Assembly (NCBI GenBank): GCA_965242985.1
Contig: OZ251520.1
Location: 1,683,227 to 1,747,226 of the forward strand
Origin: an uncultured candidatus Porisulfidus sp.
Lineage (GTDB): Bacteria > Pseudomonadota > Gammaproteobacteria > Poriferisulfidales > Poriferisulfidaceae
Direction of reading: 5' to 3'
Length of the DNA stretch: 64,000 bases
Shown here: positions 1 through 64,000 of the stretch, in pieces
Layout: each line of letters opens with the position of its first letter
How positions within the stretch are numbered: position 1 is the first letter of the stretch
The notes under the pieces: generated by a model
Database searches by the model: none
What the model saw: the letters and a program-made list of their open reading frames with translations, nothing else
Told to the model about the DNA's origin: nothing
Translations under genes and position numbers: made by a program

Positions 1-280
1 GCCAAGTCGCGCGCTTCGCCGTTGACCAGGACGCGCATCACCCGCCGCCTTTCCGCATCCGTCCCTCCGCCCCGGCGGCAAAGCCCGCCCGGCCAAGCGC
101 GCAACTCCGGAAAGCGGGAATCATCGTGGAATTCTGGGCGGAAACCGTGGCGGCATTATACGAACCGGCCGCGCTGGGCTACACTTCCCCCCGCAACCGC
201 AGGGAGCTCCGCATGGGCGCCACCGCCACGGCCGCCGGAAAGCCCGCCCCGTCCGGACGACTTCCGCCCGGACTGCGCGA

Positions 281-1456
281 ATGAATCCCGAAACGAGCCC
301 GTTCCGCCCCGGCCAGCCGGTTCCGGTCGAGCTTTTCACCGGGCGAAGCAAGGAAGCCGAGCAGCTGCGCGGCATGGTCCGCGCCAGCCGGCGCGGCATC
401 TTCAAGGTCGGGTTCGTCAGCGGCGAGCGGGGCATCGGCAAAAGCTCCCTCGCCATGTTCGCGCGCCGGCTGGTCGAACCGGATGGCGTCATGGGTTGCC
501 ACGTATTTCTGGGCGGCGCGAGCACTCTCGACGAGATGCTCCGCCAGACTTTCGACCGCATCCTCAAGGAAAGCGTCAACCAGCCTTGGCTGGAGGCGGT
601 GCGGAATTTCTTCGGCAACCGCGTGCAGGAAGTCGGATTGCTCGGCATCACGCTGAAGCTGAACATCCCCGACCGCGACTTGACTGCCCTGCGGCACGAT
701 TTCGCGCCGGCCATGGAACGACTTCTGGAACAGGTGGGAGAGCAGAAGCAATCCATTTTCCTGATCCTGGACGACATCAACGGCCTGTCCAATTCCTATA
801 AATTCGCGAACTGGCTCAAGAGCACGGTGGACGAGACCGCCGTGTCCGGACGCGGCGCCAACCTCTGCATCCTGTTCGTCGGCTTGGAGGAGCGGCGCCG
901 CGAGCTGATCGCCCAGCAGCCGTCCTTGGACCGGGTATTCGAATTGATCCGGATCGCGCCTTGGTCCGACGACGAGGCGGCCTCGTTCTACCGCAATTCA
1001 CTCCAGAGCGCGAACGCGGAAATCAGCGAAGACGGCCTTGAGGCGATGGTGCATTACACCGGCGGCCTGCCCGTGCTGGCGCACGAAATCGGCGATGCGG
1101 TCTGGCAAACGGCCGAGGGGCCGGAAATCCAAACGCGGGAAGTGATCGCCGGCGCCCGCGTGGCGGCCGAAGTGATCGGAGCGAGGTGGCTGGGACCGAA
1201 AGTTTTCCAAGCGATCCGCAGCGAAAACTACCGGACCATACTGCGCAAGATATCCGGACATCCGCAACTAAGTTTCCAGCGGGCGGAACTGCGGGGCCGC
1301 CTGACGCCTGGGGAACAACGCGTGCTGGACAATTTCCTGCGGCGCATGAAGAAGTTGGGCGCGCTGGAAGAAGACCCCGAGCTGCGCGGCGGCTACCGCT
1401 TCCCCAGCCTGCTGCATAAGCGGGCATTCGCGCTGGCGGGGCTCAACCGCCGTTGA
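281..1456 (+). CDS. P-loop ATPase (AAA/Orc1-like, Walker A GERGIGKSS, Walker B LILDD), function unknown
   Basis: Walker A and B motifs in translated ORF; intact 391-aa frame; high-GC codon usage. Confidence 0.5.
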   Translation: MNPETSPFRPGQPVPVELFTGRSKEAEQLRGMVRASRRGIFKVGFVSGERGIGKSSLAMFARRLVEPDGVMGCHVFLGGASTLDEMLRQTFDRILKESVNQPWLEAVRNFFGNRVQEVGLLGITLKLNIPDRDLTALRHDFAPAMERLLEQVGEQKQSIFLILDDINGLSNSYKFANWLKSTVDETAVSGRGANLCILFVGLEERRRELIAQQPSLDRVFELIRIAPWSDDEAASFYRNSLQSANAEISEDGLEAMVHYTGGLPVLAHEIGDAVWQTAEGPEIQTREVIAGARVAAEVIGARWLGPKVFQAIRSENYRTILRKISGHPQLSFQRAELRGRLTPGEQRVLDNFLRRMKKLGALEEDPELRGGYRFPSLLHKRAFALAGLNRR

Positions 1457-1468
1457 CCAGGACGCGCA

Positions 1469-1870
1469 TCACTTCCCGTCCAGCTGCGCCCCCAGCTCCT
1501 CGAGGCTGAAGTAGCCGACCACGCTCGCCAGCCGGCCGTCCCGAACCGCGATGAAGTCGCAGCCGCGCAGGATCACCGCGCGCCCGGTCGGCGCCCGCTC
1601 GCCGAGCGCGCCCCGGTGAGTGCCAAACAACAGCCAGGGCGCGGCCAGTTCGCCGCTGCTCGCGGGCGTCTGCGCGATCAGCTCCAGCCGCAGGTCCGGG
1701 AAGGCGTCGAACAGCCCCTGCGCGTAGCGCTCCAGGTCGGCGCCGGCGAGCGGGCCGCCGGTGGCCGGGTCCTGATAGGTGCCGCCCGGCGCGAACAGCG
1801 CGCCGACCGCCGCGGCGTCGCGCGCGTCCCAGGCCGCGAAGTACGCCCGGACCAGCTCCTCGGGGCTCAT
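1469..1870 (-). CDS. NTF2/SnoaL-like small protein, translationally coupled to metY (ATGA overlap)
   Basis: C-terminal 134 aa of listed ORF starting [18 protein letters not shown], an NTF2-like signature; start codon overlaps upstream stop. Confidence 0.45.
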   Translation of the reverse strand: MSPEELVRAYFAAWDARDAAAVGALFAPGGTYQDPATGGPLAGADLERYAQGLFDAFPDLRLELIAQTPASSGELAAPWLLFGTHRGALGERAPTGRAVILRGCDFIAVRDGRLASVVGYFSLEELGAQLDGK

Positions 1871-3159
1871 GGCGCCGCCGCCGCCAGCGCCTGCTCCAGG
1901 TCGGCGAGGATGTCCTCGATATCCTCGATGCCGACCGACAGGCGGATGACTTCCGGCCCCGCGCCGGCGGCGGCTTTCTGCTCGTCGCTCAGCTGCCGGT
2001 GGGTGGTGGAGGCCGGGTGCACGATCAGCGAGCGGGTGTCGCCGATGTTGGCGAGGTGCGAGAACAGCCGCACGCTCTCGACCACCTTCACCCCCGCCTC
2101 GTAGCCGCCGCGCACGCCGAAAGTGAACACCGCCCCGGCGCCGCCCGGGCAGTAGCGCTTGGCCAGCGCGTGGTAGGGGTCCGCCGGCAGGCCGGCGTAG
2201 GAGACCCAGGCCACCTGCGGGTGCCGCGCCAGCCACTCGGCGCAGGCCAGCGCGTTGTCGCTGTGCTGGCGCATGCGCAGCGGCAGCGTCTCGATCCCGG
2301 TCAGGGTCAGGTAGGCGTTCATCGGCGCCATCGCCGGCCCCAGGTCGCGCAGGCTCACCGCCACCGAATAGACCGTGTAGGCGAGTTCGCCGAAGCGCTC
2401 GCGGAAGCTCAGGCCGTGGTAGGCCGGGTTCGGCTCGGTCAGGTGCGGGTAGCGCCCGTCCCGCGCCCAGTCGAAGCCGCCGGAATCGATCACCGCGCCG
2501 CCGATGGCGTTGCCGTGGCCGGACAGGAACTTGGTGGTCGAGTGCACCACGATGTCGGCGCCGTGCTCGATCGGGCTGCACAGCGCGGGGGTCGCCAGGG
2601 TGTTGTCGATGACGCAGGGCACGCCCGCCTCGTGCGCGGCGTCGGCGATCGCCCGCAGGTCGCACATGACGCCGCCGGGGTTGGCCAGGCTCTCGCTGAA
2701 CACGGCGCGGGTGCGCTCGGTGACGGCGCGGCGGAAGTTCTCCGGGTCGTCCGGGTCGACGAACACCACTTTCCAGCCGAAGCGCGCGAAGGAGTGCCCG
2801 AACTGGGTGATGGAGCCGCCGTAGAGCTTGCTCGAGGCGACGAACTCGTCGCCGGCGCGCAGCAGCCCGAACAGCGCCAGCAGCTGCGCCGCATGCCCGG
2901 AGGCGGTGCACACCGCGCCGGCGCCGCCCTCGAGGTCGGCCAGGCGGTCCTGCAGCGCGCTGACGGTGGGGTTGGTCAGGCGCGAGTAGATGTAGCCGGG
3001 CTCGTCCAGGCTGAACAGGCGGGCGGCGTGGTCGACGTCCCGGAACACGTAGGCGGCCGACTGGTGGATCGGCGTCACCCGGGCGCCGGTGGCGGGGTCG
3101 GGCGCCTGTCCGGCGTGGACGGCCCGCGTGCGCAGGCCCTGCTTGCTGGCGTCGGTCAT
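1867..3159 (-). CDS. metY: O-acetylhomoserine sulfhydrylase (PLP-dependent, Cys/Met metabolism family)
   Basis: 430-aa ORF with typical motifs (AVHAG, SxTKFLxGHG PLP-lysine region); full length. Confidence 0.85.
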
Positions 3160-3180
3160 GGCGGAGGCTCCGGGGGCGGG

Positions 3181-3714
3181 TCAGGGGAAGGCGGCGGCGA
3201 AGCGGTTCTTGAGCTCGACGTAGTGGGCCGCCGAGTAGCGCAGGAACTCGCGCTCGGCGCCGGTCAGGGCGCGCAGCCGGCGCGCCGGGCTGCCGATCCA
3301 CAGGCCGCCGTCGAGCTCCTTGCCGGGCGGCACCAGGCAGCCGGCGGCGAGCATGGTCTCGTCGCCGACCACCGCGCCGTCGAGCACCACCGCGCCCATG
3401 CCGACCAGGCAGCGGTCGCCGACGGCGCAGGCGTGCAGCACCGCGCGGTGGCCGACCGTGACGTCGTCGCCGAGCGTGGCGGCGAAGCCGCCGGGGCTGT
3501 ACTTGCAGTCGTGGGTGACGTGCACCACGCTGCCGTCCTGGAGGTTGGTGCGCGCGCCGACGCGGATCGAATGCACGTCGCCGCGCAGCACGGTCATCGG
3601 CCACACCGAGCTGTCGGCGCCGAGCTCCACGTCGCCGACCACCAGCGCCTGCGCGTCCACGTAGGCGGAAGCGGGAACGCGGGGGGCGCGGCCCTCGAAG
3701 GCGCGGACGGTCAC
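3181..3714 (-). CDS. gamma-carbonic anhydrase / hexapeptide-repeat (YrdA/PaaY-like) protein
   Basis: Left-handed beta-helix hexapeptide repeats and His ligands in 177-aa ORF. Confidence 0.75.
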   Translation of the reverse strand: MTVRAFEGRAPRVPASAYVDAQALVVGDVELGADSSVWPMTVLRGDVHSIRVGARTNLQDGSVVHVTHDCKYSPGGFAATLGDDVTVGHRAVLHACAVGDRCLVGMGAVVLDGAVVGDETMLAAGCLVPPGKELDGGLWIGSPARRLRALTGAEREFLRYSAAHYVELKNRFAAAFP

Positions 3715-3764
3715 GGCTCAGGCGCGGCGGCGGCGCGGGGCGCGCATCATGCGGGACGGCGGGC

Positions 3765-5285
3765 CTAGAACAGCTGGCGCATGGACAGCTCGACGCGGCT
3801 GCGCCGGTACTCGAACAGCGACACGTTGGAGGTCCGCTCCTCGCGCACCAGCGACAGCGCCGGCACGAAGCCGAACAGGTGCAGGCGGTCGTTGGACAGC
3901 GTCAGGCGCGTGGTCGCCACCCGGTCGCGGCGCGGGTCCGGGCTCAGCGAGGCGTACCGCAGGCGGTCGTAGGCGGTGTGGTAGCGGTCGTGCGACAGCC
4001 GCAGGCGGGTGCCGGAGTAGCCGAACACCGGCGGCAGCTCGGCGACGCCGAAGACGCCGGCGCGGCGGTGGCGGCTGCGCACGCTGCGCGCCGCGGTGTC
4101 GGTGCGGCCCCAGCCGGCGCGCAGGCCGAACGCGACGGTCGGCGACCACTGGTAGGCGAGGTTCAGGTCGAGGTTGGCGCGGGCGCCGTTGTAGGCGTCG
4201 CTGTAGCGGTACTGGTGGCGGATCCGCTCCAGTTCGGCGTAGCCGGACAGGCGCTCGGTGAAGCGGTAGCGGGCCTCGAGCGCGGGGCCGTGGCCCTTGC
4301 TGGTGCGGCGGCCGCCGTACCAGCGCCGCTCGCCGCGCAGCACCAGGCCGACCTCGCCGCGCGGGAACAGCAGGCGCGGCCCCGCCTCCACGTACACCGT
4401 CATGTCGTCGAAGTCGTCGGAGCCGTGGTCGCGCCGGTAGACGCCGGCGCCGAGGCCGAGCCGGGTCAGGGTCCCCTCGGCCAGCTGCAGGTCCAGCGGG
4501 TGGCGGTACTCGCCCGCCGCGGACAGCACCACGCCGACGCCGGAGGTCTCGCGGCGCTCCTCCTCGATGGTGTCGGTGAACACCACGCCGGGGAACTGCG
4601 GCAGCGTGAAGGTGATGGTGCGGGCGCGGGTGCCGTTGCTGATGTTGGTGTCGGGCGCCAGCGCGAACGAGAACTCGCCGGAGACCCGCTTGCGCGCCTC
4701 GATCAGGGACAGGTGCAGCGCCACCGCCCGCGCCACCGCGGCCGGCAGTTCGCCCGCCAGGGCGCGGCGGAAGTGGTATGCGGCCGCGTCGCAGTCGTCG
4801 CCGAGCAGGTGCTCCCAGAGGTCCGGCGGCGGCGCCGCGCAGGCGCCGCGCGCGAACAGGGTCTGCGCCAGCTCCAGCCGCGCCCCGGCCAGGTCCGGGC
4901 TGCGCGCGAGGATGCGCCGGTAGCTCTCCTCGGCCTCGTCCAGCAGCGCCCGGCGGAGCTCCGGCGCGGCCGGCGCCTCCGGATGCTCCGGCGGCAACTG
5001 CGCCGCGGTGCGCGCCGCCAGGCCGAGGAAGAACAGGACGTCGGCGTCGTCGCCGTGCTGCAACGCCAGCGGCCGCAGCAGCGCCAGCGCGCTCGCCGGG
5101 CGGTCGGCCTGGATCAGCGCCTCGGCGCGGGCGACCGCTTCGGCCGGGTCGGCGGCGAAGCCGGGCGCGGCCGCGGCCAGCAGCAGCGCGGCGGCGAAGA
5201 GCGCGCCCGCGGGCGCGGCGGGGCTGCGCCCGGCGCGGGCGGGCGCCGCGGCGGATGCCGCGGAGGCTTCAGGGCCGGGAATCAT
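3765..5285 (-). CDS. Slam-like outer-membrane protein (N-terminal TPR-like region + C-terminal DUF560 beta-barrel ending RQLF), signal peptide present
   Basis: Signal peptide, TPR-like N-terminus, barrel-like C-terminus ending in aromatic residue; paralogous to ORF 36232..37686. Confidence 0.6.
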   Translation of the reverse strand: MIPGPEASAASAAAPARAGRSPAAPAGALFAAALLLAAAAPGFAADPAEAVARAEALIQADRPASALALLRPLALQHGDDADVLFFLGLAARTAAQLPPEHPEAPAAPELRRALLDEAEESYRRILARSPDLAGARLELAQTLFARGACAAPPPDLWEHLLGDDCDAAAYHFRRALAGELPAAVARAVALHLSLIEARKRVSGEFSFALAPDTNISNGTRARTITFTLPQFPGVVFTDTIEEERRETSGVGVVLSAAGEYRHPLDLQLAEGTLTRLGLGAGVYRRDHGSDDFDDMTVYVEAGPRLLFPRGEVGLVLRGERRWYGGRRTSKGHGPALEARYRFTERLSGYAELERIRHQYRYSDAYNGARANLDLNLAYQWSPTVAFGLRAGWGRTDTAARSVRSRHRRAGVFGVAELPPVFGYSGTRLRLSHDRYHTAYDRLRYASLSPDPRRDRVATTRLTLSNDRLHLFGFVPALSLVREERTSNVSLFEYRRSRVELSMRQLF

Positions 5286-5523
5286 GCGGTTAATTTAGCA
5301 CGGCGGGCGTTTTTTCATTTAACGTTCCCGGTCAGCCTCTTGCGGACAACCTCGCTCCCGCGTCCGCGCCGCCGGGAACCGAGTTGCGAATGGAGCGAAC
5401 TTGCGGCCCGGCATTGCCGCCCGCCGCAGCGGCCGGGCATAGCAGACGGCAAACGCCGCGCCCGCGCCGCCGGTTCCTCTCTCCTCCGTCCCGCAACTGC
5501 CATGCCGACCGCTTCCGCCCGCC

Positions 5524-6126
5524 TTGCCGCCCTTATCGCGCATCCTCGCCAAGGCGAACCGGGGCTGGTACAGCGTCAAGACCTACAGCAACGGCCGCGA
5601 CCTGCGCGTGACGGCCAGCGGCTGGGCAGGCGAGCGCACTTGGTGGGGCGGCACGCTCAAGCGCATGTACATCCGGCACCGGGGCGAAAGCCGCAAGCGC
5701 CGCGACGGTCCGCGCCTGGACGCGAACATGCAGACCGCCCACATCGCCACCCCGGCGCTGACGCTGGGCGCCCGCGGCGGCTGGCGCCGCTACCGGACCG
5801 ACGCGGCGGTCGAGCGCTACGACTCCTGGTGGGGCGGCCTCAGCGCCGACTACGAGCTGCCGCCGGTGCTCGGCGTCCAGGGCTTCGGCGCCAGCCTGTC
5901 CTACGACCGGCACCACCGCTATTCGGACCACGTGAAGATCACGGAGAGCCGCTCCAAGCGGCGCGACCGCCTGGGCATCGTCCGCCTGGCGCTGCACAAC
6001 CGCAACATCGAGTTCGGCGACTTCATGCCGGAGACCACCCTCGTCCACGAAGAGCGAAAATCAAACGTCGAGCTGTACCGCTACAAGCGCAGCCGCATCG
6101 AGCTGGGGCTACGCCGCCTGTTCTGA
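5524..6126 (+). pseudogene. C-terminal fragment (~200 aa) of a Slam/DUF560 paralog, N-terminus missing
   Basis: Aligns residue-by-residue with the last ~200 aa of the Slam at 36232..37686 (YDSWWGG...SYDRHHRYSD...GLRRLF); no N-terminal TPR/signal peptide. Confidence 0.6.
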
Positions 6127-6170
6127 CCGGCCGGCATGCCGCGGCGAAGCCGCGGAATGCCGGCCGCCGC
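6127..6170 (+). terminator. 16-bp-stem hairpin (GGCCGGCATGCCGCGG...CCGCGGAATGCCGGCC) immediately after Slam-fragment stop
   Basis: Near-perfect inverted repeat with 4-nt loop seen directly in sequence; no clear U-tract. Confidence 0.35.
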
Positions 6171-6232
6171 ACCGCGGGCCGGCGCTTGGCGCGCCAGTCG
6201 CTTTCACTTCGGAAATTCCAAGTTTTAGTGTT

Positions 6233-6300
6233 ATTTATCAGTAAGTTGTAGTAATTCTGTTACTGTAGTAAGCAATTTTGCTCAATAGGATAAATTCCAA
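6233..6300. repeat. Copy 1 of ~60-bp direct repeat containing imperfect palindrome GTAAGCAATTTTGCTCAATA
   Basis: Shares tatttatca...ttactgtaNtNagcaattttgctcaataNgNtaaa with copy 2. Confidence 0.5.
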
Positions 6301-6654
6301 GAACTATATGCTTGATTTTCAACGGTCTGGTTGTTCATCGGATGGGGTCGCGGGGTGCAGATCCGGCCCGCCGCAGCGGAACGGGACGGCGATGCGGAAA
6401 CTCCGCCGGCCGCACCGTCCGCCGCCGTTGCCCGCACGCCGAAACCGCACTTCCATTTCCCGCCGCGCCGGGTCAAGCGCGATGCCCGCAACTGATCACC
6501 AGCGTGGTTGGATGCGGCGGTTTTCGAACGGCTGGGCGCTGGATGGGCGGAGCTGAACGGCATGGGAAATCCTCGGAAACTGGGACTCCCCGGTTTACTG
6601 GACTTCCACTAGAATCGGTGAAGACCCGTAAATTCCCATTGCATGAATTTAAAT

Positions 6655-6730
6655 ACAATATTATTTATCAATATATTACATATATTTTTTTACTGTATTG
6701 AGCAATTTTGCTCAATATGGTAAAATCACT
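6655..6730. promoter_or_regulatory. Copy 2 of the repeat with perfect 18-bp palindrome TTGAGCAATTTTGCTCAA overlapping the promoter/start of the ATPase gene
   Basis: Perfect inverted repeat 8-2-8 immediately upstream of ORF 6698/6734; AT-rich context. Confidence 0.45.
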
Positions 6731-7972
6731 TCCATGACATACGAACGGAAACAGGTTTCAACCCTGCTGGAGCGCCTCGGTGAGGAACCTAGGACGCTGA
6801 TCTACGTAACCGGGCCACGGCAGTCCGGCAAGACCACGCTGGTCCAGCAGGCGCTGAGGAAAATCGACCGGCCGCACCGATATCACCTGGTGGACGACCC
6901 GAAATCGGATTCCGATTTCCCGGAAACTGGCCATGATCTATCGTTCGGCGCCCAGAAAAATGCGGAATGGCTGGTGCGAGTCTGGGAAGAGGCTCGCGCG
7001 GAAACGAGCGGTTCGAAGCAAGACTTCATTCTCGTTCTCGATGAGATTCACGCTATCCCGGATTGGTCGCGAACGGTCAAGGGCCTCTGGGACATGGACC
7101 GCTTGAACGAACGCCCGCTGCATGTCGTTCTGCTCGGTTCCGCCCCTCTGCTCATGCAGAAAGGCTTGAGCGAAGGTCTGACCGGTCGTTTCGAGTCGCT
7201 GTTCGTCCCGCATTGGTCCTTCACGGAAATGTCCGAGGCATTCGACTTCAACTTGGAGCAATACTTGTATTTTGGCGGCTATCCGGGCGCGGCGCCTTAT
7301 ATCGGGGATGAGAATCGCTGGCGCGACCATGTGAGCAAGACCATGATCGAGCCCAGCATAGACCGAGATATCCTCATGTTGCAGCGGATCAACAAGCCGG
7401 CCCTGCTGAAGCAAGTGTTCGAACTGGCCGCCCTCTACTCCGGCCAGATACTTTCCTACCGGCAAATGCAGGGGCAACTCGTGGATGCCGGCAACACGAC
7501 GACTCTGGCCCATTACCTCGATCTTCTCGCAAAAACGGGCTTGATCAAGTCCTTGCCCATGTATTCCGGCAGCTTCAGCCGCCAGATAAAGTACAGCCCA
7601 AAACTCAACGTTCTCAATACAGCGTTGATGACTGCCTGCACTTCCCACTCGTTTGCGACAGCGCGGAGTGACCGGCGATTCTGGGGACGGTTGGTTGAAA
7701 GCGCTGTCGGCGCGCACCTGAGCAATACGAAAGAAACCAGAATGCGTCTTTCCTATTGGCGGCGCAACGGCAACGAGGTGGATTTCGTCCTGAACTTCGA
7801 TCAGAAACTCTTCGCCATAGAAGTCAAGAGCGGCAAGATGAAAAGCCGGCGCGGGCTTGACGCTTTCAGCGAGAAATACAAGAAAACTTCTCAAGTGGCG
7901 GTCGGACAAGGTGGGATCCCGCTGGAGGAATTCCTCTCCACATCTGCGGAAGCACTGTTTGAAAGCCTGTGA
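6698..7972 (+). CDS. AAA+ ATPase of the COG1373 family (AAA_14 + DUF4143)
   Basis: Walker A GPRQSGKTT, Walker B LVLDEIH, C-terminal DUF4143-like region; stop overlaps next gene start (ATGA). Confidence 0.65.
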   Translation: MSNFAQYGKITSMTYERKQVSTLLERLGEEPRTLIYVTGPRQSGKTTLVQQALRKIDRPHRYHLVDDPKSDSDFPETGHDLSFGAQKNAEWLVRVWEEARAETSGSKQDFILVLDEIHAIPDWSRTVKGLWDMDRLNERPLHVVLLGSAPLLMQKGLSEGLTGRFESLFVPHWSFTEMSEAFDFNLEQYLYFGGYPGAAPYIGDENRWRDHVSKTMIEPSIDRDILMLQRINKPALLKQVFELAALYSGQILSYRQMQGQLVDAGNTTTLAHYLDLLAKTGLIKSLPMYSGSFSRQIKYSPKLNVLNTALMTACTSHSFATARSDRRFWGRLVESAVGAHLSNTKETRMRLSYWRRNGNEVDFVLNFDQKLFAIEVKSGKMKSRRGLDAFSEKYKKTSQVAVGQGGIPLEEFLSTSAEALFESL

Positions 7973-10900
7973 AAGACTTTCTCGCCCCGCGCACCTACAC
8001 CAAGGTATCCGCCAAGGAACCGCAATCCTATGCGCCCGAAGACCTGCGCGGCCACGACGCCTACGTGCTGCTCGGCGGCCCGGGCTCGGGCAAAACGAAG
8101 ATGTTCGAGTATGAGGCCGAACAGGAGGGCTGCCGTTACGTAACTGCGCGCGACTTCATCGTGCTGGCTCTTTCCAAATGGCGCAATACCACGCTGTTCA
8201 TCGACGGGCTGGACGAGGCGCGTGCCGGGTCGAGGGACGGACGAAAACCAATCGATAAAATCCGCGCCAAACTGGAGAAGTTGAACCGGCCCCGATTCCG
8301 CCTTTCCTGCCGCACAGTAGACTGGTACGGCGAAAACGACAGCCGTGATCTGAAACCCGTGTCTCCGAACGGCAACGTAGAAGTTTTCCAGCTTGACCCG
8401 CTCTCGGATGACGCGGCCCACGAGTGCCTGAAGCACCATCCCAGCATCGAGAATGCCGAAGAATTCCAGCGACGCGCCTGCGAGCAGGGAATGCACTTTC
8501 TGCTGACCAATCCGCAGAGTCTGCAGATGCTGGCAGACTTGGTCGCAAACGGCACTTGGCCTGAAACGCGGATGCAACTATTCGACATCACCATCCGAAA
8601 ATTGTTGCAAGAACACAACCATGAACACATCCGCGTGGCCCCCCCTATCTCTCTGGGCGACTTGATGGACGCGGCTGGAAAACTATGCGCCGTGCAGTTG
8701 CTGAGCGGCATCGTCGGTTACGCCCGCACGGGCAACAGCCGCTCCGGCTGCCCCAGTCTAGATGAAGTTCCAGAAAACAATCCCGCTTTCCTCAACCGCG
8801 CTTTAGGCACCCGCCTATTCAAGGAAGAGAAAGGCGACTGCCTCATCCCCATACACGTGCAGATGGCGGAATTCTCTGCAGCGAAATATCTAGCAAAGAG
8901 AATTAAGGAAAATTTGCCCGCTAGACGGATACTCGCCTTGATGACAAGCGGAAACGGAGCTATCGCGCCGGAACTTCGCGGCCTGTCTGCTTGGCTCGCC
9001 ACGCACAGCAAAAGCAACCGGAGAGAGCTTATCGCACGCAATCCTATCGGAACAGTGCTGTATGGCGATGTCCGCAACTTCTCCTGCGATGAGAAATCCC
9101 AAATACTGGACTGCTTGAAACTAGTTGCTAAAGAACAACCCTGGCCGAAAATCCTAGACTCCATCGATCCCAAACTAGGAGACTTGGCCACAGATGATAT
9201 GGAGGAGAAATTCCGAGAGTACCTGGAGAATCTGGACCCGGAAGATATTGCTGAGAGGTCATTCGCCTTGATTCTTCTGGAGGCCATAAAAAACAGTCCG
9301 ATACATTGGCGGTTCGCTACTTCTATGCTGAAGATCGTCAAAAATAACCAGTGGCCTTCCGCTATAAGGGAGCGCACGCTTGATGAATACATACGTTGCG
9401 CCAAAAATAACGACGCAACAACTTCGGATCTTTTGCCTTTGCTTCAGGATATGGAAAAGGATCCAAACTTAGATCCCACGGACTCGCTCACGGCCCGGTT
9501 GCTTGAAGCACTCTACCCATACCCGGGCGCGCTGTCCGCCAAGGAGATCCTGCGATATCTGCGCCGACCTAGAATGCGGACTCTTATCGGAAGATATAAG
9601 GTCTTTTGGGGTGAACGCATCGACCAAGAAAATCCCAGCCAACTGGCTGAACTTCTAGACGCTTTCGTGGCACAGTACGACCGCCTCTGCAGTGAAGCGC
9701 TAGCTGATTCTCCGCCCAACTTTTTTCTAATCGAGATACCCCACAAGCTGCTGAGCCGCTTTCTTCTCACAGCGCCACCGAAAACGATCAAACTGAAGCG
9801 CCTATTCTCTTGGCTAAGAGCCGCCGCGTGGCCCGGAAAGCCTGGACACGAGCCGGGGGGCCAGGACGCAACACAAATTGTTGCATGGCTTGAACGACGC
9901 CCTGAAGACTACAAAGCTCTCATCAAAATGGGCTGGGAGCACTGCGTGGCGCAATCGGGATGCGCCAGCACCGAAGAATTCATGGAGTGCCTATTCCTGT
10001 TGGAACGGTGCTTTTGCCGCGCGATGTTGCCAAAAGACTTCGGCCGCTGGTGCCTTGACCAAGCCGTTGCTATCGACAACCAGATTATCCGGGAATATTT
10101 GGGCCGACAAATTGCCAATTTTGTACACTGGAAACAACACGATGAAGATCTTTCTGTGGAAATCGTGCAGGAATGCGCTTCTGGACACTTTGAACTTCTC
10201 AGGAGTTTTCAGGAACGGCTTTCCGAGCTTAAGGAAAACGATCGGTTATCCGAGGAAGAAGGCTGGCGAATTAAGGATATCCGCAAAAAAGATGCTACGC
10301 TAGCAAGAAAGCGGAGACTAAAGCGGTATGCGGAAATCAAGCAACATGAAACCGCTCTGAAAGAAAACTGTTGCTCGCCCGGAATACTCGACTTTCTGGC
10401 GCGAGCATATTACGGGGAATTTGGCAACATCCGCGGCCCAAACCCCAGATCTCGATTGCGCCTCCTCCTGAACGATGATGCGGAACTAGTAAACGCTGCG
10501 CTATGCGGGTTGCATGGAGCAATGGAGCGAAGTGACCTGCCTGTGGCAGATGAGATTATCAGGCTTACCGCGCAACACAGGATCCATCTGCTGGCAAAAC
10601 CATTTTTAATCAGTTTCGGCGAGGCTATGCGGCAACAGCCCGAAACCGTTGTGTCCGTGGAGGAAAAGCATCTTCGCTTAGCGCTCGCCATCCACTACAC
10701 AGCCCCCATTCGCTGGATAGACAACAAACCGCCAGAATGGCACGGAAAATTATTGGAAACTCATCCGCAGGTCGTCGCCGAAATGCTGGTGAAGTCCGTC
10801 AGATCGGAGCTGCGCAGCAAGCGTGATTGCCGCTCCATCCTCGACCACTGGTTTTCATCCTCAAATCACGCTGAAATCGCTCGAAGATCAGCTCTGCCTC

Positions 10901-19049: not shown

Positions 19050-20237
19050 TCATCCTCGCAGATTGGAGAGCAAGTTCGCGCTGATGGTAAACGTCGAATG
19101 TATTTCCCGCTTATTGTCAGCGTAAACCCCCATCTGCTTTTTCCAGTATAGCACTGCCAGACTGGCATTCAGCGCGTTCAGCTCCACTGTTTGAATATTG
19201 GCGTCATACTCGCCGCGCTCAGCTTCGCCCTCAGTCTGCACTCGCTGCCAAGCCATCGCACGGCTCCCTTCTCTGCTTCCAGTAACTCGCAGGATGCCGC
19301 TCAGTTTCCCGTCGACCTTGTCCAGTCCCATGCCGACATCCACGAACGGAATTCCCTTCCCCTCCAAGTACAGGAAAAGATCTTTCTTCACTCTTGGAAC
19401 GTCAACTGCAATAAACACGAAATCCAGAGCGCCTAATTCCGCCAGTGCGGCGCGGTCCGCTTTTTTGCCGTGGCCGAAAACACCGGCCCGATACGCACCG
19501 TAGCGACGCGCATACATTTTCGCTTTATTCTCCCGCCGCCTCAAGTCATTCAAGCTCCATGCACCCGGCGCACGGAAAACATTGTGTTGGAGAAACTCGT
19601 CGTGATCAAACAGATGAATCTCTTTCACCCGCGTCTTGCTAATAAAATCCAAAATGTACGAACCGCTGCCGCCGAGGCCGACGATCGCAATCCGTTGCCC
19701 GCGAACTCGGTTGCTGACCTCCGTAATGCCTGCGCGTCCCGATGCGGTTTCCGTATAGAGAAACGGATCATCCGGGTCATTCGTATCCGGCCGCAAAACG
19801 ATGCGCTTGTCTCTCCATCGGCAGTCTGGATCCAGAATTCTCACCTCACGACTGATAATTTCTGCATAGCGGCTCATCTTCTCGAAGTAATCCTGATATT
19901 TCCCGGTTTCACGCGGTTTGGCAGAAAACCGGTGCTGCGCTTTCAGCCCTGGCTCCAGTTCGACTTCTTCGGACTGATTCCGGATCGCATCGATCGGTTC
20001 GCCATTCGCCCGACACGGGTAATCTCCCTGAAAATATGCCGTATGGTCGCTCGGGCTGACCGTCCGCTCGCCCGATAAATCAAGAACCGACATCAGCTTG
20101 CCCGTCTTCACCATGCGTTCGCCATCAACGTACGGAACGCCATGCAACACCAGATGGCTGCCCAGGACTTCGATATCAAATCCTGCGTCAGCCAACTTCT
20201 GCAGATCTTCGCTACGACTGATCAGTTCGCTGGACAT
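19050..20237 (-). CDS. ThiF/E1-like activating enzyme (IAIVGLGGSGS Rossmann) with ~180-aa N-terminal extension, possibly an E2-like (6E) domain
   Basis: Canonical E1 nucleotide-binding motif; overlaps upstream multiubiquitin gene by 26 nt. Confidence 0.65.
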   Translation of the reverse strand: MSSELISRSEDLQKLADAGFDIEVLGSHLVLHGVPYVDGERMVKTGKLMSVLDLSGERTVSPSDHTAYFQGDYPCRANGEPIDAIRNQSEEVELEPGLKAQHRFSAKPRETGKYQDYFEKMSRYAEIISREVRILDPDCRWRDKRIVLRPDTNDPDDPFLYTETASGRAGITEVSNRVRGQRIAIVGLGGSGSYILDFISKTRVKEIHLFDHDEFLQHNVFRAPGAWSLNDLRRRENKAKMYARRYGAYRAGVFGHGKKADRAALAELGALDFVFIAVDVPRVKKDLFLYLEGKGIPFVDVGMGLDKVDGKLSGILRVTGSREGSRAMAWQRVQTEGEAERGEYDANIQTVELNALNASLAVLYWKKQMGVYADNKREIHSTFTISANLLSNLRG

Positions 20238-20478
20238 GGAGGATTACCCGCTCAGTAACTTTCAGGCACTCTCCGGGGCCGAGCTCGCCCTCGGGCCTGC
20301 CGCGGGCCTGCGACGCCTCGAAAGTCACCGTGAAGATGATCTGTTCCCCTCTCTCCGAATCATCGTACGCCAACGCGACAATTTCCTCGAAACTGATCTC
20401 CTCATTCGGGCACGTCTTCTCCTGCCCGTTCACGATGATCACAGTGCCTTTTTCAGGGATTGCTTCGGCATCCGTCAT
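20212..20478 (-). CDS. Multiubiquitin-family (beta-grasp) ubiquitin-like protein, 88 aa
   Basis: GTVIIVNGQE...FEEIVALAY beta-grasp signature, shared with the Ubl at 30425..30916. Confidence 0.6.
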   Translation of the reverse strand: MTDAEAIPEKGTVIIVNGQEKTCPNEEISFEEIVALAYDDSERGEQIIFTVTFEASQARGRPEGELGPGECLKVTERVILHVQRTDQS

Positions 20479-20934
20479 AACTTGCTCCTGTCAGCAGCGG
20501 CAAACCCATTATACGCCCCCGCCCTCCTGCTCCCCGAAGCCGCCCGCCTCGTCTTGGCGGGTACCACCCAAGTGCCCAGAGGGGAATGGCACGCACTCAA
20601 CAACTATTGCAGGGTCGGGACCGTTGGGCCGGCAATGCTCTCGCCATCTGAGCCTCATGCGCCTGAGCCCCGGATTTGGCCAAGTGTTTTCCGAGAACGG
20701 CTCGCCACCCGAGACCGGATATTGTTGCGCCCTCCGGCACAGTCCGATTATGCCCTCGCTGTGAAGATTCCGGAGCCGGCGGGCATTGCCGTTCCCCTCA
20801 GCGCGCACCGCCCGGAAAAAACCCGCGCCAAGTCCGAGCTTAATGCGCCAAATCAAGGAGAAATCCCGAATTCCGAACCATGAACAAGCCCGCGTTTTTC
20901 GTTATAATCAGTTGATATTTCTGTTATTTCAGCA

Positions 20935-20995
20935 GAATTGACCCAATTGACCTTAATTGACCCTCAATAGACCCGCAATAGACCCGAACGGCCCC
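20935..20995. repeat. Tandem array of five ~9-11-bp direct repeats (AATTGACCC / CAATAGACCCG)
   Basis: aattgacccaattgaccttaattgaccctcaatagacccgcaatagacccg read directly; upstream of Ubl operon next to TATAAT. Confidence 0.45.
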
Positions 20996-21210
20996 GCTTG
21001 AGGTTCGCCGCGGCATCGAGCTGGATGGCGCCGACCAAGGCCGCAGGCTGGAGGCCATGAACTGTTCGCGGAACCGCCGCGCCGCAGATCAGGCAGGCAT
21101 AGGGGCCAGCGTGGCGCAGATCGATCCGCAACAGCCGCTCGAGCGGTCCGAACTCCGCCTTGCGGGTCGACCGCGGCGGGCGGATGTCCACGCCTGCTAG
21201 AGGCATGCCC

Positions 21211-22104
21211 CTAAGGTGAGAGGAGTCGGCGGCGCGGCTTTCCTCCGGAAGCGATGCCGGGCCCGAGTTCAGCGGCTTCCACGCCAAATCCGATCGCCCC
21301 CGCTAAACAAATTTCATGCCGCCAACTCCAGGCGCTGGCGCAATTTCCGGTTAAGAGGCTCAGGAGATTCCAGCGTTGAAACCATTCCCCCCCCCCCACA
21401 TCCGAAAGCCGCGCAAGATCCATCTTGGGGATTTCCGTCTGATCGTCAAACACTAGGAGAGATTCGAACTTGACTTGATGCCGATGAAAGTACGCCAGCA
21501 TGATCGTGGCCAGCCGCGCCTTATCCCGATTGGGGATCCCGTACAGAAACAGCGGAATGCCGTTTTTCCCCTCCAGCATGAAATCCACCAGATAGATTTC
21601 GGAATTCGGTGCCTCCGGCCGGTAATCCTGATGAATCCTACTTTCATCCACCAGTTCGAGCAGGGATTGCTTAAGATCTTCGTAGAATGCGGAACGGACA
21701 CGCACGCGGGAAAGCAGCGTCAGTTCGTAGACGCGCGTGAGCGCCTGCCCGAAAGAAAACAGGTTCTCCAACAGCCGCTCGGGAGCGGTCTCGAGACAGA
21801 ACGCCCCCTGCTCCCAAGTCAGGCCGGTTTCGCCCATGATGCGCTCCAGCTGCGCCCCTCTCGGCCCGTCCATGAAAGCATCGACATCATGCTCGTAACT
21901 GGCGTGCATGAGCGTGTGGCCTTGGTCGGAAAGCCGGAGCCCGCCGGAGGCGGTCTGGGTAAGGCGGACCGGAAAACGGTTTCCGTCGGGAAACGCGAAA
22001 TGGGTCCGCACCATGAGCGTGCCGTCCGGGCGCGCCTCGACTTTCACCTCCGCGCAGAGGCGCTCGCACAAGAGCTTTTCCAGCGCAGCCCGATTGAGCG
22101 CCAT
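21211..22104 (-). CDS. Hypothetical protein (DUF1828/DUF1829-like) whose 3' region contains a C11/G11 homopolymer; annotated C-terminus probably out of frame
   Basis: Plausible protein for ~230 aa then low-complexity tail after the GGGG codons. Confidence 0.3.
   Translation of the reverse strand: MALNRAALEKLLCERLCAEVKVEARPDGTLMVRTHFAFPDGNRFPVRLTQTASGGLRLSDQGHTLMHASYEHDVDAFMDGPRGAQLERIMGETGLTWEQGAFCLETAPERLLENLFSFGQALTRVYELTLLSRVRVRSAFYEDLKQSLLELVDESRIHQDYRPEAPNSEIYLVDFMLEGKNGIPLFLYGIPNRDKARLATIMLAYFHRHQVKFESLLVFDDQTEIPKMDLARLSDVGGGEWFQRWNLLSLLTGNCASAWSWRHEICLAGAIGFGVEAAELGPGIASGGKPRRRLLSP
21387..21397. repeat. 11-nt poly-C (poly-G on coding strand) tract inside ORF 21211..22104
   Basis: Read directly in sequence. 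Confidence 0.9.
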
Positions 22105-22288
22105 CAGAGCAACTCCGGCCGATCATGCTTCGCGGCTATCCCGGCCACATTGCAGTCCTCTAGGAGGCAAGCCAAGGCGCCTTCCAGCGTCCTGTACCTG
22201 TCGGTCTCCCGCGCCTCGGCTTCCGGCTTCCGGCCGGCGGCGATGGCCCCCTCGGAAGCCCGGTCTATTATCCGTTCGACACCGGCAG

Positions 22289-23632
22289 TTACCCGGCCTG
22301 TCGCCGAATGCTCTCCGCCCCCGGCTTATGGCGCTCCATTGAAGCCTCCTGCATGGGCCGCCGCATCGTGGCCGGATCTACTCCCGCTTTCATTGCCGCC
22401 AAAATCCCTGCGGCCTCCCAGTAGTTCTCCGCTTCGCGGTATTGGCCGTCCCGCCAAGGCAAGCACGTCAGATCGTTGCGCATGAGACTCTCGTTTTCCC
22501 GCACCGCGATGACCGGAATGCCCTGCCGCAGCGCCCCGATGGTGGCCAGGCCCAAGCAACCGGCCGGAATAACCAGGCAGGAGACATCTTCGGCGGCAAG
22601 CGCGTGGGGCAGGCGCATCTCGCTTTCTTCCGTGACGATGGCCGGGCTGGTGTGCAGGCCCTTGAGGACGCTGTTGAGAAACGCCATGGACACCGCCTCC
22701 GCCCCCATCCGGGGGTCGACCACGCCCACGTCGTACTCGAGCGCCTCCCGGCTTTCCAGCATGGGCGCGTGCGCCGACGGCTTGCCGTACAGCAGCGACA
22801 CCGCATGCGTCAGCATCGCCTCCACGCCGCCCCAGGGATTGCTGAGGTCGCCGGCGGCGTCGAAGTACGCCCGGAAGTCCTCCATCGGCAGGTCGACGGC
22901 GGAAGCGATGGCGACGGCATCGTAGCCGTCTCCGGCCTGGTCGAGCACGGCGCACAGGGCGTCCAGGTTCTCGATGCTCCCGACCGCGCGGCCGGACCCC
23001 GAACGTTCGGCGGCCATGCGGAACGGCTCCTCCATGACGACGATGCGGCAGTCGGCCCCCAGGGTGCTCCGCGCCGCATTGACCGCGTTGATGGTGCCGT
23101 TGGTGACGAATTCCTCTTCATGCGCGCCGACGACGACGAGAATCCGGTTGGCGCGGACCCGGCGCAGCCCCGCCGTGCCCAGCAGCAGGCGGTCCAGGAC
23201 GCTGCCCTCGACGTACAGGGTGTTGGGCGTCATCTCATTGATGTCGGAAGCGTTGACCACGTTCGGATGCGTGATCAGGCAGTCGCACAAGCCGGCCAAG
23301 GCGCGGGCCACGGGCGTCGCGTCGCCGGCATGGCCGCCGACGCTCGCGCCGATCCCGGTGGGCACGACCAAGACGACGTTGAACTGCTCCGCGTTCTCGC
23401 CCGACCGCGGCCGGAAATCCAGCAGTCCGCGGGCGGGCGAGATGACCGGCAGAGGATTTCTGAGCACCCCGACTTCCAGTTCGCTGGCGCGGGGGGTGGA
23501 AGCGGTGACCGAGATCCGGATGGGGGTCTCGCTGTGGTCCAGGTGTTCGCGCAACGCCGCGCGGACGGCATCCAGATAGTCCGGATGCCGCGGCGACGCC
23601 GGGACGGTCAGTTCTCTTTCTCGTATGTGCAC
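22289..23632 (-). CDS. Hypothetical protein, possibly DUF3326-like, upstream of nspC
   Basis: 447-aa intact ORF in high-GC DNA; co-oriented with the decarboxylase gene. Confidence 0.35.
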   Translation of the reverse strand: MHIRERELTVPASPRHPDYLDAVRAALREHLDHSETPIRISVTASTPRASELEVGVLRNPLPVISPARGLLDFRPRSGENAEQFNVVLVVPTGIGASVGGHAGDATPVARALAGLCDCLITHPNVVNASDINEMTPNTLYVEGSVLDRLLLGTAGLRRVRANRILVVVGAHEEEFVTNGTINAVNAARSTLGADCRIVVMEEPFRMAAERSGSGRAVGSIENLDALCAVLDQAGDGYDAVAIASAVDLPMEDFRAYFDAAGDLSNPWGGVEAMLTHAVSLLYGKPSAHAPMLESREALEYDVGVVDPRMGAEAVSMAFLNSVLKGLHTSPAIVTEESEMRLPHALAAEDVSCLVIPAGCLGLATIGALRQGIPVIAVRENESLMRNDLTCLPWRDGQYREAENYWEAAGILAAMKAGVDPATMRRPMQEASMERHKPGAESIRRQAG

Positions 23633-23656
23633 GGCCTTTTCCCTATATTGTTATTG

Positions 23657-25012
23657 TCAGGCGGTCCCCCTTGGAAGAGACACCGAGGGGGCGGCACGGG
23701 CGGTAATCATAACCGAATCCCCGCCGGAGCGGCGCGGCGGGGCGGCACCGCCCGGCGGGCGGATTTCTCCCGAAGCTGGCGGGGCTTCGGCCCGCGGATC
23801 TTCAATAGCACCGCTGTAGCGGGCGAAATCCCCGTATTCGGGGATTTTTTTCGGGGCCAGGCTGAAAGCGCCAGAGTCGTCCCGGGCGCAGGCGTAGACA
23901 GCCGGCAGGTTGAGGCCGTTGAAATAGTGCGCCCGCACGAACGAATAGGCGCCGGCGTCCGCGAACACGACGCGCGCGCCGGCCGCCAGGGGCCGGTCGA
24001 AGCGGTAGGTCCCGAACAGGTCGCCGGCGAGGCACGTCGCGCCCGCAAGGATGTATTCGTGCCGGCCGGCCGGAGCCGCGCCGAGAACGGAAGGCGTGAA
24101 ATCCTCGTACTCGAACACGTCCTGCCAGTGGCTGGTGGCGGTGTCCAGCACGGCGACCTGCTTGTCGCCGCTCGCGAACACGTCCACGACCGTGCTGGCC
24201 AGATAGCAGGCGTCGGACAGGAACGCGCTGCCGGGCTCCATGAAGACCTCCAGCCGGAACCGGTCCCGGAAGAGCGCCACGGCGGCTTCGAAATCCGCCG
24301 GCTCGTCCTCCGGCAGGAACAGATAGCCGCCGCCGATGTTGATCCACCGCGCGCGGGCCAGCCGGCCCGGGATGCGCGCCGCCAGGAGTTCGGCGGTTTC
24401 CCGCAGGCCGGAGAACTCCCTGGCCTCGCAGTTGGTGTGGAAGTGCACGCCGGAAAGAGCCTCGTCCCAAGCGGGCGGCGCATCGTCGTGCGCTTCCAGC
24501 ACGCTGAGGGGGATCCCCAGCTTCGAGTTTTTCCGGCACGGGTCGTAGCGCTCATCTCCGGCCAGCGACAGCTCGGGGTTGACCCTCAGCCCGCAATGCA
24601 GATTTTCCCCGGCGCGGGCGGCGAATTGCTCCCGCTGGCTCAGGGAATTGAAAGAGATATAGTCGCAAGCGCCCTTGATCACGTCGAATTCTTCCGGCCG
24701 GATGCCCGGGCTGGTGAAGTGGATGCTGTGCCTCGCGGTGGCGACTTGCTGGATCAACTGCGCCTCGAACGCCGAACTGGCGGCGAAGCCGTCGATGGCC
24801 GGCGCGAGCGTCTCCAGCACGCCCGCGAAGGAGTTCGCTTTCATGGGATACAGGAGTTTCGCCCCCGCATCCGCCGCCAGGCGCGACAAATATCCGGCGC
24901 GACTCCGCAGCGCGTCCGTGTCGTAGATGAGCGCGGGCGTGGAGAGGTCCGCTTCAAGGAGTGTTTCCTCAAGCGATTCGACGGCAGGTTGCGTGTCGAC
25001 TTGCATGATCAT
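23657..25012 (-). CDS. nspC: Carboxynorspermidine/carboxyspermidine decarboxylase (PLP fold-III decarboxylase)
   Basis: LLYPMKAN, GGGYLF PLP/fold-III motifs; C-terminal extension longer than typical. Confidence 0.65.
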   Translation of the reverse strand: MIMQVDTQPAVESLEETLLEADLSTPALIYDTDALRSRAGYLSRLAADAGAKLLYPMKANSFAGVLETLAPAIDGFAASSAFEAQLIQQVATARHSIHFTSPGIRPEEFDVIKGACDYISFNSLSQREQFAARAGENLHCGLRVNPELSLAGDERYDPCRKNSKLGIPLSVLEAHDDAPPAWDEALSGVHFHTNCEAREFSGLRETAELLAARIPGRLARARWINIGGGYLFLPEDEPADFEAAVALFRDRFRLEVFMEPGSAFLSDACYLASTVVDVFASGDKQVAVLDTATSHWQDVFEYEDFTPSVLGAAPAGRHEYILAGATCLAGDLFGTYRFDRPLAAGARVVFADAGAYSFVRAHYFNGLNLPAVYACARDDSGAFSLAPKKIPEYGDFARYSGAIEDPRAEAPPASGEIRPPGGAAPPRRSGGDSVMITARAAPSVSLPRGTA

Positions 25013-26313
25013 GTTCTGGAGATGGCGTGGACGCGGTCCATGGTTCGTTCAAACGCATATCCGGAAAGGAATGCCAAAAGAACGAATCGGTGGTGTGATC
25101 CCTTGGGGGTCAGATCACAATTCTGAAAGAGATAGCAGCTGGCGAAACTCGACTCCACCAACATATAGGTTAGGAAACCCGCCACTAGCCCTAAGCCGGC
25201 GGCTCGCCACGTGCGTTGGACTTCGCGCGAACCTTGTTGATTTCCAACTTCCAGCTTATCAGCCTGTCCCAGCGCACGCAGAACCGAGACTAGCGCTCCC
25301 GCCACACCGAGAATCGCCCAGTGCAGCGCGAAAAAAGGCCACTCACCGGCATAACTCGGCACTGTGCCCGCAGCCAGCAATAGAGGAATGGCCACGAAAC
25401 ACGCATATCTCAGCATGTTAACCATGGCCGAGCCTTCCACCCACAACTTTTCGTTTTCGGTTACCGTGGGGAGCAGCCTTTCCGTAACAACCGCGCGCAA
25501 TTCACGGAGAACGCTCGTGCAATGCCGCTTTACTGCCTGATGCCTTCCTTCACGCGGTTCGACTTGTTCGCGCTCAGGTGAATCACTGCCCGCGCCAAGT
25601 TGTTCCTTAAGAGATTCGATTTGATGCCGGATGTCCCAGTAGTCCTCCTTGGTTTGGGTATGCGCTTCTTCATCCGCATAGTCTTCAAGTTCACCTAGGT
25701 GCACGTCCGCTAGATACTTAACCCTTTCTTCCGACGCGCAATTGGCAAGCAGTATCTTCAAATACAGAAGGTCGTACTCCACCACGCTCTCGTTCTCCTG
25801 CAGCTTGTTCTCCAATTTTTTTACTGCAGCGCACAATCCGGCCGTCAGAACCTTATTCCGACGCCGTTTGCACTCACTAGTCGACTCGGCGCTCTCCATT
25901 TCCGCCAAGGCCTGTTTCCCGCTCTCCAACAACAACCTGACATAATGCCGATCCTGAATGCGGGGCAGAAATTTCGCTTTCTCGAAAGTGCCCCAGAAGT
26001 GCATAAGCACCGTCAGCAAGAAAACAGCATAAATGAAGTACAAGTATTTGGCCGGCGAGAGACCGCTATCATTCACCCACGAGCAAAACGCGCTCCAGCG
26101 CAAGGCATCGAAGAGGAACACGAGACATACGCACACCAATGTTACGATGATAGACAGCGAAAGAGCGTACAACACCCAGCGCAATCCCGTATGGATGCTC
26201 CGCTGAACCCACCCAGCGTCAGACTGCTCCCACGGTTGCCGGCAGTACGCGCACACCCGACGGCTCCATTTGCCCCGCTGCTTGGCATTTCCCTCAGTTT
26301 CCGCCATCTCCAT
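25009..26313 (-). CDS. Membrane protein with N-terminal and C-terminal TM segments flanking a long coiled-coil; lower GC
   Basis: Hydrophobic helices and heptad-rich central region; stop overlaps nspC start. Confidence 0.4.
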   Translation of the reverse strand: MEMAETEGNAKQRGKWSRRVCAYCRQPWEQSDAGWVQRSIHTGLRWVLYALSLSIIVTLVCVCLVFLFDALRWSAFCSWVNDSGLSPAKYLYFIYAVFLLTVLMHFWGTFEKAKFLPRIQDRHYVRLLLESGKQALAEMESAESTSECKRRRNKVLTAGLCAAVKKLENKLQENESVVEYDLLYLKILLANCASEERVKYLADVHLGELEDYADEEAHTQTKEDYWDIRHQIESLKEQLGAGSDSPEREQVEPREGRHQAVKRHCTSVLRELRAVVTERLLPTVTENEKLWVEGSAMVNMLRYACFVAIPLLLAAGTVPSYAGEWPFFALHWAILGVAGALVSVLRALGQADKLEVGNQQGSREVQRTWRAAGLGLVAGFLTYMLVESSFASCYLFQNCDLTPKGSHHRFVLLAFLSGYAFERTMDRVHAISRT

Positions 26314-26590
26314 GCCTCAACCACCCTGATTGCGGGAAGCAAGATTATACATTCCCCCCATGCGCCAGCAATACCGCTTGTCGCATCCACTCCGGCCATC
26401 CCGACCCATGCCGTATAGATATGGCGAGCAACTATCGGGGGCCGCCGGGTTTTACGTGGGAAGGCGGGTTCGGGATTGATGATCCAGCCCACCTCCAGTG
26501 ATGCCCTCAGGATTGAAACCGGGGCTGAGTTTAGCCGATTCCGTGCATACTCAGCAGCCCAGCATTCTTCCCACCCCTGTTATGTAATGA

Positions 26591-26848
26591 CTACGATCTT
26601 CTACTGCTCCACCACACTACGCCCGCCACCAGAGCGATAAAACCCCAGAACAATCCTGACGCTATGATGGGAAAAGAAACGATGAAGCACATAATCAACC
26701 CAAAAATAACCCATATGCCTATAAACCCGGAAAACACCTCAAACCACTCCGACAGGGAACGGCCACCATGCCTGTAAGTTAGCACGCCAGACACTACCAC
26801 CCAACCCACAACGAAATAGGCAACTGCTTCAGTATCAAGTTCACACAC
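26591..26848 (-). CDS. Small (85-aa) integral membrane protein
   Basis: Two to three hydrophobic spans; low confidence that it is a real gene. Confidence 0.3.
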   Translation of the reverse strand: MCELDTEAVAYFVVGWVVVSGVLTYRHGGRSLSEWFEVFSGFIGIWVIFGLIMCFIVSFPIIASGLFWGFIALVAGVVWWSSRRS

Positions 26849-27468
26849 GGGTCACTGCCCAGTCGGCGTAGTTGGCAATTATATCCCCACATGATCGCGT
26901 CCAGTTAAGAATAAATCAGACTCACATGACCTCAATAGTCGACTCACTCAGGCTATTGCCAGCGTAGAGTATACGCACGCAATTTGGCGCGGTACTAGCC
27001 CATGACGTGATACTTATCCAGTCTCTTGGCTTGCAACCTCTTTTGTCAAAATCTCAATAGAGCATGCAGTAAAAGCGAAAGCGCTCTCACTACAGACGCA
27101 GGGGTCGAATACCAAGCTCGGCGCGGGCCGGCCCAGCATTTCTTGGGTGAGCGGGTTCGGCACGGACATCCGGGGCTTCTTGCTTTCGGTGGTTATCGGC
27201 TCTACGCTATACTCGACTTGCGTGGCGCGGCGGCGGCAACCTGATCCTCCCTCACCCCCACGTTGCCGGGCGGCCGAGTTCGGAAAACTGCGGTGCTTAA
27301 CGCACGACAGAGAAATGCCTGTACACTATCGCCATCGGCCAGATGTCCGCCAAGCGCACAGGGTCGATTGACCGGCGGGGATCTGAAGCAATCCCGCGCT
27401 TCCCGCTCAACGCTCAAACCCGCCGAACGCATCGTCCCGCAACCGCCCGCTAGCCGGAAAACGCCAAC

Positions 27469-28065
27469 ATGACCGAGAAGCCGCCATCTGAGCTGTTCCG
27501 CGCCATCAGCGCGGACAGCGCGAAAGAGCTTAGGAAAATCTTCACAAATCACAATGGTGGCCGGCTGTGGTTTCATGCGCCGGGGCATTACCAAGACATC
27601 GAGGATCCGCGGAGGCGAGACGAATCTGAGGGCTGCGGCTCCTACCGCCTGAATGGCGTGACGGTTGAAGATGTCAGCGTATCACCGGCATACATTCTCT
27701 GCTTCAGCGCCGACGAAGCCGCGGCGAGTGCCTGCTTTGCGGAACCCAGAACCCCCAAGATGATCATCCGGCTTGCTAATCCGGAAGAATTGCGAATACT
27801 CATTCTGAAAGAAGTTCTACCGGATTGCAACGTGATCAACGTTGAGTGGCGCGAAGTAATCTACGACAAAACCGAGGATGTTCCCGAAGACTTGAATCCG
27901 GCAGACGACTGGGCGCGGAAATTTTGGCACAAGCCGAAAAAATTCGCCGCGCAAAAGGAATGGCGACTCATCATCTTTTTCCAGCACAGCATGCCCATCA
28001 CCAACGACAGGTTAGAACTGAACTTAGGCTATTGCGGCGACCTATTTCGCCTGCACGCAACCTAA
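27469..28065 (+). CDS. Hypothetical protein (198 aa), convergent with E1 gene
   Basis: Intact ORF in low-GC islet; no recognisable motif. Confidence 0.3.
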   Translation: MTEKPPSELFRAISADSAKELRKIFTNHNGGRLWFHAPGHYQDIEDPRRRDESEGCGSYRLNGVTVEDVSVSPAYILCFSADEAAASACFAEPRTPKMIIRLANPEELRILILKEVLPDCNVINVEWREVIYDKTEDVPEDLNPADDWARKFWHKPKKFAAQKEWRLIIFFQHSMPITNDRLELNLGYCGDLFRLHAT

Positions 28066-28079
28066 GCGGTCCCTGATGC

Positions 28080-29468
28080 TCATGGCCTATCCCCTAACTG
28101 GCTAGATGCCGCACTGGCATAGCCGAGATTAGTTTTTCGGAAGTCTTTCTGAGATAGTTCCGATGATCGGTGCTCGATCGCCAACAGATCTAGGTCTATA
28201 AACTCTCGTGTCCGCCCATCATGCCGGACAACAAGCAATTCGGATAGCACCAAACACGCCGCCACCACCCCCACAAAGGGTGCCCCAACCGCCTTGCCCG
28301 CAAGTTGCGCAATTCCGCAATCATCAAGCGTCCCATTTTCAACCAAGCGCCGATATGCCGGGCGGTCAGTGTCCCCCCCGCCGGCTTCAGTTGTTTTCCA
28401 AATTTCCCGAGCGGGACGCGTTCCGGGAAGAACATGCAGCCGCATGCTCTGGAAATCGCGAGGACCCCGTCCCAACCCCGCCTCAACCACCATGTCGAAG
28501 CCGACTTGGTCGAGTGCTCTGCGGGCTATAGCGTTGTCCACCCCGCATAGGGCAACACCTGGTTCGTCGTCCCGCCGCCGCCAGCCGCTGGCGAACTGCC
28601 GCTCGCATATCCTCGTTCGGAAGCCGCGCCGCTCCGCCCAAGCAGCCATAGCGCGGGTTTTCTTCCTTCCCACCATCCCGGCATCACTCAAGACCGAGGT
28701 GCTCTCCGTAGACCCGGTGATATCGTCAGTATCCTGCAGCATCAGGAACAGTTTGGCTGAGTCGGCATAGGGCAACAACCCGAGGCCCCACAGATAGGCT
28801 TGCCCGAGATGACCTAGGCCAATCAGCCACAGGCGGTCGGGCAGCCAAGCCAACTCCGGCTCGCCACCCTCTTTCAGCCAATCAACCTCTTTTGACGGGT
28901 TCCAAAGCGACAATCCAACCGGACGCTTTCCGGCAGGCGGACACTCGCCACGGACATATAGAAACGCCTCATTGATGGCGAGCCCTGCTGCCAGCATCGC
29001 CGCGAGGATCATCGGTGGGCCCGATTCCGCTTGTACTTCCGAATGCGCCGGCACAATCCCGCCGCGCCAGCCTTCCGCAACAGTCCGAATACGGAAGCCC
29101 GGCCGCCTCTCGCGGGGGCCGCCACTGATGAAGATGCAGGGAGTATCCGGGTCGGCGGAGCCGATTGCTCCGCCGAGCTCTGCAATGGCCTCGCCAAGGG
29201 TGTGACCCAGAGGCAGCGGCACAGCCTTTTTTACATCAGCGGGACATTCGACGGACACTCCGCCCAAGAATGACCGATGTCCGAGGGCGACAGCCGTTAG
29301 CAGAGCCGCTTGATTTTGCGGGTCATGAGTGTCTTTCGGGTCGATGCAGACTGCGAGACGGTACTGCTGGAAACTTTCTTCGGCCTGCTCGACACTTTCG
29401 GCAGAACCATCATCAAGCGCGAGCTTCATCAGACGATGCAGATCTTCAGGAAGCGAATCTTGTTCCAT
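28080..29468 (-). CDS. ThiF/E1-like protein (LWLIGLGHLGQAY Rossmann; ALCGVDN active-site region)
   Basis: E1 motifs; last gene of the Ubl-E2-JAB-E1 operon. Confidence 0.6.
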   Translation of the reverse strand: MEQDSLPEDLHRLMKLALDDGSAESVEQAEESFQQYRLAVCIDPKDTHDPQNQAALLTAVALGHRSFLGGVSVECPADVKKAVPLPLGHTLGEAIAELGGAIGSADPDTPCIFISGGPRERRPGFRIRTVAEGWRGGIVPAHSEVQAESGPPMILAAMLAAGLAINEAFLYVRGECPPAGKRPVGLSLWNPSKEVDWLKEGGEPELAWLPDRLWLIGLGHLGQAYLWGLGLLPYADSAKLFLMLQDTDDITGSTESTSVLSDAGMVGRKKTRAMAAWAERRGFRTRICERQFASGWRRRDDEPGVALCGVDNAIARRALDQVGFDMVVEAGLGRGPRDFQSMRLHVLPGTRPAREIWKTTEAGGGDTDRPAYRRLVENGTLDDCGIAQLAGKAVGAPFVGVVAACLVLSELLVVRHDGRTREFIDLDLLAIEHRSSELSQKDFRKTNLGYASAASSQLGDRP

Positions 29469-29477
29469 GTGAGACTC

Positions 29478-29996
29478 CTAAAGGCCGATGTGGAGAAATG
29501 ATTTTCTCTGGGACGGCGAAATGGCCCGCCAGCGCTTTCCGCCCAAGTAACGGTAAATGCCGATTTCATGCCGGGGAATTCGCCCCGCAGCGAAATTCGG
29601 CAAGATAAGCGAGCAGTGCCCTTTGCGGGCGATCATCGGGTGGTCTCGGTCCGATTGACTCTGCTGCGCTCCGCCGGGATGGACGTGAATGTCTGCAACA
29701 ACGGTCAGATTGCGGTTCCGGCAAATGGCCCAGAGCTTGCTGAAATTGCCGCCGCTGAAGCGGATGATTCCGCTACTGAGGCAGTGACGGTCCAAGTCGT
29801 CATACAGGACGAAGTCGGCGATGCGGGCGCGGACGCCGTGCTGGCGGCCGAGCAAGAACGCCCCGCTTTCCTGGGACTGGTTGCACCCGCGCTTCCGCAA
29901 ACCCTGCAACAATCGGCGCCACAGAATCCAAGAGCAGGAAAGCTCATGCTTCGGCGCAAACATGCGTCGCATGGCATCAGTCATTGAGAAGTTCAT
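29478..29996 (-). CDS. JAB/MPN (JAMM) metallopeptidase, probable deubiquitinase-like
   Basis: HVHPGGAQQSQSD JAMM-like motif; start MNFSMTDAM chosen from in-frame ATGs. Confidence 0.55.
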   Translation of the reverse strand: MNFSMTDAMRRMFAPKHELSCSWILWRRLLQGLRKRGCNQSQESGAFLLGRQHGVRARIADFVLYDDLDRHCLSSGIIRFSGGNFSKLWAICRNRNLTVVADIHVHPGGAQQSQSDRDHPMIARKGHCSLILPNFAAGRIPRHEIGIYRYLGGKRWRAISPSQRKSFLHIGL

Positions 29997-30444
29997 GAAT
30001 GAATTCCAAGTACTGAGTGATTCCATCCTTCGGACGCCAGATTTTGGATGGCATTTGCGTGCACCAACCAGGGTGGCCTTGAACGCATACCCGATCGTAG
30101 GGCATGTACAGGGCCAAACCATCACCCCAATCTTTCCGGAATACCTCCGAAGCGCGCCCTCCTTGGGGCCATTGGTCAAATTCGAGGACAGCATCTTGCT
30201 CCAAGTCCCACGGGCCACCCGTAGGCGGATCTTGGGGGTAGTTGGAGCAATCCAAACGCAGAACATATTCGCTCCGGCTTCCCGCCGCGACAGCAACCAG
30301 AACTATAGGCCACTCGATGCGAACCAAGTGCCAGTGCCCCTCTACAACACCAAGGCGAAAAGCGGCTTTGGCAACGTCGGCTTCAAAAGCCCTCTTATCC
30401 GGAGCATCCATGCCTACGGCTCCCTCAGCCCTGAATTCTCTCAT
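29977..30444 (-). CDS. E2/UBC-like (6E-family-like) protein
   Basis: ~150-aa protein between Ubl and JAB genes, with overlapping starts/stops; DCSNYPQDPP region resembles E2 active-site neighbourhood. Confidence 0.45.
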   Translation of the reverse strand: MREFRAEGAVGMDAPDKRAFEADVAKAAFRLGVVEGHWHLVRIEWPIVLVAVAAGSRSEYVLRLDCSNYPQDPPTGGPWDLEQDAVLEFDQWPQGGRASEVFRKDWGDGLALYMPYDRVCVQGHPGWCTQMPSKIWRPKDGITQYLEFIHELLND

Positions 30445-30916
30445 CGGGCACCAAATCGAACTCCACCACGCAATCCGGGCACTTGGCGAATGCGCCGACA
30501 TGCCGGTTCGCCGATGGCCGGTTGTCCGTGTTCACAAGCTGAAGCTTGAAGTCACTGGCGTCAGCTTTGGAGATTCCGAACTCGCTTTCCGCTGCCCACC
30601 GGCGCACCACGTCAATGGTGATGCCTGGGGCGAACTCCTTTTCCGCGGTCTGTCCGCTGTAGTGCACGCGAGCCTTGACCTCGTGACACCGGCTCAGGTG
30701 CAGTTTGAGGCCAATCGACGTGACAAATTCAGATACCAGCGCATCTTCATCCGCAGGTTCATCTCCGTCTTCGAAAAACAGGCGGAATTCTGGTGTCAGG
30801 CCGTGCTGCTTGGACAAGATTTCCTTAACAACTCCGAGAGTAATGCCGGCATCAACCTCAATGTGCTCGATGTTGTCAACGCTCTCGCACTGGTAAAAGA
30901 CTTCAATTTCTTTCAT
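30425..30916 (-). CDS. Multiubiquitin-family tandem beta-grasp ubiquitin-like protein (163 aa)
   Basis: Two beta-grasp-like halves (KEIEVFYQ...GITLGVVKEIL; KARVHY...GITIDVVRRW); start MKEIEVF with upstream GGAG. Confidence 0.6.
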   Translation of the reverse strand: MKEIEVFYQCESVDNIEHIEVDAGITLGVVKEILSKQHGLTPEFRLFFEDGDEPADEDALVSEFVTSIGLKLHLSRCHEVKARVHYSGQTAEKEFAPGITIDVVRRWAAESEFGISKADASDFKLQLVNTDNRPSANRHVGAFAKCPDCVVEFDLVPDERIQG

Positions 30917-31019
30917 GGGCGCCTCCCCAAGTTGTGCGGTCCAGCCCAACTGCCGGCTTCCGCGAATACCCACTAATCGGGCGGGGTCACCCAAACCGGA
31001 AAACGACGACAATCGAACA

Positions 31020-34000
31020 TCAAGGAAGACGCAGAGATCCAGCAGGAAGCACTCCGCAAATGAAGAAGTGCGGGCAACGAGGACAGACCACGTCGTCGGG
31101 GTTGGGCGGAAACACCCCACTAGCCACATGGGTAGCCAAGGCTTGTAGTGTGTTACGGCGATTGTCTAATTTCTTGTCGGTCAATGACACATCTTCGGAA
31201 GTTTCATCTGTCAAATGCAAAGCCTGCACTTTCGCCGTATCACCGAATTTGGCCTTGGCTGCCATCAGGTACAGCGCGTATTCCAAGCGATCGTACTCAG
31301 TTAACCGCTTTTTCCCGGTCCGCACGTGCCGGAGGACTCCCGCACCATCAGGCAGTTCGAAAACCTCGCTCGGCTCCACCCAGACCTGCACGCCCAATAA
31401 ATCGATTTCTATCGGGTTGGATGGCAAAAATCGCAAGTCCTCTCCGCTCCTCACAGCAGTCTTGATAAGCTGTGAAGCAATATCTCGGTACTCCGCCGCA
31501 TACGCGTGGTCAGTCGGTCCGCGCCGCTGCCAGATTTCCTCGAATTTTTTCTCGGCTGCATCCAAAAGCGGATTGGCTCGGCAACGCTCTCTCTTCAACC
31601 AGTGCAGAAATTCATGCACGCAATCGTGGGTCTGCGTGAACGCCGTCGTCTTCCGGGCTCGCTCTAGGCCAAGAACGTGCGTATAGAAAAAACGCCGGGG
31701 GCATTTTTCATAGTCGATCAAGTGTTTGCCCGTCAGATCCCAGCCGTCAGAAAACGTCACATCGACCGATGTCAAGGATTGATCGTCTGGAAGCAACAAA
31801 ATTTCAGGGCCATCCACGCGGTCGGCATAGCTTGGAAGCAGCCACCTGATGAAAGACGATTCTGAGTACTTTCTCCCACCTAGTCGCATTTGTGCAAGAT
31901 ACAGATGCAGGCGCACTCTGGCGCGCGACAGCGCCACAAAGAACAGGCACTGCTCTTCATGCCGGTGAGATTCTTGAGCGAAATCAGGCTGTTGCTCCGC
32001 CCCCTCAATCATCCCGGCAGGCGGCGGACAGCGCGAACCTCTGTAGCTTCCGGGCAGGCTGCCCTTCGTCAAACCCGGAATATGCACGGCCTGAAACTCG
32101 AGCCCTTTGCTAGCATGGATTGTCATTACGCGCGCTGCGTCCATGTGCAGAGCCACCGCGGGAACCTGCCGCAGGTCTCGGTCCTCCCTCAACAGAACCA
32201 GCCGCCGGATTCGTTCCAGCATGTTCCGGATGGCCGAACCACTAGACACCGGCCCCGGCGAGCGGATGAAATTCAGGAATTGCCAAACCGCGACTGCGCG
32301 CAAACGGCCCGCAACCGAATGTTCCTCTGCCATCCGACGGACAAGATCGGTCCGATCCAGAAGATATTCCGACAGCATGTTCCACGGCGTGGAGTCACCG
32401 GAAACTCCAGCGAAATCCCGCGCCAACTGCTTGAAAGCCGTCGCGCTTTCTTTCGACAAGTCCGGAAGCGTCGACAGCTCCGGAAGAATATCGATCGCTG
32501 GCCGGCCATCTTGACGAATGTACTGGATTGCCGAATGCACATCCTGCAGAGGCACTCCGTATCGCGGCATCGCACAGATACGAATCAAGTCATCGCCGGG
32601 ACGGTCTACTAAGAAACTCATCAAAGCCAGCAGGTCGCGCACCTCGCTCCGTTCAAACAGGCTTCCTAAATGAAGCGCCGGGATGTCACGCTTCTCCAAC
32701 GCCTCTGCTATCTCAGACACCCGACGGTTTGATCTGCACAACACTACTTGGTCGCGCAAAGAGATGCCCTCCTGTTCCAATTTGCGAATGTTTGCCGCGA
32801 TTCCCGCCGCCTCCTCTTCCAATGTTCCGTACCAGAGGATTTCCGGTCTGTTCGCACCATCACCACACGCGGCATTCAGAACCAGCGGTTCCATACCCTC
32901 AGACGCATCCATCTTCGACGCGACAGCGACGAAACTATCGACGACCTCCCGAGTGGAGCGGTAGTTGACCTCCAAGCGGCTGACTTCAGCATCCGGATAA
33001 TCCTGTTCGGAGAACTTCGCCATGTTCGCCGAGGAGGCCCCCCGAAAGCGATAGATGGACTGCCGAGCATCCCCAACCACCCAGAGCCTCTTCCCAGCAC
33101 CAGCAACGGCTTTCAGCAGACGCGCACTGGCGCGATTCACATCCTGATATTCGTCCACCAAAACGTGCCGGTGCCGCGAACGCACTTCCTCACGTACCTC
33201 TAGGTTGTTTTCCAGCAATAACGCCGGACGCATGACGAGGTCGCCGAAATCCACAGCTCCCCGCTTATCCAACTCGCTCTCGTATCGAGTGTAGATGTCG
33301 GCGATTTCCGAGCACTTTCCCGCTCTCGCGCGAGCTTCTTCTTCTCCCGCATTGACCAGCATCTGCTCGGCTAGATCACGGTATCGGCCGGAGTCCACAA
33401 GCTCATCCTTAGCGCGGGAAATGGCCTCAAGGACATCGCTCAAAATCAGAACCGGGTCCCAGAGATTCCGATAATGCTTGAGCGGCAATGTCGGCAGGAT
33501 TTCCTCAAGCATCTCGACGGCATCGCCCTTGTCATACAGCGGCGGGTCGGCCGGAAGACCGACTCGATCGTGGTGTCGGCGCAACAGATCCAAGCCGAAC
33601 GAATGGAATGTGCCCGTCCAAATGCGCGATGCGACATCCAAATCGTTCACAGCCAACCGCTCAGTCAGCTCCCCCACCGCACGGTTCGAGAAGGTCAAGA
33701 TCAGGATCGAGGCCGGGTTGACACCTTCATCCAAAAGCGACAGGACCCGCCCTATCAGCGTCTTTGTCTTCCCCGTCCCAGGACCCGCCTGGAGCAGGAA
33801 TGGGGAGCCCCGGTGGGCAACCGCACACTTCTGGGATAAGTCAAGCCGGATCTCGGTTGATTTCGGTGCGGGCGCAAGGTCGGGCGCATCAGGGAGAAGC
33901 AACGAGTCGAAAAGCTGCTGGCGGACAAGATTGATCGGCAGTCCAGTCAATCCTGCAATCTGCAAGGAAGTCTTTTGGTCAGCAACATGCAGGCGGAGGG

Positions 34001-34439
34001 CAACTGATCTCGGTAACAGCAACTCCCGAGCGAAAATATTGGCCTGCAGCTCTCGGCGTTCGCGGGCGCCATAACTCTGCACTCGCTGTTTCCCAACCCA
34101 GGACCTTTCCTCCGGCTGCGACAAATCGCTGAAATCCTCGCTACCGCGTACTGGCGAGGAGGCATGGAGCCGGGCATGGCCGACTTCGTGCGCTATCAAT
34201 TGAGCCTGCTCTACCGGACTCTCCGTGTTTTTGCAGAGTATCGTGCCGCCCTGTTGGTCGAAAAGCGCACGCGCCCCTTTCAGCATGGGGTCGCCCGGCT
34301 CCAAGCGAATGCAATCTAGTCCGAAGTGACGAGCGCCTGCCTCAGCGACCGCTAGAGGATCATACGCATTGACGCCCGCCTTAGCGAGCTCCTTATAGAG
34401 CTCTGCGGCGAACTGGCGACCGTCCTCGAACTTGTCCAA
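31020..34439 (-). CDS. 1139-aa fusion: N-terminal ImmA/IrrE-type M78 metallopeptidase (HEVGH), UvrD/Rep-family SF1 helicase (GPGTGKT, VDEYQD, TIHASKGLEF), C-terminal Cas4/AddB-like PD-(D/E)xK nuclease with Cys cluster (CPRCPHFFIC)
   Basis: All motifs seen in translation; stop of upstream gene overlaps start. Confidence 0.65.
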   Translation of the reverse strand: MDKFEDGRQFAAELYKELAKAGVNAYDPLAVAEAGARHFGLDCIRLEPGDPMLKGARALFDQQGGTILCKNTESPVEQAQLIAHEVGHARLHASSPVRGSEDFSDLSQPEERSWVGKQRVQSYGARERRELQANIFARELLLPRSVALRLHVADQKTSLQIAGLTGLPINLVRQQLFDSLLLPDAPDLAPAPKSTEIRLDLSQKCAVAHRGSPFLLQAGPGTGKTKTLIGRVLSLLDEGVNPASILILTFSNRAVGELTERLAVNDLDVASRIWTGTFHSFGLDLLRRHHDRVGLPADPPLYDKGDAVEMLEEILPTLPLKHYRNLWDPVLILSDVLEAISRAKDELVDSGRYRDLAEQMLVNAGEEEARARAGKCSEIADIYTRYESELDKRGAVDFGDLVMRPALLLENNLEVREEVRSRHRHVLVDEYQDVNRASARLLKAVAGAGKRLWVVGDARQSIYRFRGASSANMAKFSEQDYPDAEVSRLEVNYRSTREVVDSFVAVASKMDASEGMEPLVLNAACGDGANRPEILWYGTLEEEAAGIAANIRKLEQEGISLRDQVVLCRSNRRVSEIAEALEKRDIPALHLGSLFERSEVRDLLALMSFLVDRPGDDLIRICAMPRYGVPLQDVHSAIQYIRQDGRPAIDILPELSTLPDLSKESATAFKQLARDFAGVSGDSTPWNMLSEYLLDRTDLVRRMAEEHSVAGRLRAVAVWQFLNFIRSPGPVSSGSAIRNMLERIRRLVLLREDRDLRQVPAVALHMDAARVMTIHASKGLEFQAVHIPGLTKGSLPGSYRGSRCPPPAGMIEGAEQQPDFAQESHRHEEQCLFFVALSRARVRLHLYLAQMRLGGRKYSESSFIRWLLPSYADRVDGPEILLLPDDQSLTSVDVTFSDGWDLTGKHLIDYEKCPRRFFYTHVLGLERARKTTAFTQTHDCVHEFLHWLKRERCRANPLLDAAEKKFEEIWQRRGPTDHAYAAEYRDIASQLIKTAVRSGEDLRFLPSNPIEIDLLGVQVWVEPSEVFELPDGAGVLRHVRTGKKRLTEYDRLEYALYLMAAKAKFGDTAKVQALHLTDETSEDVSLTDKKLDNRRNTLQALATHVASGVFPPNPDDVVCPRCPHFFICGVLPAGSLRLP

Positions 34440-34442
34440 TCG

Positions 34443-35105
34443 TCAGTAACTCATAAGGCGCTTCTGCTGTTCTTCCGAAAGTCCAGAAGCGCGAACAGCC
34501 TGCTCGAAAGTCTGCTGGCTGGCAGTCTCAGGCTGTTTGTCCGACTTATAGAATCTCACACCGGCGGGAGCAACTTCAGGCGACGATGAAAGGTGAGCAA
34601 CGACAACATCTTTCGCGACACCCAGTACTTCAGCGACTGTACAGATGAATTTTTCCGGGATCGTGGATAGAACAATGACTCGGTCACGGAATCTCATCAG
34701 AAACACATTATTGATATTGAGCTGCTCGGCCAAAGCTTTGAAATCAGCTGGGCTGAGCACTGCAAACGGATTGGGCACGTTTGTCCGCTCCGGAGAATCT
34801 TCGCTTTCGCTCGATGATCCGCGCGCCATCTGCACAGCGGATAACTTGCTGTGGAAACGGCTGACAGCACGGGACACCTCGGGAGAATTAATCGCCGCAG
34901 TCACCTCCTTGCCGAGTTTTCCCGGATCTTTCAGCCCGCCGCCGAGCGTATCCAACACCAAAGCCGCGGCCAGATCGGTAAGTTCTTCCGAATACTGCGG
35001 ATATCGGCGAACGAACTCGTTCAGCAACTTGGCGTCAGGCACACTCTGCTTGATCGAAAACGCGTGCAACACGTCTTCCAAAGTGGCATCACTGGAAATG
35101 GTCAT
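34443..35105 (-). CDS. Hypothetical 220-aa protein, middle gene of the 3-gene operon
   Basis: Intact ORF, 4-nt overlaps on both sides. Confidence 0.4.
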   Translation of the reverse strand: MTISSDATLEDVLHAFSIKQSVPDAKLLNEFVRRYPQYSEELTDLAAALVLDTLGGGLKDPGKLGKEVTAAINSPEVSRAVSRFHSKLSAVQMARGSSSESEDSPERTNVPNPFAVLSPADFKALAEQLNINNVFLMRFRDRVIVLSTIPEKFICTVAEVLGVAKDVVVAHLSSSPEVAPAGVRFYKSDKQPETASQQTFEQAVRASGLSEEQQKRLMSY

Positions 35106-36058
35106 GAGATGGACTCCTTGAATTTTTGCAGTTTGCCCGCAACTTTGGCAAGGCGATTGCGGACAGTCCGGCCACTACAGTTGCAGAGCGTGGCTATCGT
35201 CTCTTCGGCAGGATCTCGGGATTCCGCTTTATAGCCCAAGTAGCACAGGCCAACGACTTTCTGCTCATCCAGTGGCAGAGACTCAATCGCTCTGAAAAGT
35301 TCATCCCGGAAAGCGACATCCTCCGGAGTTTCACGGGACTGCAGGACTTCTGGTATCCAAGCCATGGCTTCTTCATGGCCTTCTGCGTCGGATTCGGCAA
35401 CAGCCTCCGGCAGGGGCACGGCATTTCGCGAGTGCTTTTGTTCCTTCCTGATGACATCAAGATAAAAGCAATGGAATGCGGCATTGAAACGGACTTCATA
35501 AAAATCCAATCGCCTGGGATTTCCCCCGCTTTTATCCTCCGCTAACATTTCGCCGAACCGGCCAAGGATTTCCTCGCGAACCCCCTCCGCATCCGGAATC
35601 ATTTTATCGGAGATGCGCGTCATGAGAATAGCTCGGCAACGTGCGAGAAGCGCATGCAAAGGAGCGTGCAACCAATCATCGTTCTTTGAGCGGAGTGCCT
35701 CCCGCACCAAATAGACTAAGCATTCGGAACTGATGTATCCGGATTTCCCCGGCTTCGTGAGGTTCAGCCGCTCTTGCAGAACTTCGGCACTGAGTTTAGA
35801 TACCGCGTCGATTTCAGCTTCGACTTTCCCCGGACGAACGTAAGGCTTGCCGTTCCTATCGCATTTCGTTAGCTTTCTGGCCATGTCTATGTTCCTCTGC
35901 TCAAAAGCATGCAATTTGAATTCCTGAATTTTGTTGTGGTAACCAGCGCATGTCCCCCATGCCCGCTTGATCATGGAGGCTGTCTGCGAAAAAATCAAGG
36001 GAATGGAAAGGTCCGCCTCACCTACTAATCGGGTTCTAGGAACTAAAACGGAAACCAC
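35102..36058 (-). CDS. Sigma-70 region-4-like / HTH regulator (ECF-sigma-like C-terminus)
   Basis: C-terminal LPLDEQKVVGLCYLGYKAES..IATLCNCSGRTVRNRL resembles sigma region 4.2; true start uncertain. Confidence 0.4.
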   Translation of the reverse strand: MVSVLVPRTRLVGEADLSIPLIFSQTASMIKRAWGTCAGYHNKIQEFKLHAFEQRNIDMARKLTKCDRNGKPYVRPGKVEAEIDAVSKLSAEVLQERLNLTKPGKSGYISSECLVYLVREALRSKNDDWLHAPLHALLARCRAILMTRISDKMIPDAEGVREEILGRFGEMLAEDKSGGNPRRLDFYEVRFNAAFHCFYLDVIRKEQKHSRNAVPLPEAVAESDAEGHEEAMAWIPEVLQSRETPEDVAFRDELFRAIESLPLDEQKVVGLCYLGYKAESRDPAEETIATLCNCSGRTVRNRLAKVAGKLQKFKESIS

Positions 36059-36231
36059 GCACCCTTACCTGCAGATGGGGCCAACCTAGCGTTGGCGACT
36101 AGTCCCGCGCACGCCGGCGCGGCGAGCATCCCTAGCATCAGGACCGTGGCCGGCCAGTCCCGCCGCGGACGACAACTCGACCAAGCGCCAATCGCCTGCG
36201 GCCCCGTCCGCCGCACCGCGCCGCCGCCCCC

Positions 36232-37686
36232 TCAGAACAACCGCCGCAGCCCGACCTCGACCCGGCTCCGCTTGTACCGGAAGCGCTCGGCGTTGGACTT
36301 CCGCTCCTCCCGCACCAGCGCCAGCTCCGGCGTGAAGTCCCCCAGCTCCAGCGTGCGGTTCAGCAGCGACAGGCGCAGGATCCCCAGCCGGTCGCGCCGC
36401 CGAAACGGCCCGTCGATGATGTTCACGTTGTCCGAGTAGCGGTGGTGCCGGTCGTACGACAGGCCGGCGACGAAGCCCCCCGCGCCGAACACCGGCGGCA
36501 GCGCGTAGTCGGCGCCGACCCCGCCCCACCAGCTGTCGTAGCGCTGGCGCGGATCCTCGGTGTGGAAGCGCCGCCAGCCGCCGCGCCCGTGCACCGTCAG
36601 CGCCGGCGTGGCGATGTGCGCGGCGCGGGCGGTGGCGTCCAGCCGCGGCCCGTCGAAGCGCCGCTGGCGGCGGTGGTGCAGCCGCATCCGCTCCAGCGAC
36701 GCCCCCCACCAGGTGCGCTCGCCCAGCCAGCCGTCCGCCTCCAGCCGCAGGCCGCGGCCGCTGCTGTAGGTCTTGCCGCCGTACCAGCTGCGGTTGACCT
36801 TGGCCAGCGCGCTCACGCTGCGCAGCCCGCGGTCGGCGAACTCGAAGCGCGGGCCGGCGTGCAGCGACAGCGTCATGTCGTCGAAGGCGCTCCCGCCGTA
36901 GTCGCGCCGGTACAGCCCGCCGCCGGCGCGCAGCCGCGTCCGCGAGCGCTCGTGCAGCCGGAGGTCCAGCGGCCGCTGGTATTCCGCCGCGGCCGACAGC
37001 AGCAGCCCCACCCCGGAGGTCTGGCGCGCCTCCTTGCTGAGCGTGATGCCCTCGCCCCCGGGCAGCTGGATGCCGGTGGCCACCGTGCGCGCCTCGGTGG
37101 CGGTGTTCACGTTGCTGTCCGGCGCCACCGCCACGTGGAAGCTGCGGCGGATGCGCCGCCGCTCCCGCAGCAGGTGCAGGAACAGCCGGATCTGCCGCAC
37201 CACCGCCGGCGGGTGCTCCTCCGCCAGGATGCGCCGGTAGTGCCGCTCCGAGGCGTCGCAGTCGTCGCCCAGCAGGTGCGCCCACAGGTCCTCGGGCGGG
37301 CGGGCGCAGTCGCCGCGCTGGAACAGCGCGTGCGCCAGGTACAGGTGCGCGTCGGCCCGCGCCGGGCGCCGGCGCTGCACGTGCGCGAACGCCCGCGCCG
37401 CCTCGCCGTACAGGTTCTTGCGCAGCTCCCCGCTCCAGGGCGCGCCGCCCGGGGCCCGCTCCCGCTGCGCGGCCTCGAGCAGCGCCACGCCGAGGCGGAA
37501 AATCGCGTCCAGCCCCTCCGGGCGCTGCGCCAGCTGCTCGCGCAGCACGATCACCATCGCCGCCACCTCCGCCTCGCTCGCGGCGCGCGGCGCGGAGCCG
37601 GCCGGCTCCGCCGCGCCGGCGGCGGCGGCCTGCAGCAAGAGCGCCGCGGCCAAGGCCGCGGCGCCGCGCGTCGGGCGGGCAAGCAT
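36232..37686 (-). CDS. Slam-like outer-membrane protein (signal peptide, TPR-like N-domain, DUF560-like barrel ending RRLF)
   Basis: Start MLARPTRGAAALAAALLLQAAAAG signal peptide; paralog of 3765..5285; adjacent to a lipoprotein gene. Confidence 0.65.
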   Translation of the reverse strand: MLARPTRGAAALAAALLLQAAAAGAAEPAGSAPRAASEAEVAAMVIVLREQLAQRPEGLDAIFRLGVALLEAAQRERAPGGAPWSGELRKNLYGEAARAFAHVQRRRPARADAHLYLAHALFQRGDCARPPEDLWAHLLGDDCDASERHYRRILAEEHPPAVVRQIRLFLHLLRERRRIRRSFHVAVAPDSNVNTATEARTVATGIQLPGGEGITLSKEARQTSGVGLLLSAAAEYQRPLDLRLHERSRTRLRAGGGLYRRDYGGSAFDDMTLSLHAGPRFEFADRGLRSVSALAKVNRSWYGGKTYSSGRGLRLEADGWLGERTWWGASLERMRLHHRRQRRFDGPRLDATARAAHIATPALTVHGRGGWRRFHTEDPRQRYDSWWGGVGADYALPPVFGAGGFVAGLSYDRHHRYSDNVNIIDGPFRRRDRLGILRLSLLNRTLELGDFTPELALVREERKSNAERFRYKRSRVEVGLRRLF

Positions 37687-37781
37687 GGCCGGTCCGCTCC
37701 GCCGGATGCTCCGGGCAGGAAAAAGGGGCCGCCGGCGGCGGCCCCTCTCTCCTTGCGGCCGAACGAGTCGGCGCCGCAGCC

Positions 37782-40457
37782 TCAGTTGCTGTCGGCCGGC
37801 GGGGCCTCCCGCACCGCGCCGAAAGCGCCGAACAGCATCGCGCCTTCCGCGACGCCGTTGTTGCCCGCGCCGCTGGTGCCGGTGCCGACCACCTCGAACG
37901 TGCCGCCGACTTCCTTGTGCGCGGCGTCGCCCGTGCCGTAGAACATGCCGTCGAGCACGGTGCCGGTCAGCTCCGGAGAGTCGCCGGCGGTCATGCCCAC
38001 GTGGCGGAAAGTGCCGGTGTCGGTCAGGGCCATTTCCTCGAACTTGAAGCCGCGCCCGGTGCCGTCGGTGGCGTCGCCTTCGACGCCCAGAGTAGTGACC
38101 GCGGCCCCGTTGTGCGGAGTCACGAAGCTGTCGAACGTCACGTCCACCTCTGTGTCGGCGAAATCGACCTCCACGGTCGCGTCGGCACGCCAGACCTCGG
38201 CCTCGCCGGCCGAGGCGGTGCTCATGGCGAGCGCCTCGCCGTTCCAGGTCGCGGTGCCGGTCCCGGTGGGCGCGGTCCCGCTCGGCACGCCCATCGACGC
38301 CGCGCCGTACAGCGCGTCCTGCTGCCACAGCGTGGGGTTGTCGTCGAAACGGAGCCCGGCCAAGGTGAAGGCTTTCACGTTGGCGGTCGTCGCGGAGATC
38401 TGCGTGACTGCGAACATGCTGTGTTCCATCCAGCCCAGATATCGGACGAAGTTGACTACCGCGCCGCCGCCCTGCTCATGATCGGGAGGGTTAGAGAAAT
38501 CGCCGCCGCTGGCCGCATGAGAATAATCCGTGACATCATTATTGAGCCCCTCCGCGGAGATGTAATAGTTCTCTCTCGTCAGCTGCACGACGCGGTCGGC
38601 CTCGTTGGCTTCGGTGGAGGGGTCGTCGACGGCGGGCGGCGAACTGATATCCATGAAGCCGACATCGTTGTCGGTGAAGCCCGGCGCGATGCCCAGGAAC
38701 GCGAACTCCCCGGCGGGCGCGGTGACGGGCGCGGCCGCGCCGCGCGTGCCCCGGTTCGCCAAGTCGCGGAACGCGGCCAGCGTCGGCTTGATGCTGCGCC
38801 AGAACACCCGTCCCATGCGCTCCGCCAGCGTGTCGCCCTCATCCTGGTATTCCGGGGCGATCGACGTGAACAGCTTGTTCAGCCGGTTGCCGGTGGTCGC
38901 CTGGTACGTGCCGAGGTTGGCGCTTTCGGCGCCGACCGCGACCGTGCTCCGCTCGGGATCCAGCGTGATGCAGTCGTTGTCGCAGCTCTCGAAGTTCTCC
39001 GTCAAGCGGCCCTGCAGGGTCAGCGTGGCGTTCGAGTCCGACGCGCCGACTCCCGTGATGTCGACTTCCGTTTCGTTGACGTTCAACGCGCTCGTTCTCA
39101 TCTTCAGGTACCGGATGCCCATCGTGCGCAGGCCCTCTTGCTCCAGCACGGCCTTGGGCCCGCTGCGCAGGCCGGCAAGCCGGTTGGCGTTGTAACTATG
39201 GCCCCAATGACGGACGGACGAGGAGCCGGCGGTCCCGGCCTCGTACTCTCCCGCAATGTCGGTGGTGACCGAAGCCCGATTCGTATTCGTGCCGCCGATG
39301 TTGTCCGCAATCAAGACTTTGCTTTGCGCGACGACATCCGGATCCGTGCCCTCGTCGTCGCCGTCGGGCATCGTCCGCGAGATGGACGTCCGCGTCAGCG
39401 TCGCGTCGGCCATATACGCCGCCGCGTCGTAGGTGTGCGTGACGGTCATCCCGCCCCCTGCGTCCACCTCCCGGGTGACGCTGGAAACGTCGCCGTCCGC
39501 GTCGTACTTGACCAGCAGATTGCCGGAGGAAACCATCAGCACCTGGGTCCGGACGCCGTCCGCGTTGTAGGAGGTGATCGTCGTAACCGCCTGCGTGCCC
39601 GCGCCCATCGAGTCTTCGCTGTACGAATACCTGGTCACCACCCGGGTCCGGTCGGCGCCCTCGGTGGTGATCACGGTCATCATGGTCACCCGGTGGTGCA
39701 TCGTGTCGTCGTCGGTGTCGTCCGCCGTGCCCTGATTGGCCGTGTGCACCTCGTAGACGTACTCCGTCTTGCTCATCTGGTTGCCGTCCGCGTCGAACTC
39801 GAACACCGTCATCGGATCCGTCGTGAGCATCGCGGCCACCGCATTGTCGCCGGAACCCTGCGGCGGACGCGTGTAGTAGTCGGTCCGCATGCTGGTCATG
39901 TCGGCCCGGGTCAGCACCATCCGCGTGACCATGGAGATGGCCAGCGCGCCGCCCGGGGCGGAGGCGGTGCCCGCCGTCCGCGTGATCGTGCCGGTGCGCA
40001 CCGTCGTGGTGCCGCCCGTGATCGCCACGGTCTCGGTGCCCGCGCCCGTCATGTCGTCCGCGTCGATCATCGCGCCTTCGCCGAACATCACGGTCGTGGT
40101 CGTGTCGCCCATCACCGTCACGATCCGCATCACGTCGGCGATGCTGTACGTGGGATCGGCGTCGGCGTCCGCGCCCGCGGTCTCGGTCACGGTGCCGTGG
40201 TACGTCACCATCCGGGTCACCTCGCCGTCCGTCGTCGTCCGCACGACCAGCGTGCCGGCCGCGCCGCCCATCGCGGTGCAATCGCCGCCCGCGCCGCACA
40301 TGTACATCGAGGTGGACATCACCACCGGCTCGGTCGGCTCCGGCGCCGGGGCCGGCGCCGCCGCGCCGCCGCCGCTGCCGCCGCCGCTGCAGGATGCCAG
40401 CAGGCCGGCCGCCAGCAACGCGGCCGCCGTCTTCAGTTCGGAACGGGAAATGCTCAT
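37782..40457 (-). CDS. Large surface lipoprotein (lipobox LLASC) with C-terminal TbpB/fHbp-like 8-strand barrel; candidate Slam-dependent surface lipoprotein
   Basis: Start MSISRSELKTAAALLAAGLLASC preceded by GAGAGGA; C-terminal GTFEVVG...AMLFGAFGA barrel-like motifs; immediately upstream of the Slam gene. Confidence 0.6.
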   Translation of the reverse strand: MSISRSELKTAAALLAAGLLASCSGGGSGGGAAAPAPAPEPTEPVVMSTSMYMCGAGGDCTAMGGAAGTLVVRTTTDGEVTRMVTYHGTVTETAGADADADPTYSIADVMRIVTVMGDTTTTVMFGEGAMIDADDMTGAGTETVAITGGTTTVRTGTITRTAGTASAPGGALAISMVTRMVLTRADMTSMRTDYYTRPPQGSGDNAVAAMLTTDPMTVFEFDADGNQMSKTEYVYEVHTANQGTADDTDDDTMHHRVTMMTVITTEGADRTRVVTRYSYSEDSMGAGTQAVTTITSYNADGVRTQVLMVSSGNLLVKYDADGDVSSVTREVDAGGGMTVTHTYDAAAYMADATLTRTSISRTMPDGDDEGTDPDVVAQSKVLIADNIGGTNTNRASVTTDIAGEYEAGTAGSSSVRHWGHSYNANRLAGLRSGPKAVLEQEGLRTMGIRYLKMRTSALNVNETEVDITGVGASDSNATLTLQGRLTENFESCDNDCITLDPERSTVAVGAESANLGTYQATTGNRLNKLFTSIAPEYQDEGDTLAERMGRVFWRSIKPTLAAFRDLANRGTRGAAAPVTAPAGEFAFLGIAPGFTDNDVGFMDISSPPAVDDPSTEANEADRVVQLTRENYYISAEGLNNDVTDYSHAASGGDFSNPPDHEQGGGAVVNFVRYLGWMEHSMFAVTQISATTANVKAFTLAGLRFDDNPTLWQQDALYGAASMGVPSGTAPTGTGTATWNGEALAMSTASAGEAEVWRADATVEVDFADTEVDVTFDSFVTPHNGAAVTTLGVEGDATDGTGRGFKFEEMALTDTGTFRHVGMTAGDSPELTGTVLDGMFYGTGDAAHKEVGGTFEVVGTGTSGAGNNGVAEGAMLFGAFGAVREAPPADSN

Positions 40458-40600
40458 GGGAATGATCCTCTCGGTTGGGGTTGGGAGTGGAAAAAAGTGA
40501 TTCGGTGGCGTCTTCCGGGGCCGTCGCCGCGGCCTCCCGGGCGGCCGCCCGCCGCCGGCGCGCAACCATGCCCCCGCCTCTCCGGGCGGGTCGGCGCGGG

Positions 40601-40629
40601 ATTATAGATGGTGCCGGTCATTTTGTAAA
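40601..40629 (-). promoter_or_regulatory. Near-consensus sigma70 promoter (TTTACA-17-TATAAT) ~145 nt upstream of lipoprotein start
   Basis: Reverse strand reads tctTTTACAaaatgaccggcaccatcTATAATc. Confidence 0.45.
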
Positions 40630-40743
40630 GACAGCCCGCACGGCCCCTCTCGCCCGCCCGGCGCGGGGGGAGGAAAGTCTCTCCCGCCCCGTCGCTGGGA
40701 AATGCGGCTGGCTGTGCGGCGGGAGAGTATACCACAGGGATTC

Positions 40744-40758
40744 GGGGGGGGGGGGGGG
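40744..40758. repeat. 15-nt poly-G (poly-C on lipoprotein strand) homopolymer upstream of lipoprotein promoter
   Basis: Read directly. Confidence 0.9.
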
Positions 40759-40860
40759 CGGAATCCGGCCCCGGATTCCGCGCCCGCCGCCGCCCGTGCC
40801 GGCGCCTGCTCCGCCGCCGCCGCAGGATGCCGGCAGGCCCGCCGCCGGCCCGCGCCGCGC

Positions 40861-41688
40861 CTACTCCGGCACCGCGAACGTCAGCCGCCGCGCCAGGCGC
40901 AGCAGCTCGCGCAGGCTCCCCACCGCCGCGTGCGGGCGGTGCGGGTGGCGCGCGGTGCCGGGGAACATCCGGTCCAGCCGCTCCCGCTCCCAGCCGGCGC
41001 CGTTGTAGAACACCGCCGTCGCCCCGGCGCGCCGGGCGGCGGCCACGTCGGCGGCGCTGTCGCCCACGCACCAGCAGTGCGGGTCCGCCGGCAGGCCGAG
41101 CGCCGCGGCCGCGGCCCGCACCGGCGCCGGGTCCGGCTTGCGCCGCGGCGCGTCGTCGCCGCACACCAGCGCGTCGAAGCAGCCGCGCAGGTCGGCCGCC
41201 GGCGAGGCCCGCGCCAGCGCCGCCAGCTCGCGCCGCACGAACGCCCGGTTGCGGTTGCTGAGCAGGCCCAGCTTCGCGCCCATCGCCCGCAGCGCCGCGA
41301 GCGCGCGCGGCGCGTCCGGCTCCAGCAGCTCGACCGGCCCCGGCGGCGCCGCCCGGTAGGCGGCGTCGAAGGCGCGGTGGGCGAGGTCCTTCGCTTCGCC
41401 GTCGTCGCCGAACAGCAGCTCGAACAGGTCGGTGCGCGAGATCTTGCGCGCCGCCCGCGCCCGCGGGTGCAGCCGGCCGTGCGCGCGCACGTGGCGCAGC
41501 AGCTTGGCCTCCTCCAGGGTGCGGCTGGCGGCGACCGGCGCCAGCCGCCCGCGCAGGCCGAGCTCCGCCAGCCGCGGCAGCACCTCGTCGACCGCGCGGT
41601 ACATCGCGTCGTGGGTGTCGACCAGCGTCGCGTGCCAGTCGAACAGGATCGCGCGCGGCGCGGCCTGCGGGTGCTCAGCCGCCGCCAT
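40861..41688 (-). CDS. HAD-superfamily hydrolase (phosphatase-like)
   Basis: ILFDWHATLVDT motif I and VGDSAADVAAARRAG motif IV. Confidence 0.55.
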   Translation of the reverse strand: MAAAEHPQAAPRAILFDWHATLVDTHDAMYRAVDEVLPRLAELGLRGRLAPVAASRTLEEAKLLRHVRAHGRLHPRARAARKISRTDLFELLFGDDGEAKDLAHRAFDAAYRAAPPGPVELLEPDAPRALAALRAMGAKLGLLSNRNRAFVRRELAALARASPAADLRGCFDALVCGDDAPRRKPDPAPVRAAAAALGLPADPHCWCVGDSAADVAAARRAGATAVFYNGAGWERERLDRMFPGTARHPHRPHAAVGSLRELLRLARRLTFAVPE

Positions 41689-42691
41689 CGAGCGCCGCGC
41701 TCTCCAGCTCCAGCCGCAGGTCGGCGCGGCACAGCGCGCTGTGCACGAAGCGCCGCGGCGCGGCCGCGCCCAGCGCGCGGTCGAGCGCCGCGCGCGCCGC
41801 CGGCAGGTCGGCCGGGTCCGCCAGGTAGACCTTCTGGAACGGCAGGTCCTGCGCCCGCTCGGGGCCCGCGAGCCCGGCCAGGCGCGCCTGCGCCACCACC
41901 GCCGCGTGGTTGCGCAGCGCCTCGCGCGCCTGCGCCGCCGCGTCGCCCGGGTGGCGGGTGGCGCAGCCGACGATGCTGGCGGTGCCGGACAGGAACAGCG
42001 CGCGCGACGCGCCGTCGGCGTGCCAGGCGCCGCGGCTGAACGACGGCCCGTGCGGGCCGAGCGCGGCCGGGTAGTCCGGCGGCGGCGTCTGCCGGGGGTT
42101 GTCCAGCGCGCGCGGCGCGCGCGCCGCGGTCAGGGCCAGCAGCGCGAGGCCCGGCGCGGCGCTGCCGGTGGTGGTCGCCGCCGGCAGCGGCGCCGCGAGC
42201 GCGGCCTCGTCCTCGGTCATCGCCCGCCGCCGCCCGGCGCAGAACGCCTGGTAGCGCCCGTCCCGGGCCAGCGCCGGCAGGTGGCACCACACCCGCAGCA
42301 GCCGCGGGCAGCCCTGCGCGCGCGCCAGCGCGAGCAGCTCCGCGCAGGCCCGGTAGCTGGCCGCCCGCAGGTCGTCCGCTTCGTCGAACACCGCCCAAGC
42401 GAACAGCCGCCCGCCGCAGCGCACCCAGCGGAACGCCCCGGCCGCGCCGCGCCCGCCGATGCGGTCGCTGGACCAGACCTCCGCGAACGGCTTGCCGTCG
42501 AGCGGCGGGAGCGCCAGCTCCAGCCCAGCATCGGTCGCCCGCTGCCGCGCGGCGCCGTAGGCGACGCGCAGCAGCACCTCCTCCGCCGGCGGCGCGACGG
42601 AGTCCGGGAGGAACGCGAGGCGCAGGGAACGGGGGCCGGTGTGCATGGCGTCGGGCTGCCGGCGCGCCCGCTGGGATGCGCGGCGGCGCAT
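41675..42691 (-). CDS. Hypothetical enzyme (possibly FkbO/Hyg5-chorismatase/RidA-like), 5' end duplicated at 45341..45540
   Basis: 338-aa high-GC ORF; N-terminal 55 aa has a diverged second copy 2.7 kb away. Confidence 0.3.
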   Translation of the reverse strand: MRRRASQRARRQPDAMHTGPRSLRLAFLPDSVAPPAEEVLLRVAYGAARQRATDAGLELALPPLDGKPFAEVWSSDRIGGRGAAGAFRWVRCGGRLFAWAVFDEADDLRAASYRACAELLALARAQGCPRLLRVWCHLPALARDGRYQAFCAGRRRAMTEDEAALAAPLPAATTTGSAAPGLALLALTAARAPRALDNPRQTPPPDYPAALGPHGPSFSRGAWHADGASRALFLSGTASIVGCATRHPGDAAAQAREALRNHAAVVAQARLAGLAGPERAQDLPFQKVYLADPADLPAARAALDRALGAAAPRRFVHSALCRADLRLELESAALDGGG

Positions 42692-42725
42692 CCGAATGAT
42701 AAAGGATGGCCAGCCGGCTGCGGCG

Positions 42726-43766
42726 TCACTCGCGGCCTAGGACTCTATTAATGCTGCCGATCCCGTGCGCGCGCAGTTTTTCCGGCTTGTTGAAGTTCGG
42801 GGGGTGTTCCGCATAGACCACGCCCACCAAGCTGCATCGGGACAGGTCATCGCCTTGTCTCTTGTACACCTCCCAAATTCCTCCACCGCTCATACCGCCC
42901 CAAGATGTCGGATCCTCATGCAGTATTTTTTCCACCGCCGGATCCTGCGCTGCCTCCCCCCAATCAGACTGTCCTGTCTTTGGGCGGCCGTACAACTCTA
43001 GAGTGTAGTCGAAACGATCCCACCCGTCTTCCGACTCCAATGCAGGACCTTCGCGGAATACTTGCCTCTCCATTGCACATAGCGTTAACTTTTTTCTTTC
43101 TTCTGCCAGCAACTTCTTACTTTTCTCGTGTACTCGGCCGCATGCCCACAAGCTTGCCTGTTGGCGGCCCTGCTTACGCATTTCTTCGGTACGTGTTTCC
43201 TCTGATTGCCGCCAGTTGTGAAAAATGCCCCCATGTCTTTCGAGTTTGCGCGCATCTTCCTCCGTGATCCGCATCCAAGCGATATCCGGACCTTTCAACT
43301 GCACGTCCATCGGATCATCATGACTTGCGTCCAAGCCCTCCGACAACGGCATGATTTCCCCTTGCAGCGATATCGGAAGATAACCTTGCGAACCGAACGT
43401 TGCCAGCTTCCGCCTTTGGGCGATTGTCATCTCTGCCAACTTCCGCTCTTTGGCAATTGTCATCTTGACTTCTTCGCCTTGGGCTTCTTCGCCTTGCCGC
43501 TGTTCCTCGACTAGATGCCCCGCGACATGCCCAGCCGTCAGTATCCCCGGGTCGTCCCCATTTCGCACAAGCACGCCTGTCCCGACCTGAATCTTGAGCA
43601 TATCCTCCAAGCTTCGCACTTCTTCTCCATCTGTCCATTTGCTGATGAGCACGGTCTGGGCTCGCAATTTCCGTGCCACCCGCTGATTTTCTTCTTCACC
43701 CAAGGCTACCCCGACGTCATCCGCGAGACGGTCTCGGTCCGAGAGGTTGTTGGCCAAGCGATTCAT
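42726..43766 (-). CDS. Cytoplasmic trypsin-like (S1) serine protease
   Basis: LTAGHVAGH (His), GMSGGGIW (Ser) motifs; no signal peptide; low GC. Confidence 0.5.
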   Translation of the reverse strand: MNRLANNLSDRDRLADDVGVALGEEENQRVARKLRAQTVLISKWTDGEEVRSLEDMLKIQVGTGVLVRNGDDPGILTAGHVAGHLVEEQRQGEEAQGEEVKMTIAKERKLAEMTIAQRRKLATFGSQGYLPISLQGEIMPLSEGLDASHDDPMDVQLKGPDIAWMRITEEDARKLERHGGIFHNWRQSEETRTEEMRKQGRQQASLWACGRVHEKSKKLLAEERKKLTLCAMERQVFREGPALESEDGWDRFDYTLELYGRPKTGQSDWGEAAQDPAVEKILHEDPTSWGGMSGGGIWEVYKRQGDDLSRCSLVGVVYAEHPPNFNKPEKLRAHGIGSINRVLGRE

Positions 43767-43897
43767 CTTGGCCTCCTAAGCGGAAATGTTAGTCGTGAAA
43801 GTGCGGGTTCCCTGCCTGCCATTCGTCCAGACGCGGGATCACCGCAAACTTCAGTATGGACACCGCAGGTTGGTGAACACACAAACGCCATGACAAA

Positions 43898-44242
43898 CTA
43901 CCGGTACTGCTCGTTCAACCGGGGACCGTACGACTGCCCCAGCTCTTTCTCGATGCCTTTCCGCTCGTATTCCTTGTCCACTTCCAGAACATGGACATGG
44001 CTGACCCCTAGCCGCACCGCTTCCCGCCACTTGTCGTGCGCGGGAATCCTATCGGCGAAACTCTCCGTCTCCCCGATGTAGAGGGGGATATATCGCCAGG
44101 AAGACTCCTGCAAAAGAGCGAAAATGTATACGCCGCCCGTTTCGGGCACTTTTCCCCAATCGACGTCGCGGTCATAAACTCGGAACTGGTAGTCCAGCCA
44201 CATGCAGGTCCGGTCCAGGGTTCGGTCGGTGTAGGTCATCAT
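43898..44242 (-). CDS. GIY-YIG nuclease-domain protein (114 aa)
   Basis: GGVYIFAL...YIGETES...R...H motif. Confidence 0.55.
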   Translation of the reverse strand: MMTYTDRTLDRTCMWLDYQFRVYDRDVDWGKVPETGGVYIFALLQESSWRYIPLYIGETESFADRIPAHDKWREAVRLGVSHVHVLEVDKEYERKGIEKELGQSYGPRLNEQYR

Positions 44243-44343
44243 GGGCCTCTTCGTGCAGTGTCAACCATAGCATTCAGCCTGTCCCCCGCTATGCGGACGA
44301 TCGGGCATTTGCAGAATCGGGCGAACCATACGCGAGCCCGGCA

Positions 44344-44712
44344 TCAGCCGTTCGTCTGCACGCGTTGCACGTACGCCGTGACCACGCTGGTGATGGCCCC
44401 GCTGAAAAGGAAAATCCTGAGCCCGGGAAGCTCGTCTTCCGCCAACCACCTCATGCCGACCGGAGCCAAATGGTGCAATGCGACCACCACTACGACGACG
44501 GCCATGGCCGCGATCACCACGATCATCAACGAGTGCATGCCCCAAGACAAAATGGCGCGGCCCCGCTCATCGCGGCGATGCTTGCTGATCTTCTCCTGAG
44601 CCTCAATAGCGTAACCGCGGCGATACGCGCCTTTTTCGTCCTCGGCGTCAACCGGCTCGCTGCCCAGCTCATCCAGCGCTTCGGGCTCCAGAACGCGCCG
44701 TTGCCCCGTCAT
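44344..44712 (-). CDS. Small membrane protein, candidate toxin (PanT) partner of Panacea antitoxin
   Basis: Start MTGQRR overlaps the PanA stop (ATGA); hydrophobic IVVIAAMAVVVVVVAL segment. Confidence 0.4.
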   Translation of the reverse strand: MTGQRRVLEPEALDELGSEPVDAEDEKGAYRRGYAIEAQEKISKHRRDERGRAILSWGMHSLMIVVIAAMAVVVVVVALHHLAPVGMRWLAEDELPGLRIFLFSGAITSVVTAYVQRVQTNG

Positions 44713-45239
44713 GCGGCCTCCGCCAGTTTGGCGGCGGCCACTTTTGCGGCATAGTGCTCCATGATCAAGTTGTTCGGGATGACCGAGTTCTTCCCGCGCA
44801 AGCTCCACACCGTATGCCACGGCGTGTTTTCCGCATGCGTGAGCCGGGACAATTCCACGCCGCTCAGGTGGCTGTACTTCTGGTACACCTGCTGGAGCAG
44901 GTCGCTTTCAATGTCGTCGAAAACTTCCGTTTCCGGAGCGTAGATTTTCTCCGTGACAGGCTCCCCCCGGTACTTTCTCACTCCGCGATACACTTCCGCC
45001 ACCACCGGGCCGTAGCGCCACGCCAGAACATCGTGCCGGATCAGGGGCTTCCGATAAAGGCCCAGCATCCACCCGTGGGACAGGTAGACCAGTTTGACCA
45101 CCTGCAACGGGGTCAACGGGTTGTCGCTCTCGATGCCTTTTGCAACGATATCGTTTGCGACAGAACGCGAGTCACGCATAATTGAGGTCCTCCTTGCGGT
45201 CGATGCAGTAGTTCGGTTCCGGCAACTGATGGTTGCCAT
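44709..45239 (-). CDS. Panacea (DUF4065) domain antitoxin-like protein
   Basis: QVVKLVYLSHGWMLG, WRYGPVVAEVY, TPWHTVW signature; 176 aa. Confidence 0.65.
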   Translation of the reverse strand: MATISCRNRTTASTARRTSIMRDSRSVANDIVAKGIESDNPLTPLQVVKLVYLSHGWMLGLYRKPLIRHDVLAWRYGPVVAEVYRGVRKYRGEPVTEKIYAPETEVFDDIESDLLQQVYQKYSHLSGVELSRLTHAENTPWHTVWSLRGKNSVIPNNLIMEHYAAKVAAAKLAEAA

Positions 45240-45340
45240 GTCAACGACCGTTGACGACCATTGTAATCCACCCGCCCCCTCCCCCAGTCAAGCGGCGCTA
45301 TGTGCCGGACCTTTTCCGGCCCTTGCCGCCGCCTTACATG

Positions 45341-45540
45341 ATCTCCGCCGCAAAACCCGCTGCCGAGCGGCGGGAGCGCCAGCTCCAGCCCGGCATCGGT
45401 CGCCTGCTGCCGCGCGCCGCCGTAGGCGACGTGCAGCAGCGTCTCGTCCGCCGGCGGCGCGGGGGAGCCCGGGAGGAAAGTGAGGCGCAGGGAGCGGGGG
45501 CCGGTGTGCACGGTTCGGATTTCCTGTGGAACGAGGTCCA
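45341..45540. repeat. ~150-bp segment ~90% identical to the 5' end of gene 41675..42691 (42481..42660)
   Basis: gagcggcgggagcgccagctccagccc...ggcgcagggaNcgggggccggtgtgca shared. Confidence 0.6.
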
Positions 45541-45789
45541 CGGAGCTCGCGGAAAGCAACGTGTCCGCCCGCGGTACGCGGCAACACACTATAATATGTC
45601 AAAGTAATGCGGGACAACCTCCGAGAGGTTCCCGAAAACGCGCCGAGAGCGTGCAACTTTACGAAGAGGGATCGAGGACTTCACTAGGCTTCCGGTCAAT
45701 TGGCTTCTGCGGACCGGGTTGACCTCCCCGTTGAAACCTCATCAAACGCTGACTTGCCCGTACCCGTAAATCCTGCACGAAGTACTGCC

Positions 45790-48700
45790 ATGCCTAGAAA
45801 ACAACCACCGGTAGAGCACTTGACTCCACATTTCAACTTGCTCCAAGAAGAGTACTTGTTAATACAGGCATGGAAAAAGACCGTATCGTATATACGCCAA
45901 TATAATTGGTACGTGGATACCCTGCAACTCGATAGAGCTGCAATTAACCTGCGCTCGTTCATTTCGCGAATTCAGCGGCGCATACAAAAGCCAGAGTGGC
46001 AAAATCATAGGTTGCGGATCGTGCTGGCTCCCAAAAGCCAAACTTGGGAGACATCATCCAAATCTGCTCTTCCTTGGCATCCCGCAAATAAATCTGAACC
46101 AGACGAACCTACAATGCGCCTGCGGCCGCTCGCACACGTGGATATTGAAGAACAAGTTGTGGCAACCGCGCTGATGCTGTGTCTCGCTGATCGAGTCGAA
46201 ACAAAGCAAGGAGATCCGCGAGACGAAATCCAGGACGAGATCTCGAGGAAAAAAGTACTTTCATATGGCAACCGCCTGTTTTGTGACCGCAGCGACAACG
46301 AATTGCACCATCGATGGGGGACAACCAAATTATATCGAGCCTACTACCAAGACTATAGGAAGTTTCTTGCTCGTCCAGATGCTGTTGTGAAACCTCATGG
46401 GAAACAAAAGAATTTCCGGAATCGAAATATCTTCGTCGTTCATTCTGACCTTAAAGAGTTTTACGATAGGGTGCGACCTCGCCATCTTGCTGATGCCCTG
46501 CTACACCTTAAAGAAAATGCCGATGAGCAGCCATTCTTTGACTTTGCGAAGCGCGTTCTGAACTGGACTTGGAACTCCCGCGACAAAAAACAAAGCACTT
46601 TCTATGCCACTCAGGCGGGAATTGAAGACTTCGACCATGTGGCCCTCCCGCAAGGCCTAGTCTCCGCCGGCTTTTTTGCAAACATCATGCTTCTTGAGTT
46701 CGACAAAAAACTGCAAGAAACAATCGGGAAAAATATCACAAAAGATAGCAGCCTTCGTTTAGAAGATGCTTGCAGGTACGTTGACGACCTGCGAATAACC
46801 ATGACCAGTCCCCGCACAGATAATTCTGTAGATGTGGCGGATGTAAAAGACAAAACCTTGGCATGGCTACAACAACTGTTGATAGACACCGCGCCCGAAC
46901 TGGAGATCTCTATAGATAAGACTGAGATCCGCCAAGTAGATCAAGCCGATAATCCTTTGATCAATCAAAGCGCCAAGATGAATCGCATTCAAAAGGCGGT
47001 ATCTGGTGGATTTGATGCGGTCGGCGGAACCGAAATACTGGACTTGATCCAAGGCTTGATGCGGTCCCAAGAAGCATTGCATCGAAAAGAATGCGAAACC
47101 ATTTGGCCATTTTCTCCACTGACCGATGTCCAGAAAGGAACCGTCGCTAGATTCACAGCGGGCCGCTACCGGACCACATACAGATCCGTCAGGCCCCTGC
47201 TTGACGATACACAGCAGTCTAAGGAAATCAATGATGCCGACTTTCCTACAAAATCAGGTGCTGACTATCTTGGTCTCATCACACAACGCGAGCTTGATGA
47301 AGACATGCGTGTTTTTGCGCTTGGCCTTATTGAGCGATGGGTGGCCGATCCATCGAACGTAAGGTTGCTACGCATTGGGCTGGATCTCCGACCTGATGCC
47401 AAAATACTGCAGAAAATACTGGACATGATTCGCCCGCTGATCCATAAGCGAGGTCCGCAACGTTCCGTTGCATTGTATTGCCTAGCGGAACTGTTTCAGG
47501 CTGGAGCCACAGAAACTGGATGGGTAGAAGATAATGAATCTCTACCTGATGACGTCAAAGTCAAGCAATATCGGAAAATTCTGCGGGAGGAAGCAACTAG
47601 GCTAGTAGAACCAAAGACTGCTCTTATTCCTTGGTATCTCCGGCAACAAGCACTGCTATACCTCGCCGTCTGTTCTCCTGAAGAAGCGGTGCCAATCCCC
47701 CGGACAACTCAGAATGAAACCAAGCACTACTACAGAATGATCGAGTTTTTGCAGTCCGGAAATATTAATCAACCCATATCGGTGTCGGAGTTTGCGAACT
47801 TAGCGGTACTGGCCCATCGTTCATTCCCAAAAAGAAGAACAGTTACGGCCAAAGCAATTCGCCAACAACTAACACCCGCTCGAGCCGAGGCTATCGCTGC
47901 GCGAGATCTTTCGTTCGCTTACGACCTTGTCACACAGGAAACCCGCCCTTTTAATGTGACGCATCTGTCTACACACATCAAAGAAGATCTCTGTCTTGAA
48001 GAAAGTACAATTCCCGAGAATGGAATGCAGAGTCTTGCAAGTATCGTGTTGGAGAATAAACATGACCTAAACGTCTTTCAGAACGAACTGGCGGTGTTGC
48101 GCTTCGCGGAAAAATTCCTTGAGCAACTGTCGCAAATGTCTCCTCGACCTCTAGCTATCACCCCTAGGAACGTGTGGGTTGAAGTTAAGGCCCCGCACGC
48201 GCAAATTGCCAAAATCAGGCGAGTGAAAATCTTTCCCGACGTAACACCCCACTCCAACTCTCTCTATAGCCCTCCCAACTGGTGTGCTGAAAATGATCGT
48301 TGGCGTTTCAATCTTGGATTCCTAATCCGCTTTATACTCACGGGGCAACCGGATTTTACTCGTCGCGTATTTCCATCAGTTCACTGGAAAGAAGATACCT
48401 CCACATACCGGAAAGCGGAAAGCCACTGGTATCAGCGACTTCACGGATTATACAACGGTCAACAAGCATTCGGCGGAGACTGGGTCCCCGTGACGGACTG
48501 GGTGGAACAGTTTGTGCTGGCCCTCCTGCGTTGGCCTGGCTGTTACTTGCCCAAGACTTTTGAATTTGCCAGCAATGGGCTTGAGCCAACTAGGATGGCA
48601 ATTAAAACAAGAATCGGAGTGCTTAACAATGCTATGGGCCATGTCTCTGGAACACAACTACTCCCAGTTAACGCGCAACCTAAGCGGCTTAGCACAAAAA

Positions 48701-49599
48701 ACACCCTGCGAATCTGCGTTGTGCAGACCGCCATCCCAAAAGTCCGAGATTTCGAGAAGTGCGGTCTCTCACTATCCACGCCTTTGATCCGCAAAAAGCA
48801 TCGCAGACATCTTTCCGCTGCCCTCACCGCTGTCAAAAGCATTATGCATCTCCGAAACACTCACATGGAATGTGGCGGAGAATTGGATTGGCTGATTTTG
48901 CCCGAACTTGCGGTTCATCCGAAAGATGTAACGACTCACCTGATGCCATTTGCACGTGCCTATAAAGCGTTAATACTCGCAGGATTGACATATGAAAAAC
49001 TGCCACGCGGCCCATACCAAAACTCCGCGATATGGATTCTCCCCGAATGGTCCGAATCTTCCGAACTGCGGATTCGAACACGCAGGCAGGGGAAACAGCA
49101 CCTTTCTCCGGTCGAGAAGAAATTTAATGACGGCCGGGAACGTGTCCAAGGTTTTCGGCCCTGCCAATGGCTAGTGCGTTACCCTTGGTCAGCAGAGGAA
49201 AACAGCCAGCCTCTGATGCTGACCGGTTCCATTTGTTACGACGCAACCGATTTGGAAATCATCACCGCCCTCCGGAATCAATCGGATGTCTTGGCTATAC
49301 CATCCCTGAATCCGGATGTGCGAACGTTTGACCAGATGGCTCAAGCCCTGCATTACCACATGTTCCAGCTCGTTATCGTAGCCAATAACGGCCAGTACGG
49401 AGGAAGCAACGCATATTGGCCCGCCAAGGGAATCAAGAAGCAAATTTTTCATGTGCACGGGCAGCCGCAAGCCTCCATCACTTTTTTTGAAATCGACAAT
49501 ATCGAAGATTTTCAAAAGCGAACTCTCCCAAGCGATGAGCGCCAGAAATATCCTCTAGCAGGATCAAGATGGAAATATCCTCCAGCAGGCTTAGGCTAG
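45790..49599 (+). CDS. Reverse transcriptase fused to C-terminal nitrilase/CN-hydrolase domain (DRT type 1 / UG1-like defense RT)
   Basis: RT motifs (FVVHSDLKEFYDRV; ALPQGLVSAGFFANIML; YVDD) and nitrilase-like LRICVVQT...ILPE...GSICYD; ~1270 aa. Confidence 0.65.
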   Translation: MPRKQPPVEHLTPHFNLLQEEYLLIQAWKKTVSYIRQYNWYVDTLQLDRAAINLRSFISRIQRRIQKPEWQNHRLRIVLAPKSQTWETSSKSALPWHPANKSEPDEPTMRLRPLAHVDIEEQVVATALMLCLADRVETKQGDPRDEIQDEISRKKVLSYGNRLFCDRSDNELHHRWGTTKLYRAYYQDYRKFLARPDAVVKPHGKQKNFRNRNIFVVHSDLKEFYDRVRPRHLADALLHLKENADEQPFFDFAKRVLNWTWNSRDKKQSTFYATQAGIEDFDHVALPQGLVSAGFFANIMLLEFDKKLQETIGKNITKDSSLRLEDACRYVDDLRITMTSPRTDNSVDVADVKDKTLAWLQQLLIDTAPELEISIDKTEIRQVDQADNPLINQSAKMNRIQKAVSGGFDAVGGTEILDLIQGLMRSQEALHRKECETIWPFSPLTDVQKGTVARFTAGRYRTTYRSVRPLLDDTQQSKEINDADFPTKSGADYLGLITQRELDEDMRVFALGLIERWVADPSNVRLLRIGLDLRPDAKILQKILDMIRPLIHKRGPQRSVALYCLAELFQAGATETGWVEDNESLPDDVKVKQYRKILREEATRLVEPKTALIPWYLRQQALLYLAVCSPEEAVPIPRTTQNETKHYYRMIEFLQSGNINQPISVSEFANLAVLAHRSFPKRRTVTAKAIRQQLTPARAEAIAARDLSFAYDLVTQETRPFNVTHLSTHIKEDLCLEESTIPENGMQSLASIVLENKHDLNVFQNELAVLRFAEKFLEQLSQMSPRPLAITPRNVWVEVKAPHAQIAKIRRVKIFPDVTPHSNSLYSPPNWCAENDRWRFNLGFLIRFILTGQPDFTRRVFPSVHWKEDTSTYRKAESHWYQRLHGLYNGQQAFGGDWVPVTDWVEQFVLALLRWPGCYLPKTFEFASNGLEPTRMAIKTRIGVLNNAMGHVSGTQLLPVNAQPKRLSTKNTLRICVVQTAIPKVRDFEKCGLSLSTPLIRKKHRRHLSAALTAVKSIMHLRNTHMECGGELDWLILPELAVHPKDVTTHLMPFARAYKALILAGLTYEKLPRGPYQNSAIWILPEWSESSELRIRTRRQGKQHLSPVEKKFNDGRERVQGFRPCQWLVRYPWSAEENSQPLMLTGSICYDATDLEIITALRNQSDVLAIPSLNPDVRTFDQMAQALHYHMFQLVIVANNGQYGGSNAYWPAKGIKKQIFHVHGQPQASITFFEIDNIEDFQKRTLPSDERQKYPLAGSRWKYPPAGLG

Positions 49600-49896
49600 A
49601 ACCTCGCGTTAGGGGATTGACCGGAAATCTGCACCGCTCCGGAACGATGTTCCGCGCCTGCCACGCCAGCGCTCCGGCAACCGCGGCAAGCCTATGCTGG
49701 AAGATGCTGCTTGATCACATGGATACTCTCGAACACAAGACGGGGTTGGAACTAGCCGTGGATAAGAATTATTCTGTCGGCACGGCTTATCAGGGAAGCC
49801 ACCAAGCATTGACAGGGTTTTCGCTGGGCGTACCATATGTACACGCTTGGTTCGGAGATCCGGACTGGCCTCGCAACAACTGCGTACACTTTCATC

Positions 49897-50052
49897 ATGG
49901 CCATTAAAAACCGTTCCGAAGAAGAGCGCAAACAAGAGGCGAGCACTGCCGCCAAAATCCTTCGCAGCCCCTATTCAAGCAAAGAGGCGAAAGCGGTTGC
50001 GGTCTCAGTCTTGATCCGGCCCGACAAACTTGCCAAGCGCTCCGGAAAATAA
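49897..50052 (+). CDS. Small protein with TAAKILRSPYSSKEAK repeat unit
   Basis: Paralogous to the two-repeat protein at 54033..54308. Confidence 0.3.
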   Translation: MAIKNRSEEERKQEASTAAKILRSPYSSKEAKAVAVSVLIRPDKLAKRSGK

Positions 50053-50190
50053 TTCGGAAACACGCTCAGGCCGTCAAGCCGGACCGCGCGGAGCAAGTCA
50101 CGCTGCACATCAAAACACTCCGGGCTCGATTTCTTCCGTGTTCCCAGCCAGCCCCGAACTCAGCAGGCGACACGCCGGCGCGGACACTCC

Positions 50191-50664
50191 TTAAAACTTC
50201 CAGCCCTCCTCCCGCATGAATTCCTCCAAGTCCATGCAGACAATTTTGTACTCGTCGCAGATGTTTGGAATCCGGGCGCTGTCCGGCCGTCGTTTCTCGG
50301 TGGTCACCACGGTCCGGCGCTCAGTTTTCGCCTTGGCGATCACGAACGGATCCGCGCAAGGACCGCCTTCCAGCCGCTTTTTCTGCTGGACGAGCTGTTG
50401 AAAATGCGGATGACCGGAAAAAATCTTCGCCACGAATTCCATCTCTTCCGCCCGCGGTTCGGGAAACACTCCGGCCCTATGCCGCTTGGCCCAGGCCAAC
50501 GCGTCGTCCGCAACCTGCTCCAACTCCTTGAACACTTCCCGCGTCGATACGGTCCTTTCGTCCCTCACCGCGCGGTCGAACTGTTCCCAGAAGCTCGGAA
50601 ACTGATCGCGGTAGTAGTGCCGGAAAGTATCGATAAACACCCCCGTGTCGAACACATACTTCAT
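50191..50664 (-). CDS. DUF4411 (PIN-like) protein, typical partner of HTH-ImmA regulators
   Basis: 157-aa ORF, start overlaps ImmA stop (ATGA); N-terminal acidic PIN-like residues. Confidence 0.5.
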   Translation of the reverse strand: MKYVFDTGVFIDTFRHYYRDQFPSFWEQFDRAVRDERTVSTREVFKELEQVADDALAWAKRHRAGVFPEPRAEEMEFVAKIFSGHPHFQQLVQQKKRLEGGPCADPFVIAKAKTERRTVVTTEKRRPDSARIPNICDEYKIVCMDLEEFMREEGWKF

Positions 50665-51638
50665 GCCGGCCGACCCAAGCTGCGCAGGAACACCTCCTCG
50701 AAACGCCCGAGGTTGGCCACCTTAACTCCGATGTAGTCGGACAGCTGGTCGACGGTGATGCGCCCGCGCGCGTACCTGTGGAACGCAAGCTTCAGGAACG
50801 CGGCGCTCATGTAGGTGTTGTGGTTGAAATGCCAGTCGCCCCCGCCTCCGGTGGGGTTCCCAAACGACGCTTGGGCCCATTCCGCGACTTTCCGCTCATA
50901 GAGCGCTTGGCTGACGCGATCCGCATCGAGAAATCGGCGCAGGACGACTTCCCGGCTGACGCGGTAGCGCTCCGCCAGTCCTTCGACCCCGGCCTCGATA
51001 TCCGCCGCGTCCCACCGGGCGGTCTGCTCCCGGAAATCCCGGACGGGAACTAGCAGTTCGGCGGCGAACCGGTTGCAGGCCGCCTCCACGGCCCGGTCGC
51101 CCCGCGGCGGGCCGGCGGGAGAACGGGCATCGCGGAAGTCCACGCCGCCGGTTTCCTGCAGGATATGCGCCAGCTCGTGGAACAGCGTGAAGATCTGGCG
51201 GGATTTCGGCTGGTGGTTGTTGATGTAGATCAGCGGAAACGCCTCGTGGTGCAGGCAGAATCCGGAAATCTCGTCGTCTTGGAAATTGTCCTTGAAGACG
51301 AACACGCCGCAGTCCTCGACCCGCGCGCGCCAGCGCTTCAGCGCGGTCTCCATGTCCGGCCAGCGGCGTTGCTGGTCCAAGCCGACGCCCAGATGCCGCC
51401 GCGCTTCCGCCGCGGCCTCCGCCGGGGAGCGGCCCGCGCCGGCTTGCATCGCGCGCGACAGGAACCGCGCGCCGGAGCCGCGGCCGCCGGCGAGGTCGGC
51501 GATGCTGTACTGCAACGCTTTCGCGCGCCGCAGCAGATAGTGCATCCGGGGCGACAAGCCCGCGGCGATTTCCGGCGTCAGGCTCCGGAACGACTCCGCC
51601 GCCGCGGCCTCCTCCGGCGGCTCCGGAAAGAAAAACAC
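50661..51638 (-). CDS. ImmA/IrrE-family zinc metallopeptidase domain (HELAH), C-terminal part of a split HTH-ImmA gene
   Basis: FHELAHIL HEXXH motif; starts at a non-ATG codon in the conserved linker VFFFPEPP. Confidence 0.55.
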   Translation of the reverse strand: MFFFPEPPEEAAAAESFRSLTPEIAAGLSPRMHYLLRRAKALQYSIADLAGGRGSGARFLSRAMQAGAGRSPAEAAAEARRHLGVGLDQQRRWPDMETALKRWRARVEDCGVFVFKDNFQDDEISGFCLHHEAFPLIYINNHQPKSRQIFTLFHELAHILQETGGVDFRDARSPAGPPRGDRAVEAACNRFAAELLVPVRDFREQTARWDAADIEAGVEGLAERYRVSREVVLRRFLDADRVSQALYERKVAEWAQASFGNPTGGGGDWHFNHNTYMSAAFLKLAFHRYARGRITVDQLSDYIGVKVANLGRFEEVFLRSLGRPA

Positions 51639-51680
51639 GGCCAGCGGGCGCTTGTAGATTTCGTAGGCGAGCCGCTCCAG

Positions 51681-51977
51681 CTAGACGTACGTCGGCCGGC
51701 TCTCGCCCGCCTCCCAGGCGCGCACCACTTCTTCGGTGACCCGCGCGCGGTCGAATTTCTCGACCACTTCGCCGATGCTGAGATTCATGCTGGTCCGCGC
51801 CCAGACCAGCACCGCGGGAGTGATCGGCGCTTGATCGCTCATGTTTGGGCGGCCCTCGGCGGCCGTCGACCGGAACCCCAGCAGTATATACCGATGCCTC
51901 TGGGACAGCGCGCCGCCCGAACCCGGCGAAAAGGCGATAGGAGCGTGATGGGAATGCGATGCCTCAGAAGAACTCAA
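51681..51977 (-). pseudogene. XRE-type HTH N-terminal part of the HTH-ImmA gene, terminated by an in-frame TAG
   Basis: Ends ...AGESRPTYV-stop followed in the same frame by LERLAYE..., the conserved HTH-ImmA linker. Confidence 0.45.
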
Positions 51978-52023
51978 GCACCACGGGAATCCGAGCAGTC
52001 ACAAATTACGATTCCCTGATATA

Positions 52024-52190
52024 GAGCGGTCAGATGGGGGGCAGATAGCGGTCAGATAACGGTCAGATAGCCACACGATGGAAAATTAATAATGAATAAA
52101 ATCATATCTTTATTTTTCAAATATGGAGTATAGAGCAACGCGATGGGGGCGCAACGGCGGTCAGATAGCGGTCAGATAGGGGCAGATAGA
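52024..52190. repeat. Two clusters of tandem 11-bp iterons (CGGTCAGATAG variants, 4 + 3 copies) flanking a 55-bp AT-rich spacer
   Basis: gcggtcagatggggggcagatagcggtcagataacggtcagatag ... AT-rich ... ggcggtcagatagcggtcagataggggcagatag. Confidence 0.5.
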
Positions 52191-52360
52191 ACAAGCATCA
52201 ACGCCCGCATCTAGCGGATCAAACGGAACGCCTGCGGCTACCGCAGCCGGGGGAGTTTTCGCATCGCCATCCTGTTCCGCTGCCGCGGGCTGGACCTGTA
52301 TCCCGACCTTGCCTAGCAACTAGAACCGGCGAAGCCCCCCTTCTTGAGAAGCCCCAACAC

Positions 52361-53344
52361 TCAGTTGGGAATGGCTAGAGGTCTCCCAGTCCCGGGGTCA
52401 CGCGACCCGGTGAGAATAGGAGGACGCTCGGGGTTGATCTCTGCCGAGTTCAACTGCTCCTGCGTCAGTCCGGTGACCTTAACCAAGACGGTTCCATCAA
52501 GAATTGCATCTTTTATCACTACGTTCCCATTGAAATCGGTGCCTGAAAAATCGGTATCCGCTAAATCTGCCTGAGAGAAGTCGACCATAAACAAGTATGT
52601 CGCGGTTAATTTGGCCCCGGAAAGATCGGCATCAGTAAAGTCTGCACCATAAACACGAGCAGATGCCAAATTAGCACTTACGAGACTCGCCGCCACAAAA
52701 TTCGCACGTCCTAATATCGCTACGTTGCCCCGGTCCGACAGATTCGCATCATCCAGCAATGCTCGCGGCAGTTTCGCTTCAGCCACAAGCAATCCACGCA
52801 AATCGGTATTCCGAAGATCGAGATAATACTCTTCCTTAACTTCGGTGATCAATTGCCGCCCGCTTCTATCGGCTAAGGCCTCCATAACTGCCACCAAATC
52901 TCCAGGCAGTCCTCCCCTATTAGCGTCATGCTCATGCTCCGGTTTCCTTTTCATGCGAGTACGAACGAATGCAGACAGCGCAAACATGATCAAAACGTGA
53001 TAGTTCAAATGGCGCTGGGCCATGCGAGTCAAGGCGTGAATACCGGCCAGACGCGCAGTTCGCTTCCCGCCAAGCATCTCCGTCGCTCTTTGGTAGCGTT
53101 CGTTCAGCAAACTCCTTTGCGCCGTCGTCGCTTGCAGGTGCGCGGTGCAACTGCGCCAAATTGCGACAGGCAAGCCCAATGTCGCAACGATGATTAGGAC
53201 AAAATTGCGCAGGCGTTCATTATCTCCCCACAAAATTCCCCATATCGATTCCCAATACGTGTATAGATAGCCGAAGAGGATCAATACCGCAAGAACTCCT
53301 CCCACTAAGATCACTTTGCGGGAAGCAAGATACAACTTGGCCAT
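52361..53344 (-). CDS. Membrane-anchored pentapeptide-repeat protein
   Basis: Two N-terminal TM helices, then ADLSGAKLTATYLFMVDFSQADLADTDFSGTDF pentapeptide repeats. Confidence 0.6.
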   Translation of the reverse strand: MAKLYLASRKVILVGGVLAVLILFGYLYTYWESIWGILWGDNERLRNFVLIIVATLGLPVAIWRSCTAHLQATTAQRSLLNERYQRATEMLGGKRTARLAGIHALTRMAQRHLNYHVLIMFALSAFVRTRMKRKPEHEHDANRGGLPGDLVAVMEALADRSGRQLITEVKEEYYLDLRNTDLRGLLVAEAKLPRALLDDANLSDRGNVAILGRANFVAASLVSANLASARVYGADFTDADLSGAKLTATYLFMVDFSQADLADTDFSGTDFNGNVVIKDAILDGTVLVKVTGLTQEQLNSAEINPERPPILTGSRDPGTGRPLAIPN

Positions 53345-53439
53345 GGCGGGCTTCTCAGTTTAAACGAACTTCAGAAGTCCAACAACTTGGGCTTCCGACA
53401 ACACGCTATGAGCGATCGGTGTGGATTTCGGGCTTCGCC

Positions 53440-53871
53440 TCAATTTCTTAACTGGGAGACCTCGCGCATCTGCTCTGGTCCTTTGAATTTCTCCATCAAG
53501 ACCGAAAGCCAGCCGCGGGTCGAGCGTTTGATGATTTTTCCATCCGGAGTCATCACCCCCACAGTGGTGCCCATGGTCGCCTTGCACGCGGCCGTGACCG
53601 CGTCAACATCGACACCGGCAATGTACACCGGCTTCCGAAAGTTCCGCAGGCGCTGGAATCCATCGGCAACGGTCGCGACAGATTCAACTTCGATGACGCG
53701 GTCGGGCGTCTCAATATCGGGATTTGACCTGGTGTTGAACCTAGCGCCATATCTGCGAGCGACGTTCATGGCGACCCGATTGTGGTCGCGCGTTTCAGAG
53801 GCCATGAGCAACTTCCCCGTGTCTTGCCGGAATGGAAGTGTACTACACCATGATATGAGATCCGGAGTCAT
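53440..53871 (-). CDS. Hypothetical protein (possible nuclease-like fold), start uncertain
   Basis: Intact ORF; acidic PDRVIEVES segment; no firm assignment. Confidence 0.25.
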   Translation of the reverse strand: MTPDLISWCSTLPFRQDTGKLLMASETRDHNRVAMNVARRYGARFNTRSNPDIETPDRVIEVESVATVADGFQRLRNFRKPVYIAGVDVDAVTAACKATMGTTVGVMTPDGKIIKRSTRGWLSVLMEKFKGPEQMREVSQLRN

Positions 53872-54032
53872 GGCGGCTCCCGCCAAAGAGAAATGCAAGG
53901 AATTACCGCAAGTTGGCGTGAATCTGGCGCAAGGGTTTGACAAACCATTCCATAAGGCGCATATTACCCAGCGCTGGAACCTCTGATTTCCAGTTGCTGA
54001 CGCAGGGGTTGCAGAACAAGGGAGAAAACCGC

Positions 54033-54308
54033 ATGCCCAGAAAAAGTACCGAAATCACCCGCGCGGAAGTGGCCAGCGCCGCGGCAAAAATCCTGCGCAG
54101 CCCCTTTTCCAGCAAAGCGGCGAAATCCGCCGCCGCCGCGGCGTTAACACCGCGGTCCAATAGGAAAACGGGTAGAAAAAATTCCGCTGAGGCCGCCAGC
54201 AGGAAAGCAGCCAGCACTGCCGCTAAGATTCTACGCAGCCCTTTTTCCAGCGAAGCAGCGAAAAGAGCTGCAGTTTCGGCATTGACGCAACGGCCCGGCA
54301 AGGCATAA
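54033..54308 (+). CDS. Small protein with two AAKILRSPFSSKAAK repeats
   Basis: Paralog of 49897..50052. Confidence 0.3.
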   Translation: MPRKSTEITRAEVASAAAKILRSPFSSKAAKSAAAAALTPRSNRKTGRKNSAEAASRKAASTAAKILRSPFSSEAAKRAAVSALTQRPGKA

Positions 54309-54434
54309 AGAAAGCGCAACCGGCCACGGCGCGCTGCCGCCGGCTTCGGTCCGGCACAGGCGTTCCCGGCAAGCCCGCGCCTGACCCGGCGCGTATATAA
54401 TGGCCGCCTCGCCACCCGCGGTCGCCCCGAACCC

Positions 54435-54932
54435 TTGGACACCGAACTCAGGCAGAGACTGCTGGGCGCGGCCATCCTCATCGCGGCCGCCATCCTGATC
54501 ATCCCGATGCTGCTCGAGACCGAGCGCCCGGCGCTGGACGTCGCGCCGGTGCCGGAGCCGGGCGTCGACGCGCCCGCGTTCACCTACGAGCGGCTGCCGG
54601 ACGACCCGGCCGCGGCGGACGCGGACGCGGACGATGCGGTCGCGCCGAAGCCGGACTTCCGGGAGCCGGAGCACGCCGCGTTCGAGCCGCGCCCCGAGTG
54701 GTACGTCCAGGTCGGCCTGTTCGAGAACGCCGCCAACGCCGAAGGCCTGCGCGCGCTGCTGCGCGGGGCGGGCTACCCGGCCGGCCTGCACGCCGAAGAC
54801 GGCGCCCAGCGGCAGCGGGTGCGGGTCGGACCCTACTACTCGCAGACCCGGGCCGAGCGGGCGCTGGCCGGCATCCGCGCCAAGGAGACCCTGGCCGCGG
54901 CGCACGAGGGCTGGGTGGTGCGCCAGCCGTGA
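54435..54932 (+). CDS. dedD: SPOR-domain cell-division protein (DedD-like)
   Basis: N-terminal TM, C-terminal SPOR (WYVQVGLF...RVRVGPY); conserved dedD-cvpA-purF order. Confidence 0.65.
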   Translation: MDTELRQRLLGAAILIAAAILIIPMLLETERPALDVAPVPEPGVDAPAFTYERLPDDPAAADADADDAVAPKPDFREPEHAAFEPRPEWYVQVGLFENAANAEGLRALLRGAGYPAGLHAEDGAQRQRVRVGPYYSQTRAERALAGIRAKETLAAAHEGWVVRQP

Positions 54933-55486
54933 ACGGCGAACCCCTCGGCCTCGCCGACGCCTCCTACCTCGACGTCGGCATCGCCGCCGTCCTGCTGCTG
55001 TCGGCCGCGATGAGCGCGGCGCGCGGCTTCTCGGTCGAGCTGCTGACCGCGCTCGCCTGGATCGTCGGCCTGGCCGTCGCCTGGCAGTTCGCCGGCGCCG
55101 CCGCGGCGCTGTTCCCCGCCGCGTTCGACGCGGTCGAGATCGGCGGCCAGCGCTTCAGCGTGGTCGAGTACCACAAGCCGCTCGCCGGGCTGCTGCTGTT
55201 CCTGCTGGTGTTCCTCATCGCCGGCCTGCTGCAGCGCTCGCGGGAGGGCAAGAAGACGCTGCGCGGCGACCACGCCCTCGGCTTCCTGTTCGGCCTGGCG
55301 CGCGGCGGCCTGCTGGTGCTGGCGCTGACGCTGGTGGCCGGCACCACCGCGTTCCCGGCCAGCGAGCTGTGGCGGCGCTCGCTGCTGCCCCCCTACTTCG
55401 TCGCCGCCGCCGAGCCGGTCGTGGCCCTGATGCCGGAGCGGTGGCGGACCTTCTTCCACTACCCGGCGCCGGCGCCGCCGGCCTGA
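54929..55486 (+). CDS. cvpA: CvpA-family membrane protein
   Basis: Multi-TM 185-aa protein between dedD and purF; probable GTG start overlapping dedD stop. Confidence 0.6.
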   Translation: MNGEPLGLADASYLDVGIAAVLLLSAAMSAARGFSVELLTALAWIVGLAVAWQFAGAAAALFPAAFDAVEIGGQRFSVVEYHKPLAGLLLFLLVFLIAGLLQRSREGKKTLRGDHALGFLFGLARGGLLVLALTLVAGTTAFPASELWRRSLLPPYFVAAAEPVVALMPERWRTFFHYPAPAPPA

Positions 55487-55490
55487 CGCG

Positions 55491-56972
55491 GTGTGCGGGC
55501 TGCTCGGCATCGTCGGCCGGCGCGAGATCGCGCCGGACCTGTACGAGGGGCTGACCGTGCTGCAGCACCGCGGCCAGGACGCCGCCGGCCTGACCACCTG
55601 CGGCGAGGACGACCGCCTGCACCAGCTGCGCGGCAACGGCCTGATCCGCGACGTGTGCCGCGGCGAGCGCCTGGCGCGGCTGCGCGGGCGCGCCGGCATC
55701 GGCCACCTGCGCTACCCCACCGCCGGCACCGAGCGCTCCGAGGAGGCGCAGCCGTTCTACGTCAACTCGCCGTTCGGCATCGCCCTCGGCCACAACGGCA
55801 ACCTGAACAACACCGCGGCCCTGGCGCGCGAGCTGTACCGCGACGACAAGCGCCACATCAACACCGAGTCGGACTCCGAGATCCTGCTCAACGTGCTGGC
55901 GCACGAGCTGCTCAAGCAGCCGGACCTGCGCCGCCGGGACCCGGCCGCGCTGTTCCGCGCCGTGGCCGGCGCGCACCGGCGCTGCGCCGGCGCCTACGCC
56001 GCGGTCTGCCTGATCGCCGGCGGCGGCGTGCTGGCCTTCCGCGACCCCCACGGCATCCGCCCGCTGGTGTACGGCCACCGCGGCGCGGGCGCGGCGCGCG
56101 AGCACATCGTCGCCTCCGAGAGCGTGGCGCTGGACATGCTCGGCTTCACGCTCGAGCGCGACCTGCGCCCGGGCGAGGCGCTGTTCATCGACCTCGACGG
56201 CGAGGTGCGCAGCAGCCGCGCCGAGGCCGCGGCGCCGTTCGCGCCGTGCATCTTCGAGTACGTGTACTTCGCGCGCCCGGACTCGGTGATGAACGGCGTC
56301 TCGGTGCAGCGCTCGCGCATGCGCATGGGCAAGCGGCTGGCCAACAAGATCCTGCGCGAGTGGCCGGAGCACGACATCGACGTGGTGATCCCGATCCCCG
56401 ACACCAGCCGCACCGCGGCGCTGGAGATGGCCTACCGGCTGGACCGCCCGTACCGCGAGGGCTTCATCAAGAACCGCTACATCGGCCGCACCTTCATCAT
56501 GCCGGAGGCGCCGGAGCGCCGCGCCTCGGTGCGCCGCAAGCTGAACCCGATCCGCAACGAGTACGAGGGCATGAACGTGCTGCTGGTGGACGATTCCATC
56601 GTCCGCGGCACCACCTCGCGCGAGATCGTGCAGATGGCGCGCGACGCCGGCGCGAAGCGGGTGTACTTCTCCTCCGCCTCGCCGCCGGTGCGCCACCCCA
56701 ACATCTACGGCATCGACATGCCGCGCGCCGACGAGCTGATCGCCCACGGGCGCAGCGAGGCGGAGGTGTGCGCGGCGATCGGCGCCGACCGCCTGATCTA
56801 CCAGGACCTGCCGGACCTGATCGCGGCGGTGCGCGAGGGCAACCCCGAGCTGCGCCGCTTCGACTGCTCGGTGTTCACCGGCGAGTACGTCACCGGCGTG
56901 CCGGACGGCTACCTGGAGGAGCTGGCCCGCACCCGCCGCGCGCCGGCGCCGGCCGCCGCCGGGGCCGGCTGA
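55491..56972 (+). CDS. purF: Amidophosphoribosyltransferase
   Basis: MCGLLGIVG N-terminal Cys, PRPP-binding LVDDSIVRGTT. Confidence 0.9.
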   Translation: MCGLLGIVGRREIAPDLYEGLTVLQHRGQDAAGLTTCGEDDRLHQLRGNGLIRDVCRGERLARLRGRAGIGHLRYPTAGTERSEEAQPFYVNSPFGIALGHNGNLNNTAALARELYRDDKRHINTESDSEILLNVLAHELLKQPDLRRRDPAALFRAVAGAHRRCAGAYAAVCLIAGGGVLAFRDPHGIRPLVYGHRGAGAAREHIVASESVALDMLGFTLERDLRPGEALFIDLDGEVRSSRAEAAAPFAPCIFEYVYFARPDSVMNGVSVQRSRMRMGKRLANKILREWPEHDIDVVIPIPDTSRTAALEMAYRLDRPYREGFIKNRYIGRTFIMPEAPERRASVRRKLNPIRNEYEGMNVLLVDDSIVRGTTSREIVQMARDAGAKRVYFSSASPPVRHPNIYGIDMPRADELIAHGRSEAEVCAAIGADRLIYQDLPDLIAAVREGNPELRRFDCSVFTGEYVTGVPDGYLEELARTRRAPAPAAAGAG

Positions 56973-56973
56973 G

Positions 56974-57531
56974 GTGGCGCTCCCCGCCCCGGCCGCCGGC
57001 GAGCTCGCGCAGGCCGCCGCCGCCGCCGCGCGCTGGCCGGAGCGGGCCGCGCGCGGCCTGTGCCTGGTCAGCGTCCGCGCCCAGGCCCTGTACCTGCTGG
57101 AAGACGGCGCCGTCGCCGCCGCCTGGCCGGTGTCGACCGCGCGCCGCGGCGTCGGCGCCCGCGACGGCAGCCTGCAGACCCCGCCCGGGGCGCACCGGAT
57201 CGCCGAGCGCATCGGCGCCGGCGCGCCGGCGCAGGCGGTGTTCGAGGGCCGCGAACCCACCGGCGAGACCGCCGCGGCCGGGAGCGCGCCGGGCCCGGGC
57301 GGCCGCGAGCGCATCACCGCCCGCATCCTCCGGCTGGACGGCCTGGAGCCCGGGGTCAACCGCGGCGGCGCGGTCGATTCGCGCGCGCGGTGCATCTACA
57401 TCCACGGCACCAACGAGGAGGACCGGATCGGCCGGGCCGCCTCGCGCGGCTGCGTGCGCATGCGCGCGCGCGACGTGATCGAGCTGTTCGACCGGGTGCG
57501 CGACGACGCCCTGGTGCTGATCCTGCCGTGA
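56974..57531 (+). CDS. L,D-transpeptidase (YkuD) domain protein
   Basis: IYIHGTNEEDRIGRAASRGCVRM catalytic His/Cys motif. Confidence 0.55.
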   Translation: MALPAPAAGELAQAAAAAARWPERAARGLCLVSVRAQALYLLEDGAVAAAWPVSTARRGVGARDGSLQTPPGAHRIAERIGAGAPAQAVFEGREPTGETAAAGSAPGPGGRERITARILRLDGLEPGVNRGGAVDSRARCIYIHGTNEEDRIGRAASRGCVRMRARDVIELFDRVRDDALVLILP

Positions 57532-58757
57532 GCGCCGCGCCCTCGCCGCTGCGCGCGCTGCTCGGCGCCGCCCTCGACCGGGTGCGCGGCGACGCCGCGG
57601 TCGCGGCCTGGCTGCGGGCCCATCCGGATGCCGCGTACGACCATCTGCTGGCCTTCGGCAAGGCGGCCGCGGCGATGGCCGACGGCGCGCTGGCGGCGCG
57701 CCCGGAGCCGGCCGCGGGCCTGGTCGTCACCAAGCACGGCCACCTCGCGGGGCGGCGCTGCGCCGGCCATCCGCGCCTGCGCTGCCTGGAGGCGGACCAC
57801 CCGGTGCCGGGGGCGGCCAGCCTCGCCGCGGGCGCGGCGCTGCTCGAATTCCTGGCGGCGGCGCCCGCCGACGCGCGCTTCTTAGTGTTGATCTCCGGCG
57901 GCGCCTCGAGCCTGGTCGAGGCGCTGGCGCCGGGGCTGGACTTGGCCGGGCTCAGCCGCCTCACCGACCGCCTGCTGGGCGCGGGAGTGCCGATCGACCA
58001 AATGAACGCGGCGCGGCGCGCGGTCTCGCGCCTCAAGGGCGGCCGGCTGGCGCGCCATCTGGACGGCCGGCCGGCCTGCGCGCTGCTGATCTCGGACGTG
58101 CCGGGCGACGCGCCGTGGGTGATCGGCTCCGGGCCGCTGTCGCCGGCGCCGGACGGCGGCGCGGCCGAACTGCCCGCGGCGGCGCGGGACCTGCTGGCGG
58201 GGATCGAGCCCGAGCCGGTTCCGCCGCCGGCGGCGTTCGCGAACATCGACGCGCATGTGATCGCCACGCTGGCGGACGCCAAGGCGGCGGCCGCCGCGGC
58301 CGCGGAAGCGCGCGGGCTGGCCGCGCACGTGCACGACGAGTTCCTGGACGGCGACGCCCAAGCCCGGGGAGCGCGCCTGGCGCGCTGGCTGCGCGGCGCC
58401 GAGGCCCCGCCCGGCTGCCACGTCTGGGGCGGCGAGACCACCGTGCGCCTGCCCGACGAACCCGGGCGCGGCGGCCGCAACCAGCACCTGGCGCTGGCCG
58501 CGGCGCGCGAGCTCGACGGCGCCGGGGGCGTCCGCCTGCTGGCCTGCGGCACCGACGGCACCGACGGCCCGACCGCCGACGCCGGCGGCGAGGTGGACGG
58601 CGCCACCCTGGCGCGGGGCCGCGCCCGCGGCCTGGACGCGGCCGCGGCGCTGGCCGCGGCCGACGCCGGCAATTATCTCGAAGCCGCGGGCGCGCTGGTC
58701 GCCACCGGCCCGACCGGCACCAACGTCATGGACCTGGTGCTGGCGCTCAAGGACTGA
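57528..58757 (+). CDS. Glycerate 2-kinase, MOFRL family (TtuD/GckA-like); GTG start overlapping upstream stop
   Basis: DUF4147 + MOFRL-type sequence (VTKHGH, LISGGASSL, GGETTV, LACGTDGTDGPT). Confidence 0.65.
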   Translation: MSAAPSPLRALLGAALDRVRGDAAVAAWLRAHPDAAYDHLLAFGKAAAAMADGALAARPEPAAGLVVTKHGHLAGRRCAGHPRLRCLEADHPVPGAASLAAGAALLEFLAAAPADARFLVLISGGASSLVEALAPGLDLAGLSRLTDRLLGAGVPIDQMNAARRAVSRLKGGRLARHLDGRPACALLISDVPGDAPWVIGSGPLSPAPDGGAAELPAAARDLLAGIEPEPVPPPAAFANIDAHVIATLADAKAAAAAAAEARGLAAHVHDEFLDGDAQARGARLARWLRGAEAPPGCHVWGGETTVRLPDEPGRGGRNQHLALAAARELDGAGGVRLLACGTDGTDGPTADAGGEVDGATLARGRARGLDAAAALAAADAGNYLEAAGALVATGPTGTNVMDLVLALKD

Positions 58758-58760
58758 GCC
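58693..58760 (+). repeat. Left copy of ~70-bp direct repeat = 3' end of glycerate kinase gene
   Basis: ggcgcgctggtcgccaccggcccgaccggcaccaacgtcatggacctggtgctggcgctcaaggactgagcc, duplicated at 63843..63912 with 1 mismatch. Confidence 0.85.
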
Positions 58761-58764
58761 AAAA

Positions 58765-59898
58765 GTGGTAGTATTGGCCCCGGACGACTTGGCCGCCGGA
58801 CATCATCCAGCCATGAACTCTTGGGAATCCGCTCGCCGAGAAATCGCCGAGGAATATGCAGAAAACCATTCTCGCCCTTGGGTCATCGGCTTTTCAGGAG
58901 GAAAAGACAGCACAGTACTCGCACACTTGGCGATAGAACATCTAATGCGCCTCCCCGCAAGCAAACGCTCGCGGACGATTCACATCGTATCGAATGACAC
59001 TCTTGTGGAAAGCCCTCAAGTTGTTGAGCATGCCCAACAGGTACTCAAGGAAATTGAGAATGCTACCGCAGCATTCAACCTTCCCATCAAAACCGTTACC
59101 ACGATGCCCGAATTGGATGGAACCTTTTGGGTCAATGTGATTGGCCGCGGATACCCAACTCCCAATCAGAGTTTTCGCTGGTGTACCGATCGCATGAAGA
59201 TTCAGCCCACCACGCGATACATCAAACAGCATGTAAGTATTTCCGGATCAGTCGTCTTGCTATTGGGTGTGCGGCGGGATGAAAGTTCTGCGCGTTCAAA
59301 TTCGATTTCTAAGCATGATGCCTACGGCAGGTTACACCCCCACCAGCAAATCAAGGACTGCTGGGTATTTCGCCCTATTGCCGATGTGACGACAGACGAG
59401 GTATGGGAGTTTCTTGGCGCAGAGCCGCCACCATGGGGAGGAGGACATGAAAGTTTAATTAATCTCTATAGAAACGCGGGAGGTGGAGAGTGCCCGGTCG
59501 TAACTGCCAAGCAGGATATTCCGTCATGCGGATCATCCCGTTTCGGATGTTGGACCTGTACGCTAGTGGAAAAAGATAAAAGCCTGCGCGGATTGATCGA
59601 TGCGGGGTTTGACGAATATTTGCCTCTTCTAGAATTCCGAGATTGGCTGGTTGAAATCCGCAACCAGCCGGACCGACGCCTCGCTAAGCGCCGTAACGGA
59701 CAAATCAGTTTTACCGCAAATGGCGCTCATATAGCTGGGCCTTTCACCATTTCCACGCGTGTGGAAATATTAGAGCGCTTGCTGGAAATGCAAGACCAAA
59801 CCGGCTATACGCTAATCCGGCCAAGCGAAATTGAGCGGATCCGGGAAATTTGGAGTCAGGATATAATGAAAGGCTCCGAGGCAACGGCTACTTGCTGA
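58765..59898 (+). CDS. DndC/SspD-like PAPS-reductase-family (PP-loop SGGKDS) protein with C-terminal Cys cluster
   Basis: VIGFSGGKDSTVLAHLA PP-loop; CGSSRFGCWTC cluster; start may be the ATG at 58813. Confidence 0.65.
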   Translation: MVVLAPDDLAAGHHPAMNSWESARREIAEEYAENHSRPWVIGFSGGKDSTVLAHLAIEHLMRLPASKRSRTIHIVSNDTLVESPQVVEHAQQVLKEIENATAAFNLPIKTVTTMPELDGTFWVNVIGRGYPTPNQSFRWCTDRMKIQPTTRYIKQHVSISGSVVLLLGVRRDESSARSNSISKHDAYGRLHPHQQIKDCWVFRPIADVTTDEVWEFLGAEPPPWGGGHESLINLYRNAGGGECPVVTAKQDIPSCGSSRFGCWTCTLVEKDKSLRGLIDAGFDEYLPLLEFRDWLVEIRNQPDRRLAKRRNGQISFTANGAHIAGPFTISTRVEILERLLEMQDQTGYTLIRPSEIERIREIWSQDIMKGSEATATC

Positions 59899-59927
59899 AC
59901 ACATACAATCTTTGACAGGGGAACCTC

Positions 59928-60161
59928 ATGGATACAATTGCTTTGCTCAAGGACTCTGAAAGGAGGCAACTCGTCGAGGAAATGTGCGAAGAGGCCCACA
60001 TTCCATATCTTGTCTTATGCGAGTTGCTAACGGCTGCCCTAGAAACCCAAGGCAATTCCACAAGGCACAAATTAAATCAAAAGATCGAGCAAATCATAGA
60101 ACCCCAAGTCACGGCGGCACAGGAATTACCGGAAAACAACGGTAACGGTGCAGGCAAATGA
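59928..60161 (+). CDS. Small hypothetical protein (77 aa) between DndC-like and DndD-like genes
   Basis: Intact ORF with 4-nt overlap to downstream gene. Confidence 0.3.
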   Translation: MDTIALLKDSERRQLVEEMCEEAHIPYLVLCELLTAALETQGNSTRHKLNQKIEQIIEPQVTAAQELPENNGNGAGK

Positions 60162-62236
60162 TACATTTGGATTACATCAAATTGCGGAACTGGCGGTCAT
60201 ACAAATACGCCAAGTTTGAATTTCCTCCAGCAGATGAACAGCGCAATGTGATCTTGATTACTGGAGTAAGTGAATGTGGAAAGACCTCGTTTTTCGAGGC
60301 ACTGGTACTTGGGCTGTACGGTCAGCGGGGCCTACGCTTGGCTCCTAGGGCCCGAAAGTCAAAGGGAGATGATGAGGCTAGAACTATGAACTACAGCCGG
60401 TTTATGGAAAGCGTACTGCATGAAGACTTTTTGAATGCAGAACAACGGTTGAACGCGGAACAACAACAAAGCTTGACTTGCGAAGTCGAAATTGCATTCA
60501 AGCTAAATTCTGAGCCGGTAGTCATTCATAGAATATGGCACTTTGACAAAGAGAGAAATCATCTTCCAGAAGATGATGACTTGCGGATACTTCGTTCGCA
60601 GGGACCCGTGGCGCCTCCTGCTATAGATGTGGAGGACCGGGATAAGTGGTACAGCGACTACATTGCTAGAAGCTTCTTACCAGTCGACTTGGCCAATTTC
60701 TTTCTGTTCGACGGCGAGCAGGCCCAGCATTATGCAAGCTTAGATATGGCGGACCAAGTGAAAAAAGGGATCAAAGGTCTGCTTGGATTAACCCTACTAG
60801 AAAGTCTTGCTGAAGATTTGCAGACATATGCGAGACGTGAGCGCAGTCACGTCTCGCACCCCGACGAGGAAGCCTTGAGTAACCTTGCAAATGAGATTGA
60901 AGAATTGCAGGGGCGCATCCGTACCAATGAAGAATTAATCAATACATTGGACAACGAAATCACAGATTTAAATCGAGATTCGGACAACTTGGTGAGAAAA
61001 ATGGAAGAAGATGATCAAGATTCTATGACTGATATTGTGGATTTAACAAAAGAAGAAGAGGACTACAGAGCAAATGCGAGAGAGGCCGCCCAAGGGGTTA
61101 GCGACCTCTTGGCTGGTGAAATGGCGTTGATGCTAGTAGGAGAGGAGTTGTTGAATAAGACGGTATCACAACTGCATGCAGAACGGAAACGAGAAGAGTG
61201 GGAGCAAGGTCGAGCACAAGGCGATGAAAAGTTTAATGAATATCATGCGGATTTATCTAGCCGACTATTGGCACTAGAACCACCGGTCGGTAAGGCGCTA
61301 CAAAAAAAGATATTGCAGGCAGTAAAAGCCGCATGGCAGGAGATCTGGCGGCCTTTACCAGAGGGGGCGGCAGATTCATATCTGCACAAGAGTCTGGCTG
61401 GTCGTGTTCGCAATCAAGCTGCAGAAAAGCTACAGGAAATTGATCAGGAAATTAATCAGAAATTAAAAGACTTGGCACAAAAGAGAGAGATGGCGCTGAA
61501 AGCAGCCGAAGAGAAGAAATTACAGCGCATGGCAGCACAGCGAAGAAAACCTGAGGTTGCTAAAAATGAGCGAGAGACATATAACGCAATTCGCGACCGG
61601 ATTCGCTCTCTGCAATCAAAAAAGCAAGAAACTGGGAGATTGCAAGAAAAGTTAAGGAGTGAGGCTGGCAGCAAAAATTCCGAGTTGCAGCGACTCACTT
61701 CATATATTACTTCCGACTCCATTCAACGCGCTAAATATGCCGAAAGAGTATCGGCCCTGATACAGAGAGTTGTGCAAGAAACCATACCCCATCAGACCAA
61801 AAATATAGGGGACGCGATGACTGCGGCCTGGAAGAAGATGTCTCACATGCCGGACAGAGTAGCCGAAATTAACGTTACCGACGCTTGTGAGGTCGAAATG
61901 CTGAACACAAACGGCGAGGACATCCGCAAGGTTGATCGGTCAGCCGGGGGAGAGCAAATCTTCACTCAAGCGCTTTTTTGGTCGGTAACTCATGTCAGCC
62001 AACACGAATTTCCATTTGTTGTCGACACCCCTTTGGCTCGCCTAAGTCATGAGAATAGATTGGGGGTGATTCGACAATTTACAGATCACTCAGGTCAGGT
62101 GATTTTGCTATCCACCGACACGGAAGTCGTCGGAGAAGTACTGGACGCCATCCGCGATAAAATTGCCATCAGTTGGCGGCTTGACCTGCATGAATATGAA
62201 AACGGCATTGGCCACACCACTGTGACGAGACTATAG
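60158..62236 (+). CDS. DndD/SspC-like SMC-type ABC ATPase with coiled-coil
   Basis: N-terminal Walker A GVSECGKTS, long coiled coil, C-terminal DTPLARLSHENR D-loop signature. Confidence 0.65.
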   Translation: MIHLDYIKLRNWRSYKYAKFEFPPADEQRNVILITGVSECGKTSFFEALVLGLYGQRGLRLAPRARKSKGDDEARTMNYSRFMESVLHEDFLNAEQRLNAEQQQSLTCEVEIAFKLNSEPVVIHRIWHFDKERNHLPEDDDLRILRSQGPVAPPAIDVEDRDKWYSDYIARSFLPVDLANFFLFDGEQAQHYASLDMADQVKKGIKGLLGLTLLESLAEDLQTYARRERSHVSHPDEEALSNLANEIEELQGRIRTNEELINTLDNEITDLNRDSDNLVRKMEEDDQDSMTDIVDLTKEEEDYRANAREAAQGVSDLLAGEMALMLVGEELLNKTVSQLHAERKREEWEQGRAQGDEKFNEYHADLSSRLLALEPPVGKALQKKILQAVKAAWQEIWRPLPEGAADSYLHKSLAGRVRNQAAEKLQEIDQEINQKLKDLAQKREMALKAAEEKKLQRMAAQRRKPEVAKNERETYNAIRDRIRSLQSKKQETGRLQEKLRSEAGSKNSELQRLTSYITSDSIQRAKYAERVSALIQRVVQETIPHQTKNIGDAMTAAWKKMSHMPDRVAEINVTDACEVEMLNTNGEDIRKVDRSAGGEQIFTQALFWSVTHVSQHEFPFVVDTPLARLSHENRLGVIRQFTDHSGQVILLSTDTEVVGEVLDAIRDKIAISWRLDLHEYENGIGHTTVTRL

Positions 62237-62247
62237 GAGATGTCGCC

Positions 62248-63777
62248 ATGGTTGAAATAACCGAACTCGGGAATATGTCGTTTCACCCAAGTGAACCGGC
62301 AGATAAAATTTTCGACGACCTGCAAGGTCAGCTAGGACTGCCTGCTCGATACTATACAGCGAAATTAGCTATCGCTCGATCATTATCGGAGGCAGAACAC
62401 TTCGGCTTAGAGGCTAAAGACAACAGCCGAAGCACCGAACTTCGCGGTCACCAATTATTCGGTCGAGATACTAAAAATCTTGCGGCATGGTTAGCGTTGA
62501 TTGTTCAGCATAGCGGTGCACAGGATCTTAAGCGGGACCAGTTCAGACATCTGATTCACTCCCATTTGAACCGAGGAGCCAAACTGCTGCAAGGAGACTG
62601 GGAAGCATCTGGGCACGAGTTTGAGCCTTTTGTGAACAAACTTGCTAAATTGGCCTCTGCTCCTAAACCGAGTAGCCCCCAAGTTCCTGAAACACAGGTT
62701 TCGCCGGTGTTTCGCGGAAAGATCGAATTACGCGTCGGTCCCACCGCAAAAGAAGTTCGCACTCAGGAGTCTGTTGTTTTCAAATTGAATATTGGGGGCG
62801 GGAGCCCTCACATGGCTCTTATGGGTGGGACAAATTCCGGCAAGACCTATACGGCTATAACCATGCTGAAAGAATTGCGTGCGCTTAATCAAGTGCCAAT
62901 GCTAGCTTTCGACTTTAAAGGAGACCTTTCAGAGAAATTAGCTCCTGGCATCAACGCGCAAGTAATTTCGCCGCCGCAAGAGACGGTGCCACTCGATATA
63001 TTCGCAACCCCCGATCGCAGCGACATCGGAATTAAAACCACAGCGGCAAAATTGCGCGAGTCCATACTTCGCGTAAAGGTAAGGCCCGCTGGGGGAATAC
63101 AGAGGGACTTGCTGAGAAAGGCCCTCATTACCGCATTACAAGCTAGTGCGCCTGGCGACCGCCCACCGGATCTTGGAAAGGTGGCCTCTGCTTTGCAGGA
63201 AGAATATGAGGACGCAGGGCAAAGACCTGATGAATTGGTTTCCACACTCAATGAGTTGTGTGAATTTGATTTATTTGCTCCCCAATATTCTCCAGCCGAT
63301 TTTTTCGCAAAAAGCTGGGTTATTCGTCTGCCTCAAGACGGTTCTGAGGAAATGCGACGCTTGATTGTCAATTTGACCTTGGATGCGCTGGACCGCTGGA
63401 TTAATGCTCAGAATGACGCTCCGAGAGAAGAAGATGGGTGCCAAGCACTCCGCCATGTCTGCATGCTCGATGAAGCTCATGTGATCCTTTCTACAAAACT
63501 GCCAGCTCTCGCCAATCTGATTAGAATGAGCAGGTCTAAAGGAGGCTGCTTAATGCTAGCTTCTCAATCACCGGATGATTTCGCCACTGGGAGTGAGAAT
63601 TTCTTGGACAACATGGGGCTGACTCTCGCTTTTGCGACGCAAGCCAAGCCGACATCGGTTAGTAATATATTTGGCCCTCACAGCCGGACCTTGAGCAATT
63701 TGGAGAGGGGGAAAGCCCTATGCAAATTCCGAGGACAAGAAACCAAAAAGATTCTGGCGTGGACGCCAGACAACTAG
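62248..63777 (+). CDS. HerA/FtsK-like (DUF87-type) P-loop ATPase with ~180-aa N-terminal domain
   Basis: Walker A MGGTNSGKT, Walker B CMLDEAH, LMLASQSP. Confidence 0.5.
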   Translation: MVEITELGNMSFHPSEPADKIFDDLQGQLGLPARYYTAKLAIARSLSEAEHFGLEAKDNSRSTELRGHQLFGRDTKNLAAWLALIVQHSGAQDLKRDQFRHLIHSHLNRGAKLLQGDWEASGHEFEPFVNKLAKLASAPKPSSPQVPETQVSPVFRGKIELRVGPTAKEVRTQESVVFKLNIGGGSPHMALMGGTNSGKTYTAITMLKELRALNQVPMLAFDFKGDLSEKLAPGINAQVISPPQETVPLDIFATPDRSDIGIKTTAAKLRESILRVKVRPAGGIQRDLLRKALITALQASAPGDRPPDLGKVASALQEEYEDAGQRPDELVSTLNELCEFDLFAPQYSPADFFAKSWVIRLPQDGSEEMRRLIVNLTLDALDRWINAQNDAPREEDGCQALRHVCMLDEAHVILSTKLPALANLIRMSRSKGGCLMLASQSPDDFATGSENFLDNMGLTLAFATQAKPTSVSNIFGPHSRTLSNLERGKALCKFRGQETKKILAWTPDN

Positions 63778-63842
63778 ACAACAAAATCATCGTCCGCATT
63801 GACAGCGCGGTGGACTCCTCCAATTCCGCCAAGATCAAAATG

Positions 63843-63912
63843 CCGGCGCGCTGGTCGCCGCCGGCCCGACCGGCACCAACGTCATGGACCTGGTGCTGGC
63901 GCTCAAGGACTG
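63843..63912 (+). repeat. Right copy of ~70-bp direct repeat (glycerate kinase 3' end) closing the islet
   Basis: Near-identical to 58693..58760. Confidence 0.85.
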
Positions 63913-64000
63913 AGCCCGGCCGCCGACCGCGGGTGCAGGCCGCCGGCGTCCGCCGCCAGCCAGCCGCCCTGCTCGTACCAGTCGCCGAGCACCGCGCGCA

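Follow-up and report, generated by a model that had tools for sequence, protein, structure and literature searches.

The 64,000-nucleotide stretch of candidatus Porisulfidus DNA analysed here (the window) contains three adjacent genes, the last of which encodes a fusion of an M78 peptidase, a UvrD-type helicase and a nuclease-like domain. The locus raises the question of whether these genes form a defence system of their own, as the initial annotation proposed, or serve the ubiquitin-like (Ubl) conjugation operon beside them.

Organization of the gene cluster

The three genes lie on the minus strand in a low-GC islet (GC 0.52-0.59 at 25-36 kb, compared with 0.67-0.77 in the flanks), and both the islet and the adjoining Ubl system are as initially annotated. 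An ECF-like sigma factor gene (35102-35884) is followed by the gene for a 220-residue XRE-type HTH protein (34443-35105) and by the helicase fusion gene (31020-34439; 1139 aa, TTG start). Directly downstream on the same strand is the Ubl conjugation operon BilABCD (28080-30916), identified by PADLOC with the E values given here and consisting of bilA (30425-30916, start read from the sequence; 1.9e-46), bilB (about 29977-30405; 7.7e-56), bilC (about 29478-29972; 7.7e-66) and bilD (28080-29468; 4.7e-165); Pfam matches in this region were DUF7665 and Prok-JAB. The trio had been described as operonic with 4-nt overlaps. This is correct for the sigma/220-aa junction, an ATGA overlap, but the 220-aa and helicase genes are separated by a 3-nt spacer (TGA cga TTG).

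Two gene starts were revised. The first open reading frame as found (35102-36058, minus strand, 318 aa) begins at a GTG at 36058, which is an over-extension; according to the family alignment, translation truly begins with the ATG at 35884 and the product has 260 aa. The database gene model of the helicase, P0001 (1088 aa), was judged to start 51 codons too late since homologues align from residue 1.

The fusion protein joins a peptidase, a motor and a nuclease-like domain

Residues 1-185 (33885-34439, minus strand) comprise a CapP/IrrE-type M78 zinc peptidase (PF06114) and an HTH-like three-helix linker. Residues 197-860 (31860-33851, minus strand) form a complete SF1A UvrD/PcrA-type motor, and residues 900-1139 (31023-31742, minus strand) an AdnA/AddB/Cas4-type Fe-S nuclease-like domain. 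Pfam matched Peptidase_M78 at residues 56-176 (42 bits, cut-off 22), UvrD-helicase at 202-478 (214 bits) together with UvrD_C, and PDDEXK_1 at 907-1128 (44.6 bits, cut-off 22). The HExxH motif (H84, E85 and H88), the Walker A motif (G219-T225), the DEYQD motif (429-433) and four cysteines (C913, C1119, C1122 and C1128; C...CxxCx5C) are invariant in 66 homologues. The fusion reported by the initial annotation is thus genuine and strongly conserved.

In the M78 domain, H84, E85, H88, R128 and E130 are unchanged among diverse members. The peptidase profile matched CapP (PDB 7t5t, E=4.7e-5) and IrrE (E=0.028), and the linker helices following the peptidase (residues 144-181) are present in the AF2 model. 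Motor motifs I-VI are invariant; the motor scores 300 bits against NCBIfam pcrA, under the equivalog cut-off, and was related by Foldseek to UvrD/PcrA/Rep with E about 1e-33. Beyond UvrD, the best whole-chain Foldseek matches were AddA, AdnA/B and RecB.

The C-terminal profile matched the AdnA nuclease domain in the PDB (E=4e-11), with the D-L-K of AdnA aligned to R-V-R of the fusion family. Neither D nor E occurs at position 1038 in the family columns, where the residues are R, K, Q or H; the column at position 1040 holds R30, K6 and Q5. The term Cas4-like nuclease is therefore apt for the four retained Fe-S cysteines and fails for the catalytic (D/E)xK, which is replaced by R-x-R. Judging from these residues, the domain is probably inactive as a nuclease. 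A DNA-degrading effector role is unlikely because the catalytic motif is missing, and an R-x-R at nuclease motif III would better fit a DNA-binding sensor. In AdnAB, AddAB and RecBCD, an SF1A UvrD-like motor likewise precedes a RecB-family domain that bears a 4-Cys Fe-S signature; the fusion differs in being a single polypeptide with an N-terminal peptidase, in having R-x-R for D-x-K, in its location on islands and plasmids and in its linkage to Ubl operons.

The partner genes encode an ECF-like sigma factor and an XRE-type HTH protein

The region-4 match of the first protein is weak on the single sequence, which falls under both the Pfam and NCBIfam cut-offs (NCBIfam sigma70-ECF, 28 bits), and its membership in the sigma family is a profile match. 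The family profile matched the ECF sigma factors SigH/AlgU/RpoE in the PDB (E=3.5e-7), and some of the matches reach from sigma2 to sigma4. An Acinetobacter homologue bears the PGAP name 'sigma-70 family RNA polymerase sigma factor', and a homologue in one RefSeq record is labelled 'response regulator transcription factor'. The protein appears to be a dedicated ECF-like sigma factor. Promoters of the sigma70 type are not overrepresented in the region.

The 220-residue protein, previously listed as unknown, has no Pfam match. It contains an N-terminal helical domain (residues 9-54), an HTH (119-173) and two C-terminal helices, and a disordered segment (178-194) carries a conserved YK(A/S)DxKP. 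In a predicted model of moderate overall confidence (pLDDT 70), the HTH can be overlaid on CapH, DdrO and ImmR, proteins already known to be the substrates of CapP, IrrE and ImmA. The model identifies the protein as XRE-type, resembling these substrates. The combination of a CapP/IrrE-type peptidase with an XRE-type HTH protein points to a regulatory protease-substrate pair and not to a new effector, and we propose that the HTH protein is the substrate of the M78 peptidase and a brake on the sigma factor.

The trio is a fixed upstream part of Bil and Bub units

Synteny was analysed for 63 full-length fusion homologues from GTDB genomes, 62 of which had enough upstream DNA and 57 enough downstream DNA. 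The database search showed a conserved neighbourhood: the two small genes are kept upstream in the same order at 57 of the 62 loci. A Ubl conjugation operon follows on the same strand at 52 of the 57 (53 with L071), at least 91%, comprising 17 BilABCD, 18 Type I Bub and 17 Type II Bub operons; one locus beyond those 52 has a divergent ThiF-containing cluster. The helicase and Ubl genes are spaced by ~100 nt holding a common promoter-like motif. The trio thus does not stand alone as initially suggested: it has a fixed place at the head of a unit of 6-7 genes, the remainder of which is a Bil or Bub operon.

The trio is located on islands and plasmids, not in core genomes, with AbiE, AddAB-like and Tn7-like genes as neighbours. 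The fusion is spread patchily over phyla, with 96 plasmid records; a search of 2.9 million viral contigs gave no full-length member, a result that speaks neither for nor against autonomy. Members without a downstream Ubl operon include L010, L068 and L055 (beside BrxL and a methylase, BREX-like genes), and these were counted against a role in Ubl operon control.

Three Type II Bub operons without the trio have other genes immediately ahead of the Ubl gene, encoded on the strand opposite to it. One encodes a WYL-domain protein (CapW-like), another a long XRE-family protein that we presume may be a CapH-CapP fusion, and the third has other small DNA-binding/ATP-binding genes. No published description of a sigma/HTH/M78-UvrD module was found in the searchable literature, and this widespread module is apparently undescribed.

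A bipartite motif recurs with the trio

A bipartite motif of non-sigma70 type, TT(T/A)CCGG-N16-18-CGATT, has three copies in the window, at 36054, 35312 and 31002, all on the minus strand. P1 (TTTCCG-N17-CGATT, 36027-36054) marks the edge of the low-GC islet and precedes the sigma gene by ~140 nt; its 14-mer CCCGATTAGTAGGT matches the copy ahead of bilA at 13/14 positions, and 11-12 related loci also carry the motif ahead of their sigma gene. P2 (35285-35312) is inside the sigma coding sequence, ~200 nt upstream of the 220-aa gene, and encodes (F/Y)R...AI. Over 38 loci its synonymous sites are strongly biased towards CGG (31/38 versus 20% background), GCG (33/35 versus 34%) and ATT (28/32 versus 31%), indicating selection on the DNA sequence itself.

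P3 (30975-31002) lies 18 nt past the helicase stop and ~60 nt upstream of the bilA ATG. A strict regular expression found the P3-type motif between the helicase and Ubl genes in 37 of 63 loci, and in most of the spacers failing it the motif is discernible by eye. Motif density in this spacer is 2.4/kb versus 0.06/kb elsewhere, an enrichment of ~40-fold. The three trio-less Type II Bub operons have no such motif upstream of the Ubl gene; it recurs there only when the trio is present, and in a divergent sigma clade the same two positions are occupied by another motif. Each of four annotated plasmids (Rhizobium, Klebsiella, Leptolyngbya and Acinetobacter) has exactly two plus-strand copies within the cluster: the first is in the sigma gene, and the second is at about -80 relative to the Ubl ATG. 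Two weaker matches occur outside the cluster in the Rhizobium stretch.

A proposed DNA-sensing switch for Bil/Bub transcription

The trio is probably a DNA-sensing protease/sigma switch for Bil/Bub transcription, a reading built on the domain identities, the conserved synteny, the distribution and covariation of the motif and the lost nuclease catalytic motif. By analogy, it is best read as filling the slot held elsewhere by CapW, CapH+CapP or CapK+CapS, which are DNA-damage-responsive regulators of Bil/Bub (PMC10557695; 10.1101/2024.11.21.623953; PMC13373217).

The bipartite motif would be the cognate promoter read by the sigma factor, with P3 driving the Ubl operon, P2 driving genes 2 and 3 and, in the window, P1 driving the sigma gene itself. 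The HTH protein would hold the system in the off state, by acting as an anti-sigma partner through the conserved N-terminal domain or by repressing transcription from an operator that it binds; in principle, the motif itself may be such an operator instead of a promoter. The usual GAF sensor of a CapP/IrrE-type peptidase would be replaced by the UvrD-type ATP-driven motor and the Fe-S nuclease-like domain without catalytic residues. Engagement of aberrant DNA (ends of phage DNA, ssDNA or damaged DNA) by the motor would activate the peptidase, which would cleave the HTH protein, likely near the disordered YK(A/S)DxKP segment, and so allow the sigma factor to transcribe Bil (or Bub). For sensing alone, a full ATP-dependent motor would be costly, and the helicase may therefore have further functions.

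CapH+CapP combines an XRE repressor with an ssDNA-activated M78 peptidase and de-represses CBASS, Bil, Bub and other defence operons. The trio shares with it, and with DdrO/IrrE and ImmR/ImmA, an HExxH peptidase of the CapP/IrrE type with an HTH-like linker behind it, and a neighbouring gene for an XRE-type HTH protein with a matching DNA-binding-domain fold; it also shares with CapH+CapP the position immediately upstream of a Bil/Bub operon. CapH/CapP variants offer a precedent for the sigma factor, as CapH+CapP plus a sigma70-family sigma adjoins 24 CBASS systems (10.1101/2022.04.27.489752). Unlike CapP, the fusion has ~950 residues of motor and Fe-S nuclease-like domain in place of GAF; unlike in CapH, the HTH is in the C-terminal half, behind the conserved N-terminal helical domain; and the trio includes a dedicated ECF-like sigma factor with its own promoter-like motif. 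The capH/capP genes are usually divergent from their target operon (PMC10557695), whereas the trio is co-directional with it, an orientation counted against a switch. In the Bub catalogue, three Type II Bub rows (Novosphingobium rosa, Leptolyngbya boryana and Rhizobium etli) have no CapP/CapH entry; the rows were paired with trio loci by species name and are presumed to be the same operons, with the helicase match alone confirmed for R. etli.

ECF sigma/anti-sigma modules (RseA/sigmaE, RsiV/sigmaV) likewise comprise a small sigma2-sigma4-type sigma factor with a co-transcribed partner, a protease (encoded in the same operon in the trio) and a cognate promoter ahead of the module, suggesting apparent autoregulation. 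The proposed anti-sigma of the trio differs in being cytoplasmic and XRE-like, without a recognisable anti-sigma domain, and because its M78 protease is joined to a DNA motor, the trio would respond to DNA inside the cell, not to an envelope signal. The motif also differs from the classical ECF -35/-10 pattern, GGAAC...CGTC.

Alternative roles of the trio

It is unlikely that the large protein acts inside the Ubl pathway, whether as the protein to which Ubl is conjugated, as an E3-like adaptor recruiting the Ubl machinery to phage proteins on DNA, or as an M78 peptidase that processes or deconjugates Ubl, with the sigma factor and HTH protein as ordinary local regulators. The very tight linkage to three Ubl operon types would fit such a role, the targets and function of Bub are not known (PMC13373217), and a JAB peptidase is usually missing from Type II Bub operons (PMC11601603), leaving room for another peptidase. 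However, the M78 domain is also found beside Bil and Type I Bub, which already own a JAB peptidase, and repressor cleavage is well established for M78/COG2856 peptidases paired with a neighbouring XRE protein (10.1101/2022.04.27.489752; PMC10904395). In many Bil/Bub operons the trio is missing and CapW, CapH+CapP or CapK+CapS takes its place (PMC13373217), and expression of just the four bil genes is enough for defence in E. coli (10.1101/2023.09.04.556158), which makes the trio accessory, not core.

An autonomous anti-phage system, in which a helicase-nuclease attacks phage DNA and is co-localised or synergistic with Bil/Bub, is likewise unlikely. UvrD-type helicases are known defence components, the trio resides on islands and plasmids beside AbiE, AddAB-like and Tn7-like genes, a few members lack a Ubl operon, and the motor core of the fusion gives strong PADLOC matches, the top ones being to Gabija GajB and DRT-associated UvrD helicases. 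Those matches are to generic UvrD-core models, however, and are limited to residues about 200-630; GajA or a reverse transcriptase partner is absent, and the similarity to those systems does not extend to the peptidase, the Fe-S domain or either partner gene. In line with the initial annotation, neither small protein matched in PADLOC and the architecture appears to lie outside described defence systems. Against autonomy are the fixed order and strand in which at least 91% of loci run into one of three Ubl operon types, the motif-bearing spacer between them and the family-wide absence of canonical nuclease catalytic residues.

A function in DNA repair, as a housekeeping or mobile-element helicase-nuclease that processes ends in the manner of AddA/AdnA and whose N-terminal domain is incidental, would account for the structural matches to AddA, AdnA/B and RecB and for the homology to the AdnA nuclease domain, but it is very improbable and largely refuted by distribution and synteny: the gene sits in a low-GC islet, is patchy over phyla and present on plasmids, lacks a partner subunit and the catalytic D and K, is accompanied by two conserved small genes and a Ubl operon, and carries an M78 domain that is not incidental because its catalytic residues are invariant.

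Gene organization upstream of the bil operon

Three genes, referred to here as the trio, are arranged head-to-tail on the minus strand by ORF finding and encode a sigma-like protein (35102–36058), a 220-aa protein (34443–35105), and a large protein (31020–34439). Judged by the family alignment, the sigma gene truly starts at the ATG at 35884, and its product has 260 aa. The initial annotation had the genes joined by 4-nt overlaps; the sigma/220-aa junction is indeed a 4-nt ATGA, but the 220-aa and large genes are separated by a 3-nt spacer (TGA cga TTG). Homologues of the large protein align from residue 1, with M1, R8, and A11 conserved, and so back its TTG start. The public gene model of the same protein (P0001, 1088 aa) consequently falls short by 51 codons and truncates the N-terminal helices of the M78 domain.

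The genes bilA, bilB, bilC, and bilD follow directly on the same strand (PADLOC E-values of 1e-46 to 1e-165) and encode, in this order, the ubiquitin-like protein BilA (Ubl), the E2 BilB, the JAB deubiquitinase BilC, and the E1 BilD. The trio lies, as had been described, in a low-GC islet beside the Ubl system: GC content is 0.52–0.59 at 25–36 kb and 0.67–0.77 in the flanks. Low-GC islets (0.46–0.60) are found at 6–12, 17–21, 25–36, 43–50, 52–54, and 59–64 kb within a host background of ∼0.67–0.80, a mosaic suggestive of a number of separate acquisitions or of a single island that became fragmented. The window has no tRNA gene, and Rfam returned no known RNA within 27–37 kb. Downstream of bilD, the same islet encodes a 434-aa multi-pass membrane protein (25009–26313, minus strand) and a 198-aa protein with only a weak PHROG match (27469–28065, plus strand), neither of which recurs in related loci.

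The large protein joins an M78 peptidase to a DNA motor and a nuclease-like domain

The proposed fusion architecture of the 1139-aa protein is real. Peptidase_M78 (residues 56–176), UvrD-helicase with UvrD_C, and PDDEXK_1 (residues 907–1128) each score above the curated Pfam cut-off (42 bits against a cut-off of 22 for PF06114), and the AlphaFold2 model is confident (pLDDT 83.6, pTM 0.83). The HExxH peptidase residues His-84, Glu-85, and His-88 and the downstream glutamate ligand Glu-130 are invariant in homologues. Among solved structures, CapP (7t5t, E = 4.7e-5) and IrrE (E = 0.028) come closest to a profile built from the N-terminal 195 residues, and the model places an HTH-like three-helix unit (residues 144–181) after the peptidase, the same order as in CapP and IrrE. 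The GAF domain of these two proteins is absent; Pfam, the model, and Foldseek agree that residues 197–1139 are occupied by the UvrD motor and PDDEXK_1. Directly after the HExxH helix, residues 94–124 (window ∼34068–34160) form a long disordered loop. Position 98 within it is a cysteine in at least 90% of 66 close homologues and an arginine in the window protein. This arrangement is reminiscent of the internal 'cysteine switch' loop reported for a third of CapP proteins.

The SF1A motor motifs I–VI are intact and invariant (GPGTGKT, DEYQD, GDxRQxIYxFRGA, YRS, THxSKGLEF, and VxxSRA). In Foldseek searches the motor core matches UvrD, PcrA, and Rep at E ∼1e-33, and the whole chain matches AddA, AdnA/B, and RecB. 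A profile of the C-terminal 285 residues matches the nuclease domain of mycobacterial AdnA (E = 4e-11). The C-terminal domain had been annotated as a Cas4-like nuclease, and the four predicted Fe-S cysteines (Cys-913, Cys-1119, Cys-1122, and Cys-1128) are invariant in sets of 45 and 66 sequences, but the catalytic (D/E)xK is missing. Where AdnA has its catalytic D-L-K, the aligned residues of the large-protein family are R-V-R; among 45 diverse members the Asp position (1038) is R, K, Q, or H and never acidic, and the Lys position (1040) is R in 30, K in 6, and Q in 5. With its cysteines kept and D-L-K replaced, the domain is best described as an Fe-S nuclease-like DNA-binding module, and its sequence suggests that it is probably not a nuclease. 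No partner subunit is encoded alongside, the neighbours being the sigma, HTH, and Ubl genes. A seemingly informative 1764-aa fusion (P0007) proved to be a full copy followed by a partial tandem copy.

The two small proteins are a probable ECF-like sigma factor and an XRE-family HTH protein

Single-sequence scans were unusable for both small proteins, which required family profiles and a structure model. The sigma-like sequence on its own falls under the Pfam and NCBIfam cut-offs. A profile built from 49 sequences matches the ECF sigma factors SigH, AlgU, and RpoE at E = 3.5e-7, mainly from region 2.4 to sigma4, with weaker full-length matches (sigma2 to sigma4) to 2q1z and 9isn at ∼1e-3, and an Acinetobacter homologue is named a sigma-70 family sigma factor by PGAP.

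The 220-aa protein had no match in the Pfam, NCBIfam, PHROGs, or PADLOC family libraries. A word-indexed search with this protein alone recovered 6 relatives, and an alignment seeded from genome loci contained 44. The model comprises a conserved N-terminal helical unit (residues 9–54), a well-predicted four-helix domain (residues 119–173, pLDDT ∼90), a disordered yet conserved YK(A/S)DxKP segment in which Pro-192 is invariant, and two terminal helices. The protein, initially left as an unknown, is assigned to the XRE-family HTH proteins, encoded adjacent to an M78 peptidase.

The trio is fixed upstream of three types of Ubl operon

A scan of one genome per GTDB species yielded 80 loci, 63 of which encode full-length members of the large-protein family. 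Upstream DNA sufficed for this check at 62 loci, and at 57 of them both small genes lie upstream in the same order. Of the five that were scored as without them, at least three (L010, L049, and L070) carry two unclustered ORFs of similar size in their place. A Ubl operon lies downstream on the same strand at 52 of the 57 loci with enough downstream DNA. It is BilABCD at 17 loci, Type I Bub (multiubiquitin, an optional Prok-E2_E, a JAB–ThiF fusion, and DUF6527) at 18, and Type II Bub (multiubiquitin, a DUF6791–ThiF fusion, and DUF6527) at 17. One further locus has a divergent ThiF-containing cluster downstream of the helicase, and three (L010, L068, and L055) have no Ubl operon. L055 encodes a 1276-aa family member (9866–13696) with no recognisable sigma or HTH genes upstream, and a DNA-methylase-like gene and BrxL, the BREX Lon-like protease, stand downstream in place of the Ubl operon; other systems, too, may make use of the fusion protein.

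The module is common. The 220-aa marker family comprises 960 clusters (50% identity, E ≤ 1e-10), all of whose members are ∼200–230 aa, and the helicase occurs in 96 plasmid records, among them plasmids of Klebsiella and of clinical Acinetobacter, and in several phyla (Proteobacteria, Cyanobacteria, Acidobacteria, Chloroflexi, and Latescibacterota). The six-gene layout is also present on annotated Rhizobium, Klebsiella, Leptolyngbya, and Acinetobacter plasmids, where the annotated names are uninformative. A scan of IMG/VR returned generic UvrD cores only, and the helicase family is essentially absent from that collection.

Other genes recur around the clusters of trio and Bil/Bub operon. An SbcD/Mre11-like gene (∼393 aa, recognised by eye) is found at 13 loci and an SMC/SbcC-like ATPase gene (∼1147 aa) at 7; the pair lies 2–5 kb downstream of the Ubl operon at L021, L025, L028, L047, L062, L069, L070, and L046, and may form a further module, for defence or repair, that moves together with these clusters. 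On the upstream side, a Peptidase_S8 protein (739 aa) with an AAA-type ATPase (394 aa) recurs at L007–L009, L049, L059, and L067, and a DUF6088 protein with an AbiEii toxin at L012, L013, L026, L028, L061, and L081. Both upstream pairs fit a defence-island setting.

A bipartite promoter-like motif accompanies the trio

The element CCCGATTAGT(G/A)GGT, preceded 17 nt earlier by TTTCCG, occurs both in the spacer that separates the helicase stop codon from bilA (P3 at 31002) and upstream of the sigma gene (P1 at 36054). Across loci, the helicase–Ubl spacer has the order A-tract, TT(T/A)CCGG, 16–18 nt, CGAT(T/C). A strict regular expression finds the motif in this spacer at 37 of 63 loci, with 2.4 hits/kb vs 0.06/kb elsewhere. 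A third recurrent copy (P2) lies inside the sigma gene (window 35312), ∼200 nt before the 220-aa gene, where it encodes (F/Y)R...AI. Its synonymous codons are strongly biased: CGG is used in 31/38 cases vs a 20% background, GCG in 33/35 vs 34%, and ATT in 28/32 vs 31%. The fixed synonymous positions indicate that the DNA sequence itself is under selection.

Loci of the divergent sigma clade c29 have other elements, CCCGYYTTTT ... TCGCT, upstream of the sigma and Ubl genes alike. Within the cluster, each of four trio-bearing plasmids carries exactly two plus-strand copies of the motif: the first is in the sigma gene, the second at ∼−80 relative to the Ubl ATG. Two additional weak matches lie elsewhere in the Rhizobium stretch. 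None of three trio-less Type II Bub operons has the motif upstream of its Ubl gene. Taken together, the sites, the synonymous bias, the clade variation, and the absence without the trio bear the hallmark of a sigma factor paired with cognate promoters, and we infer that the motif is recognised by the trio sigma factor. Scans for sigma70 promoters and terminators gave results at chance level, with no excess of sigma70-type promoters in the region. At one plasmid locus (L164, Acinetobacter johnsonii pXBB1-8), an IS5-family element (5390–6136) sits between the helicase and Ubl genes; the motif is still found immediately before the Ubl gene, which leaves that operon with a promoter of its own.

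A regulatory reading of the trio

Bil and Bub are bacterial relatives of eukaryotic ubiquitination, and their activation is understood only in part. The four-gene Bil operon defends alone in E. coli (10.1101/2023.09.04.556158), and phage protection by Bub operons is not yet shown (PMC13373217). The Corbett laboratory has recorded three regulators encoded just upstream of such operons, and describes each as DNA-damage-responsive: CapH+CapP accompanies 15% of the Type II Bil operons and 31% of the Bub operons, CapW 8% of the Bub operons, and CapK+CapS a further Bub set (PMC10557695; 10.1101/2024.11.21.623953; PMC11601603; PMC13373217). None of these four reports mentions a helicase, and in the mostly open-access literature searched no paper was found that connects a helicase or a UvrD fusion with Bil/Bub or CapP. 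The Bub table of the same laboratory contains Type II Bub operons without a regulator in Novosphingobium rosa, Leptolyngbya boryana, and Rhizobium etli. Of these species, matched to the table by name only, N. rosa and L. boryana have trio-linked operons, and R. etli carries the helicase on a plasmid. The three trio-less Type II Bub operons have other genes just upstream of the Ubl gene, on the opposite strand. The Acidithiobacillus operon has a CapW-like protein with a WYL domain, that of Methylomonas an XRE-family protein of 415 aa that may be a CapH–CapP fusion, and that of Ralstonia small DNA-binding and ATP-binding genes.

The trio had been put forward as a free-standing system; its fixed synteny with three Ubl operon types instead makes it most likely a conserved control module of Bil and Bub, apparently an undescribed one. 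Like CapH/CapP, it has an M78/COG2856 HExxH peptidase and an adjacent XRE-family HTH gene; unlike CapP and IrrE, which carry a C-terminal GAF domain, the large protein carries the UvrD motor and PDDEXK_1. CapH and CapP have also been found with a sigma70-family sigma factor in 24 CBASS systems (Lau et al., 10.1101/2022.04.27.489752). The trio would be a variation on the M78/XRE regulatory theme in which the sensor is new and a dedicated sigma factor is added.

Other readings are that the trio is an autonomous helicase-based defence system, that the large protein is an enzyme within the Ubl pathway, or that it is a repair helicase. With AddAB, AdnAB, and RecB the large protein shares the SF1A motor and the four predicted Fe-S cysteine ligands of AddB/AdnA/Cas4 type; it has neither the catalytic D...(D/E)xK nor a partner subunit. 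The fixed synteny with three Ubl operon types weakens all three readings, as do the private promoter, the loss of catalytic residues, the way in which the trio alternates with known regulators, and the island and plasmid distribution. An AddA-like repair role was rejected on the grounds of distribution, synteny, and the missing residues. Membership in described systems was likewise rejected: GajB of Gabija matches only the UvrD core and no GajA OLD-family nuclease is adjacent, and DRT systems match only the motor core, their partners being absent.

A regulatory sensor-switch is the most economical reading of the trio. In such a switch, the sigma factor would drive P2 and P3, plus P1 in the window, and the XRE-like 220-aa protein would restrain it, acting either as an anti-sigma factor or as a repressor. 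The CapP-like peptidase, coupled to a DNA motor in place of the GAF domain, would remove this restraint. We tentatively suggest, placing the idea just short of probable, that the trio represents a fourth, hitherto unrecognised family of Bil/Bub regulators with a novel signalling design, in which a protease is wired directly to an ATP-driven DNA translocase whose Fe-S nuclease-like domain is degenerate; on foreign or broken DNA, the protease would destroy the XRE-like brake and release the private sigma factor to transcribe the Ubl operon from its private promoter. If so, the ssDNA-sensing GAF domain of CapP and IrrE would be swappable for a DNA motor, and an immune sensor would have been made from a disarmed AdnA/AddB-type end processor. 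The sigma factor and private promoter would also explain a possible silence of operons cloned without their upstream genes.

A hairpin in the 5′UTR of the predicted P3 transcript

The predicted transcript from P3 has a 5′UTR hairpin (window 30917–30974, minus strand), with equivalent 5′UTRs in L001–L066. The hairpin has no Rfam match, and the window's own 5′UTR fold is insignificant (z = −0.34). Folded individually, the 5′UTRs of 35 loci have a mean z of −2.0, and the Shine-Dalgarno sequence is paired in 21 of them. In many loci, especially the Bub-linked ones, the Shine-Dalgarno sequence and the opening bases of the UTR together form the outer stem, as in CCTTAG...CTAAGG, CCTTCG...CGAAGG, and CCTTGTG...CACAAGG. 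The hairpin could act in translational control or as a DNA operator.

Follow-up and report, generated by a model that had tools for sequence, protein, structure and literature searches.

A Slam gene paired with an unusually long, fast-evolving lipoprotein gene in an uncultured gammaproteobacterium

Results and discussion

The locus was confirmed to be a real pair of a Slam gene and a cargo gene. The analysis shows the identities of the two genes, the predicted barrel fold of the lipoprotein, an adjacency that is kept across loci and contrasting rates of evolution. The pair is an unusually long, fast-evolving new example of an export system known to be widespread. The best explanation, and as a whole a probable one, is that the two genes form a Slam (type XI secretion) module, with the lipoprotein as its cargo and the N-terminal body of that cargo as the variable displayed part. 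To our knowledge, nearly all work on Slam systems has concerned animal pathogens. The cargo studied so far has up to ~720 residues and binds host iron carriers or complement regulators.

Organization of the gene pair

In the window (the whole 64-kb stretch of DNA that was analysed, to which all positions refer), the lipoprotein gene was found upstream of the Slam gene, both on the minus strand and with a gap of exactly 95 bp (Table 1), in agreement with the initial annotation. The order of lipoprotein gene, 95 bp and Slam gene recurs with differing flanks in three loci (the window, L001 and L002), and the intergenic sequence is near-identical across them. It contains a 9-bp G+C hairpin (37725-37745) followed by T5 (37720-37724), which was not flagged in a scan for consensus terminators. 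The folding energy of the 95 nt was -62.5 kcal/mol (z = -3.8), a value that none of 200 shuffles reached. The promoter matches the consensus at 11 of 12 positions and is kept in L001, while shuffled sequence contained a mean of 0.2 such sites. The lipoprotein gene has a strong promoter of its own, and the stable hairpin with its U-tract probably holds transcription of the Slam gene below that of the cargo gene.

Table 1. Features of the gene pair, with positions in the window
Feature	Position	Strand	Basis or remark
Near-consensus sigma-70-type promoter, TTTACA-17-TATAAT	40601..40629	-	~145 nt upstream of the lipoprotein ATG
Complete lipoprotein gene, 891 aa + stop codon	37782..40457	-	ORF; GC3 ~0.9; alleles P0001 and P0002
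Predicted signal peptide II and lipobox, residues 1-23, LLAS-C23, Ser at +2	40389..40457	-	Read from sequence
Gly/Ala/Pro-rich tether, residues 24-45, after the putatively lipidated Cys	40323..40388	-	Composition: SGGGSGGGAAAPAPAPEPTEPV
Orphan N-terminal body, residues 46-440	39138..40322	-	Most variable region between alleles
Middle region, residues 441-621	38595..39137	-	Sequence search and AF2 model
Predicted handle and eight-stranded TbpB-type barrel, residues ~622-891	37785..38594	-	AF2, Foldseek, profile search
Predicted barrel strands, residues ~735-883	37809-38255	-	AF2 model
Intergenic 95 nt, like an intrinsic terminator/attenuator	37687..37781	-	Folding
Slam / type XI secretion outer-membrane protein, 484 aa	36232..37686	-	PF04575
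DUF560 (SlipAM) barrel domain of Slam, residues 184-484	36235-37137	-	PF04575

The Slam protein

The downstream protein matched PF04575 (SlipAM) with E = 1.7e-19 and 70.9 bits (cutoff 22) over profile positions 6-288 of 288, which upholds its earlier assignment as a Slam. It has a signal peptide, a putatively TPR-like, helical domain at the N-terminus and the DUF560 barrel, and its C-terminus reads ...RRLF. Residues 88-126 gave matches to TPR_16 (E = 0.016) and TPR_19 (0.064), both under the cutoff, and the homologous stretch in the second Slam of the window matches TPR_Slam at 6e-5. This second Slam is a paralogue with 44% identity to the studied one, and the window also contains a Slam fragment. 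Nearly all of the 22 Slam relatives carry PF04575, and those at 45-47% identity have TPR Pfam matches; an adjacent cargo gene is absent for several of them. No solved structure related to the Slam was detectable by sequence.

The lipoprotein

The lipoprotein gene starts with an ATG preceded by GAGAGGA, and the long ORF is one real gene. Its GC3 was 0.87-0.96 in all four quarters, and the P0001 allele is an intact ORF of 890 aa with 95% identity to the window lipoprotein. In L002, the third allele, the N-terminal coding sequence runs on to the contig edge. The predicted signal peptide (MSISRSELKTAAALLAAGLLAS, followed by Cys23) has a charged n-region and then a hydrophobic h-region. The lipobox LLASC named in the initial annotation is present, with its Cys at position 23, and is also kept in P0001; LLAS-C23 fits the consensus [LVI][ASTVI][GAS]C (PMC7857515).

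Structure prediction with AF2 gave a C-terminal barrel of eight strands (pLDDT 80-96), directly preceded by a handle-like beta domain of four strands at model residues 603-613, 644-654, 658-667 and 693-701 (mostly pLDDT >75). In a Foldseek search of the PDB, the best 21 fold matches were all Slam cargo (NHBA, TbpB, HphA, fHbp and LbpB); the C-domain of NHBA ranked first, with a target-normalised TM-score of 0.70 and E = 9e-6. The TbpB/fHbp-like C-terminal barrel proposed earlier is therefore borne out by the predicted fold, and the two motifs ascribed to it were located at residues 852-858 (GTFEVVG) and 874-879 (FGAFGA).

A profile of the C-terminal domain derived from remote relatives (A1) matched almost only TbpB (3e-5), NHBA and LbpB in the PDB. 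The full-length lipoprotein gave no match to PF01298 (TbpB_B_D), and the isolated C-terminal domain scored 16 bits (E = 0.017, cutoff 26) over profile positions 4-126 of 126. The proposed TbpB_B_D kinship depends on an intermediate family and on the predicted fold. No second barrel was found with the profile, which matched the lipoprotein at the C-terminus alone (N-terminal matches of at most 0.2 bits). The same C-terminal profile detected 59 small lipoproteins, about half of which pass PF01298. These have 164-387 aa (median 314), and 41 of them carry a lipobox. At the three loci of short barrel relatives that were examined no adjacent Slam was present, so the barrel alone does not imply a Slam neighbour.

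The initial annotation had described the protein as far larger than known Slam substrates. Within the barrel subfamily its length is unusual, being 2.3 times that of the longest of the 59 detected members. The claim does not hold for known cargo, however: TbpB and LbpB chains in the PDB reach 717-722 aa, so that 891 aa is only ~1.25 times larger, and a related Slam (46% identity) adjoins a lipoprotein of 1358 aa.

The N-terminal body is rich in Thr, Asp, Gly, Ala, Val and Met. It was modelled at low confidence (AF2 pLDDT <50, and 33 when modelled alone), mostly as beta hairpins. An exhaustive search of 1.8 billion representative proteins detected no sequence relatives for the first ~600 mature residues, and the body gave no match in Pfam, NCBIfam or the PDB. 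A single match to the RHS/YD-repeat family (PF05593; residues ~318-346, E = 0.07, 14 bits against a cutoff of 22) was rejected, and no internal repeats above shuffled controls were found in the lipoprotein. The exhaustive search likewise detected no relatives for the middle region, which yielded no confident AF2 model; its residues 487-546 form the block that is best conserved between alleles (93-97% identity).

Allelic variation

Using the Nei-Gojobori method on only three alleles of a genome with extreme GC3, dN/dS was estimated as 1.08-1.14 for the lipoprotein gene versus 0.16-0.24 for the adjacent Slam gene, with values of 1.15-1.6 in the N-terminal body. The ratio of non-synonymous to synonymous changes differed between the two genes (p = 1.6e-6). 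Comparison of the window with L002 gave amino-acid identities of 74% (cargo) and 98.8% (Slam). The same method gave a dN/dS of 0.8 for an FkbO-like neighbour gene as well. The rate contrast between lipoprotein and Slam fits a surface-exposed protein that may be under diversifying selection.

Proposed export pathway and alternative explanations

The export pathway is proposed by analogy with the Neisseria system (PMC9090332, PMC7857515). The lipoprotein would be exported by Sec, lipidated at Cys23 with removal of the signal peptide and, since the +2 residue is Ser, taken to the outer membrane by the Lol pathway. The adjacent Slam would then recognise the C-terminal eight-stranded barrel and pass the lipoprotein unfolded to the surface, where its own lipid would hold it. 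Both the surface exposure and the dependence on Slam are what we infer for this protein. In the published framework, cargo has its effector at the N-terminus and, at the C-terminus, an eight-stranded barrel that directs the protein to secretion, and it is translocated unfolded (PMC8406197, PMC9090332, PMC5449769). Here, the handle and barrel would act as the export tag and the ~600-residue N-terminal body as the displayed working part. Since the amino-acid change of this body is ~20 times that of the neighbouring Slam and a TonB-dependent receptor is lacking nearby, it is most likely a variable surface coat or adhesin facing host cells, phages or grazers rather than a nutrient co-receptor. This function is a guess, because the body resisted modelling.

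A nutrient co-receptor or tethered hemophore of the TbpB, LbpB, HpuA or HphA kind, feeding a metal, heme or similar nutrient to a TonB-dependent transporter encoded elsewhere, appears unlikely. Characterised relatives of the barrel fold include proteins of this kind, with TbpB, LbpB and HphA ranking among its top fold matches, neighbourhood analyses have linked DUF560 genes with TonB and TonB-dependent receptors (PMC8406197), and the body is rich in Met (8.3% in residues 46-250). However, no TonB or TonB-dependent-receptor gene was found in the window, L001 or L002, and the only ORFs of receptor size in the 64-kb window are genes otherwise identified. The lipoprotein has a single predicted barrel rather than two lobes, and its Met positions change between alleles (M63T, M124A, M130T, M253V and M259Q), which argues against fixed metal ligands. 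The fast change throughout the body would also be unusual for a conserved ligand site, though TbpB is variable too. The place of the pair could alternatively be attributed to a function in phage exclusion or defence, with the lipoprotein masking receptors as a shield or decoy on the surface. Such a role would account for its location between defence islands, as it is flanked by genes for a UvrD/GajB-like nuclease and BilD on one side and for SocA and DRT1a on the other, and in L001 and L002 the neighbours of the alleles include SIR2-HerA and ThsB; fast amino-acid evolution is compatible with an arms race. Yet neither the lipoprotein nor the Slam matches PADLOC or PHROGs, the pair has ~75% GC and GC3 ~0.9, as core genes do, in contrast to 50-58% GC in the islands, and it stays in place in L001 and L002 while the surrounding islands change. 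The pair therefore looks like a core anchor beside insertion hotspots and not like island cargo. The defence role is quite improbable.

There is very little probability that the lipoprotein is of the ordinary kind, facing the periplasm from the outer membrane and next to a Slam by coincidence, or that its long ORF is an annotation artefact. Several Slams without a cargo neighbour and the three barrel-family loci without an adjacent Slam would agree with coincidence. Against this rival stand the identical 95-bp spacer in three alleles, the restriction of the best 21 PDB fold matches of the barrel to Slam cargo, an ORF that two alleles keep whole at 890-891 aa and that has coding-type GC3 throughout, and the contrast in evolutionary rate with the Slam.

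Under the preferred explanation, a Slam module with a displayed cargo, the lipoprotein couples a canonical export barrel, as predicted, with a long, quickly evolving body of no detectable relatives. If surface display is true, it would extend the known Slam cargo in size and in sequence, provide a natural test case for the length of unfolded substrate that a Slam can thread, and be a candidate for a surface protein through which a symbiont interacts with its host or with phages. The locus leaves the known principle of the Slam system unchanged. A wider reading is put forward tentatively, in which the lipoprotein would stand for a class of Slam cargo that is new to science, very long and hypervariable, from uncultured gammaproteobacteria that are possibly associated with sponges. 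Its orphan, beta-rich body of ~600 residues may be positively selected at the host or phage interface, and expression might be phase-variable via a poly-C tract upstream of the lipoprotein gene. In the same tentative reading, one Slam clade may export cargo from ~350 to >1350 residues, which, if true, would imply a Slam translocon without a practical upper size limit.

Relation to known systems

Like Slam1 and Slam2 of N. meningitidis, NilB of Xenorhabdus and HrpB, the Slam has a full-length DUF560 match, begins with a signal peptide and ends in Phe, and its N-terminal region may be helical and TPR-like as well. About half of the surveyed Slams are, like this one, neighbours of a lipoprotein that ends in an eight-stranded barrel (PMC5449769). 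On the other hand, the Slam of the window is only distant kin of the characterised ones, and genes for TonB or TonB-dependent receptors are absent nearby. The initial annotation had considered a high-GC host outside Neisseria, Moraxella and Pasteurellaceae as unusual. The host is indeed an uncultured, small-genome, very high-GC gammaproteobacterium (~1.9-Mb contig), but the novelty was overstated, since Slam/DUF560 proteins have been reported from every proteobacterial class, from free-living bacteria and from water- and soil-associated clusters (PMC5449769, PMC8406197).

NHBA (GNA2132) is built like the lipoprotein (PMC7857515): the lipobox is followed by a long N-terminal region, then by a short beta element and, at the C-terminus, by one eight-stranded barrel. 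In both proteins the long N-terminal region resists modelling. That of NHBA is described as disordered, Arg-rich and heparin-binding, whereas the body found here is longer, acidic, Thr-rich and mostly made of beta strands in the model. Outside the barrel the two sequences show no similarity.

With TbpB and LbpB, the lipoprotein shares the lipobox, a Gly-rich tether, the predicted handle-plus-barrel module, allelic hypervariability and the motif G-x-FYG...E-x-GG-x-F...G-A-FGA-x-R. Both proteins are Slam-dependent, as the window lipoprotein presumably is. They are two-lobed, each lobe with a handle and a barrel, and partner with the TonB-dependent receptors TbpA and LbpA; the window lipoprotein, in contrast, has one barrel and no receptor gene nearby, and over its first ~600 mature residues it bears no relation to TbpB.

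The closest kin in sequence are the small environmental TbpB_B_D lipoproteins of the 59-member family (e.g. P0006 and P0038 from a Rhodospirillales MAG), with 25-37% identity over the C-terminal ~230 residues and the shared pattern GW(L/M)xHS...FYGxxHxEVGG...GAFGAxR. These small proteins are devoid of the long body, and compared with them the window lipoprotein carries a 16-residue insertion before the last barrel strand.

The lipoprotein and Slam genes

The initial annotation had proposed a Slam-dependent surface lipoprotein from the lipobox LLASC, the same-strand order of lipoprotein then Slam and a 95-bp gap, all of which were found in place, as were the motifs GTFEVVG (residues 852-858) and FGAFGA (874-879). 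The lipoprotein begins with a typical signal peptide II (MSISRSELKTAAALLAAGLLAS/C, Cys23, Ser at +2) and a Gly/Ala/Pro-rich tether comes after the lipidation signal. The Slam protein matched Pfam PF04575 (SlipAM/DUF560) over the whole profile (E = 1.7e-19), with a signal peptide, weak TPR matches in the N-terminal third and the C-terminus ...RRLF. No close relative of it was found in species-representative genomes.

The 891-aa reading frame is a single genuine gene, since GC at the third codon position (GC3) was 0.87-0.96 in every quarter, a second allele (P0001) has 890 aa at 95% identity, and in a third allele (L002) homologous N-terminal coding sequence runs on, interrupted by one frameshift, until its contig (labelled 5x) ends.

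Coordinates of the features discussed in the text
Feature	Position	Strand	Description
Second complete Slam	3765-5285	minus	506 aa; PF04575 E = 7e-21, TPR_Slam 6e-5
Slam fragment	5524-6126	plus	200 aa; C-terminal part of barrel only, profile positions 106-288, E = 1e-9
DUF4143 ATPase gene	6698-7972
1370-aa ORF	7969-12081	plus	low-GC island
Slam ORF	37686 to 36232	minus	484 aa; start 95 bp downstream of lipoprotein gene
Lipoprotein ORF	40457 to 37782	minus	891 aa; ATG eight bases after GAGAGGA
Promoter, near-consensus	40629-40601	minus	TTTACA-17-TATAAT; kept in L001
Extended -10-like TGnTATACT	40726-40734		TGGTATACT
Poly-C run	40744-40758	minus (reading)	15 C; ~270 nt upstream of lipoprotein ATG
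Perfect hairpin	40760-40779		GGAATCCGGGGCCGGATTCC
HAD-family hydrolase	40861-41688	minus	between FkbO-like gene and lipoprotein promoter
Direct repeat, 155 nt	42494-42648 and 45359-45513		90% identity
GC mosaic, example regions	45700-49599, 58765-63777	plus
GC mosaic, example regions	28080-29468, 31020-34439, 15994-17280, 19050-20237	minus

The C-terminal barrel

Used as a whole, the lipoprotein matched nothing in Pfam, NCBIfam, PHROGs, PADLOC or PDB. Searched exhaustively with phmmer, 1.84 billion representative proteins yielded one close and four remote relatives, the latter (~300-aa lipoproteins or a two-lobed one of 636 aa) matching residues ~657-891 only. All four matched PF01298 (TbpB_B_D), the Pfam cutoff being reached by the 636-aa protein only. 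Against 177,635 PDB sequences, a profile of their C-terminal domains (A1) hit TbpB (best E = 3e-5), NHBA and LbpB, and apart from these only a protein of the phage tail sheath family (E = 2.1). The same profile retrieved 59 further small lipoproteins, about half of which already carry PF01298. On the isolated domain of the window's protein, the PF01298 match spanned the whole profile at 16 bits, below the cutoff of 26.

AlphaFold2, run with a 60-sequence alignment, was confident for the last ~270 residues only (pLDDT 80-96); in the model these form a sheet of four strands and then the eight strands of a barrel. When this part was compared with PDB by Foldseek, the best 21 matches were all Slam cargo, led by the NHBA C-domain (target-normalised TM-score 0.70, E = 9e-6) and including TbpB, the hemophores HphA and hemophilin, fHbp and LbpB. 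Because of the eight modelled strands and the cargo-only best 21 matches, the barrel suggested by the initial annotation was confirmed by structure prediction, and the C-terminus is, as modelled, a TbpB-type barrel.

Slam homologues have been reported in all proteobacterial clades, free-living species included (PMC5449769), and the initial annotation thus overstated the novelty of the host. About half of these homologues adjoin lipoproteins, and the predicted cargo share an eight-stranded barrel after a variable N-terminal region (PMC5449769). The DUF560 family has been generalised to the type XI secretion system, with 851 predicted cargo pairs catalogued and the proposal that the cargo has its effector at the N-terminus and is directed to secretion by the C-terminus (PMC8406197). 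Passage of unfolded cargo through Slam, aided by Skp, has been reconstituted in vitro (PMC9090332). The locus fits this published framework fully and is a real Slam-cargo pair, surface display being predicted by homology. By analogy, Sec export, lipidation and Lol transport would quite probably be followed by Slam-mediated flipping via the C-terminal barrel. Particular to this locus are the single barrel, from a subfamily in which the other 59 detected members measure 164-387 aa, the body of ~600 residues without detectable relatives, the rate contrast with Slam and the host lineage.

Allelic divergence and the N-terminal body

Three alleles were available, all from metagenome contigs; ENA sample ERZ26050812 supplied two. 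Each has Slam after the lipoprotein, separated from it by a 95-nt spacer of nearly the same sequence, and the flanking genes differ. Between the window and L002, amino-acid identity was 74% for the cargo and 98.8% for Slam. The dN/dS values (Nei-Gojobori) were 1.08-1.14 and 0.16-0.24, respectively, with cargo segments up to 1.4-1.6, from three alleles only, by a simple method and at extreme GC3. The non-synonymous/synonymous ratio differed between cargo and Slam, both when the window was compared with L002 (Fisher p = 1.6e-6) and when it was compared with L001, another locus with the pair (p = 2.4e-4), a contrast to be read beside a dN/dS of 0.8 in the neighbouring FkbO-like gene. Cargo identity was mosaic along the protein, from 46% to 100% per 30-residue window. 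At the sequence level, this pattern is the one expected of an exposed protein, contested antigenically or by receptors, beside a constrained machine.

For residues 46 to ~620, the body, phmmer found no relatives among the 1.84 billion representative proteins beyond the two alleles, and a profile of all three alleles found nothing in PDB. The first ~600 residues of the full-length AlphaFold2 model had pLDDT < 50, and a separate run on the N-terminal body (residues 46-445, three sequences) yielded an unusable mean pLDDT of 33. In these low-confidence models the body appeared as strings of beta hairpins. Residues 46-250 contain 20% Thr, 10% Asp, 8% Met, 2.4% Pro and 0.5% Lys, and motifs such as SYNADG and KYDADG gave a single sub-threshold RHS-repeat match (E = 0.07).

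Several origins and roles were weighed for this region. The possibility of internal repeats or simple sequence was discarded, since off-diagonal self-matches never rose above shuffled controls and tandem repeats were absent. The Met content could point to a metal-binding domain; as the main reading this was rejected, the Met positions differing between alleles. TbpB is bilobed, whereas the window's lipoprotein has one barrel only, and a bilobed TbpB-like protein was thus dismissed. A diversity-generating retroelement came into question because multi-nucleotide substitutions are clustered and a reverse transcriptase lies nearby; it was rejected, as that enzyme is the defence protein DRT1a (PADLOC E = 0) and a variable-region template repeat is absent within 15 kb. 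Our best guess is that the body serves as a variable coat or adhesin on the cell surface; a role as nutrient co-receptor seems less likely.

Other Slam genes and cargo size

The cargo had been described as far larger than known substrates. Length by itself does not set it apart: chains of TbpB and LbpB reach 717-722 aa in PDB, and in another metagenome (L089, 1758-5834) a 1358-aa lipoprotein with lipobox LALGAC precedes a Slam that shares 46% identity with the paired Slam of the window. That lipoprotein contains at least six near-identical, Ala/Asp/Lys-rich alpha-helical tandem repeats of ~95 residues, and its C-terminal barrel motif is weak (hhalign E = 7e-4). A second contig from that sample (L088, 3804-5834) has a corresponding call of only 676 aa, preceded by a separate 267-aa ORF; the gap in length could be repeat-number variation or an assembly difference. 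Another Slam relative follows a 351-aa lipoprotein.

The second complete Slam of the window is 44% identical to the paired one and adjoins no lipoprotein. After it come a gamma-carbonic-anhydrase-like gene and metY, an order shared with the surroundings of another Slam (P0095) on a 1.879-Mb circular contig (L087). The Slam fragment, divergently oriented from the second Slam and abutting a low-GC island, is probably a 5'-truncated remnant. Of the two complete Slams, the paired one looked the nearer to it by eye.

Expression signals

The 95-nt spacer had a folding energy of -62.5 kcal/mol (z = -3.8), its core being a 9-bp G+C hairpin followed by U5. A consensus terminator scan did not flag this hairpin, and Rfam gave nothing in the 5' leader or intergenic region. 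We infer that it may be a partial terminator setting a high cargo-to-Slam ratio. The poly-C run is flanked by the perfect hairpin and the -10-like element, and has 12 C in the L001 allele. Such a run may act as a phase-variable promoter element like those of Neisseria; alternatively, low-coverage assembly may have introduced a homopolymer error.

Genomic context

The window was found to be a mosaic in which core genes of ~75% GC (GC3 0.9-1.0), namely metY, purF, nspC-like, FkbO-like, HAD hydrolase and the lipoprotein-Slam pair, alternate with low-GC (47-58%) defence-gene islands carrying DRT1a, BilD (E = 5e-165), a UvrD/GajB-like nuclease, AbiEii, Dnd-like genes and SocA. The pair has core-type composition and keeps its position while the islands vary; therefore, it is not island cargo. 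The source contig measures 1,877,398 bp. PurF of the window is 81% identical to that of the uncultured Gammaproteobacteria MAG RHO3_bin_14 and ~63% to everything else; going by that isolate's name, one might guess at a life with sponges. No gene of TonB-dependent-receptor size is present in the window, leaving aside those with another assignment.

L001 is otherwise collinear and lacks the HAD gene (tblastn: FkbO at 90% identity, HAD not found). The gene is core-like (GC3 0.99), so its absence there is a strain-specific presence/absence difference. A functional tie of the pair to this upstream hydrolase was rejected on the same absence.

The number of islands is high for a genome of ~1.9 Mb. 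Among the island genes are ones for a 1139-aa IrrE-UvrD-PD-(D/E)XK fusion, an AbiEii-type ATPase, DUF6791-ThiF and PAPS-reductase/AAA_23/DndE-HerA. The 1370-aa ORF, which has no Pfam match and follows the DUF4143 ATPase gene, may encode an uncharacterised defence protein. The direct repeat brackets a lower-GC insert of ~2.7 kb, in which lie a SocA/Panacea antitoxin-domain gene and a 346-aa ORF that matches no family. The insert resembles an island that entered at the 5' end of the FkbO-like gene and duplicated its target.

Follow-up and report, generated by a model that had tools for sequence, protein, structure and literature searches.

In a 64-kb stretch of DNA from an uncultured and very GC-rich gammaproteobacterium (the window, throughout this text), a run of 15 C residues on the coding strand lies within the 5' control region shared by a putative surface lipoprotein gene and the Slam gene that follows it. 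The run is far longer than chance would produce, it differs in length in the one other genome in which it was found, and the sequence on both sides of it is the same in the two genomes. It is part of a compact module, composed of a palindrome, the tract, and an extended -10-like element, which is located upstream of a separate, nearly consensus promoter, P1. Given this arrangement, the tract appears to be a credible candidate for a contingency locus, whose partner is likely to be the extended -10/palindrome module rather than P1, and it could plausibly act as a switch of a familiar type, either on/off or graded. The explanation that we favor, although only tentatively, is that the module constitutes a second, upstream promoter, P2, whose activity would be sensitive to the length of the tract and would come on top of that of P1. 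The features of the locus are collected in Table 1.

Table 1. Features of the lipoprotein-Slam locus and of its upstream region, with positions in the window
Feature	Position	Strand	Remarks
Slam gene, 485 aa	36232..37689	minus	PF04575 (DUF560), E = 4e-19
Lipoprotein gene, 891 aa	37782..40457	minus	signal peptide, lipobox LLASC
5' leader downstream of P1	40458..40600	minus	Shine-Dalgarno GAGAGGA at 40472-40466
Promoter P1	40601..40629	minus	TTTACA 40629-40624, 17-nt spacer, TATAAT 40606-40601
10-bp perfect inverted repeat, CTCTCCCGCC / GGCGGGAGAG	40679..40727	minus	29-nt loop; begins at the last two bases of TATACT
Extended -10-like TGGTATACT (putative P2)	40726..40734	minus	TGn plus 5/6 matches to TATAAT
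GAATCC, third copy of the palindrome half-site	40738..40743	minus	directly after the tract; kept in L001
Homopolymer tract	40744..40758	G15 on plus, C15 on minus	minus is the lipoprotein-coding strand; read from the sequence
8-6-8 palindrome, CGGAATCC-GGGGCC-GGATTCCG	40759..40780	read on minus	adjoins the tract
Signal-peptide/lipobox remnant, non-coding	40784..40858	minus	73 nt, 84% identity to lipoprotein codons 14-37
HAD-family hydrolase gene	40861..41688	minus	upstream gene; stop codon 80 nt before the palindrome
FkbO/Hyg5-like chorismatase gene	42691-41675	minus	upstream of the HAD gene

The G15 tract reported in an earlier note on this DNA is indeed present on the forward strand, and it is the only G run longer than six residues in the 64 kb. 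Runs of four, five, and six G residues occur 110, 30, and 6 times, respectively, followed by none of 7 to 14 and then by the single run of 15. Because the counts fall off in this way, a chance origin of the tract can be excluded; if the decay is extrapolated, the expectation for a run of this length would be roughly 1e-5. Furthermore, the tract lies well within the range of lengths, about 8 residues or more, at which G/C homopolymers are hypermutable. A 236-aa open reading frame that crosses the tract and overlaps the lipoprotein start through an ATGA was considered and set aside: its counterpart in the second genome (contig L001) stops earlier, and there is no conservation at the level of the protein.

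The lipobox cysteine of the lipoprotein is present in its signal peptide (MSISRSELKTAAALLAAGLLAS-C), and 92 nt separate the lipoprotein stop codon from the start of the Slam gene; a homologue of the Slam protein, P0003, is 99% identical. The pairing of the lipoprotein with Slam, as proposed in the earlier note, is real: the lipobox and the PF04575 match are both present, and the Slam gene lies directly downstream. The reading frame called there for the lipoprotein was a different one, and the real ORF ends at 37782. The lipoprotein is a candidate Slam substrate, an identity that rests on the lipobox, on the adjacency of the Slam gene, and on a weak match of its last 177 aa to TbpB_B_D (PF01298), which covers the whole profile with E = 0.011 and 16.7 bits against a cut-off of 26. 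Searches of the lipoprotein against PDB sequences, Pfam-type families, and NCBIfam gave no match above threshold, and AlphaFold, run on an alignment of three sequences, returned a model too poor for use, with a pLDDT of 28. A tblastn search with the lipoprotein detected distant similarity to two stretches of L005, a contig of a related lineage, one of which lies in a gene that has a weak TbpB_B_D match. With its lipobox, its adjoining Slam gene, and a dN/dS of 1.08 overall between the two genomes, the product that would be regulated looks like a variable surface protein.

The intergenic region between the HAD gene and the lipoprotein gene is 403 nt long. At its upstream end lies the signal-peptide remnant, which together with the copy in the gene forms direct repeats around a control region of roughly 400 bp. 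The remnant is also present in L001 (9624-9681), where 54 of 58 positions are identical to the gene of that genome. A strain-specific base is common to the remnant and the gene copy, both reading GGCATCC in the window and GGCGTCC in L001, which suggests gene conversion or repeated recombination at this site. Except for this 73-nt remnant, no silent or partial copies of the lipoprotein gene were found in the 64-kb window.

Read along the minus strand, the elements follow one another in the order signal-peptide remnant, palindrome (40780-40759), C15, GAATCC, CTG, TGGTATACT, the 10-bp inverted repeat and, about 90 nt beyond this repeat, P1. The palindrome is a candidate binding site for a regulator and/or a candidate RNA hairpin. 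It occurs once in the window and, among the loci fetched, elsewhere only at the homologous site of L001, and it was thus rejected as a repeated element. With the third half-site copy, GGATTC and GAATCC flank the tract on its two sides. The second TATACT that the earlier note had placed beside the tract is present on the coding strand (40731-40726), 12 nt downstream of the tract, and the T and G at 40734-40733 complete it to TGGTATACT. TGGTATACT is the sole occurrence of TGNTANNNT in a 6.7-kb GC-rich block, counting both strands, and when the intergenic region was dinucleotide-shuffled 5000 times, the motif arose in about 1% of the shuffles. If a 17-bp spacer is counted from TATACT, the -35 element would be CCCCCC (40754-40749), inside the tract. 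Relative to TGGTATACT, the tract extends from -39 to -25, and the center of the palindrome falls at about -50.5 with C15 and -47.5 with C12. Both arms of the 10-bp inverted repeat are unchanged in L001.

P1 is likewise real. The TTTACA-17-TATAAT sequence, already noticed downstream of the tract, matches the consensus at 11 of the 12 hexamer positions; it is the top promoter-like site within 20 kb, and a comparable site arose in none of 50 shuffles of the region. In L001, both hexamers are unchanged, and differences occur at 3 of the 17 spacer positions and at 6 of the 20 bases that follow, a pattern of constant hexamers in variable surroundings that fits selection on the hexamers. However, the idea that the tract acts on P1 is not supported. 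[quoted passage not shown] A search of Rfam found no family for the 5' leader, and a known RNA element was rejected, the sole Rfam match being a chance CRISPR-repeat (E = 0.86). A Fur box over P1 was set aside as well: 11-12 of 19 positions match by eye, and the two alleles do not share the dyad. P1 is flanked on both sides by an imperfect inverted repeat of 18 nt with 83% complementarity (40573-40590 and 40653-40670).

Among 5.8 billion proteins, only two homologues of the lipoprotein were found, encoded on contigs L001 and L002. L001, from ENA sample ERZ26050812, encodes a lipoprotein that is 95% identical to that of the window and is collinear with the window from the palindrome through the Slam gene, with a DNA identity of 96%. 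Its tract has 12 C residues (9702-9713) against 15 in the window, a comparison of two assemblies in which long-read homopolymer error is possible. None of the 22 positions of the palindrome and none of the 29 following nucleotides differ between the two, and the divergence is about 7% in the rest of the intergenic region and about 6-7% in the first 900 nt of the lipoprotein gene. The probability of finding no change in 51 nt at 7% divergence is about 0.025. The two lengths, 15 and 12, between identical flanks in two genomes are in line with the proposal of the earlier note that the tract is a candidate for phase variation; the action on P1 that it implied is not supported. Both assemblies probably derive from long reads, and the coverage of L001 is about 8x judging by the contig name; part of the difference between 15 and 12 could consequently reflect miscalling of the homopolymer.

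These two are the alleles of the tract known across all of the collections searched, and exact-pattern scans of genome and metagenome contigs, run with the conserved flanks of 23 nt and 28 nt, added no others. A protein taken up as a possible third lipoprotein allele, P0039, is 100% identical to the window protein and thus comes from the window's own genome. Exact-protein look-ups with P0039, the lipoprotein, and the HAD protein gave no match. In the lipoprotein gene (window 37782-40457, L001 10001-12673), from which the overall dN/dS given above was obtained, codons 100-299 hold 38.5 nonsynonymous versus 9.5 synonymous changes, and codons 300-890 are almost identical; for the Slam gene, the dN/dS against L001 is 0.24. 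This clustering of substitutions in the lipoprotein fits a hypervariable or mosaic N-terminal domain. The lipoprotein of L002 is 72% identical to that of the window, and its contig yields no upstream region because it starts within the gene. In positions 1-320 of L002, the lipoprotein frame changes near codon 335, and the contig ends inside the variable N-terminal region; this could reflect a pseudogene, an error at low coverage (about 5x, judging by the name of the contig), or strain heterogeneity that broke the assembly.

The two genomes also differ in the gene upstream. The HAD gene is wholly missing from L001, in which the upstream gene is the FkbO-like one, with its stop codon 79 nt before the hairpin. 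The HAD segment of the window (about 40876-41685; L001 9590-9640) is bounded by a short direct repeat, GCGGCGGCTGA, with one copy at the FkbO-like stop and one near the HAD stop, and this suggests that the difference arose by deletion or insertion between the short repeats.

Long G/C tracts are not confined to this locus. In a related lineage (L004-L006, with a Slam gene of about 78% DNA identity), three co-occurring contigs carry a tract at one site, which is G16 in L004 and in L005 (13782-13797) and G14 in L006 (13782-13795), with 1 SNP in 210 nt of flanking sequence. This tract is preceded by an inverted repeat, GGAAAAG..CTTTTCC, and is followed by four TTATTTAATT-type repeats and a tRNA-Glu gene. 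The module lies after the stop codon of the upstream gene, and no protein-coding gene is found downstream on its strand; an ABC-transporter gene on the opposite strand converges on the gap that holds it, and the tRNA-Glu gene is about 320 nt further. A second site in L005 (6503-6514) has C12 on the plus strand, or G12 on the strand of the gene, 122 nt upstream of the start of an autotransporter gene, and adjoins the inverted repeat CGTGGAA..TTCCACG. At both of these related-lineage loci, the tract is next to an inverted repeat and 55-100 nt after a stop codon. The second long tract of the window itself, C11 on the plus strand (21387-21397), is a G11 near the 3' end of a DUF1828 gene (ORF 21211-22104, minus strand). 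With G11, the reading frame spans 297 aa and ends in an implausible tail, and G9 or G12 would give a natural-looking protein of 262-263 aa; the tract may therefore be a frameshift-type switch or mark a pseudogene. The gene sits in a defence-type island. The DUF1828 genes of the window and of L001 were compared for variation in the tract, but their DNA sequences do not align. Overall, slippage at long G/C runs in these genomes is likely, as judged from assemblies rather than from reads.

The reading of the module as a promoter, P2, was suggested because the tract occupies the position that the C-stretch has in the Bordetella fim promoters. In this model, the slippage-prone C15 is part of the 5' control region of the operon formed by the lipoprotein and Slam genes but lies outside P1, and P2 would line up the 8-6-8 palindrome, then the C tract and, 12 nt beyond it, the extended -10 TATACT of TGGTATACT. 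With simply CCCCCC as its -35 element, P2 would depend on the extended -10 and probably also on a dimeric regulator bound at the palindrome. The gain or loss of a C would then change both the distance of the palindrome from the -10 and its rotational position on the helix. As a result, the share of lipoprotein and Slam transcription that comes from P2 would be set up or down heritably and reversibly, adding to that from P1. What was observed is the anatomy of the sequence, its improbability by chance, its conservation, and the difference in tract length between two genomes; slippage in vivo, an active P2, the existence of a regulator, and an effect on expression are inferred. The findings in favor of P2 include, besides the extreme tract, its two lengths between unchanged flanks, the fim-like CCCCCC at -35, the variable tracts of the related lineage, and the surface-protein character of the product, that TGGTATACT is on the coding strand and is the unique extended -10 in 6.7 kb and that the palindrome and tract accompany the lipoprotein cassette despite the different upstream gene (HAD in one genome, FkbO-like in the other). 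Several points argue against it. The alleles known number only two in the collections searched, and homopolymer miscalling could account for part of their difference in length. The nearly consensus P1 downstream could make P2 redundant unless P1 is repressed. In neither genome is the center of the palindrome at a classical activator position, and the leader of a P2 transcript would be 260 nt. Furthermore, the palindrome is a stable RNA hairpin in a terminator-like position past the upstream stop, and one of the hairpin-plus-tract modules of the related lineage lies where no protein-coding promoter would be expected beside it.

Homopolymer tracts within promoters are known from other bacteria. 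In Neisseria meningitidis opc, porA, and fetA, poly-C or poly-G in or beside the -35 element and spacer sets the transcription of outer-membrane proteins through slipped-strand changes. In those genes, however, the tract lies in the only promoter, whereas here there is a second, strong promoter that is independent of the tract. The hpuA and hmbR genes of pathogenic Neisseria have in-frame poly-G tracts that act by frameshift, and HpuA is a Slam-dependent lipoprotein. The present locus is like hpuA in that a Slam-type surface lipoprotein is associated with a G/C homopolymer, with control as a candidate role here, but the tract is non-coding rather than coding, with no conserved ORF across it. 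The closest parallel to the proposed P2 is found in Bordetella, where Pfim2, Pfim3, and PfimX are activator-dependent, phase-variable promoters with CCCCCC at -35 and an activator dyad that overlaps this element or lies upstream (PMC7250471). For Pfim3, tracts of 11-16 C residues coexist in a single culture, and the deletion of one C abolished Fim3 production (PMC10172299). [quoted passage not shown] They differ in the dyad, which in Bordetella is a pair of BvgA heptads (TTTCCTA) and here, compared by inspection, is CGGAATCC-N6-GGATTCCG. As the dyad is not a BvgA site, the likeness is one of mechanism rather than of family. Also different from fim are the additional near-consensus promoter downstream, the greater length of sequence between tract and start codon, and the host, an uncultured gammaproteobacterium in which the promoter is predicted from sequence alone.

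Other explanations of the module must be weighed against P2. It is conceivable, although rather unlikely, that the palindrome is an insulator or terminator-like hairpin that ends the upstream operon and that the C tract is its neutral, slippery tail, drifting in length without any regulatory effect. Extended by pairing between (GGC)n and the C tract, the palindrome would stop or stabilize the upstream transcript and shield the cassette from read-through, and the C-rich tail could possibly aid the loading of Rho. In agreement with this, a hairpin with 10 perfect pairs reaching into the tract is predicted in both genomes, where it follows the stop codon of the HAD gene by 80 nt (window) or that of the FkbO-like gene by 79 nt (L001), and all three independent tract loci, counting those of the related lineage, lie 55-100 nt past a stop codon and next to an inverted repeat, one of them with no downstream protein-coding gene on its strand. 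Thus, a G+C-rich hairpin with a 10-bp perfect stem about 80 nt after a stop codon and a homopolymer next to it are features that the locus has in common with Rho-independent terminators. In such terminators, however, the homopolymer is U, and here it is C15; a terminator scan of 40300-41000 found 0 sites. Intrinsic termination needs the opposite of an rC:dG hybrid. In addition, the folding energy of the whole region compared with shuffled sequences is not better in the window (z = +0.9) and only marginally so in L001 (z = -1.8), and a hairpin of this type would leave unexplained both the unique TGGTATACT beside the tract and the 0 substitutions in 51 nt. The model implied by the earlier note, that the tract modulates P1 from a distance through the helical phase of a bound factor or through DNA structure, is quite unlikely. 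Distal repeat tracts can work through bound regulators, as do the TAAA repeats of nadA in the meningococcus, and no promoter-like site within 20 kb is better than P1, whose hexamers are conserved amid variable surroundings. Nevertheless, at 114 nt from the -35 the tract leaves the spacing of the core promoter untouched, the palindrome has no second copy near P1 that would allow looping, and the published screen disfavors distal tracts (PMC1891110).

A role in recombination has also been considered. At gonococcal pilE, a G-rich run that forms a G4 structure lies upstream of the gene for a variable surface protein, with the promoter and -10 of the gar sRNA adjacent to it (PMC3547852), and the present locus is similar in having a G-rich run upstream of a gene for a variable surface protein with a -10 directly beside it. 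It is highly improbable, though, that G15 acts in the manner of pilE as a hot spot at which a three-tetrad G-quadruplex or a stalled replication fork promotes gene conversion or allele exchange in the 5' part of the lipoprotein gene. The signal-peptide remnant beside the module, with the strain-specific base that it shares with the gene copy, would be consistent with this, as would the concentration of divergence in the control region and the N-terminal third of the gene, the -10-like element adjoining the G run as at pilE (PMC3547852), and the break of the L002 contig within the variable region. On the other hand, pilE needs silent donor copies, and the 64-kb window holds none for the lipoprotein. 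The pilE motif consists of four G3 blocks rather than a homopolymer and is transcribed from its promoter in the orientation opposite to that of pilE; here, the good -10 points away from the tract. The plus strand has TATACC, which lacks the essential final T, so that no transcription across the tract on a C-rich template is predicted. Furthermore, C12 of L001 would support only a two-tetrad G4. A broader version of the idea is very unlikely as well. It holds that an inverted repeat with a long G/C homopolymer is a recurrent, lineage-wide module that marks the exchange of surface cassettes and islands, in which G15 would serve less as a promoter spacer than as an initiator of recombination (through a G4 or a stalled fork) that diversifies the 5' third of the lipoprotein gene, with the signal-peptide remnant as a footprint. 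It is based on the combination of an inverted repeat and a G/C run at this locus, upstream of the autotransporter gene, and beside the island border at the tRNA-Glu gene. Finally, it is extremely improbable that the tract, or its difference in length, is an artefact of assembly or sequencing rather than biology. Homopolymers of 12-15 residues are error-prone in long-read consensus sequences, and L001 has the low coverage noted above. However, two assemblies made independently both have the tract at this place, between homologous flanks that are continuous, and comparable tracts are present in three more contigs of the related lineage; its existence is consequently secure, and only its exact length is uncertain. 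At the tract site, the base-level assembly of this lineage is not to be trusted.

Most known examples of phase-variable surface proteins come from host-restricted pathogens, for instance Neisseria, Haemophilus, Bordetella, and Campylobacter. Should a tract-length-sensitive P2 be confirmed, an uncultured gammaproteobacterium of very high GC content would control a Slam-dependent lipoprotein through a homopolymer switch, so that contingency loci and Slam-type surface display would reach a new ecological setting, and a fim-like promoter with a CCCCCC -35 would exist outside Bordetella. This uncultured lineage has been little sampled. It was placed indirectly, through RecA of a related contig, whose identity to the best 80 GTDB-representative loci listed does not exceed 76%; among those listed, Thiotrichales-like gammaproteobacterial MAGs come closest, and a closer relative may lie outside the list.

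The window as a whole is a mosaic in GC content. Blocks of 70-83% GC hold metabolic genes and the Slam cassettes, and blocks of 46-58% hold defence and toxin-antitoxin genes, with UvrD-PDDEXK, DndE-HerA, AAA_21, SocA/Panacea, and SLOG domains among the contents of the latter. The lower-GC blocks also encode a protein of 1299 aa with a reverse-transcriptase domain (45700-49599). Besides the Slam gene of the lipoprotein operon, the window has a second full Slam gene (3765-5285, minus strand) and a 200-aa C-terminal Slam fragment (5524-6126, plus strand). In L001, a duplicate of roughly 200 bp of the Slam 3' end (16075-16278) lies beyond inserted DUF6978/DUF1828 genes; the 3' ends of Slam genes may serve as insertion sites for small islands.

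Follow-up and report, generated by a model that had tools for sequence, protein, structure and literature searches.

Gene content and composition of the locus

A 2.9-kb islet of four foreign-looking minus-strand genes was analysed in a 64-kb stretch of DNA (the whole stretch is referred to as the window), in which it lies between two copies of the 5' end of an FkbO/Hyg5-like core gene. Features are listed below in window coordinates; numbers preceded by L denote comparison loci, all of which were metagenome assemblies.

41675..42646, minus strand: FkbO/Hyg5-like core gene, intact (323 aa; GC 0.81; Pfam PF21168, E = 1e-21)
42494..42648, minus strand: repeat copy A, functional FkbO 5' end, islet-linked allele
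42647..42725, minus strand: spacer from protease stop to FkbO start (79 bp, GC 0.76, hairpin at 42674-42693)
42726..43766, minus strand: trypsin-like (His-Asp-Ser) protease-like protein (346 aa; uncharacterised family)
43898..44242, minus strand: stand-alone GIY-YIG-fold protein (114 aa; AF2 pLDDT 83)
44344..44712, minus strand: PanT candidate (122 aa; charged N-terminal half, C-terminal transmembrane segment by hydropathy)
44709..45239, minus strand: PanA antitoxin with Panacea/SocA-like domain (PF13274, SocA_Panacea, E = 7.4e-18, 66 bits, cutoff 25.7)
45240..45340, minus strand: panA upstream region (TTGACT...TACAAT promoter-like motif and small hairpin)
45341..45513, minus strand: repeat copy B, orphan dead FkbO 5' stub (GC 0.78)
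45514..45789, no strand: ancestral divergent DRT1-FkbO intergenic region, collinear with L025 8111-8394
45790..49599, plus strand: DRT1a, UG1 reverse transcriptase-nitrilase defence gene (PADLOC Drt1a, 1220 bits, E = 0)

The FkbO-like protein scored 158 bits against TIGR04444, under the model cutoff. Its start was placed at the ATG at 42646 because the protein collection records the 323-aa form; a preliminary description of this DNA had rightly taken the repeat for the 5' end of a host gene, and the gene bounds given there (41675..42691) were corrected to this start. FkbO and the downstream HAD gene were 97.6% identical to L025 at the nucleotide level (42670-40854), and the protease-spacer-FkbO junction was conserved in alignments with L023, L026 and L027. 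DRT1a was full-length including the nitrilase part (PDLC03745, residues 40-1297 aligned to model positions 5-1175 of 1176) and was 82% identical to L025 at the nucleotide level within the collinear stretch 52178-45831, and a promoter scan placed a promoter-like site at 45617-45588, oriented toward copy B. No tRNA genes were found in the window.

The block had been described as a low-GC islet within 42480-45540, flanked by the duplicated host gene 5' end. The low GC was confirmed (0.58 at 42726-45340 versus 0.81 for FkbO), but not the end: low GC runs on to about 54000 (DRT1, DUF4411/M78 and a pentapeptide protein) with GC-rich copy B as the sole interruption, and the islet is not framed by host DNA on both sides, copy B sitting inside a larger defence island of ~11 kb. 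Core DNA of this lineage is very GC-rich (75-83%).

Assignment of PanA was borne out by the SocA_Panacea match (E = 7e-18); the protein also matched phrog_1281 (E = 2e-35) and scored 85.6 bits against NF047745, below the equivalog cutoff. The start of the PanT candidate overlaps the panA stop (ATGA), which together with the strong transmembrane segment supports its earlier naming, and the co-oriented pair is kept in L026, whose PanT protein is 99% identical. The Panacea domain and the bicistron with overlapping stop and start are shared with known PanA/PanT systems, and the charged N-terminus and C-terminal transmembrane region with validated membrane PanTs (PMC8832971), a class into which the candidate fits; unlike known systems, the PanT candidate matched no library family (Pfam, PADLOC, NCBIfam and PHROG among those searched). 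The pair is a putative toxin-antitoxin module with a membrane-type candidate toxin.

For the protease-like protein, H80 and D161 were invariant and S293 near-invariant across 23 homologous sequences, and the motifs stand in canonical order (His 'GILTAGHV', Asp 'PDIAW', Ser 'GxSGxGIW'), as in PA-clan (Trypsin_2/S1) peptidases; five of ten distant relatives touched Trypsin_2, all below threshold. It differs from that clan in an insert of ~130 residues between Asp and Ser, in matching nothing significantly in the libraries (no Pfam, PADLOC or PHROG match; S1 protease in a PDB profile search at E = 0.37), in a poor AF2 model (pLDDT 48.6; Foldseek matches not significant) and in its apparently cytoplasmic location, no signal peptide being found, in a defence-island context. 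Of the trypsin-like call made earlier, the conserved His-Asp-Ser pattern thus stood, and library matches of trypsin type were sub-threshold throughout. The gene is a putative solitary, fast-evolving serine-protease-like module.

The GIY-YIG-fold protein gave 1yd6 (UvrC GIY-YIG domain) as best Foldseek matches (probability 0.99-1.00, TM-score 0.50-0.71, E only about 0.01), and the nuclease call was upheld at the level of fold by AF2 and Foldseek, with that E value. Y39, Y55, R65, H69, E98 and N110 were invariant in 11 sequences, giving a catalytic-type set (Tyr...Tyr-x10-Arg-x3-His...Glu...Asn) whose spacing, like the predicted fold, agrees with stand-alone GIY-YIG (URI) proteins and the UvrC N-terminal nuclease domain. 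Unlike these, it had no Pfam GIY-YIG match (no Pfam or NCBIfam match at E<=0.01; weak PADLOC match to PDC-S14, 2.6e-4), belongs to a tiny family (9 homologs among 5.8 billion proteins) and has at its N-terminus an additional beta-hairpin in which Cys and Trp residues are conserved; it is without a DNA-binding domain. Other islands contain homologs of it, arranged in tandem or dispersed. From the model, the gene appears as a solitary GIY-YIG nuclease-like module.

The pairing of these two genes, singled out in the preliminary description, did not hold in a co-occurrence check, adjacency not being conserved across independent loci. The protease-like gene adjoins FkbO in four genomes; a GIY gene stands beside it in the window and L026 only, both representing the same islet. 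In L023, L024 and L027 the protease has no adjoining GIY gene, in L032 the two genes lie 5 kb apart, and in L028 only a distant T5orf172 gene was present, on the opposite strand; GIY homologs with no protease next to them were also found elsewhere. Compared with L026, GIY and PanT of the window were 98-99% identical and the protease 88%. Non-conserved adjacency argues for independent modules, and the four islet genes are taken as three: PanA/PanT, GIY-YIG and protease-like. A new protease-nuclease system was rejected, the pair being adjacent in this single islet (window and L026).

Alleles of the repeat and related haplotypes

The direct repeat measures 155 nt (42494-42648 versus 45359-45513, 90% identity, spacing 2865 nt); blastn returned 42499-42648 versus 45364-45513 (150 nt, 90.7%, E = 3e-56) and no third copy in the 64-kb window. 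This agrees with the ~150-bp, ~90%-identical duplication reported previously, whose coordinates were nearly matched, similarity weakening outward and fading at about 42478/45341; with just two copies in the 64-kb window, the possibility of a common repeat was not borne out there. The repeat spans about 7 nt of leader and FkbO/Hyg5-like codons 1 to ~50-59. Its longest identical run (28 nt, about 42501-42528) lies toward the distal end, and is compatible with an attachment core, yet expected by chance in a 90% identical repeat.

Copy A carries the variants GAGGAGGTG and CCGTCG, common to L026 only; compared with L025, its first ~200 nt were 94-96% identical and positions beyond about 42500 were 98-99% identical. 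Copy B carries GACGAGACG, common to L025, L023 and L027, and was about 94-95% identical to the L025 FkbO start, the nucleotide comparison with L025 giving 94.8%. It was classed as dead because its start codon is changed (ATG to GTG), it is cut off at about codon 59, ~176 nt into the gene, and it holds about 7 private substitutions. Pairwise identities were 90.0% (A-B), 94.7% (A-L025), 94.0% (B-L025) and 93.3% (B-L023); at sites separating A from B, A agreed with L026 only and B with L025, L023 and L027. Copy B was collinear with the DRT1 side and copy A with the protease side. Judged from sequence, the copies are different alleles and no fresh duplication.

L023 and L025, both from sample ERZ26050812, are alternative haplotypes of the locus. 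L025 represents the empty site (DRT1, 284-bp spacer, FkbO-HAD, no islet; haplotype order pentapeptide-M78/DUF4411-DRT1-(~280 bp)-FkbO), and the region upstream of copy B aligned with its DRT1-FkbO intergenic region. L026, the sequence of which begins inside panA, has the order PanA-PanT-GIY-protease-(79 bp)-FkbO and was compared over 44781-42514, where it formed one block matching the window at 93.5% identity. In L023 and L027, protease-FkbO is present and the remaining islet genes are absent, and no second FkbO stub was found within 6-8 kb upstream of it. The window holds both haplotypes head to tail: the protease haplotype contributes its FkbO start as copy A, which runs into the working gene, and the DRT1 haplotype contributes its own as copy B, which is joined to sequence upstream of panA. 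This proposed illegitimate junction lies at the upper end of 45240..45340, at about 45341; in alignments this segment had no homology to FkbO or L025. The empty-site comparison proposed earlier was thereby run in relatives, L025 lacking the islet between DRT1 and FkbO, and relative to this haplotype the four-gene block is an insertion, as had been claimed. Of the statement that it had duplicated or recombined with its target, recombination was retained and fresh duplication dropped, the copies being different alleles.

Origin of the junction

The structure is probably a junction of two defence-hotspot haplotypes formed by host recombination of related-strain DNA, because related loci show an empty site, an occupied haplotype and allelic copies collinear with different haplotypes. 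Homology-anchored plus illegitimate recombination most likely made this junction. Upstream of the core FkbO-like gene lies what is read as a defence-gene hotspot with several alternative haplotypes, where incoming DNA from a related strain would have been joined by host recombination, on one side via a long homologous arm and on the other via a non-homologous (illegitimate) join (homology-facilitated illegitimate recombination, HFIR). The slightly favoured direction has the DRT1 block as newcomer, which would have arrived carrying a short FkbO stub and landed beside the islet already in residence. With ~175 nt and 10% divergence, such a stub would have lacked both the length and the similarity for a second homologous crossover, and the block would therefore have been added without replacing the islet. 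Alternatively, the islet may have entered an L025-like genome, anchored in FkbO. The lower similarity of copy A to L025 over the first ~200 nt fits a crossover just past the repeat, and islet insertion or a Campbell-type single crossover would agree with this as well. The outcome would be accretion of defence genes and not movement of a self-mobile element.

Islet genes and 40 selected window ORFs were scanned for Pfam/NCBIfam families, and no integrase, recombinase or transposase was found among them; no terminal inverted repeats or short target-site duplication framed the islet. A transposon or IS insertion was not supported (imperfect repeat of 155 nt, no terminal inverted repeats, no transposase), and nothing indicated a self-mobile element, neither integrase nor transposase having been found. 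Similar DNA was not found in phage, plasmid and viral collections. Two other scars were detected: in the window a Dnd-like islet at 58686-63916 has the final 75 nt of a MOFRL-family gene duplicated around it (97%), and in L023 a DUF6978-DUF1828 islet lies between two copies (88%) of a 198-nt SlipAM gene end. That three or four scars share one geometry points to a systematic process, and this might not be rare illegitimate recombination.

Gene-end duplications flanking an island are a classic signature of integrative elements, and the islet is so flanked, as are other islets by similar stubs. An integrase-mediated or cis-mobilisable (CIME-like) decayed element would have used an att site in the FkbO 5' end, supplied a replacement gene start and borrowed a recombinase from elsewhere, A and B being attR and attL. 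The 28-nt run near the distal repeat end could be its crossover core, the mosaic (A L026-like then L025-like, B L025-like then L023-like) fits the single crossover of a circle, and an integrase encoded at another place on the 1.9-Mb contig could act in trans. This origin is nevertheless unlikely: the scan of the islet and 40 window ORFs yielded no recombinase, protease-FkbO occurs in L023 and L027 without a nearby second stub, the phage, plasmid and viral collections held nothing similar, and the other scars lie in different genes and differ in length (75 and 198 nt), so one site-specific enzyme cannot account for all. Stub-flanked islets might instead be integrase-less cassettes moving by homology alone, which is considered improbable. 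Each islet would bear a short decoy that copies one end of the core gene it targets, exit as a circle via recombination between the flanking stubs and re-enter a related genome by single crossover, possibly stimulated by its GIY-YIG nuclease cutting the empty allele. If true, such islets would form a distinct class of RecA-dependent mobile defence cassettes, and homology-only cassettes would be a general route to building core defence hotspots.

Homing-like spread, in which the islet GIY-YIG nuclease would cut an empty allele near the FkbO start and imprecise repair from the occupied allele would leave the stub, agrees with the complete catalytic-type residue set, with the selfish-gene-like tandem or dispersed homologs in other islands and with the higher identity to L026 of GIY and PanT (98-99%) than of the protease (only 88%). 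GIY-YIG homing enzymes (I-TevI, Seg proteins) need a DNA-binding domain, for which 114 aa are too few; homing normally leaves no duplication, which the islet has, and no GIY-YIG gene is present in the islets that the other scars flank. It is thus very unlikely. An assembly chimera, with two co-existing strain haplotypes misjoined by the assembler, draws on the real strain mixture in ERZ26050812 (L023 and L025) and on the probably metagenome-derived contig of the window. A misjoin is, however, expected within shared sequence, yielding one haplotype or the other, whereas the junction at about 45341 links non-homologous DNA; copy B has private changes including ATG loss, and the analogous scars in the window and L023 are independent, which leaves a chimera with very little probability. 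Had the FkbO start been duplicated locally in tandem, with the copies diverging and the islet inserting between them later, their direct orientation and similar length would be explained, but A and B have most of their distinguishing variants in common with different relatives (L026 for A; L025, L023 and L027 for B) and are collinear with separate haplotypes, and this course of events is barely credible.

Comparison with known systems

The closest known systems are HFIR-built arrays of orphan modules (Vibrio cholerae T6SS effector-immunity modules; Rhs/CDI orphan toxins), the HFIR model having been proposed for orphan arrays at T6SS loci (PMC5361080). As proposed here, incoming DNA from a relative is anchored by a conserved flank and joined illegitimately at its far end; the earlier module survives in a shifted position, pieces of conserved or adjacent genes persist as scars, and copies within one genome are allelic and not made in place (PMC5361080). 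At the present locus, by contrast, the modules are of anti-phage or toxin-antitoxin type, what remains as a scar is the start of a metabolic core gene, and we infer HFIR.

Core defence hotspots without mobile-element signatures, such as cDHS1 of Pseudomonas aeruginosa, likewise hold variable low-GC defence content between conserved core genes, with exchange proposed to proceed via flanking homology (PMC10250203). Such exchange is expected to leave no scars (PMC10250203), whereas a scar is present here and points to added rather than replaced content; the islets are also only 2-11 kb long, in core DNA of 75-83% GC. Gene-end-targeting integrative islands with a replacement copy (attL/attR) share the gene-end direct repeats around foreign DNA and the intact gene. 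They differ in that here no integrase was found, the repeat is 10% divergent over its whole length and copy B is collinear with another island haplotype, not with host flank. Set against these systems, the islet is best described, on its sequence, as reflecting ordinary recombination and not a new kind of mobile element.

A duplicated FkbO start flanking the islet

The window was searched for repeats, and a 155-nt direct repeat was found (42494-42648 and 45359-45513; 90% identity, spacing 2865 nt), which blastn of the window against itself aligned over 150 nt at 90.7% (E=3e-56) with no third copy. In the alignment, lower similarity reaches ~42478/45341 beyond the repeat core, near the limits in the preliminary description; repeat search, blastn and alignment together bore out its claim that a duplicated gene start flanks the islet. 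The repeat is the start of an FkbO/Hyg5-like gene (PF21168, E=1e-21; the TIGR04444 match falls under the model cutoff). The FkbO on record in the protein collection is a 323-aa form with its ATG at 42646, and the repeat therefore consists of ~7 nt of leader and codons 1 to ~50-59. Genes and repeat copies were arranged as follows:

41675-42646 (-), intact FkbO/Hyg5-like gene
42494-42648, copy A, 5' end of the intact gene
42726-43766 (-), serine-protease-like gene (346 aa)
43898-44242 (-), small GIY-YIG-like gene (114 aa)
44344-44712 (-), PanT candidate (122 aa)
44709-45239 (-), PanA
45341-45513, copy B, orphan truncated FkbO 5' stub
45790-49599 (+), DRT1a (UG1 reverse transcriptase-nitrilase), full-length, just past copy B (PADLOC, 1220 bits)
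50191-51638 (-), past DRT1a, DUF4411 gene overlapped by an M78 gene (ImmA/IrrE-like; CapP-like in PADLOC), followed by a pentapeptide-repeat protein gene

GC content was 0.81 in FkbO, 0.76 in the 79-bp spacer, 0.78 in copy B and 0.55 to 0.63 in the four islet genes, and base composition agrees with an islet. The low GC noted for these four genes was confirmed, but it continues past 45540 to ~54,000; in the window, core DNA with 75-83% GC alternates with many islets of 47-60% GC.

Comparison loci and the junction of two haplotypes

Close FkbO relatives were absent from GTDB species representatives and JGI metagenomes, where the best matches were only 42% and 36% identical and hence provided no empty site; on exact look-up, several window proteins had no record. 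Comparison loci (L023-L032) were ENA and Logan contigs reached via protein homologs and cluster members. Among these relatives, the empty-site comparison suggested earlier could be run: contig L025 has the order pentapeptide, M78, DUF4411, DRT1, 284 bp, FkbO, HAD, with no islet between DRT1 and FkbO, and is the empty site. Window and L025 are 82% identical over 52178-45831 and 97.6% over 42670-40854, and copy B matches the L025 FkbO start at 94.8%. L026, a 2.3-kb contig 93.5% identical to window 44781-42514, holds the 3' end of PanA, PanT, GIY, protease, spacer and FkbO start as a single block. L023, which shares one sample with L025, has a 52%-identical protease immediately upstream of FkbO, with the spacer as in the window, and a DRT1-like gene farther upstream, beyond ISL3 fragments. 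In L027, a 47%-identical protease lies upstream of FkbO-HAD and is preceded by AAA_15/21 ATPase, SIR2 and DUF87 genes. None of these four contigs carries a second FkbO stub.

DNA upstream of copy B aligns with the L025 DRT1-FkbO intergenic region; for the spacer that precedes copy A, the alignment is with L023, L026 and L027. At informative sites, copy A has GAGGAGGTG and CCGTCG in common with L026 only; copy B has GACGAGACG in common with L025, L023 and L027, CGGC.GCGGG in common with L023 and L027, and about seven private changes, including ATG to GTG. Copy B ends at ~+176, running into DNA with a panA promoter-like motif. Identities over the 150-nt core were 90.0% (A-B), 94.7% (A-L025), 94.0% (B-L025) and 93.3% (B-L023). 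Duplication in place and target-site duplication were therefore ruled out by the allele-separating sites and pairwise identities, and copies A and B are best read as FkbO starts from two haplotypes (alternative versions of the defence-gene hotspot upstream of FkbO), now in one genome. The earlier description of an insertion that recombined with its target was right in spirit; the whole structure is a haplotype-junction scar in a larger defence hotspot.

Joining of the haplotypes would need one non-homologous join, from FkbO +176 to the region upstream of panA, and also homology elsewhere. DNA of the DRT1 haplotype could have entered an islet-bearing genome, with a long left arm as its anchor and a short FkbO stub at its end; islet DNA could have entered an L025-like genome with its anchor in FkbO; or a circular intermediate could have undergone a single crossover within the FkbO start. 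Sliding identity of copy A's FkbO to L025 (94-96% over the first ~200 nt, 98-99% over the rest) fits both entry of islet DNA and a circular intermediate, and can also be explained by older mosaicism if DRT1-haplotype DNA was the incoming partner. The direction of the event could not be read from sliding identity and informative sites, with which homology-facilitated illegitimate recombination (HFIR) either way and a Campbell-type crossover are all compatible. We slightly favour entry of DRT1-haplotype DNA because it would account for the shortness of the stubs; it would also account for the equal divergence of copy B and the DRT1 block linked to it. Recombination becomes steeply less efficient when homology is short and divergent; had the second arm been longer, it would have recombined homologously, without a scar.

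Surroundings of the hotspot and similar scars

No evidence of a discrete mobile element was seen at the locus. The 40 window ORFs that were scanned gave no match to any integrase, recombinase or transposase family. The window contains no tRNA genes, and a tRNA or tmRNA as insertion target was rejected, none being present in it. Phage or plasmid origin of the islet was likewise rejected (no DNA match, no viral-contig relatives, and a PHROG match for PanA only). Further islets of the window carry RloB/AAA_21, ThiF-type, Dnd-like, UvrD-PD-(D/E)XK and similar genes. The M78/DUF4411 pair, which is kept beside DRT1 in L025, is probably a toxin-antitoxin or regulator pair.

Similar scars were found nearby. 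The last 75 nt and stop codon of a DUF4147/MOFRL (glycerate-kinase-like) gene occur twice in the window (58686-58760 and 63842-63916, 97% identical) and flank a low-GC three-gene islet (58761-63841) of PAPS_reduct/DndC-like, AAA_23 ATPase and DndE-DUF87 fusion genes; the geometry is that of the FkbO scar, but at a gene 3' end. In L023, 198 nt of the SlipAM (Slam) gene 3' end (14449-14646 and 16485-16682, 88% identical) flank a 2-kb DUF6978-DUF1828 islet, and the window counterpart has one copy only (36216-36419). A more degenerate 121-nt direct repeat (15033-15152 and 20416-20536, 73.5% identity) has as its upstream copy the promoter and 5' end of a multi-ubiquitin-like gene heading a DUF6791-ThiF islet, and as its other copy a frameshifted remnant directly upstream of a SLOG-cluster2 gene; from this arrangement it resembles a scar left by cassette replacement and is possibly a third, more diverged stub case. 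Targets and repeat lengths differ among all scars, which speaks for recombination of a general kind and against a single site-specific enzyme.

The other side of FkbO also varied between relatives. The window, L025 and L027 have a HAD-family phosphatase gene downstream of FkbO (window 40861-41688), which is cleanly missing from L023 (~10027-10050); its GC is core-like (0.80), so that a gene with the look of core DNA is here polymorphic for presence or absence. Downstream of FkbO-HAD, beside the Slam gene, a large protein (window 37782-40565 (-), L025 10536-13748, L027 9204-12980; 927, 1070 and 1258 aa) is wholly different between these relatives, the L027 version being TbpB-like; between window and L023 it is 96% conserved. 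Variation is thus present at a second locus, on this side of FkbO. In contigs L030 and L031, DUF3326 and Orn/DAP decarboxylase genes lie divergent to FkbO and immediately adjoin it (L030 5866-8763), and in the window (22289-25012) they lie 17 kb away on the same strand as FkbO, so the FkbO-Slam block would have been inverted or rearranged between lineages.

Islet genes and comparison with known systems

PanA has a Panacea domain (E=7e-18). For the ORF downstream of panA, an ATG overlapping the panA stop (ATGA) is proposed as start, giving a product of 122 aa whose N-terminal half is charged and which contains a strong transmembrane segment; as read from its sequence, this PanT candidate is similar to the membrane PanT toxins that Kurata et al. 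(PMC8832971) validated. A second PanA-like (Panacea) gene (13445-13858 (-)), 42% identical to islet PanA, adjoins a Schlafen/AlbA_2-HATPase_c_4 protein (12129-13355). The 114-aa GIY protein had no Pfam match, and its AF2 model was good (pLDDT 83), with the UvrC GIY-YIG domain as best PDB matches (probability 0.99-1.00, E about 0.01); Tyr39, Tyr55, Arg65, His69, Glu98 and Asn110 are invariant in this very small family (nine homologs). Among 23 close homologs of the 346-aa protein, His80 (GILTAGHV) and Asp161 (PDIAW) are invariant and Ser293 (GxSGxGIW) is near-invariant; profile search gave 505 distant relatives, of which ten were tested and five reached Trypsin_2 sub-threshold. No significant PDB profile, Pfam or fold match was obtained for it, its AF2 model (pLDDT 48.6) being too poor for a meaningful fold search (Foldseek matches to HtrA, MucD and protein C were all non-significant). 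A trypsin-like assignment is reasonable but unproven. Between window and L026, amino-acid identity was 98-99% for GIY and PanT and 88% for the protease, and compared with L026, L023 and L027 the protease-like gene has a much higher rate of evolution than the genes beside it, with divergence concentrated in the N-terminal half and the C-terminal half following FkbO divergence.

The suggested pairing of protease and GIY-YIG nuclease as a system did not hold across seven protease loci and was rejected. The small GIY gene adjoins the protease in the window and L026 only, which is one and the same islet; in L032 they are separated by 5 kb, with a Bub operon and an AAA ATPase between; GIY is absent from the L023, L024 and L027 loci; and in L028 and L029 the only GIY-YIG-clan gene (T5orf172) is distant and lies on the opposite strand. 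GIY homologs in L030, L031 and L032 come after AAA_15/21 ATPases, sometimes in two copies. The pairing is incidental, and the unequal divergence is the behaviour of independently evolving modules.

In L032 (2-820 and 934-5442), the protease homolog lies directly upstream of the Bub operon (Multi_ubiq / Prok-E2_E / JAB-ThiF / BubE), followed by an AAA_15/21 ATPase and two small GIY-YIG-like genes (compare L030 3-2563), an order that may be a larger recurring island architecture. The protease as part of the Bub operon, suggested by L032, was rejected, the Bub-associated serine protease of the literature being BubE/DUF6527, a different protein.

In the loci examined, the uncharacterised, fast-evolving serine-protease-like family and the very rare mini GIY-YIG family occur in defence-island contexts only, and both are candidates for functional study. 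The locus is a readable footprint in which an orphan stub of a flanking core gene marks the junction of two hotspot haplotypes; defence genes were here added, not replaced, and no element-encoded recombinase was found. Similar stubs recur nearby, and such scars could therefore be mined systematically to work out in which order and direction content was acquired. Core defence hotspots that bear no signature of mobile elements are known, and content gain and loss in defence hotspots without mobile-element genes has been explicitly posed as an open question (PMC10250203); for analogous orphan arrays at T6SS, Rhs and CDI loci, HFIR is the mechanism that has been put forward (PMC5361080). The locus is a new example of already known phenomena, and its value lies in a clear footprint of defence-hotspot accretion and in two uncharacterised small families.

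Follow-up and report, generated by a model that had tools for sequence, protein, structure and literature searches.

Two kinds of integrative elements are the natural points of reference for an islet inserted at the end of a gene. CIMEs, known from the literature on ICESt1 and ICESt3 of Streptococcus thermophilus, are att-flanked islets without an integrase of their own, which depend on the one encoded by an ICE or genomic island related to them, while phage 21 and e14 integrate in the protein-coding 3' end of icd and carry a replacement 3' end. As for gene content, the passages of Rakesh et al. [quoted passage not shown] According to the same passages (PMC10853773), DndA and DndB are dispensable or variable, many bona fide systems being devoid of them, and reliance on IscS in place of dndA is documented. 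In the literature, we found neither an experimental study of the DndE::HerA/FtsK subtype nor a report of its operon as a free-standing 5-kb att-flanked islet.

In the 64-kb stretch of DNA analysed here (hereafter, the window), a host glycerate kinase gene (57528–58757, plus strand; DUF4147 and MOFRL, Pfam PF13660 and PF05161) is followed by 5,081 nt of unique DNA (58761–63841, plus strand) that is missing from related genomes and has a GC content of 49%, vs. ~80% for the genome. The start of the kinase gene was taken from the gene call of a 98%-identical contig (L006), and its closest named relatives are annotated as glycerate 2-kinase or hydroxypyruvate reductase. The GC profile lies at 0.79–0.81 over 57000–58749, at 0.45–0.52 between two direct repeats and is up again past 63916. 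According to self-BLAST, the repeat is 75 nt long, with copies at 58686–58760 and 63842–63916 that are identical at 73/75 positions (two mismatches; E = 1.7e-29). The low-GC islet bounded by direct repeats that had been proposed in an earlier, sequence-only reading is thus real, and so is the shorter repeat given there (58693–58760 and 63843–63912), which is the inner part of the 75-nt repeat and has its single mismatch at 58704. On the left, the copy termed attL (58686–58760, plus strand) was delineated by alignment with the empty sites and the attP-type junction described below; it contains the last 72 nt of the kinase gene, i.e., the final 22 codons and the TGA stop (58755–58757), plus three further bases. 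The right copy, attR (63842–63916, plus strand), is a second, non-coding version of the kinase 3' end, right after which the host core sequence picks up again (63917).

Six related contigs (L006, L007, L008, L090, L091 and L092) carry a single copy of the repeat and no islet, i.e., a precise empty site. For instance, L006 matches the window with 98.2% identity as far as 58760, then resumes at 63842 with its one att copy. The same site is occupied in five cases (the window, L001, L003/L004 and L089). This comparison with close relatives, suggested by the sequence-only reading as a check on its claim of a site-specific insertion at a gene 3' end, bears the claim out: the unique DNA is a foreign, horizontally acquired 5.1-kb islet that recombination placed in the final ~70 nt of the kinase gene. 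The insertion duplicated this 3' stretch as attL and attR and left the kinase intact. Four divergent variants of the islet, all found at this site in sponge metagenomes, share 78–88% nucleotide identity with each other; the host purF-kinase DNA of their carriers is 93–98% identical, and the presence or absence of the islet cuts across host relatedness. The window carries at least six foreign islets; a second recombinase-less one lies at 42649–45513 (Panacea toxin-antitoxin), flanked by an imperfect 150-nt repeat (90.7%) of the 5' part of a different gene.

Four co-oriented genes fill the islet. Its non-coding DNA next to the core is limited to 52 and 64 nt, so that arm-type integrase sites, if any, would have to lie inside genes. 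The first gene, dndC (58813–59898, plus strand), encodes a predicted PP-loop/4Fe-4S sulfurtransferase (TIGR03183, PADLOC DndC, Pfam PAPS_reduct); its open frame starts with a GTG at 58765, the likely start being the ATG at 58813. The protein matches positions 3–364 of the 447 positions of TIGR03183 (371.7 bits; cut-off 290.4), SGGKDS and CxxC motifs are readable in its sequence, and it lacks the ~60 C-terminal residues of canonical DndC. The second gene (59928–60161, plus strand) codes for a 77-aa protein that appears to be equivalent to this C-terminal segment, detached and separately encoded: it matches positions 405–462 of 481 of the PADLOC DndC model (E = 2.6e-5) and positions 406–464 of 505 of NF005316, its score against Pfam PF20306 (Sp-DndD) is 21 bits, below the cut-off of 27.2, and a homologous small ORF occupies the dndC–dndD gap at 64 other loci. 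The third gene (60158–62236, plus strand) encodes a DndD-related ABC ATPase of 692 aa (Pfam AAA_23) with a full-length match and with intact Walker A and Walker B motifs and a signature motif, all readable in the sequence. It scores 552 bits with the PADLOC model PbeC PDLC02736 vs. 258 bits with PADLOC DndD, while its 226.8 bits against TIGR03185 fall under the NCBIfam DndD cut-off (245.85); its coiled-coil region contains no Cys-x-Cys, hence no CxC zinc hook. Finally, the fourth gene (62248–63777, plus strand; PF08870, DUF87, TrwB_AAD_bind) encodes DndE fused to a HerA/FtsK-type ATPase, i.e., two ribbon-helix-helix (RHH) units (residues ~10–136) and the ATPase (residues ~160–509), and has >500 full-length homologues. 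Residues 15–118 match PF08870 (DndE) with 43.2 bits (cut-off 25), though TIGR03184 with 21 bits only (cut-off 71.85). The AlphaFold model (pLDDT 86) features strand-helix-helix twice, then a C-terminal helix. In the PDB, the C-domain of DptH/DndH (7es4; E = 1.7e-16, TM 0.78) ranks first by both sequence and fold. PADLOC DndH models also match this protein, and its ATPase fold is further similar to that of VirB4 and of the conjugative coupling protein TrwB.

A polypeptide that combines DndE with a HerA/FtsK ATPase and is encoded next to a DndD-related ABC ATPase is what defines the published subtype (“clade-3 HerA/FtsK” of Rakesh, Aravind & Krishnan), and on profile and fold evidence we assign the islet operon to it. 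The sequence-only reading had seen an atypical, Dnd/Ssp-like module without DndA, DndB or DndE, only part of which stands. DndA and DndB are indeed not among the four genes, and the Dnd affinity holds (405 bits with the PADLOC DndC model), whereas the Ssp affinity does not (52 bits with SspD). In contrast, DndE is present, as the N-terminal domain of the protein taken to be merely HerA-like, and the set is no longer atypical, since the passages of PMC10853773 mentioned above already describe it. The search of the four proteins against Dnd, Ssp and Pbe profiles, also advocated by that reading, returned Dnd matches and the PbeC-labelled model as the best for the ABC ATPase, and no match of the PADLOC SspA, SspB and SspC models to any of them. 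None of the window ORFs that were compared with PADLOC was recognisable as DndF, DndG or DndH.

The explanation that we favour, with somewhat better than even confidence, is that of an acquired islet carrying one PT-modification operon and moved by an integrase supplied in trans. Its whole cargo would be a single operon for DNA phosphorothioate (PT) modification. Judging from the domains, DndC, together with the 77-aa C-terminal piece, would activate the DNA backbone and transfer sulfur, for which, with dndA missing, a host IscS-type cysteine desulfurase would have to be the source. The DndD-related ABC ATPase and the double-RHH DndE domain would scan DNA for target sites, with the fused HerA/FtsK ring ATPase supplying DNA translocation. 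As neither a nuclease nor a PT-sensing partner is found in the islet, the latter would mark DNA rather than restrict it, unless another part of the genome encodes such a partner. The islet would enter and leave the chromosome as a 5.1-kb circle via the att repeat, the likeliest mechanism being integration and excision by a tyrosine integrase acting in trans, as in a cis-mobilizable element or a satellite. One contig carries the right end–core–left end (attP-type) junction: L002 (5,190 nt, cut inside dndD) closes on itself through a 55-nt terminal overlap and is 99.1% identical to the integrated islet of L089. The circularity of this contig could stem from a loop in the assembly graph, as the 68-nt repeat exceeds k = 55, or could instead mirror a tandem duplication. 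Moreover, an imperfect inverted repeat, CCGGCACCA-12 nt-TGGTGCTGG (58714–58743, no strand assigned), falls in the sole stretch that is invariant in the alignment of the nine att copies, which makes it a tentative candidate for the recombinase core site; 8/9 of its positions match, and an equally good match arises in 10% of shuffles, which is not significant.

The integrase itself is hypothetical, since none was found in the window or in any related contig. The absence of integrase, excisionase and tRNA noted at first sight was confirmed: the four islet proteins, the only ORFs of the islet to be scanned one by one, show no recombinase or excisionase domain, the window is free of tRNA genes according to ARAGORN, none of the ~50 ORFs scanned across its 64 kb is a recombinase, and tblastn with three tyrosine integrases yields no match in the window, L001–L004 or L062. 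Likewise, the 28-nt att core has no match in the metagenome and viral collections scanned, where no integrase-bearing element sharing the att site was found. Counting against an integrase in trans are thus its absence from the window, the other readings of L002, the short flanks and the non-significant inverted repeat, to which is added, for the explanation as a whole, the below-cut-off score of the DndD-like protein.

The operon is conserved across 80 GTDB species, including many sponge symbionts, and its spacing hardly varies between them. DndB-like genes follow it in about 25/80 other species, and an integrase or integrase remnants lie <10 kb away in about 11/80 loci. In other species, islands with an integrase, located at tRNA genes or next to them, carry it as cargo: in L055, the operon comes with VapE, an integrase and a 46-nt tRNA-Thr repeat, while in L070, a tRNA-Leu immediately precedes the module and an integrase lies downstream of it, flanking repeats not being found there. 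In 53/55 other species tested, no flanking repeats beyond chance were detected. A second cargo-only islet with the same four genes is present in an alphaproteobacterial MAG (L062) at a tRNA-Arg, where a perfect 51-nt repeat of the tRNA 3' half (anticodon loop to end) brackets it and is followed by a third copy, an arrangement that reads as tandem accretion at an integrase-type target. A 1-kb MNT/HEPN islet adjoins this dnd islet.

At face value, no site-specific recombinase might be needed: the element's own 68–118-nt copy of the kinase 3' end could drive a Campbell-type single crossover by RecA only, followed by loop-out between the repeats. The homology length is indeed variable, with 68–75 nt in the window, L001 and L002 vs. 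113–118 nt (~91% identity, 3-nt deletion) in L003/L004, and this scenario would also suit both the longer imperfect repeat around the Panacea islet and the lack of any recombinase among the ORFs scanned in a window with so many foreign islets. We nevertheless hold it unlikely, as 70 nt is a poor RecA substrate, the L062 islet uses a classic integrase target with three tandem copies of a perfect repeat, and the origin of a patch ending three bases past the stop codon is left unexplained.

Quite improbable, in our opinion, is an immobile remnant, in which a larger island akin to L055 or L070 integrated once in the ancestor of the clade and lost its integrase, the empty sites resulting from precise deletion in some lineages and the variants from fast-evolving defence genes. 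Integrase-bearing versions do exist in other species, precise deletion between 75-nt repeats would produce exactly the empty sites observed, and the GC-ward drift of the window's copy (100 AT>GC vs. 43 GC>AT changes) fits long residence. Yet the three other variant branches show no such drift despite hosts with ~78% GC, and the non-coding attR copies are undecayed (96–100% identical to attB over the 67–75-nt core), while the adjacent islet DNA differs by 12–22% between variants. Moreover, neither an integrase pseudogene nor spare DNA is left in any of the five variants or in L062, and a contig with an attP-type junction exists. It is very improbable that the dnd genes mobilise themselves, i.e., that the DndE/HerA-FtsK fusion and the ABC ATPase transfer or integrate DNA without a canonical recombinase. 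The window and L062 islets are two independent cargo-only islets with exactly these four genes, the ATPase fold is TrwB- and VirB4-like, and the DndE fold is likened to that of the oriT-binding RHH protein TraY in the relevant passage of PMC10853773, but tyrosine, serine, DDE and HUH strand-transferase chemistries are undetectable in the four proteins, and the near-general lack of flanking repeats in other species is the behaviour of ordinary cargo. Finally, an assembly chimera or contamination, i.e., low-GC DNA of another organism misjoined into a high-GC contig, as the 30-point GC contrast might suggest, is effectively refuted by the same junctions in independent assemblies from different samples and sources, by L089, where the islet runs on into 11 kb of host DNA, and by both junctions in L003.

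Returning to the islet moved in trans, its unusual feature is to be minimal, cargo-only and recombinase-free between att repeats, the gene set itself being already known. A wider reading, which we regard as decidedly doubtful, is that the four-gene dnd operon and its ~70-nt att form a self-contained recombinase-less “defence cassette”, a 5.1-kb circle captured at gene or tRNA 3' ends and belonging, along with mini-islets, to a cassette-exchange system in sponge symbionts. If true, its logic would be integron-like, but with an unlinked recombinase or host RecA, and its neighbours in the system would be the Panacea islet and the MNT/HEPN islet of L062, which have repeats and no recombinase.

Compared to canonical DndABCDE (Streptomyces lividans, Salmonella, E. 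coli B7A), the islet shares a DndC passing the equivalog cut-off, a DndD-like protein and DndE, but differs by the lack of dndA and dndB, a DndC split into 377-aa and 77-aa proteins, an ABC ATPase under the DndD cut-off and a DndE bearing a translocase domain of ~350 aa. With PbeABCD and SspABCD, it has in common the logic of a small protein, an ABC ATPase and DndE, as well as the PbeC label of the best PADLOC model for the ATPase. Both identities were rejected, PbeABCD/CxC-ABC for want of the zinc hook and of a PbeA-like HKD-nuclease/SF2-helicase gene in the islet, SspABCD on the SspD vs. DndC scores and the unmatched SspA, SspB and SspC models. Regarding mobility, the islet resembles CIMEs in its att repeats, its cargo without recombination genes, the tandem accretion in L062 and the cargo shared with integrase-bearing L055 and L070; unlike them, it targets a protein-coding 3' end, and a partner element or integrase sharing its att site was not found. 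Elements of the phage 21/e14 type encode their own integrase, which the islet does not, but both duplicate a gene 3' end and leave the target intact, and in both the element may bring a longer, imperfect copy, of which the L003 variant is an example.

The low-GC islet (58761-63841) is bracketed by a direct repeat of 75 nt with two mismatches (58686-58760 and 63842-63916; E = 1.7e-29 by self-BLAST), the left copy of which corresponds to the end of a DUF4147/MOFRL glycerate kinase gene (57528-58757): its last 22 codons, the TGA stop and three bases more. GC content is 0.79-0.81 upstream, drops to 0.45-0.52 between the two copies and is host-like again past 63916, in agreement with the sequence-only reading, which had described a duplicated repeat around a low-GC segment. 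Four co-oriented genes fill the islet, in which the non-coding end sequences amount to only 52 nt and 64 nt, and no tRNA gene is found in the 64-kb window.

Relatives of the window were retrieved through its PurF protein and its kinase, and att occupancy was surveyed in 11 contigs. A related contig with the same PurF protein (L006) shares 98.2% identity with the window as far as position 58760, then resumes at 63842, with one 75-nt att copy and no islet. The empty site also occurs in L007 (a circular contig of 1.88 Mb), L008, L090, L091 and L092, in all five of which a metallophosphoesterase gene directly follows the kinase, while the same site is occupied in L001, L003/L004 and L089. Along with an attP-type junction (see below), attB, attL and attR form a complete junction set (alignment A1). 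The islet is a real insertion, polymorphic in nature, and the integration at a gene 3' end anticipated from the repeats holds, down to the precise empty sites expected in close relatives. The only stretch invariant across all att copies contains an inverted repeat, CCGGCACCA-N12-TGGTGCTGG, of which an equally good version arises in 10% of shuffles. Scans of metagenome and viral contig collections returned no match to the 28-nt invariant core, which is nevertheless present in the JGI contig L001. End conservation was examined for traces of arm sites: three variants do not differ over the first 33 nt of the islet, but identity computed by windows exceeds the mean by only about 1 sd.

From the 'PANK22-1' sample labels, we infer that the source samples are sponge metagenomes; L002, L089 and L003 were obtained from samples SAMN12291528, SAMN12290873 and SAMN12290235, and L006-L008 and L090 from long-read sets. 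Outside the clade, the nearest kinase (65% identity) lies on a 'Candidatus Porisulfidus' chromosome, on the same contig as L025, one of the operon-bearing loci discussed below. Given these two elements, the host is a gammaproteobacterial sponge symbiont with a small, very GC-rich genome, a description with which the gene order truA-trpFBA-accD-folC-dedD-cvpA-purF is consistent.

Profile searches place the four genes in a Dnd-type module, and not in an Ssp- or Pbe-type one, so that the Ssp-like label initially proposed has to be abandoned. Protein 1 is DndC (TIGR03183, 371.7 bits for a cut-off of 290.4), but its match ends at about profile position 364-375. Protein 2 (77 aa; 59928-60161) matches the final ~60 positions of three DndC profiles, which marks it as a detached DndC C-terminus; it also has a weak match to the Pfam family Sp-DndD, which itself appears to be this C-terminal piece of about 60 residues. 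A homologous small ORF occupies the dndC-dndD gap in 64 other loci, and across the operon-bearing loci (L009-L088) and the window this separate, conserved protein of 65-77 aa carries the motif VVLL..GR.LV..C...L..LE.L...E..Q.GK.RK.GL. Protein 3, a DndD-related ABC ATPase, scores slightly under the TIGR03185 cut-off; its top PADLOC model is labelled PbeC, yet the CxC hook is absent. Finally, protein 4 combines an N-terminal DndE domain (PF08870, above cut-off) with a HerA/FtsK ATPase at the C-terminus, whose Walker motifs are intact (K199 in Walker A). In its AlphaFold model (pLDDT 86), a disordered linker joins two strand-helix-helix units to the ATPase, which among PDB entries matches the DndH C-domain (7es4) best. 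Hence, the window does encode a DndE homolog, which had been thought missing. The DndE-HerA/FtsK fusion architecture has already been described (Rakesh et al. 2024, PMC10853773, citing Krishnan et al. 2020), and the gene content, first considered atypical, matches that described subtype; the gene set is a known Dnd subtype, of predicted activity only.

The way the module might work can be proposed from family knowledge. Briefly, a host IscS-type desulfurase would provide the sulfur, DndC and its split C-terminal piece would activate the backbone and transfer the sulfur, the ABC ATPase/DndE pair would select the sites, and the fused HerA/FtsK ring would move the DNA. The islet encodes no nuclease, and the PADLOC scan of window ORFs recognised neither DndFGH nor anything SspE-like; locally, the module would be modification-only. 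A sigma-70 and terminator scan found no promoter upstream of dndC as far as the kinase stop, and no + strand terminator; a putative extended -10 (TGGTAGTAT) was spotted by eye at 58765-58773. Expression by read-through from the host operon, or from a promoter at the extreme left end of the islet, is possible.

The DndE-HerA fusion has more than 500 homologues, several of them called 'DndE family protein' by NCBI, and the four-gene operon is found in 80 GTDB species with near-identical spacing. The closest operon group (49-53% identity) consists mostly of sponge-symbiont MAGs from several phyla. In about 25 of the 80 loci, the operon is directly followed by genes for a small protein (either 162 aa, or 181 aa, hydrophobic and probably in the membrane) and a DndB/DpdB-like DGQHR protein of 411-425 aa, and in ten loci a SAM methyltransferase gene lies on the opposite strand downstream of dndE-herA. 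These proteins, which the window islet lacks, may be the missing regulator or effector partners.

None of the four islet proteins has recombinase chemistry, and the absence of an integrase noted from the sequence holds; neither a recombinase nor a transposase domain was detected in the ~50 ORFs scanned across the window, and tblastn searches with three tyrosine integrases returned no match. Elsewhere, integrase-bearing islands located at tRNA genes, or next to them, carry the operon, and an integrase or its remnants lie within 10 kb in about 11 of the 80 loci. For instance, L055 has an integrase and VapE along with a tRNA-Thr repeat of 46 nt, while in L070 the module lies between a tRNA-Leu, immediately upstream, and an integrase, downstream; a flanking repeat was looked for there and not found. 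One further locus, L062 from an alphaproteobacterial MAG, resembles the window: three perfect tandem copies of the 3' half of a tRNA-Arg (51 nt; within 6146-12708) delimit a 5.4-kb dnd islet with the four genes only, then a 1-kb islet, with the core gene neuB beyond; no integrase is found at this locus. We read the 1-kb islet as a putative MNT/HEPN-type toxin-antitoxin pair on the - strand. Flanking repeats are not above chance in the other 53 species tested, and L087 was rejected as a third minimal islet, its 12-nt tRNA-Gly 3' match after the operon falling inside the null distribution of chance repeats.

The simplest reading is that the islet is a cargo-only element, CIME- or satellite-like, served by an integrase encoded elsewhere. 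The attP-type junction comes from L002, a contig of 5,190 nt with a 55-nt terminal overlap and ends cut within dndD, 99.1% identical to the integrated islet of L089. An excised circle is suggested as its origin, and only suggested because a 68-nt repeat longer than the k of the assembler, or a tandem duplication, could also yield such a contig. The main rival of a trans-acting integrase is integration by a RecA-driven single crossover, in favour of which the homology length varies between variants and a second recombinase-less islet of the window (42649-45513) has an imperfect repeat of 150 nt. In L003/L004, the kinase fragment is both longer (113-118 nt) and diverged (~91%, with a 3-nt deletion), and extra kinase homology at the right end is significant in the L003 variant only, not in the window, L001 or L002.

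A third option is that the islet is a decayed, immobile remnant. The non-coding attR copies are 96-100% identical to attB over a core of 67-75 nt while the neighbouring islet DNA differs by 12-22%, which argues for recent or repeated att recombination rather than an old frozen scar. The four islet variants share 78-88% identity vs 93-98% for the purF-kinase region of their hosts, and host relatedness does not predict islet presence or absence. When compared with L089, L001 and L003, the window copy shows 100 AT>GC vs 43 GC>AT substitutions on its terminal branch, while the other three branches are roughly balanced, though all hosts are at ~78% GC. This bias is compatible with differing residence times, but substitution direction is ambiguous as a clock, since low-GC islets might escape the GC-biasing process of the host. 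Carriage by a plasmid or a phage was set aside, the only full-length plasmid match of DndE-HerA being on the megaplasmid of Methylorubrum extorquens AM1 and no phage match being found.

More broadly, the window is a mosaic of core DNA at 75-80% GC and at least six foreign islets at 46-58% GC, dense in defence genes: PDC-S01 (6698-7972) with an unknown 1370-aa protein (7969-12081), SocA + SLOG (13370-15059), AbiL-like RloB + AAA_21 (15332-17280), E1/ThiF-DUF6791 + DUF6527 (18581-20237), BilD + JAB (28080-30296), M78-UvrD-PDDEXK (31020-34439), Drt1a (45700-49599), DUF4411 + M78 (50191-51638) and a pentapeptide protein (52361-53344). The islet at 42649-45513 (2.9 kb), whose cargo includes a SocA/Panacea antitoxin-like gene (44709-45239), is flanked by a direct repeat (42499-42648 and 45364-45513, 90.7% identical) corresponding to the 5' part of a chorismatase-like gene (- strand, 41675-42691). 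A 54-nt direct repeat (49939-49992 and 54210-54263, 80% identical) surrounds the DUF4411/M78/pentapeptide segment, and compared with L007, the host core resumes at ~54204, right by the second copy. Two paralogous Slam (surface lipoprotein assembly modifier) genes (3765-5285 and 36232-38328; 66% identity over 1.1 kb) lie 32 kb apart, with much of the islet-rich region between them, and a perfect 25-nt direct repeat (17-41 and 1448-1472, 1.4 kb apart) surrounds an AAA_16 ATPase gene (281-1456). In contrast, the repeat at 15033-15152 and 20416-20536 (74%) was discarded as an att pair: judged by eye from its sequence, it resembles two paralogous small coding regions, which appear to belong to the neighbouring ubiquitin-like defence systems.

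In the same sponge metagenomes, near-isogenic populations either carry or lack a 5-kb, four-gene phosphorothioate (PT) module, an unusually clean natural experiment. Owing to this polymorphism, the predicted PT function would be directly testable in sponge symbionts, and PT marks, their sequence motif and any fitness effect could be read from existing long-read data. The islet also indicates that a whole modification operon can move in a minimal att-flanked unit that lacks a recombinase of its own, which bears on the shuffling of defence genes among symbionts. None of these findings overturns current understanding. The locus belongs to known kinds, and the minimal recombinase-less packaging and the clean with/without polymorphism are its modestly unusual features.
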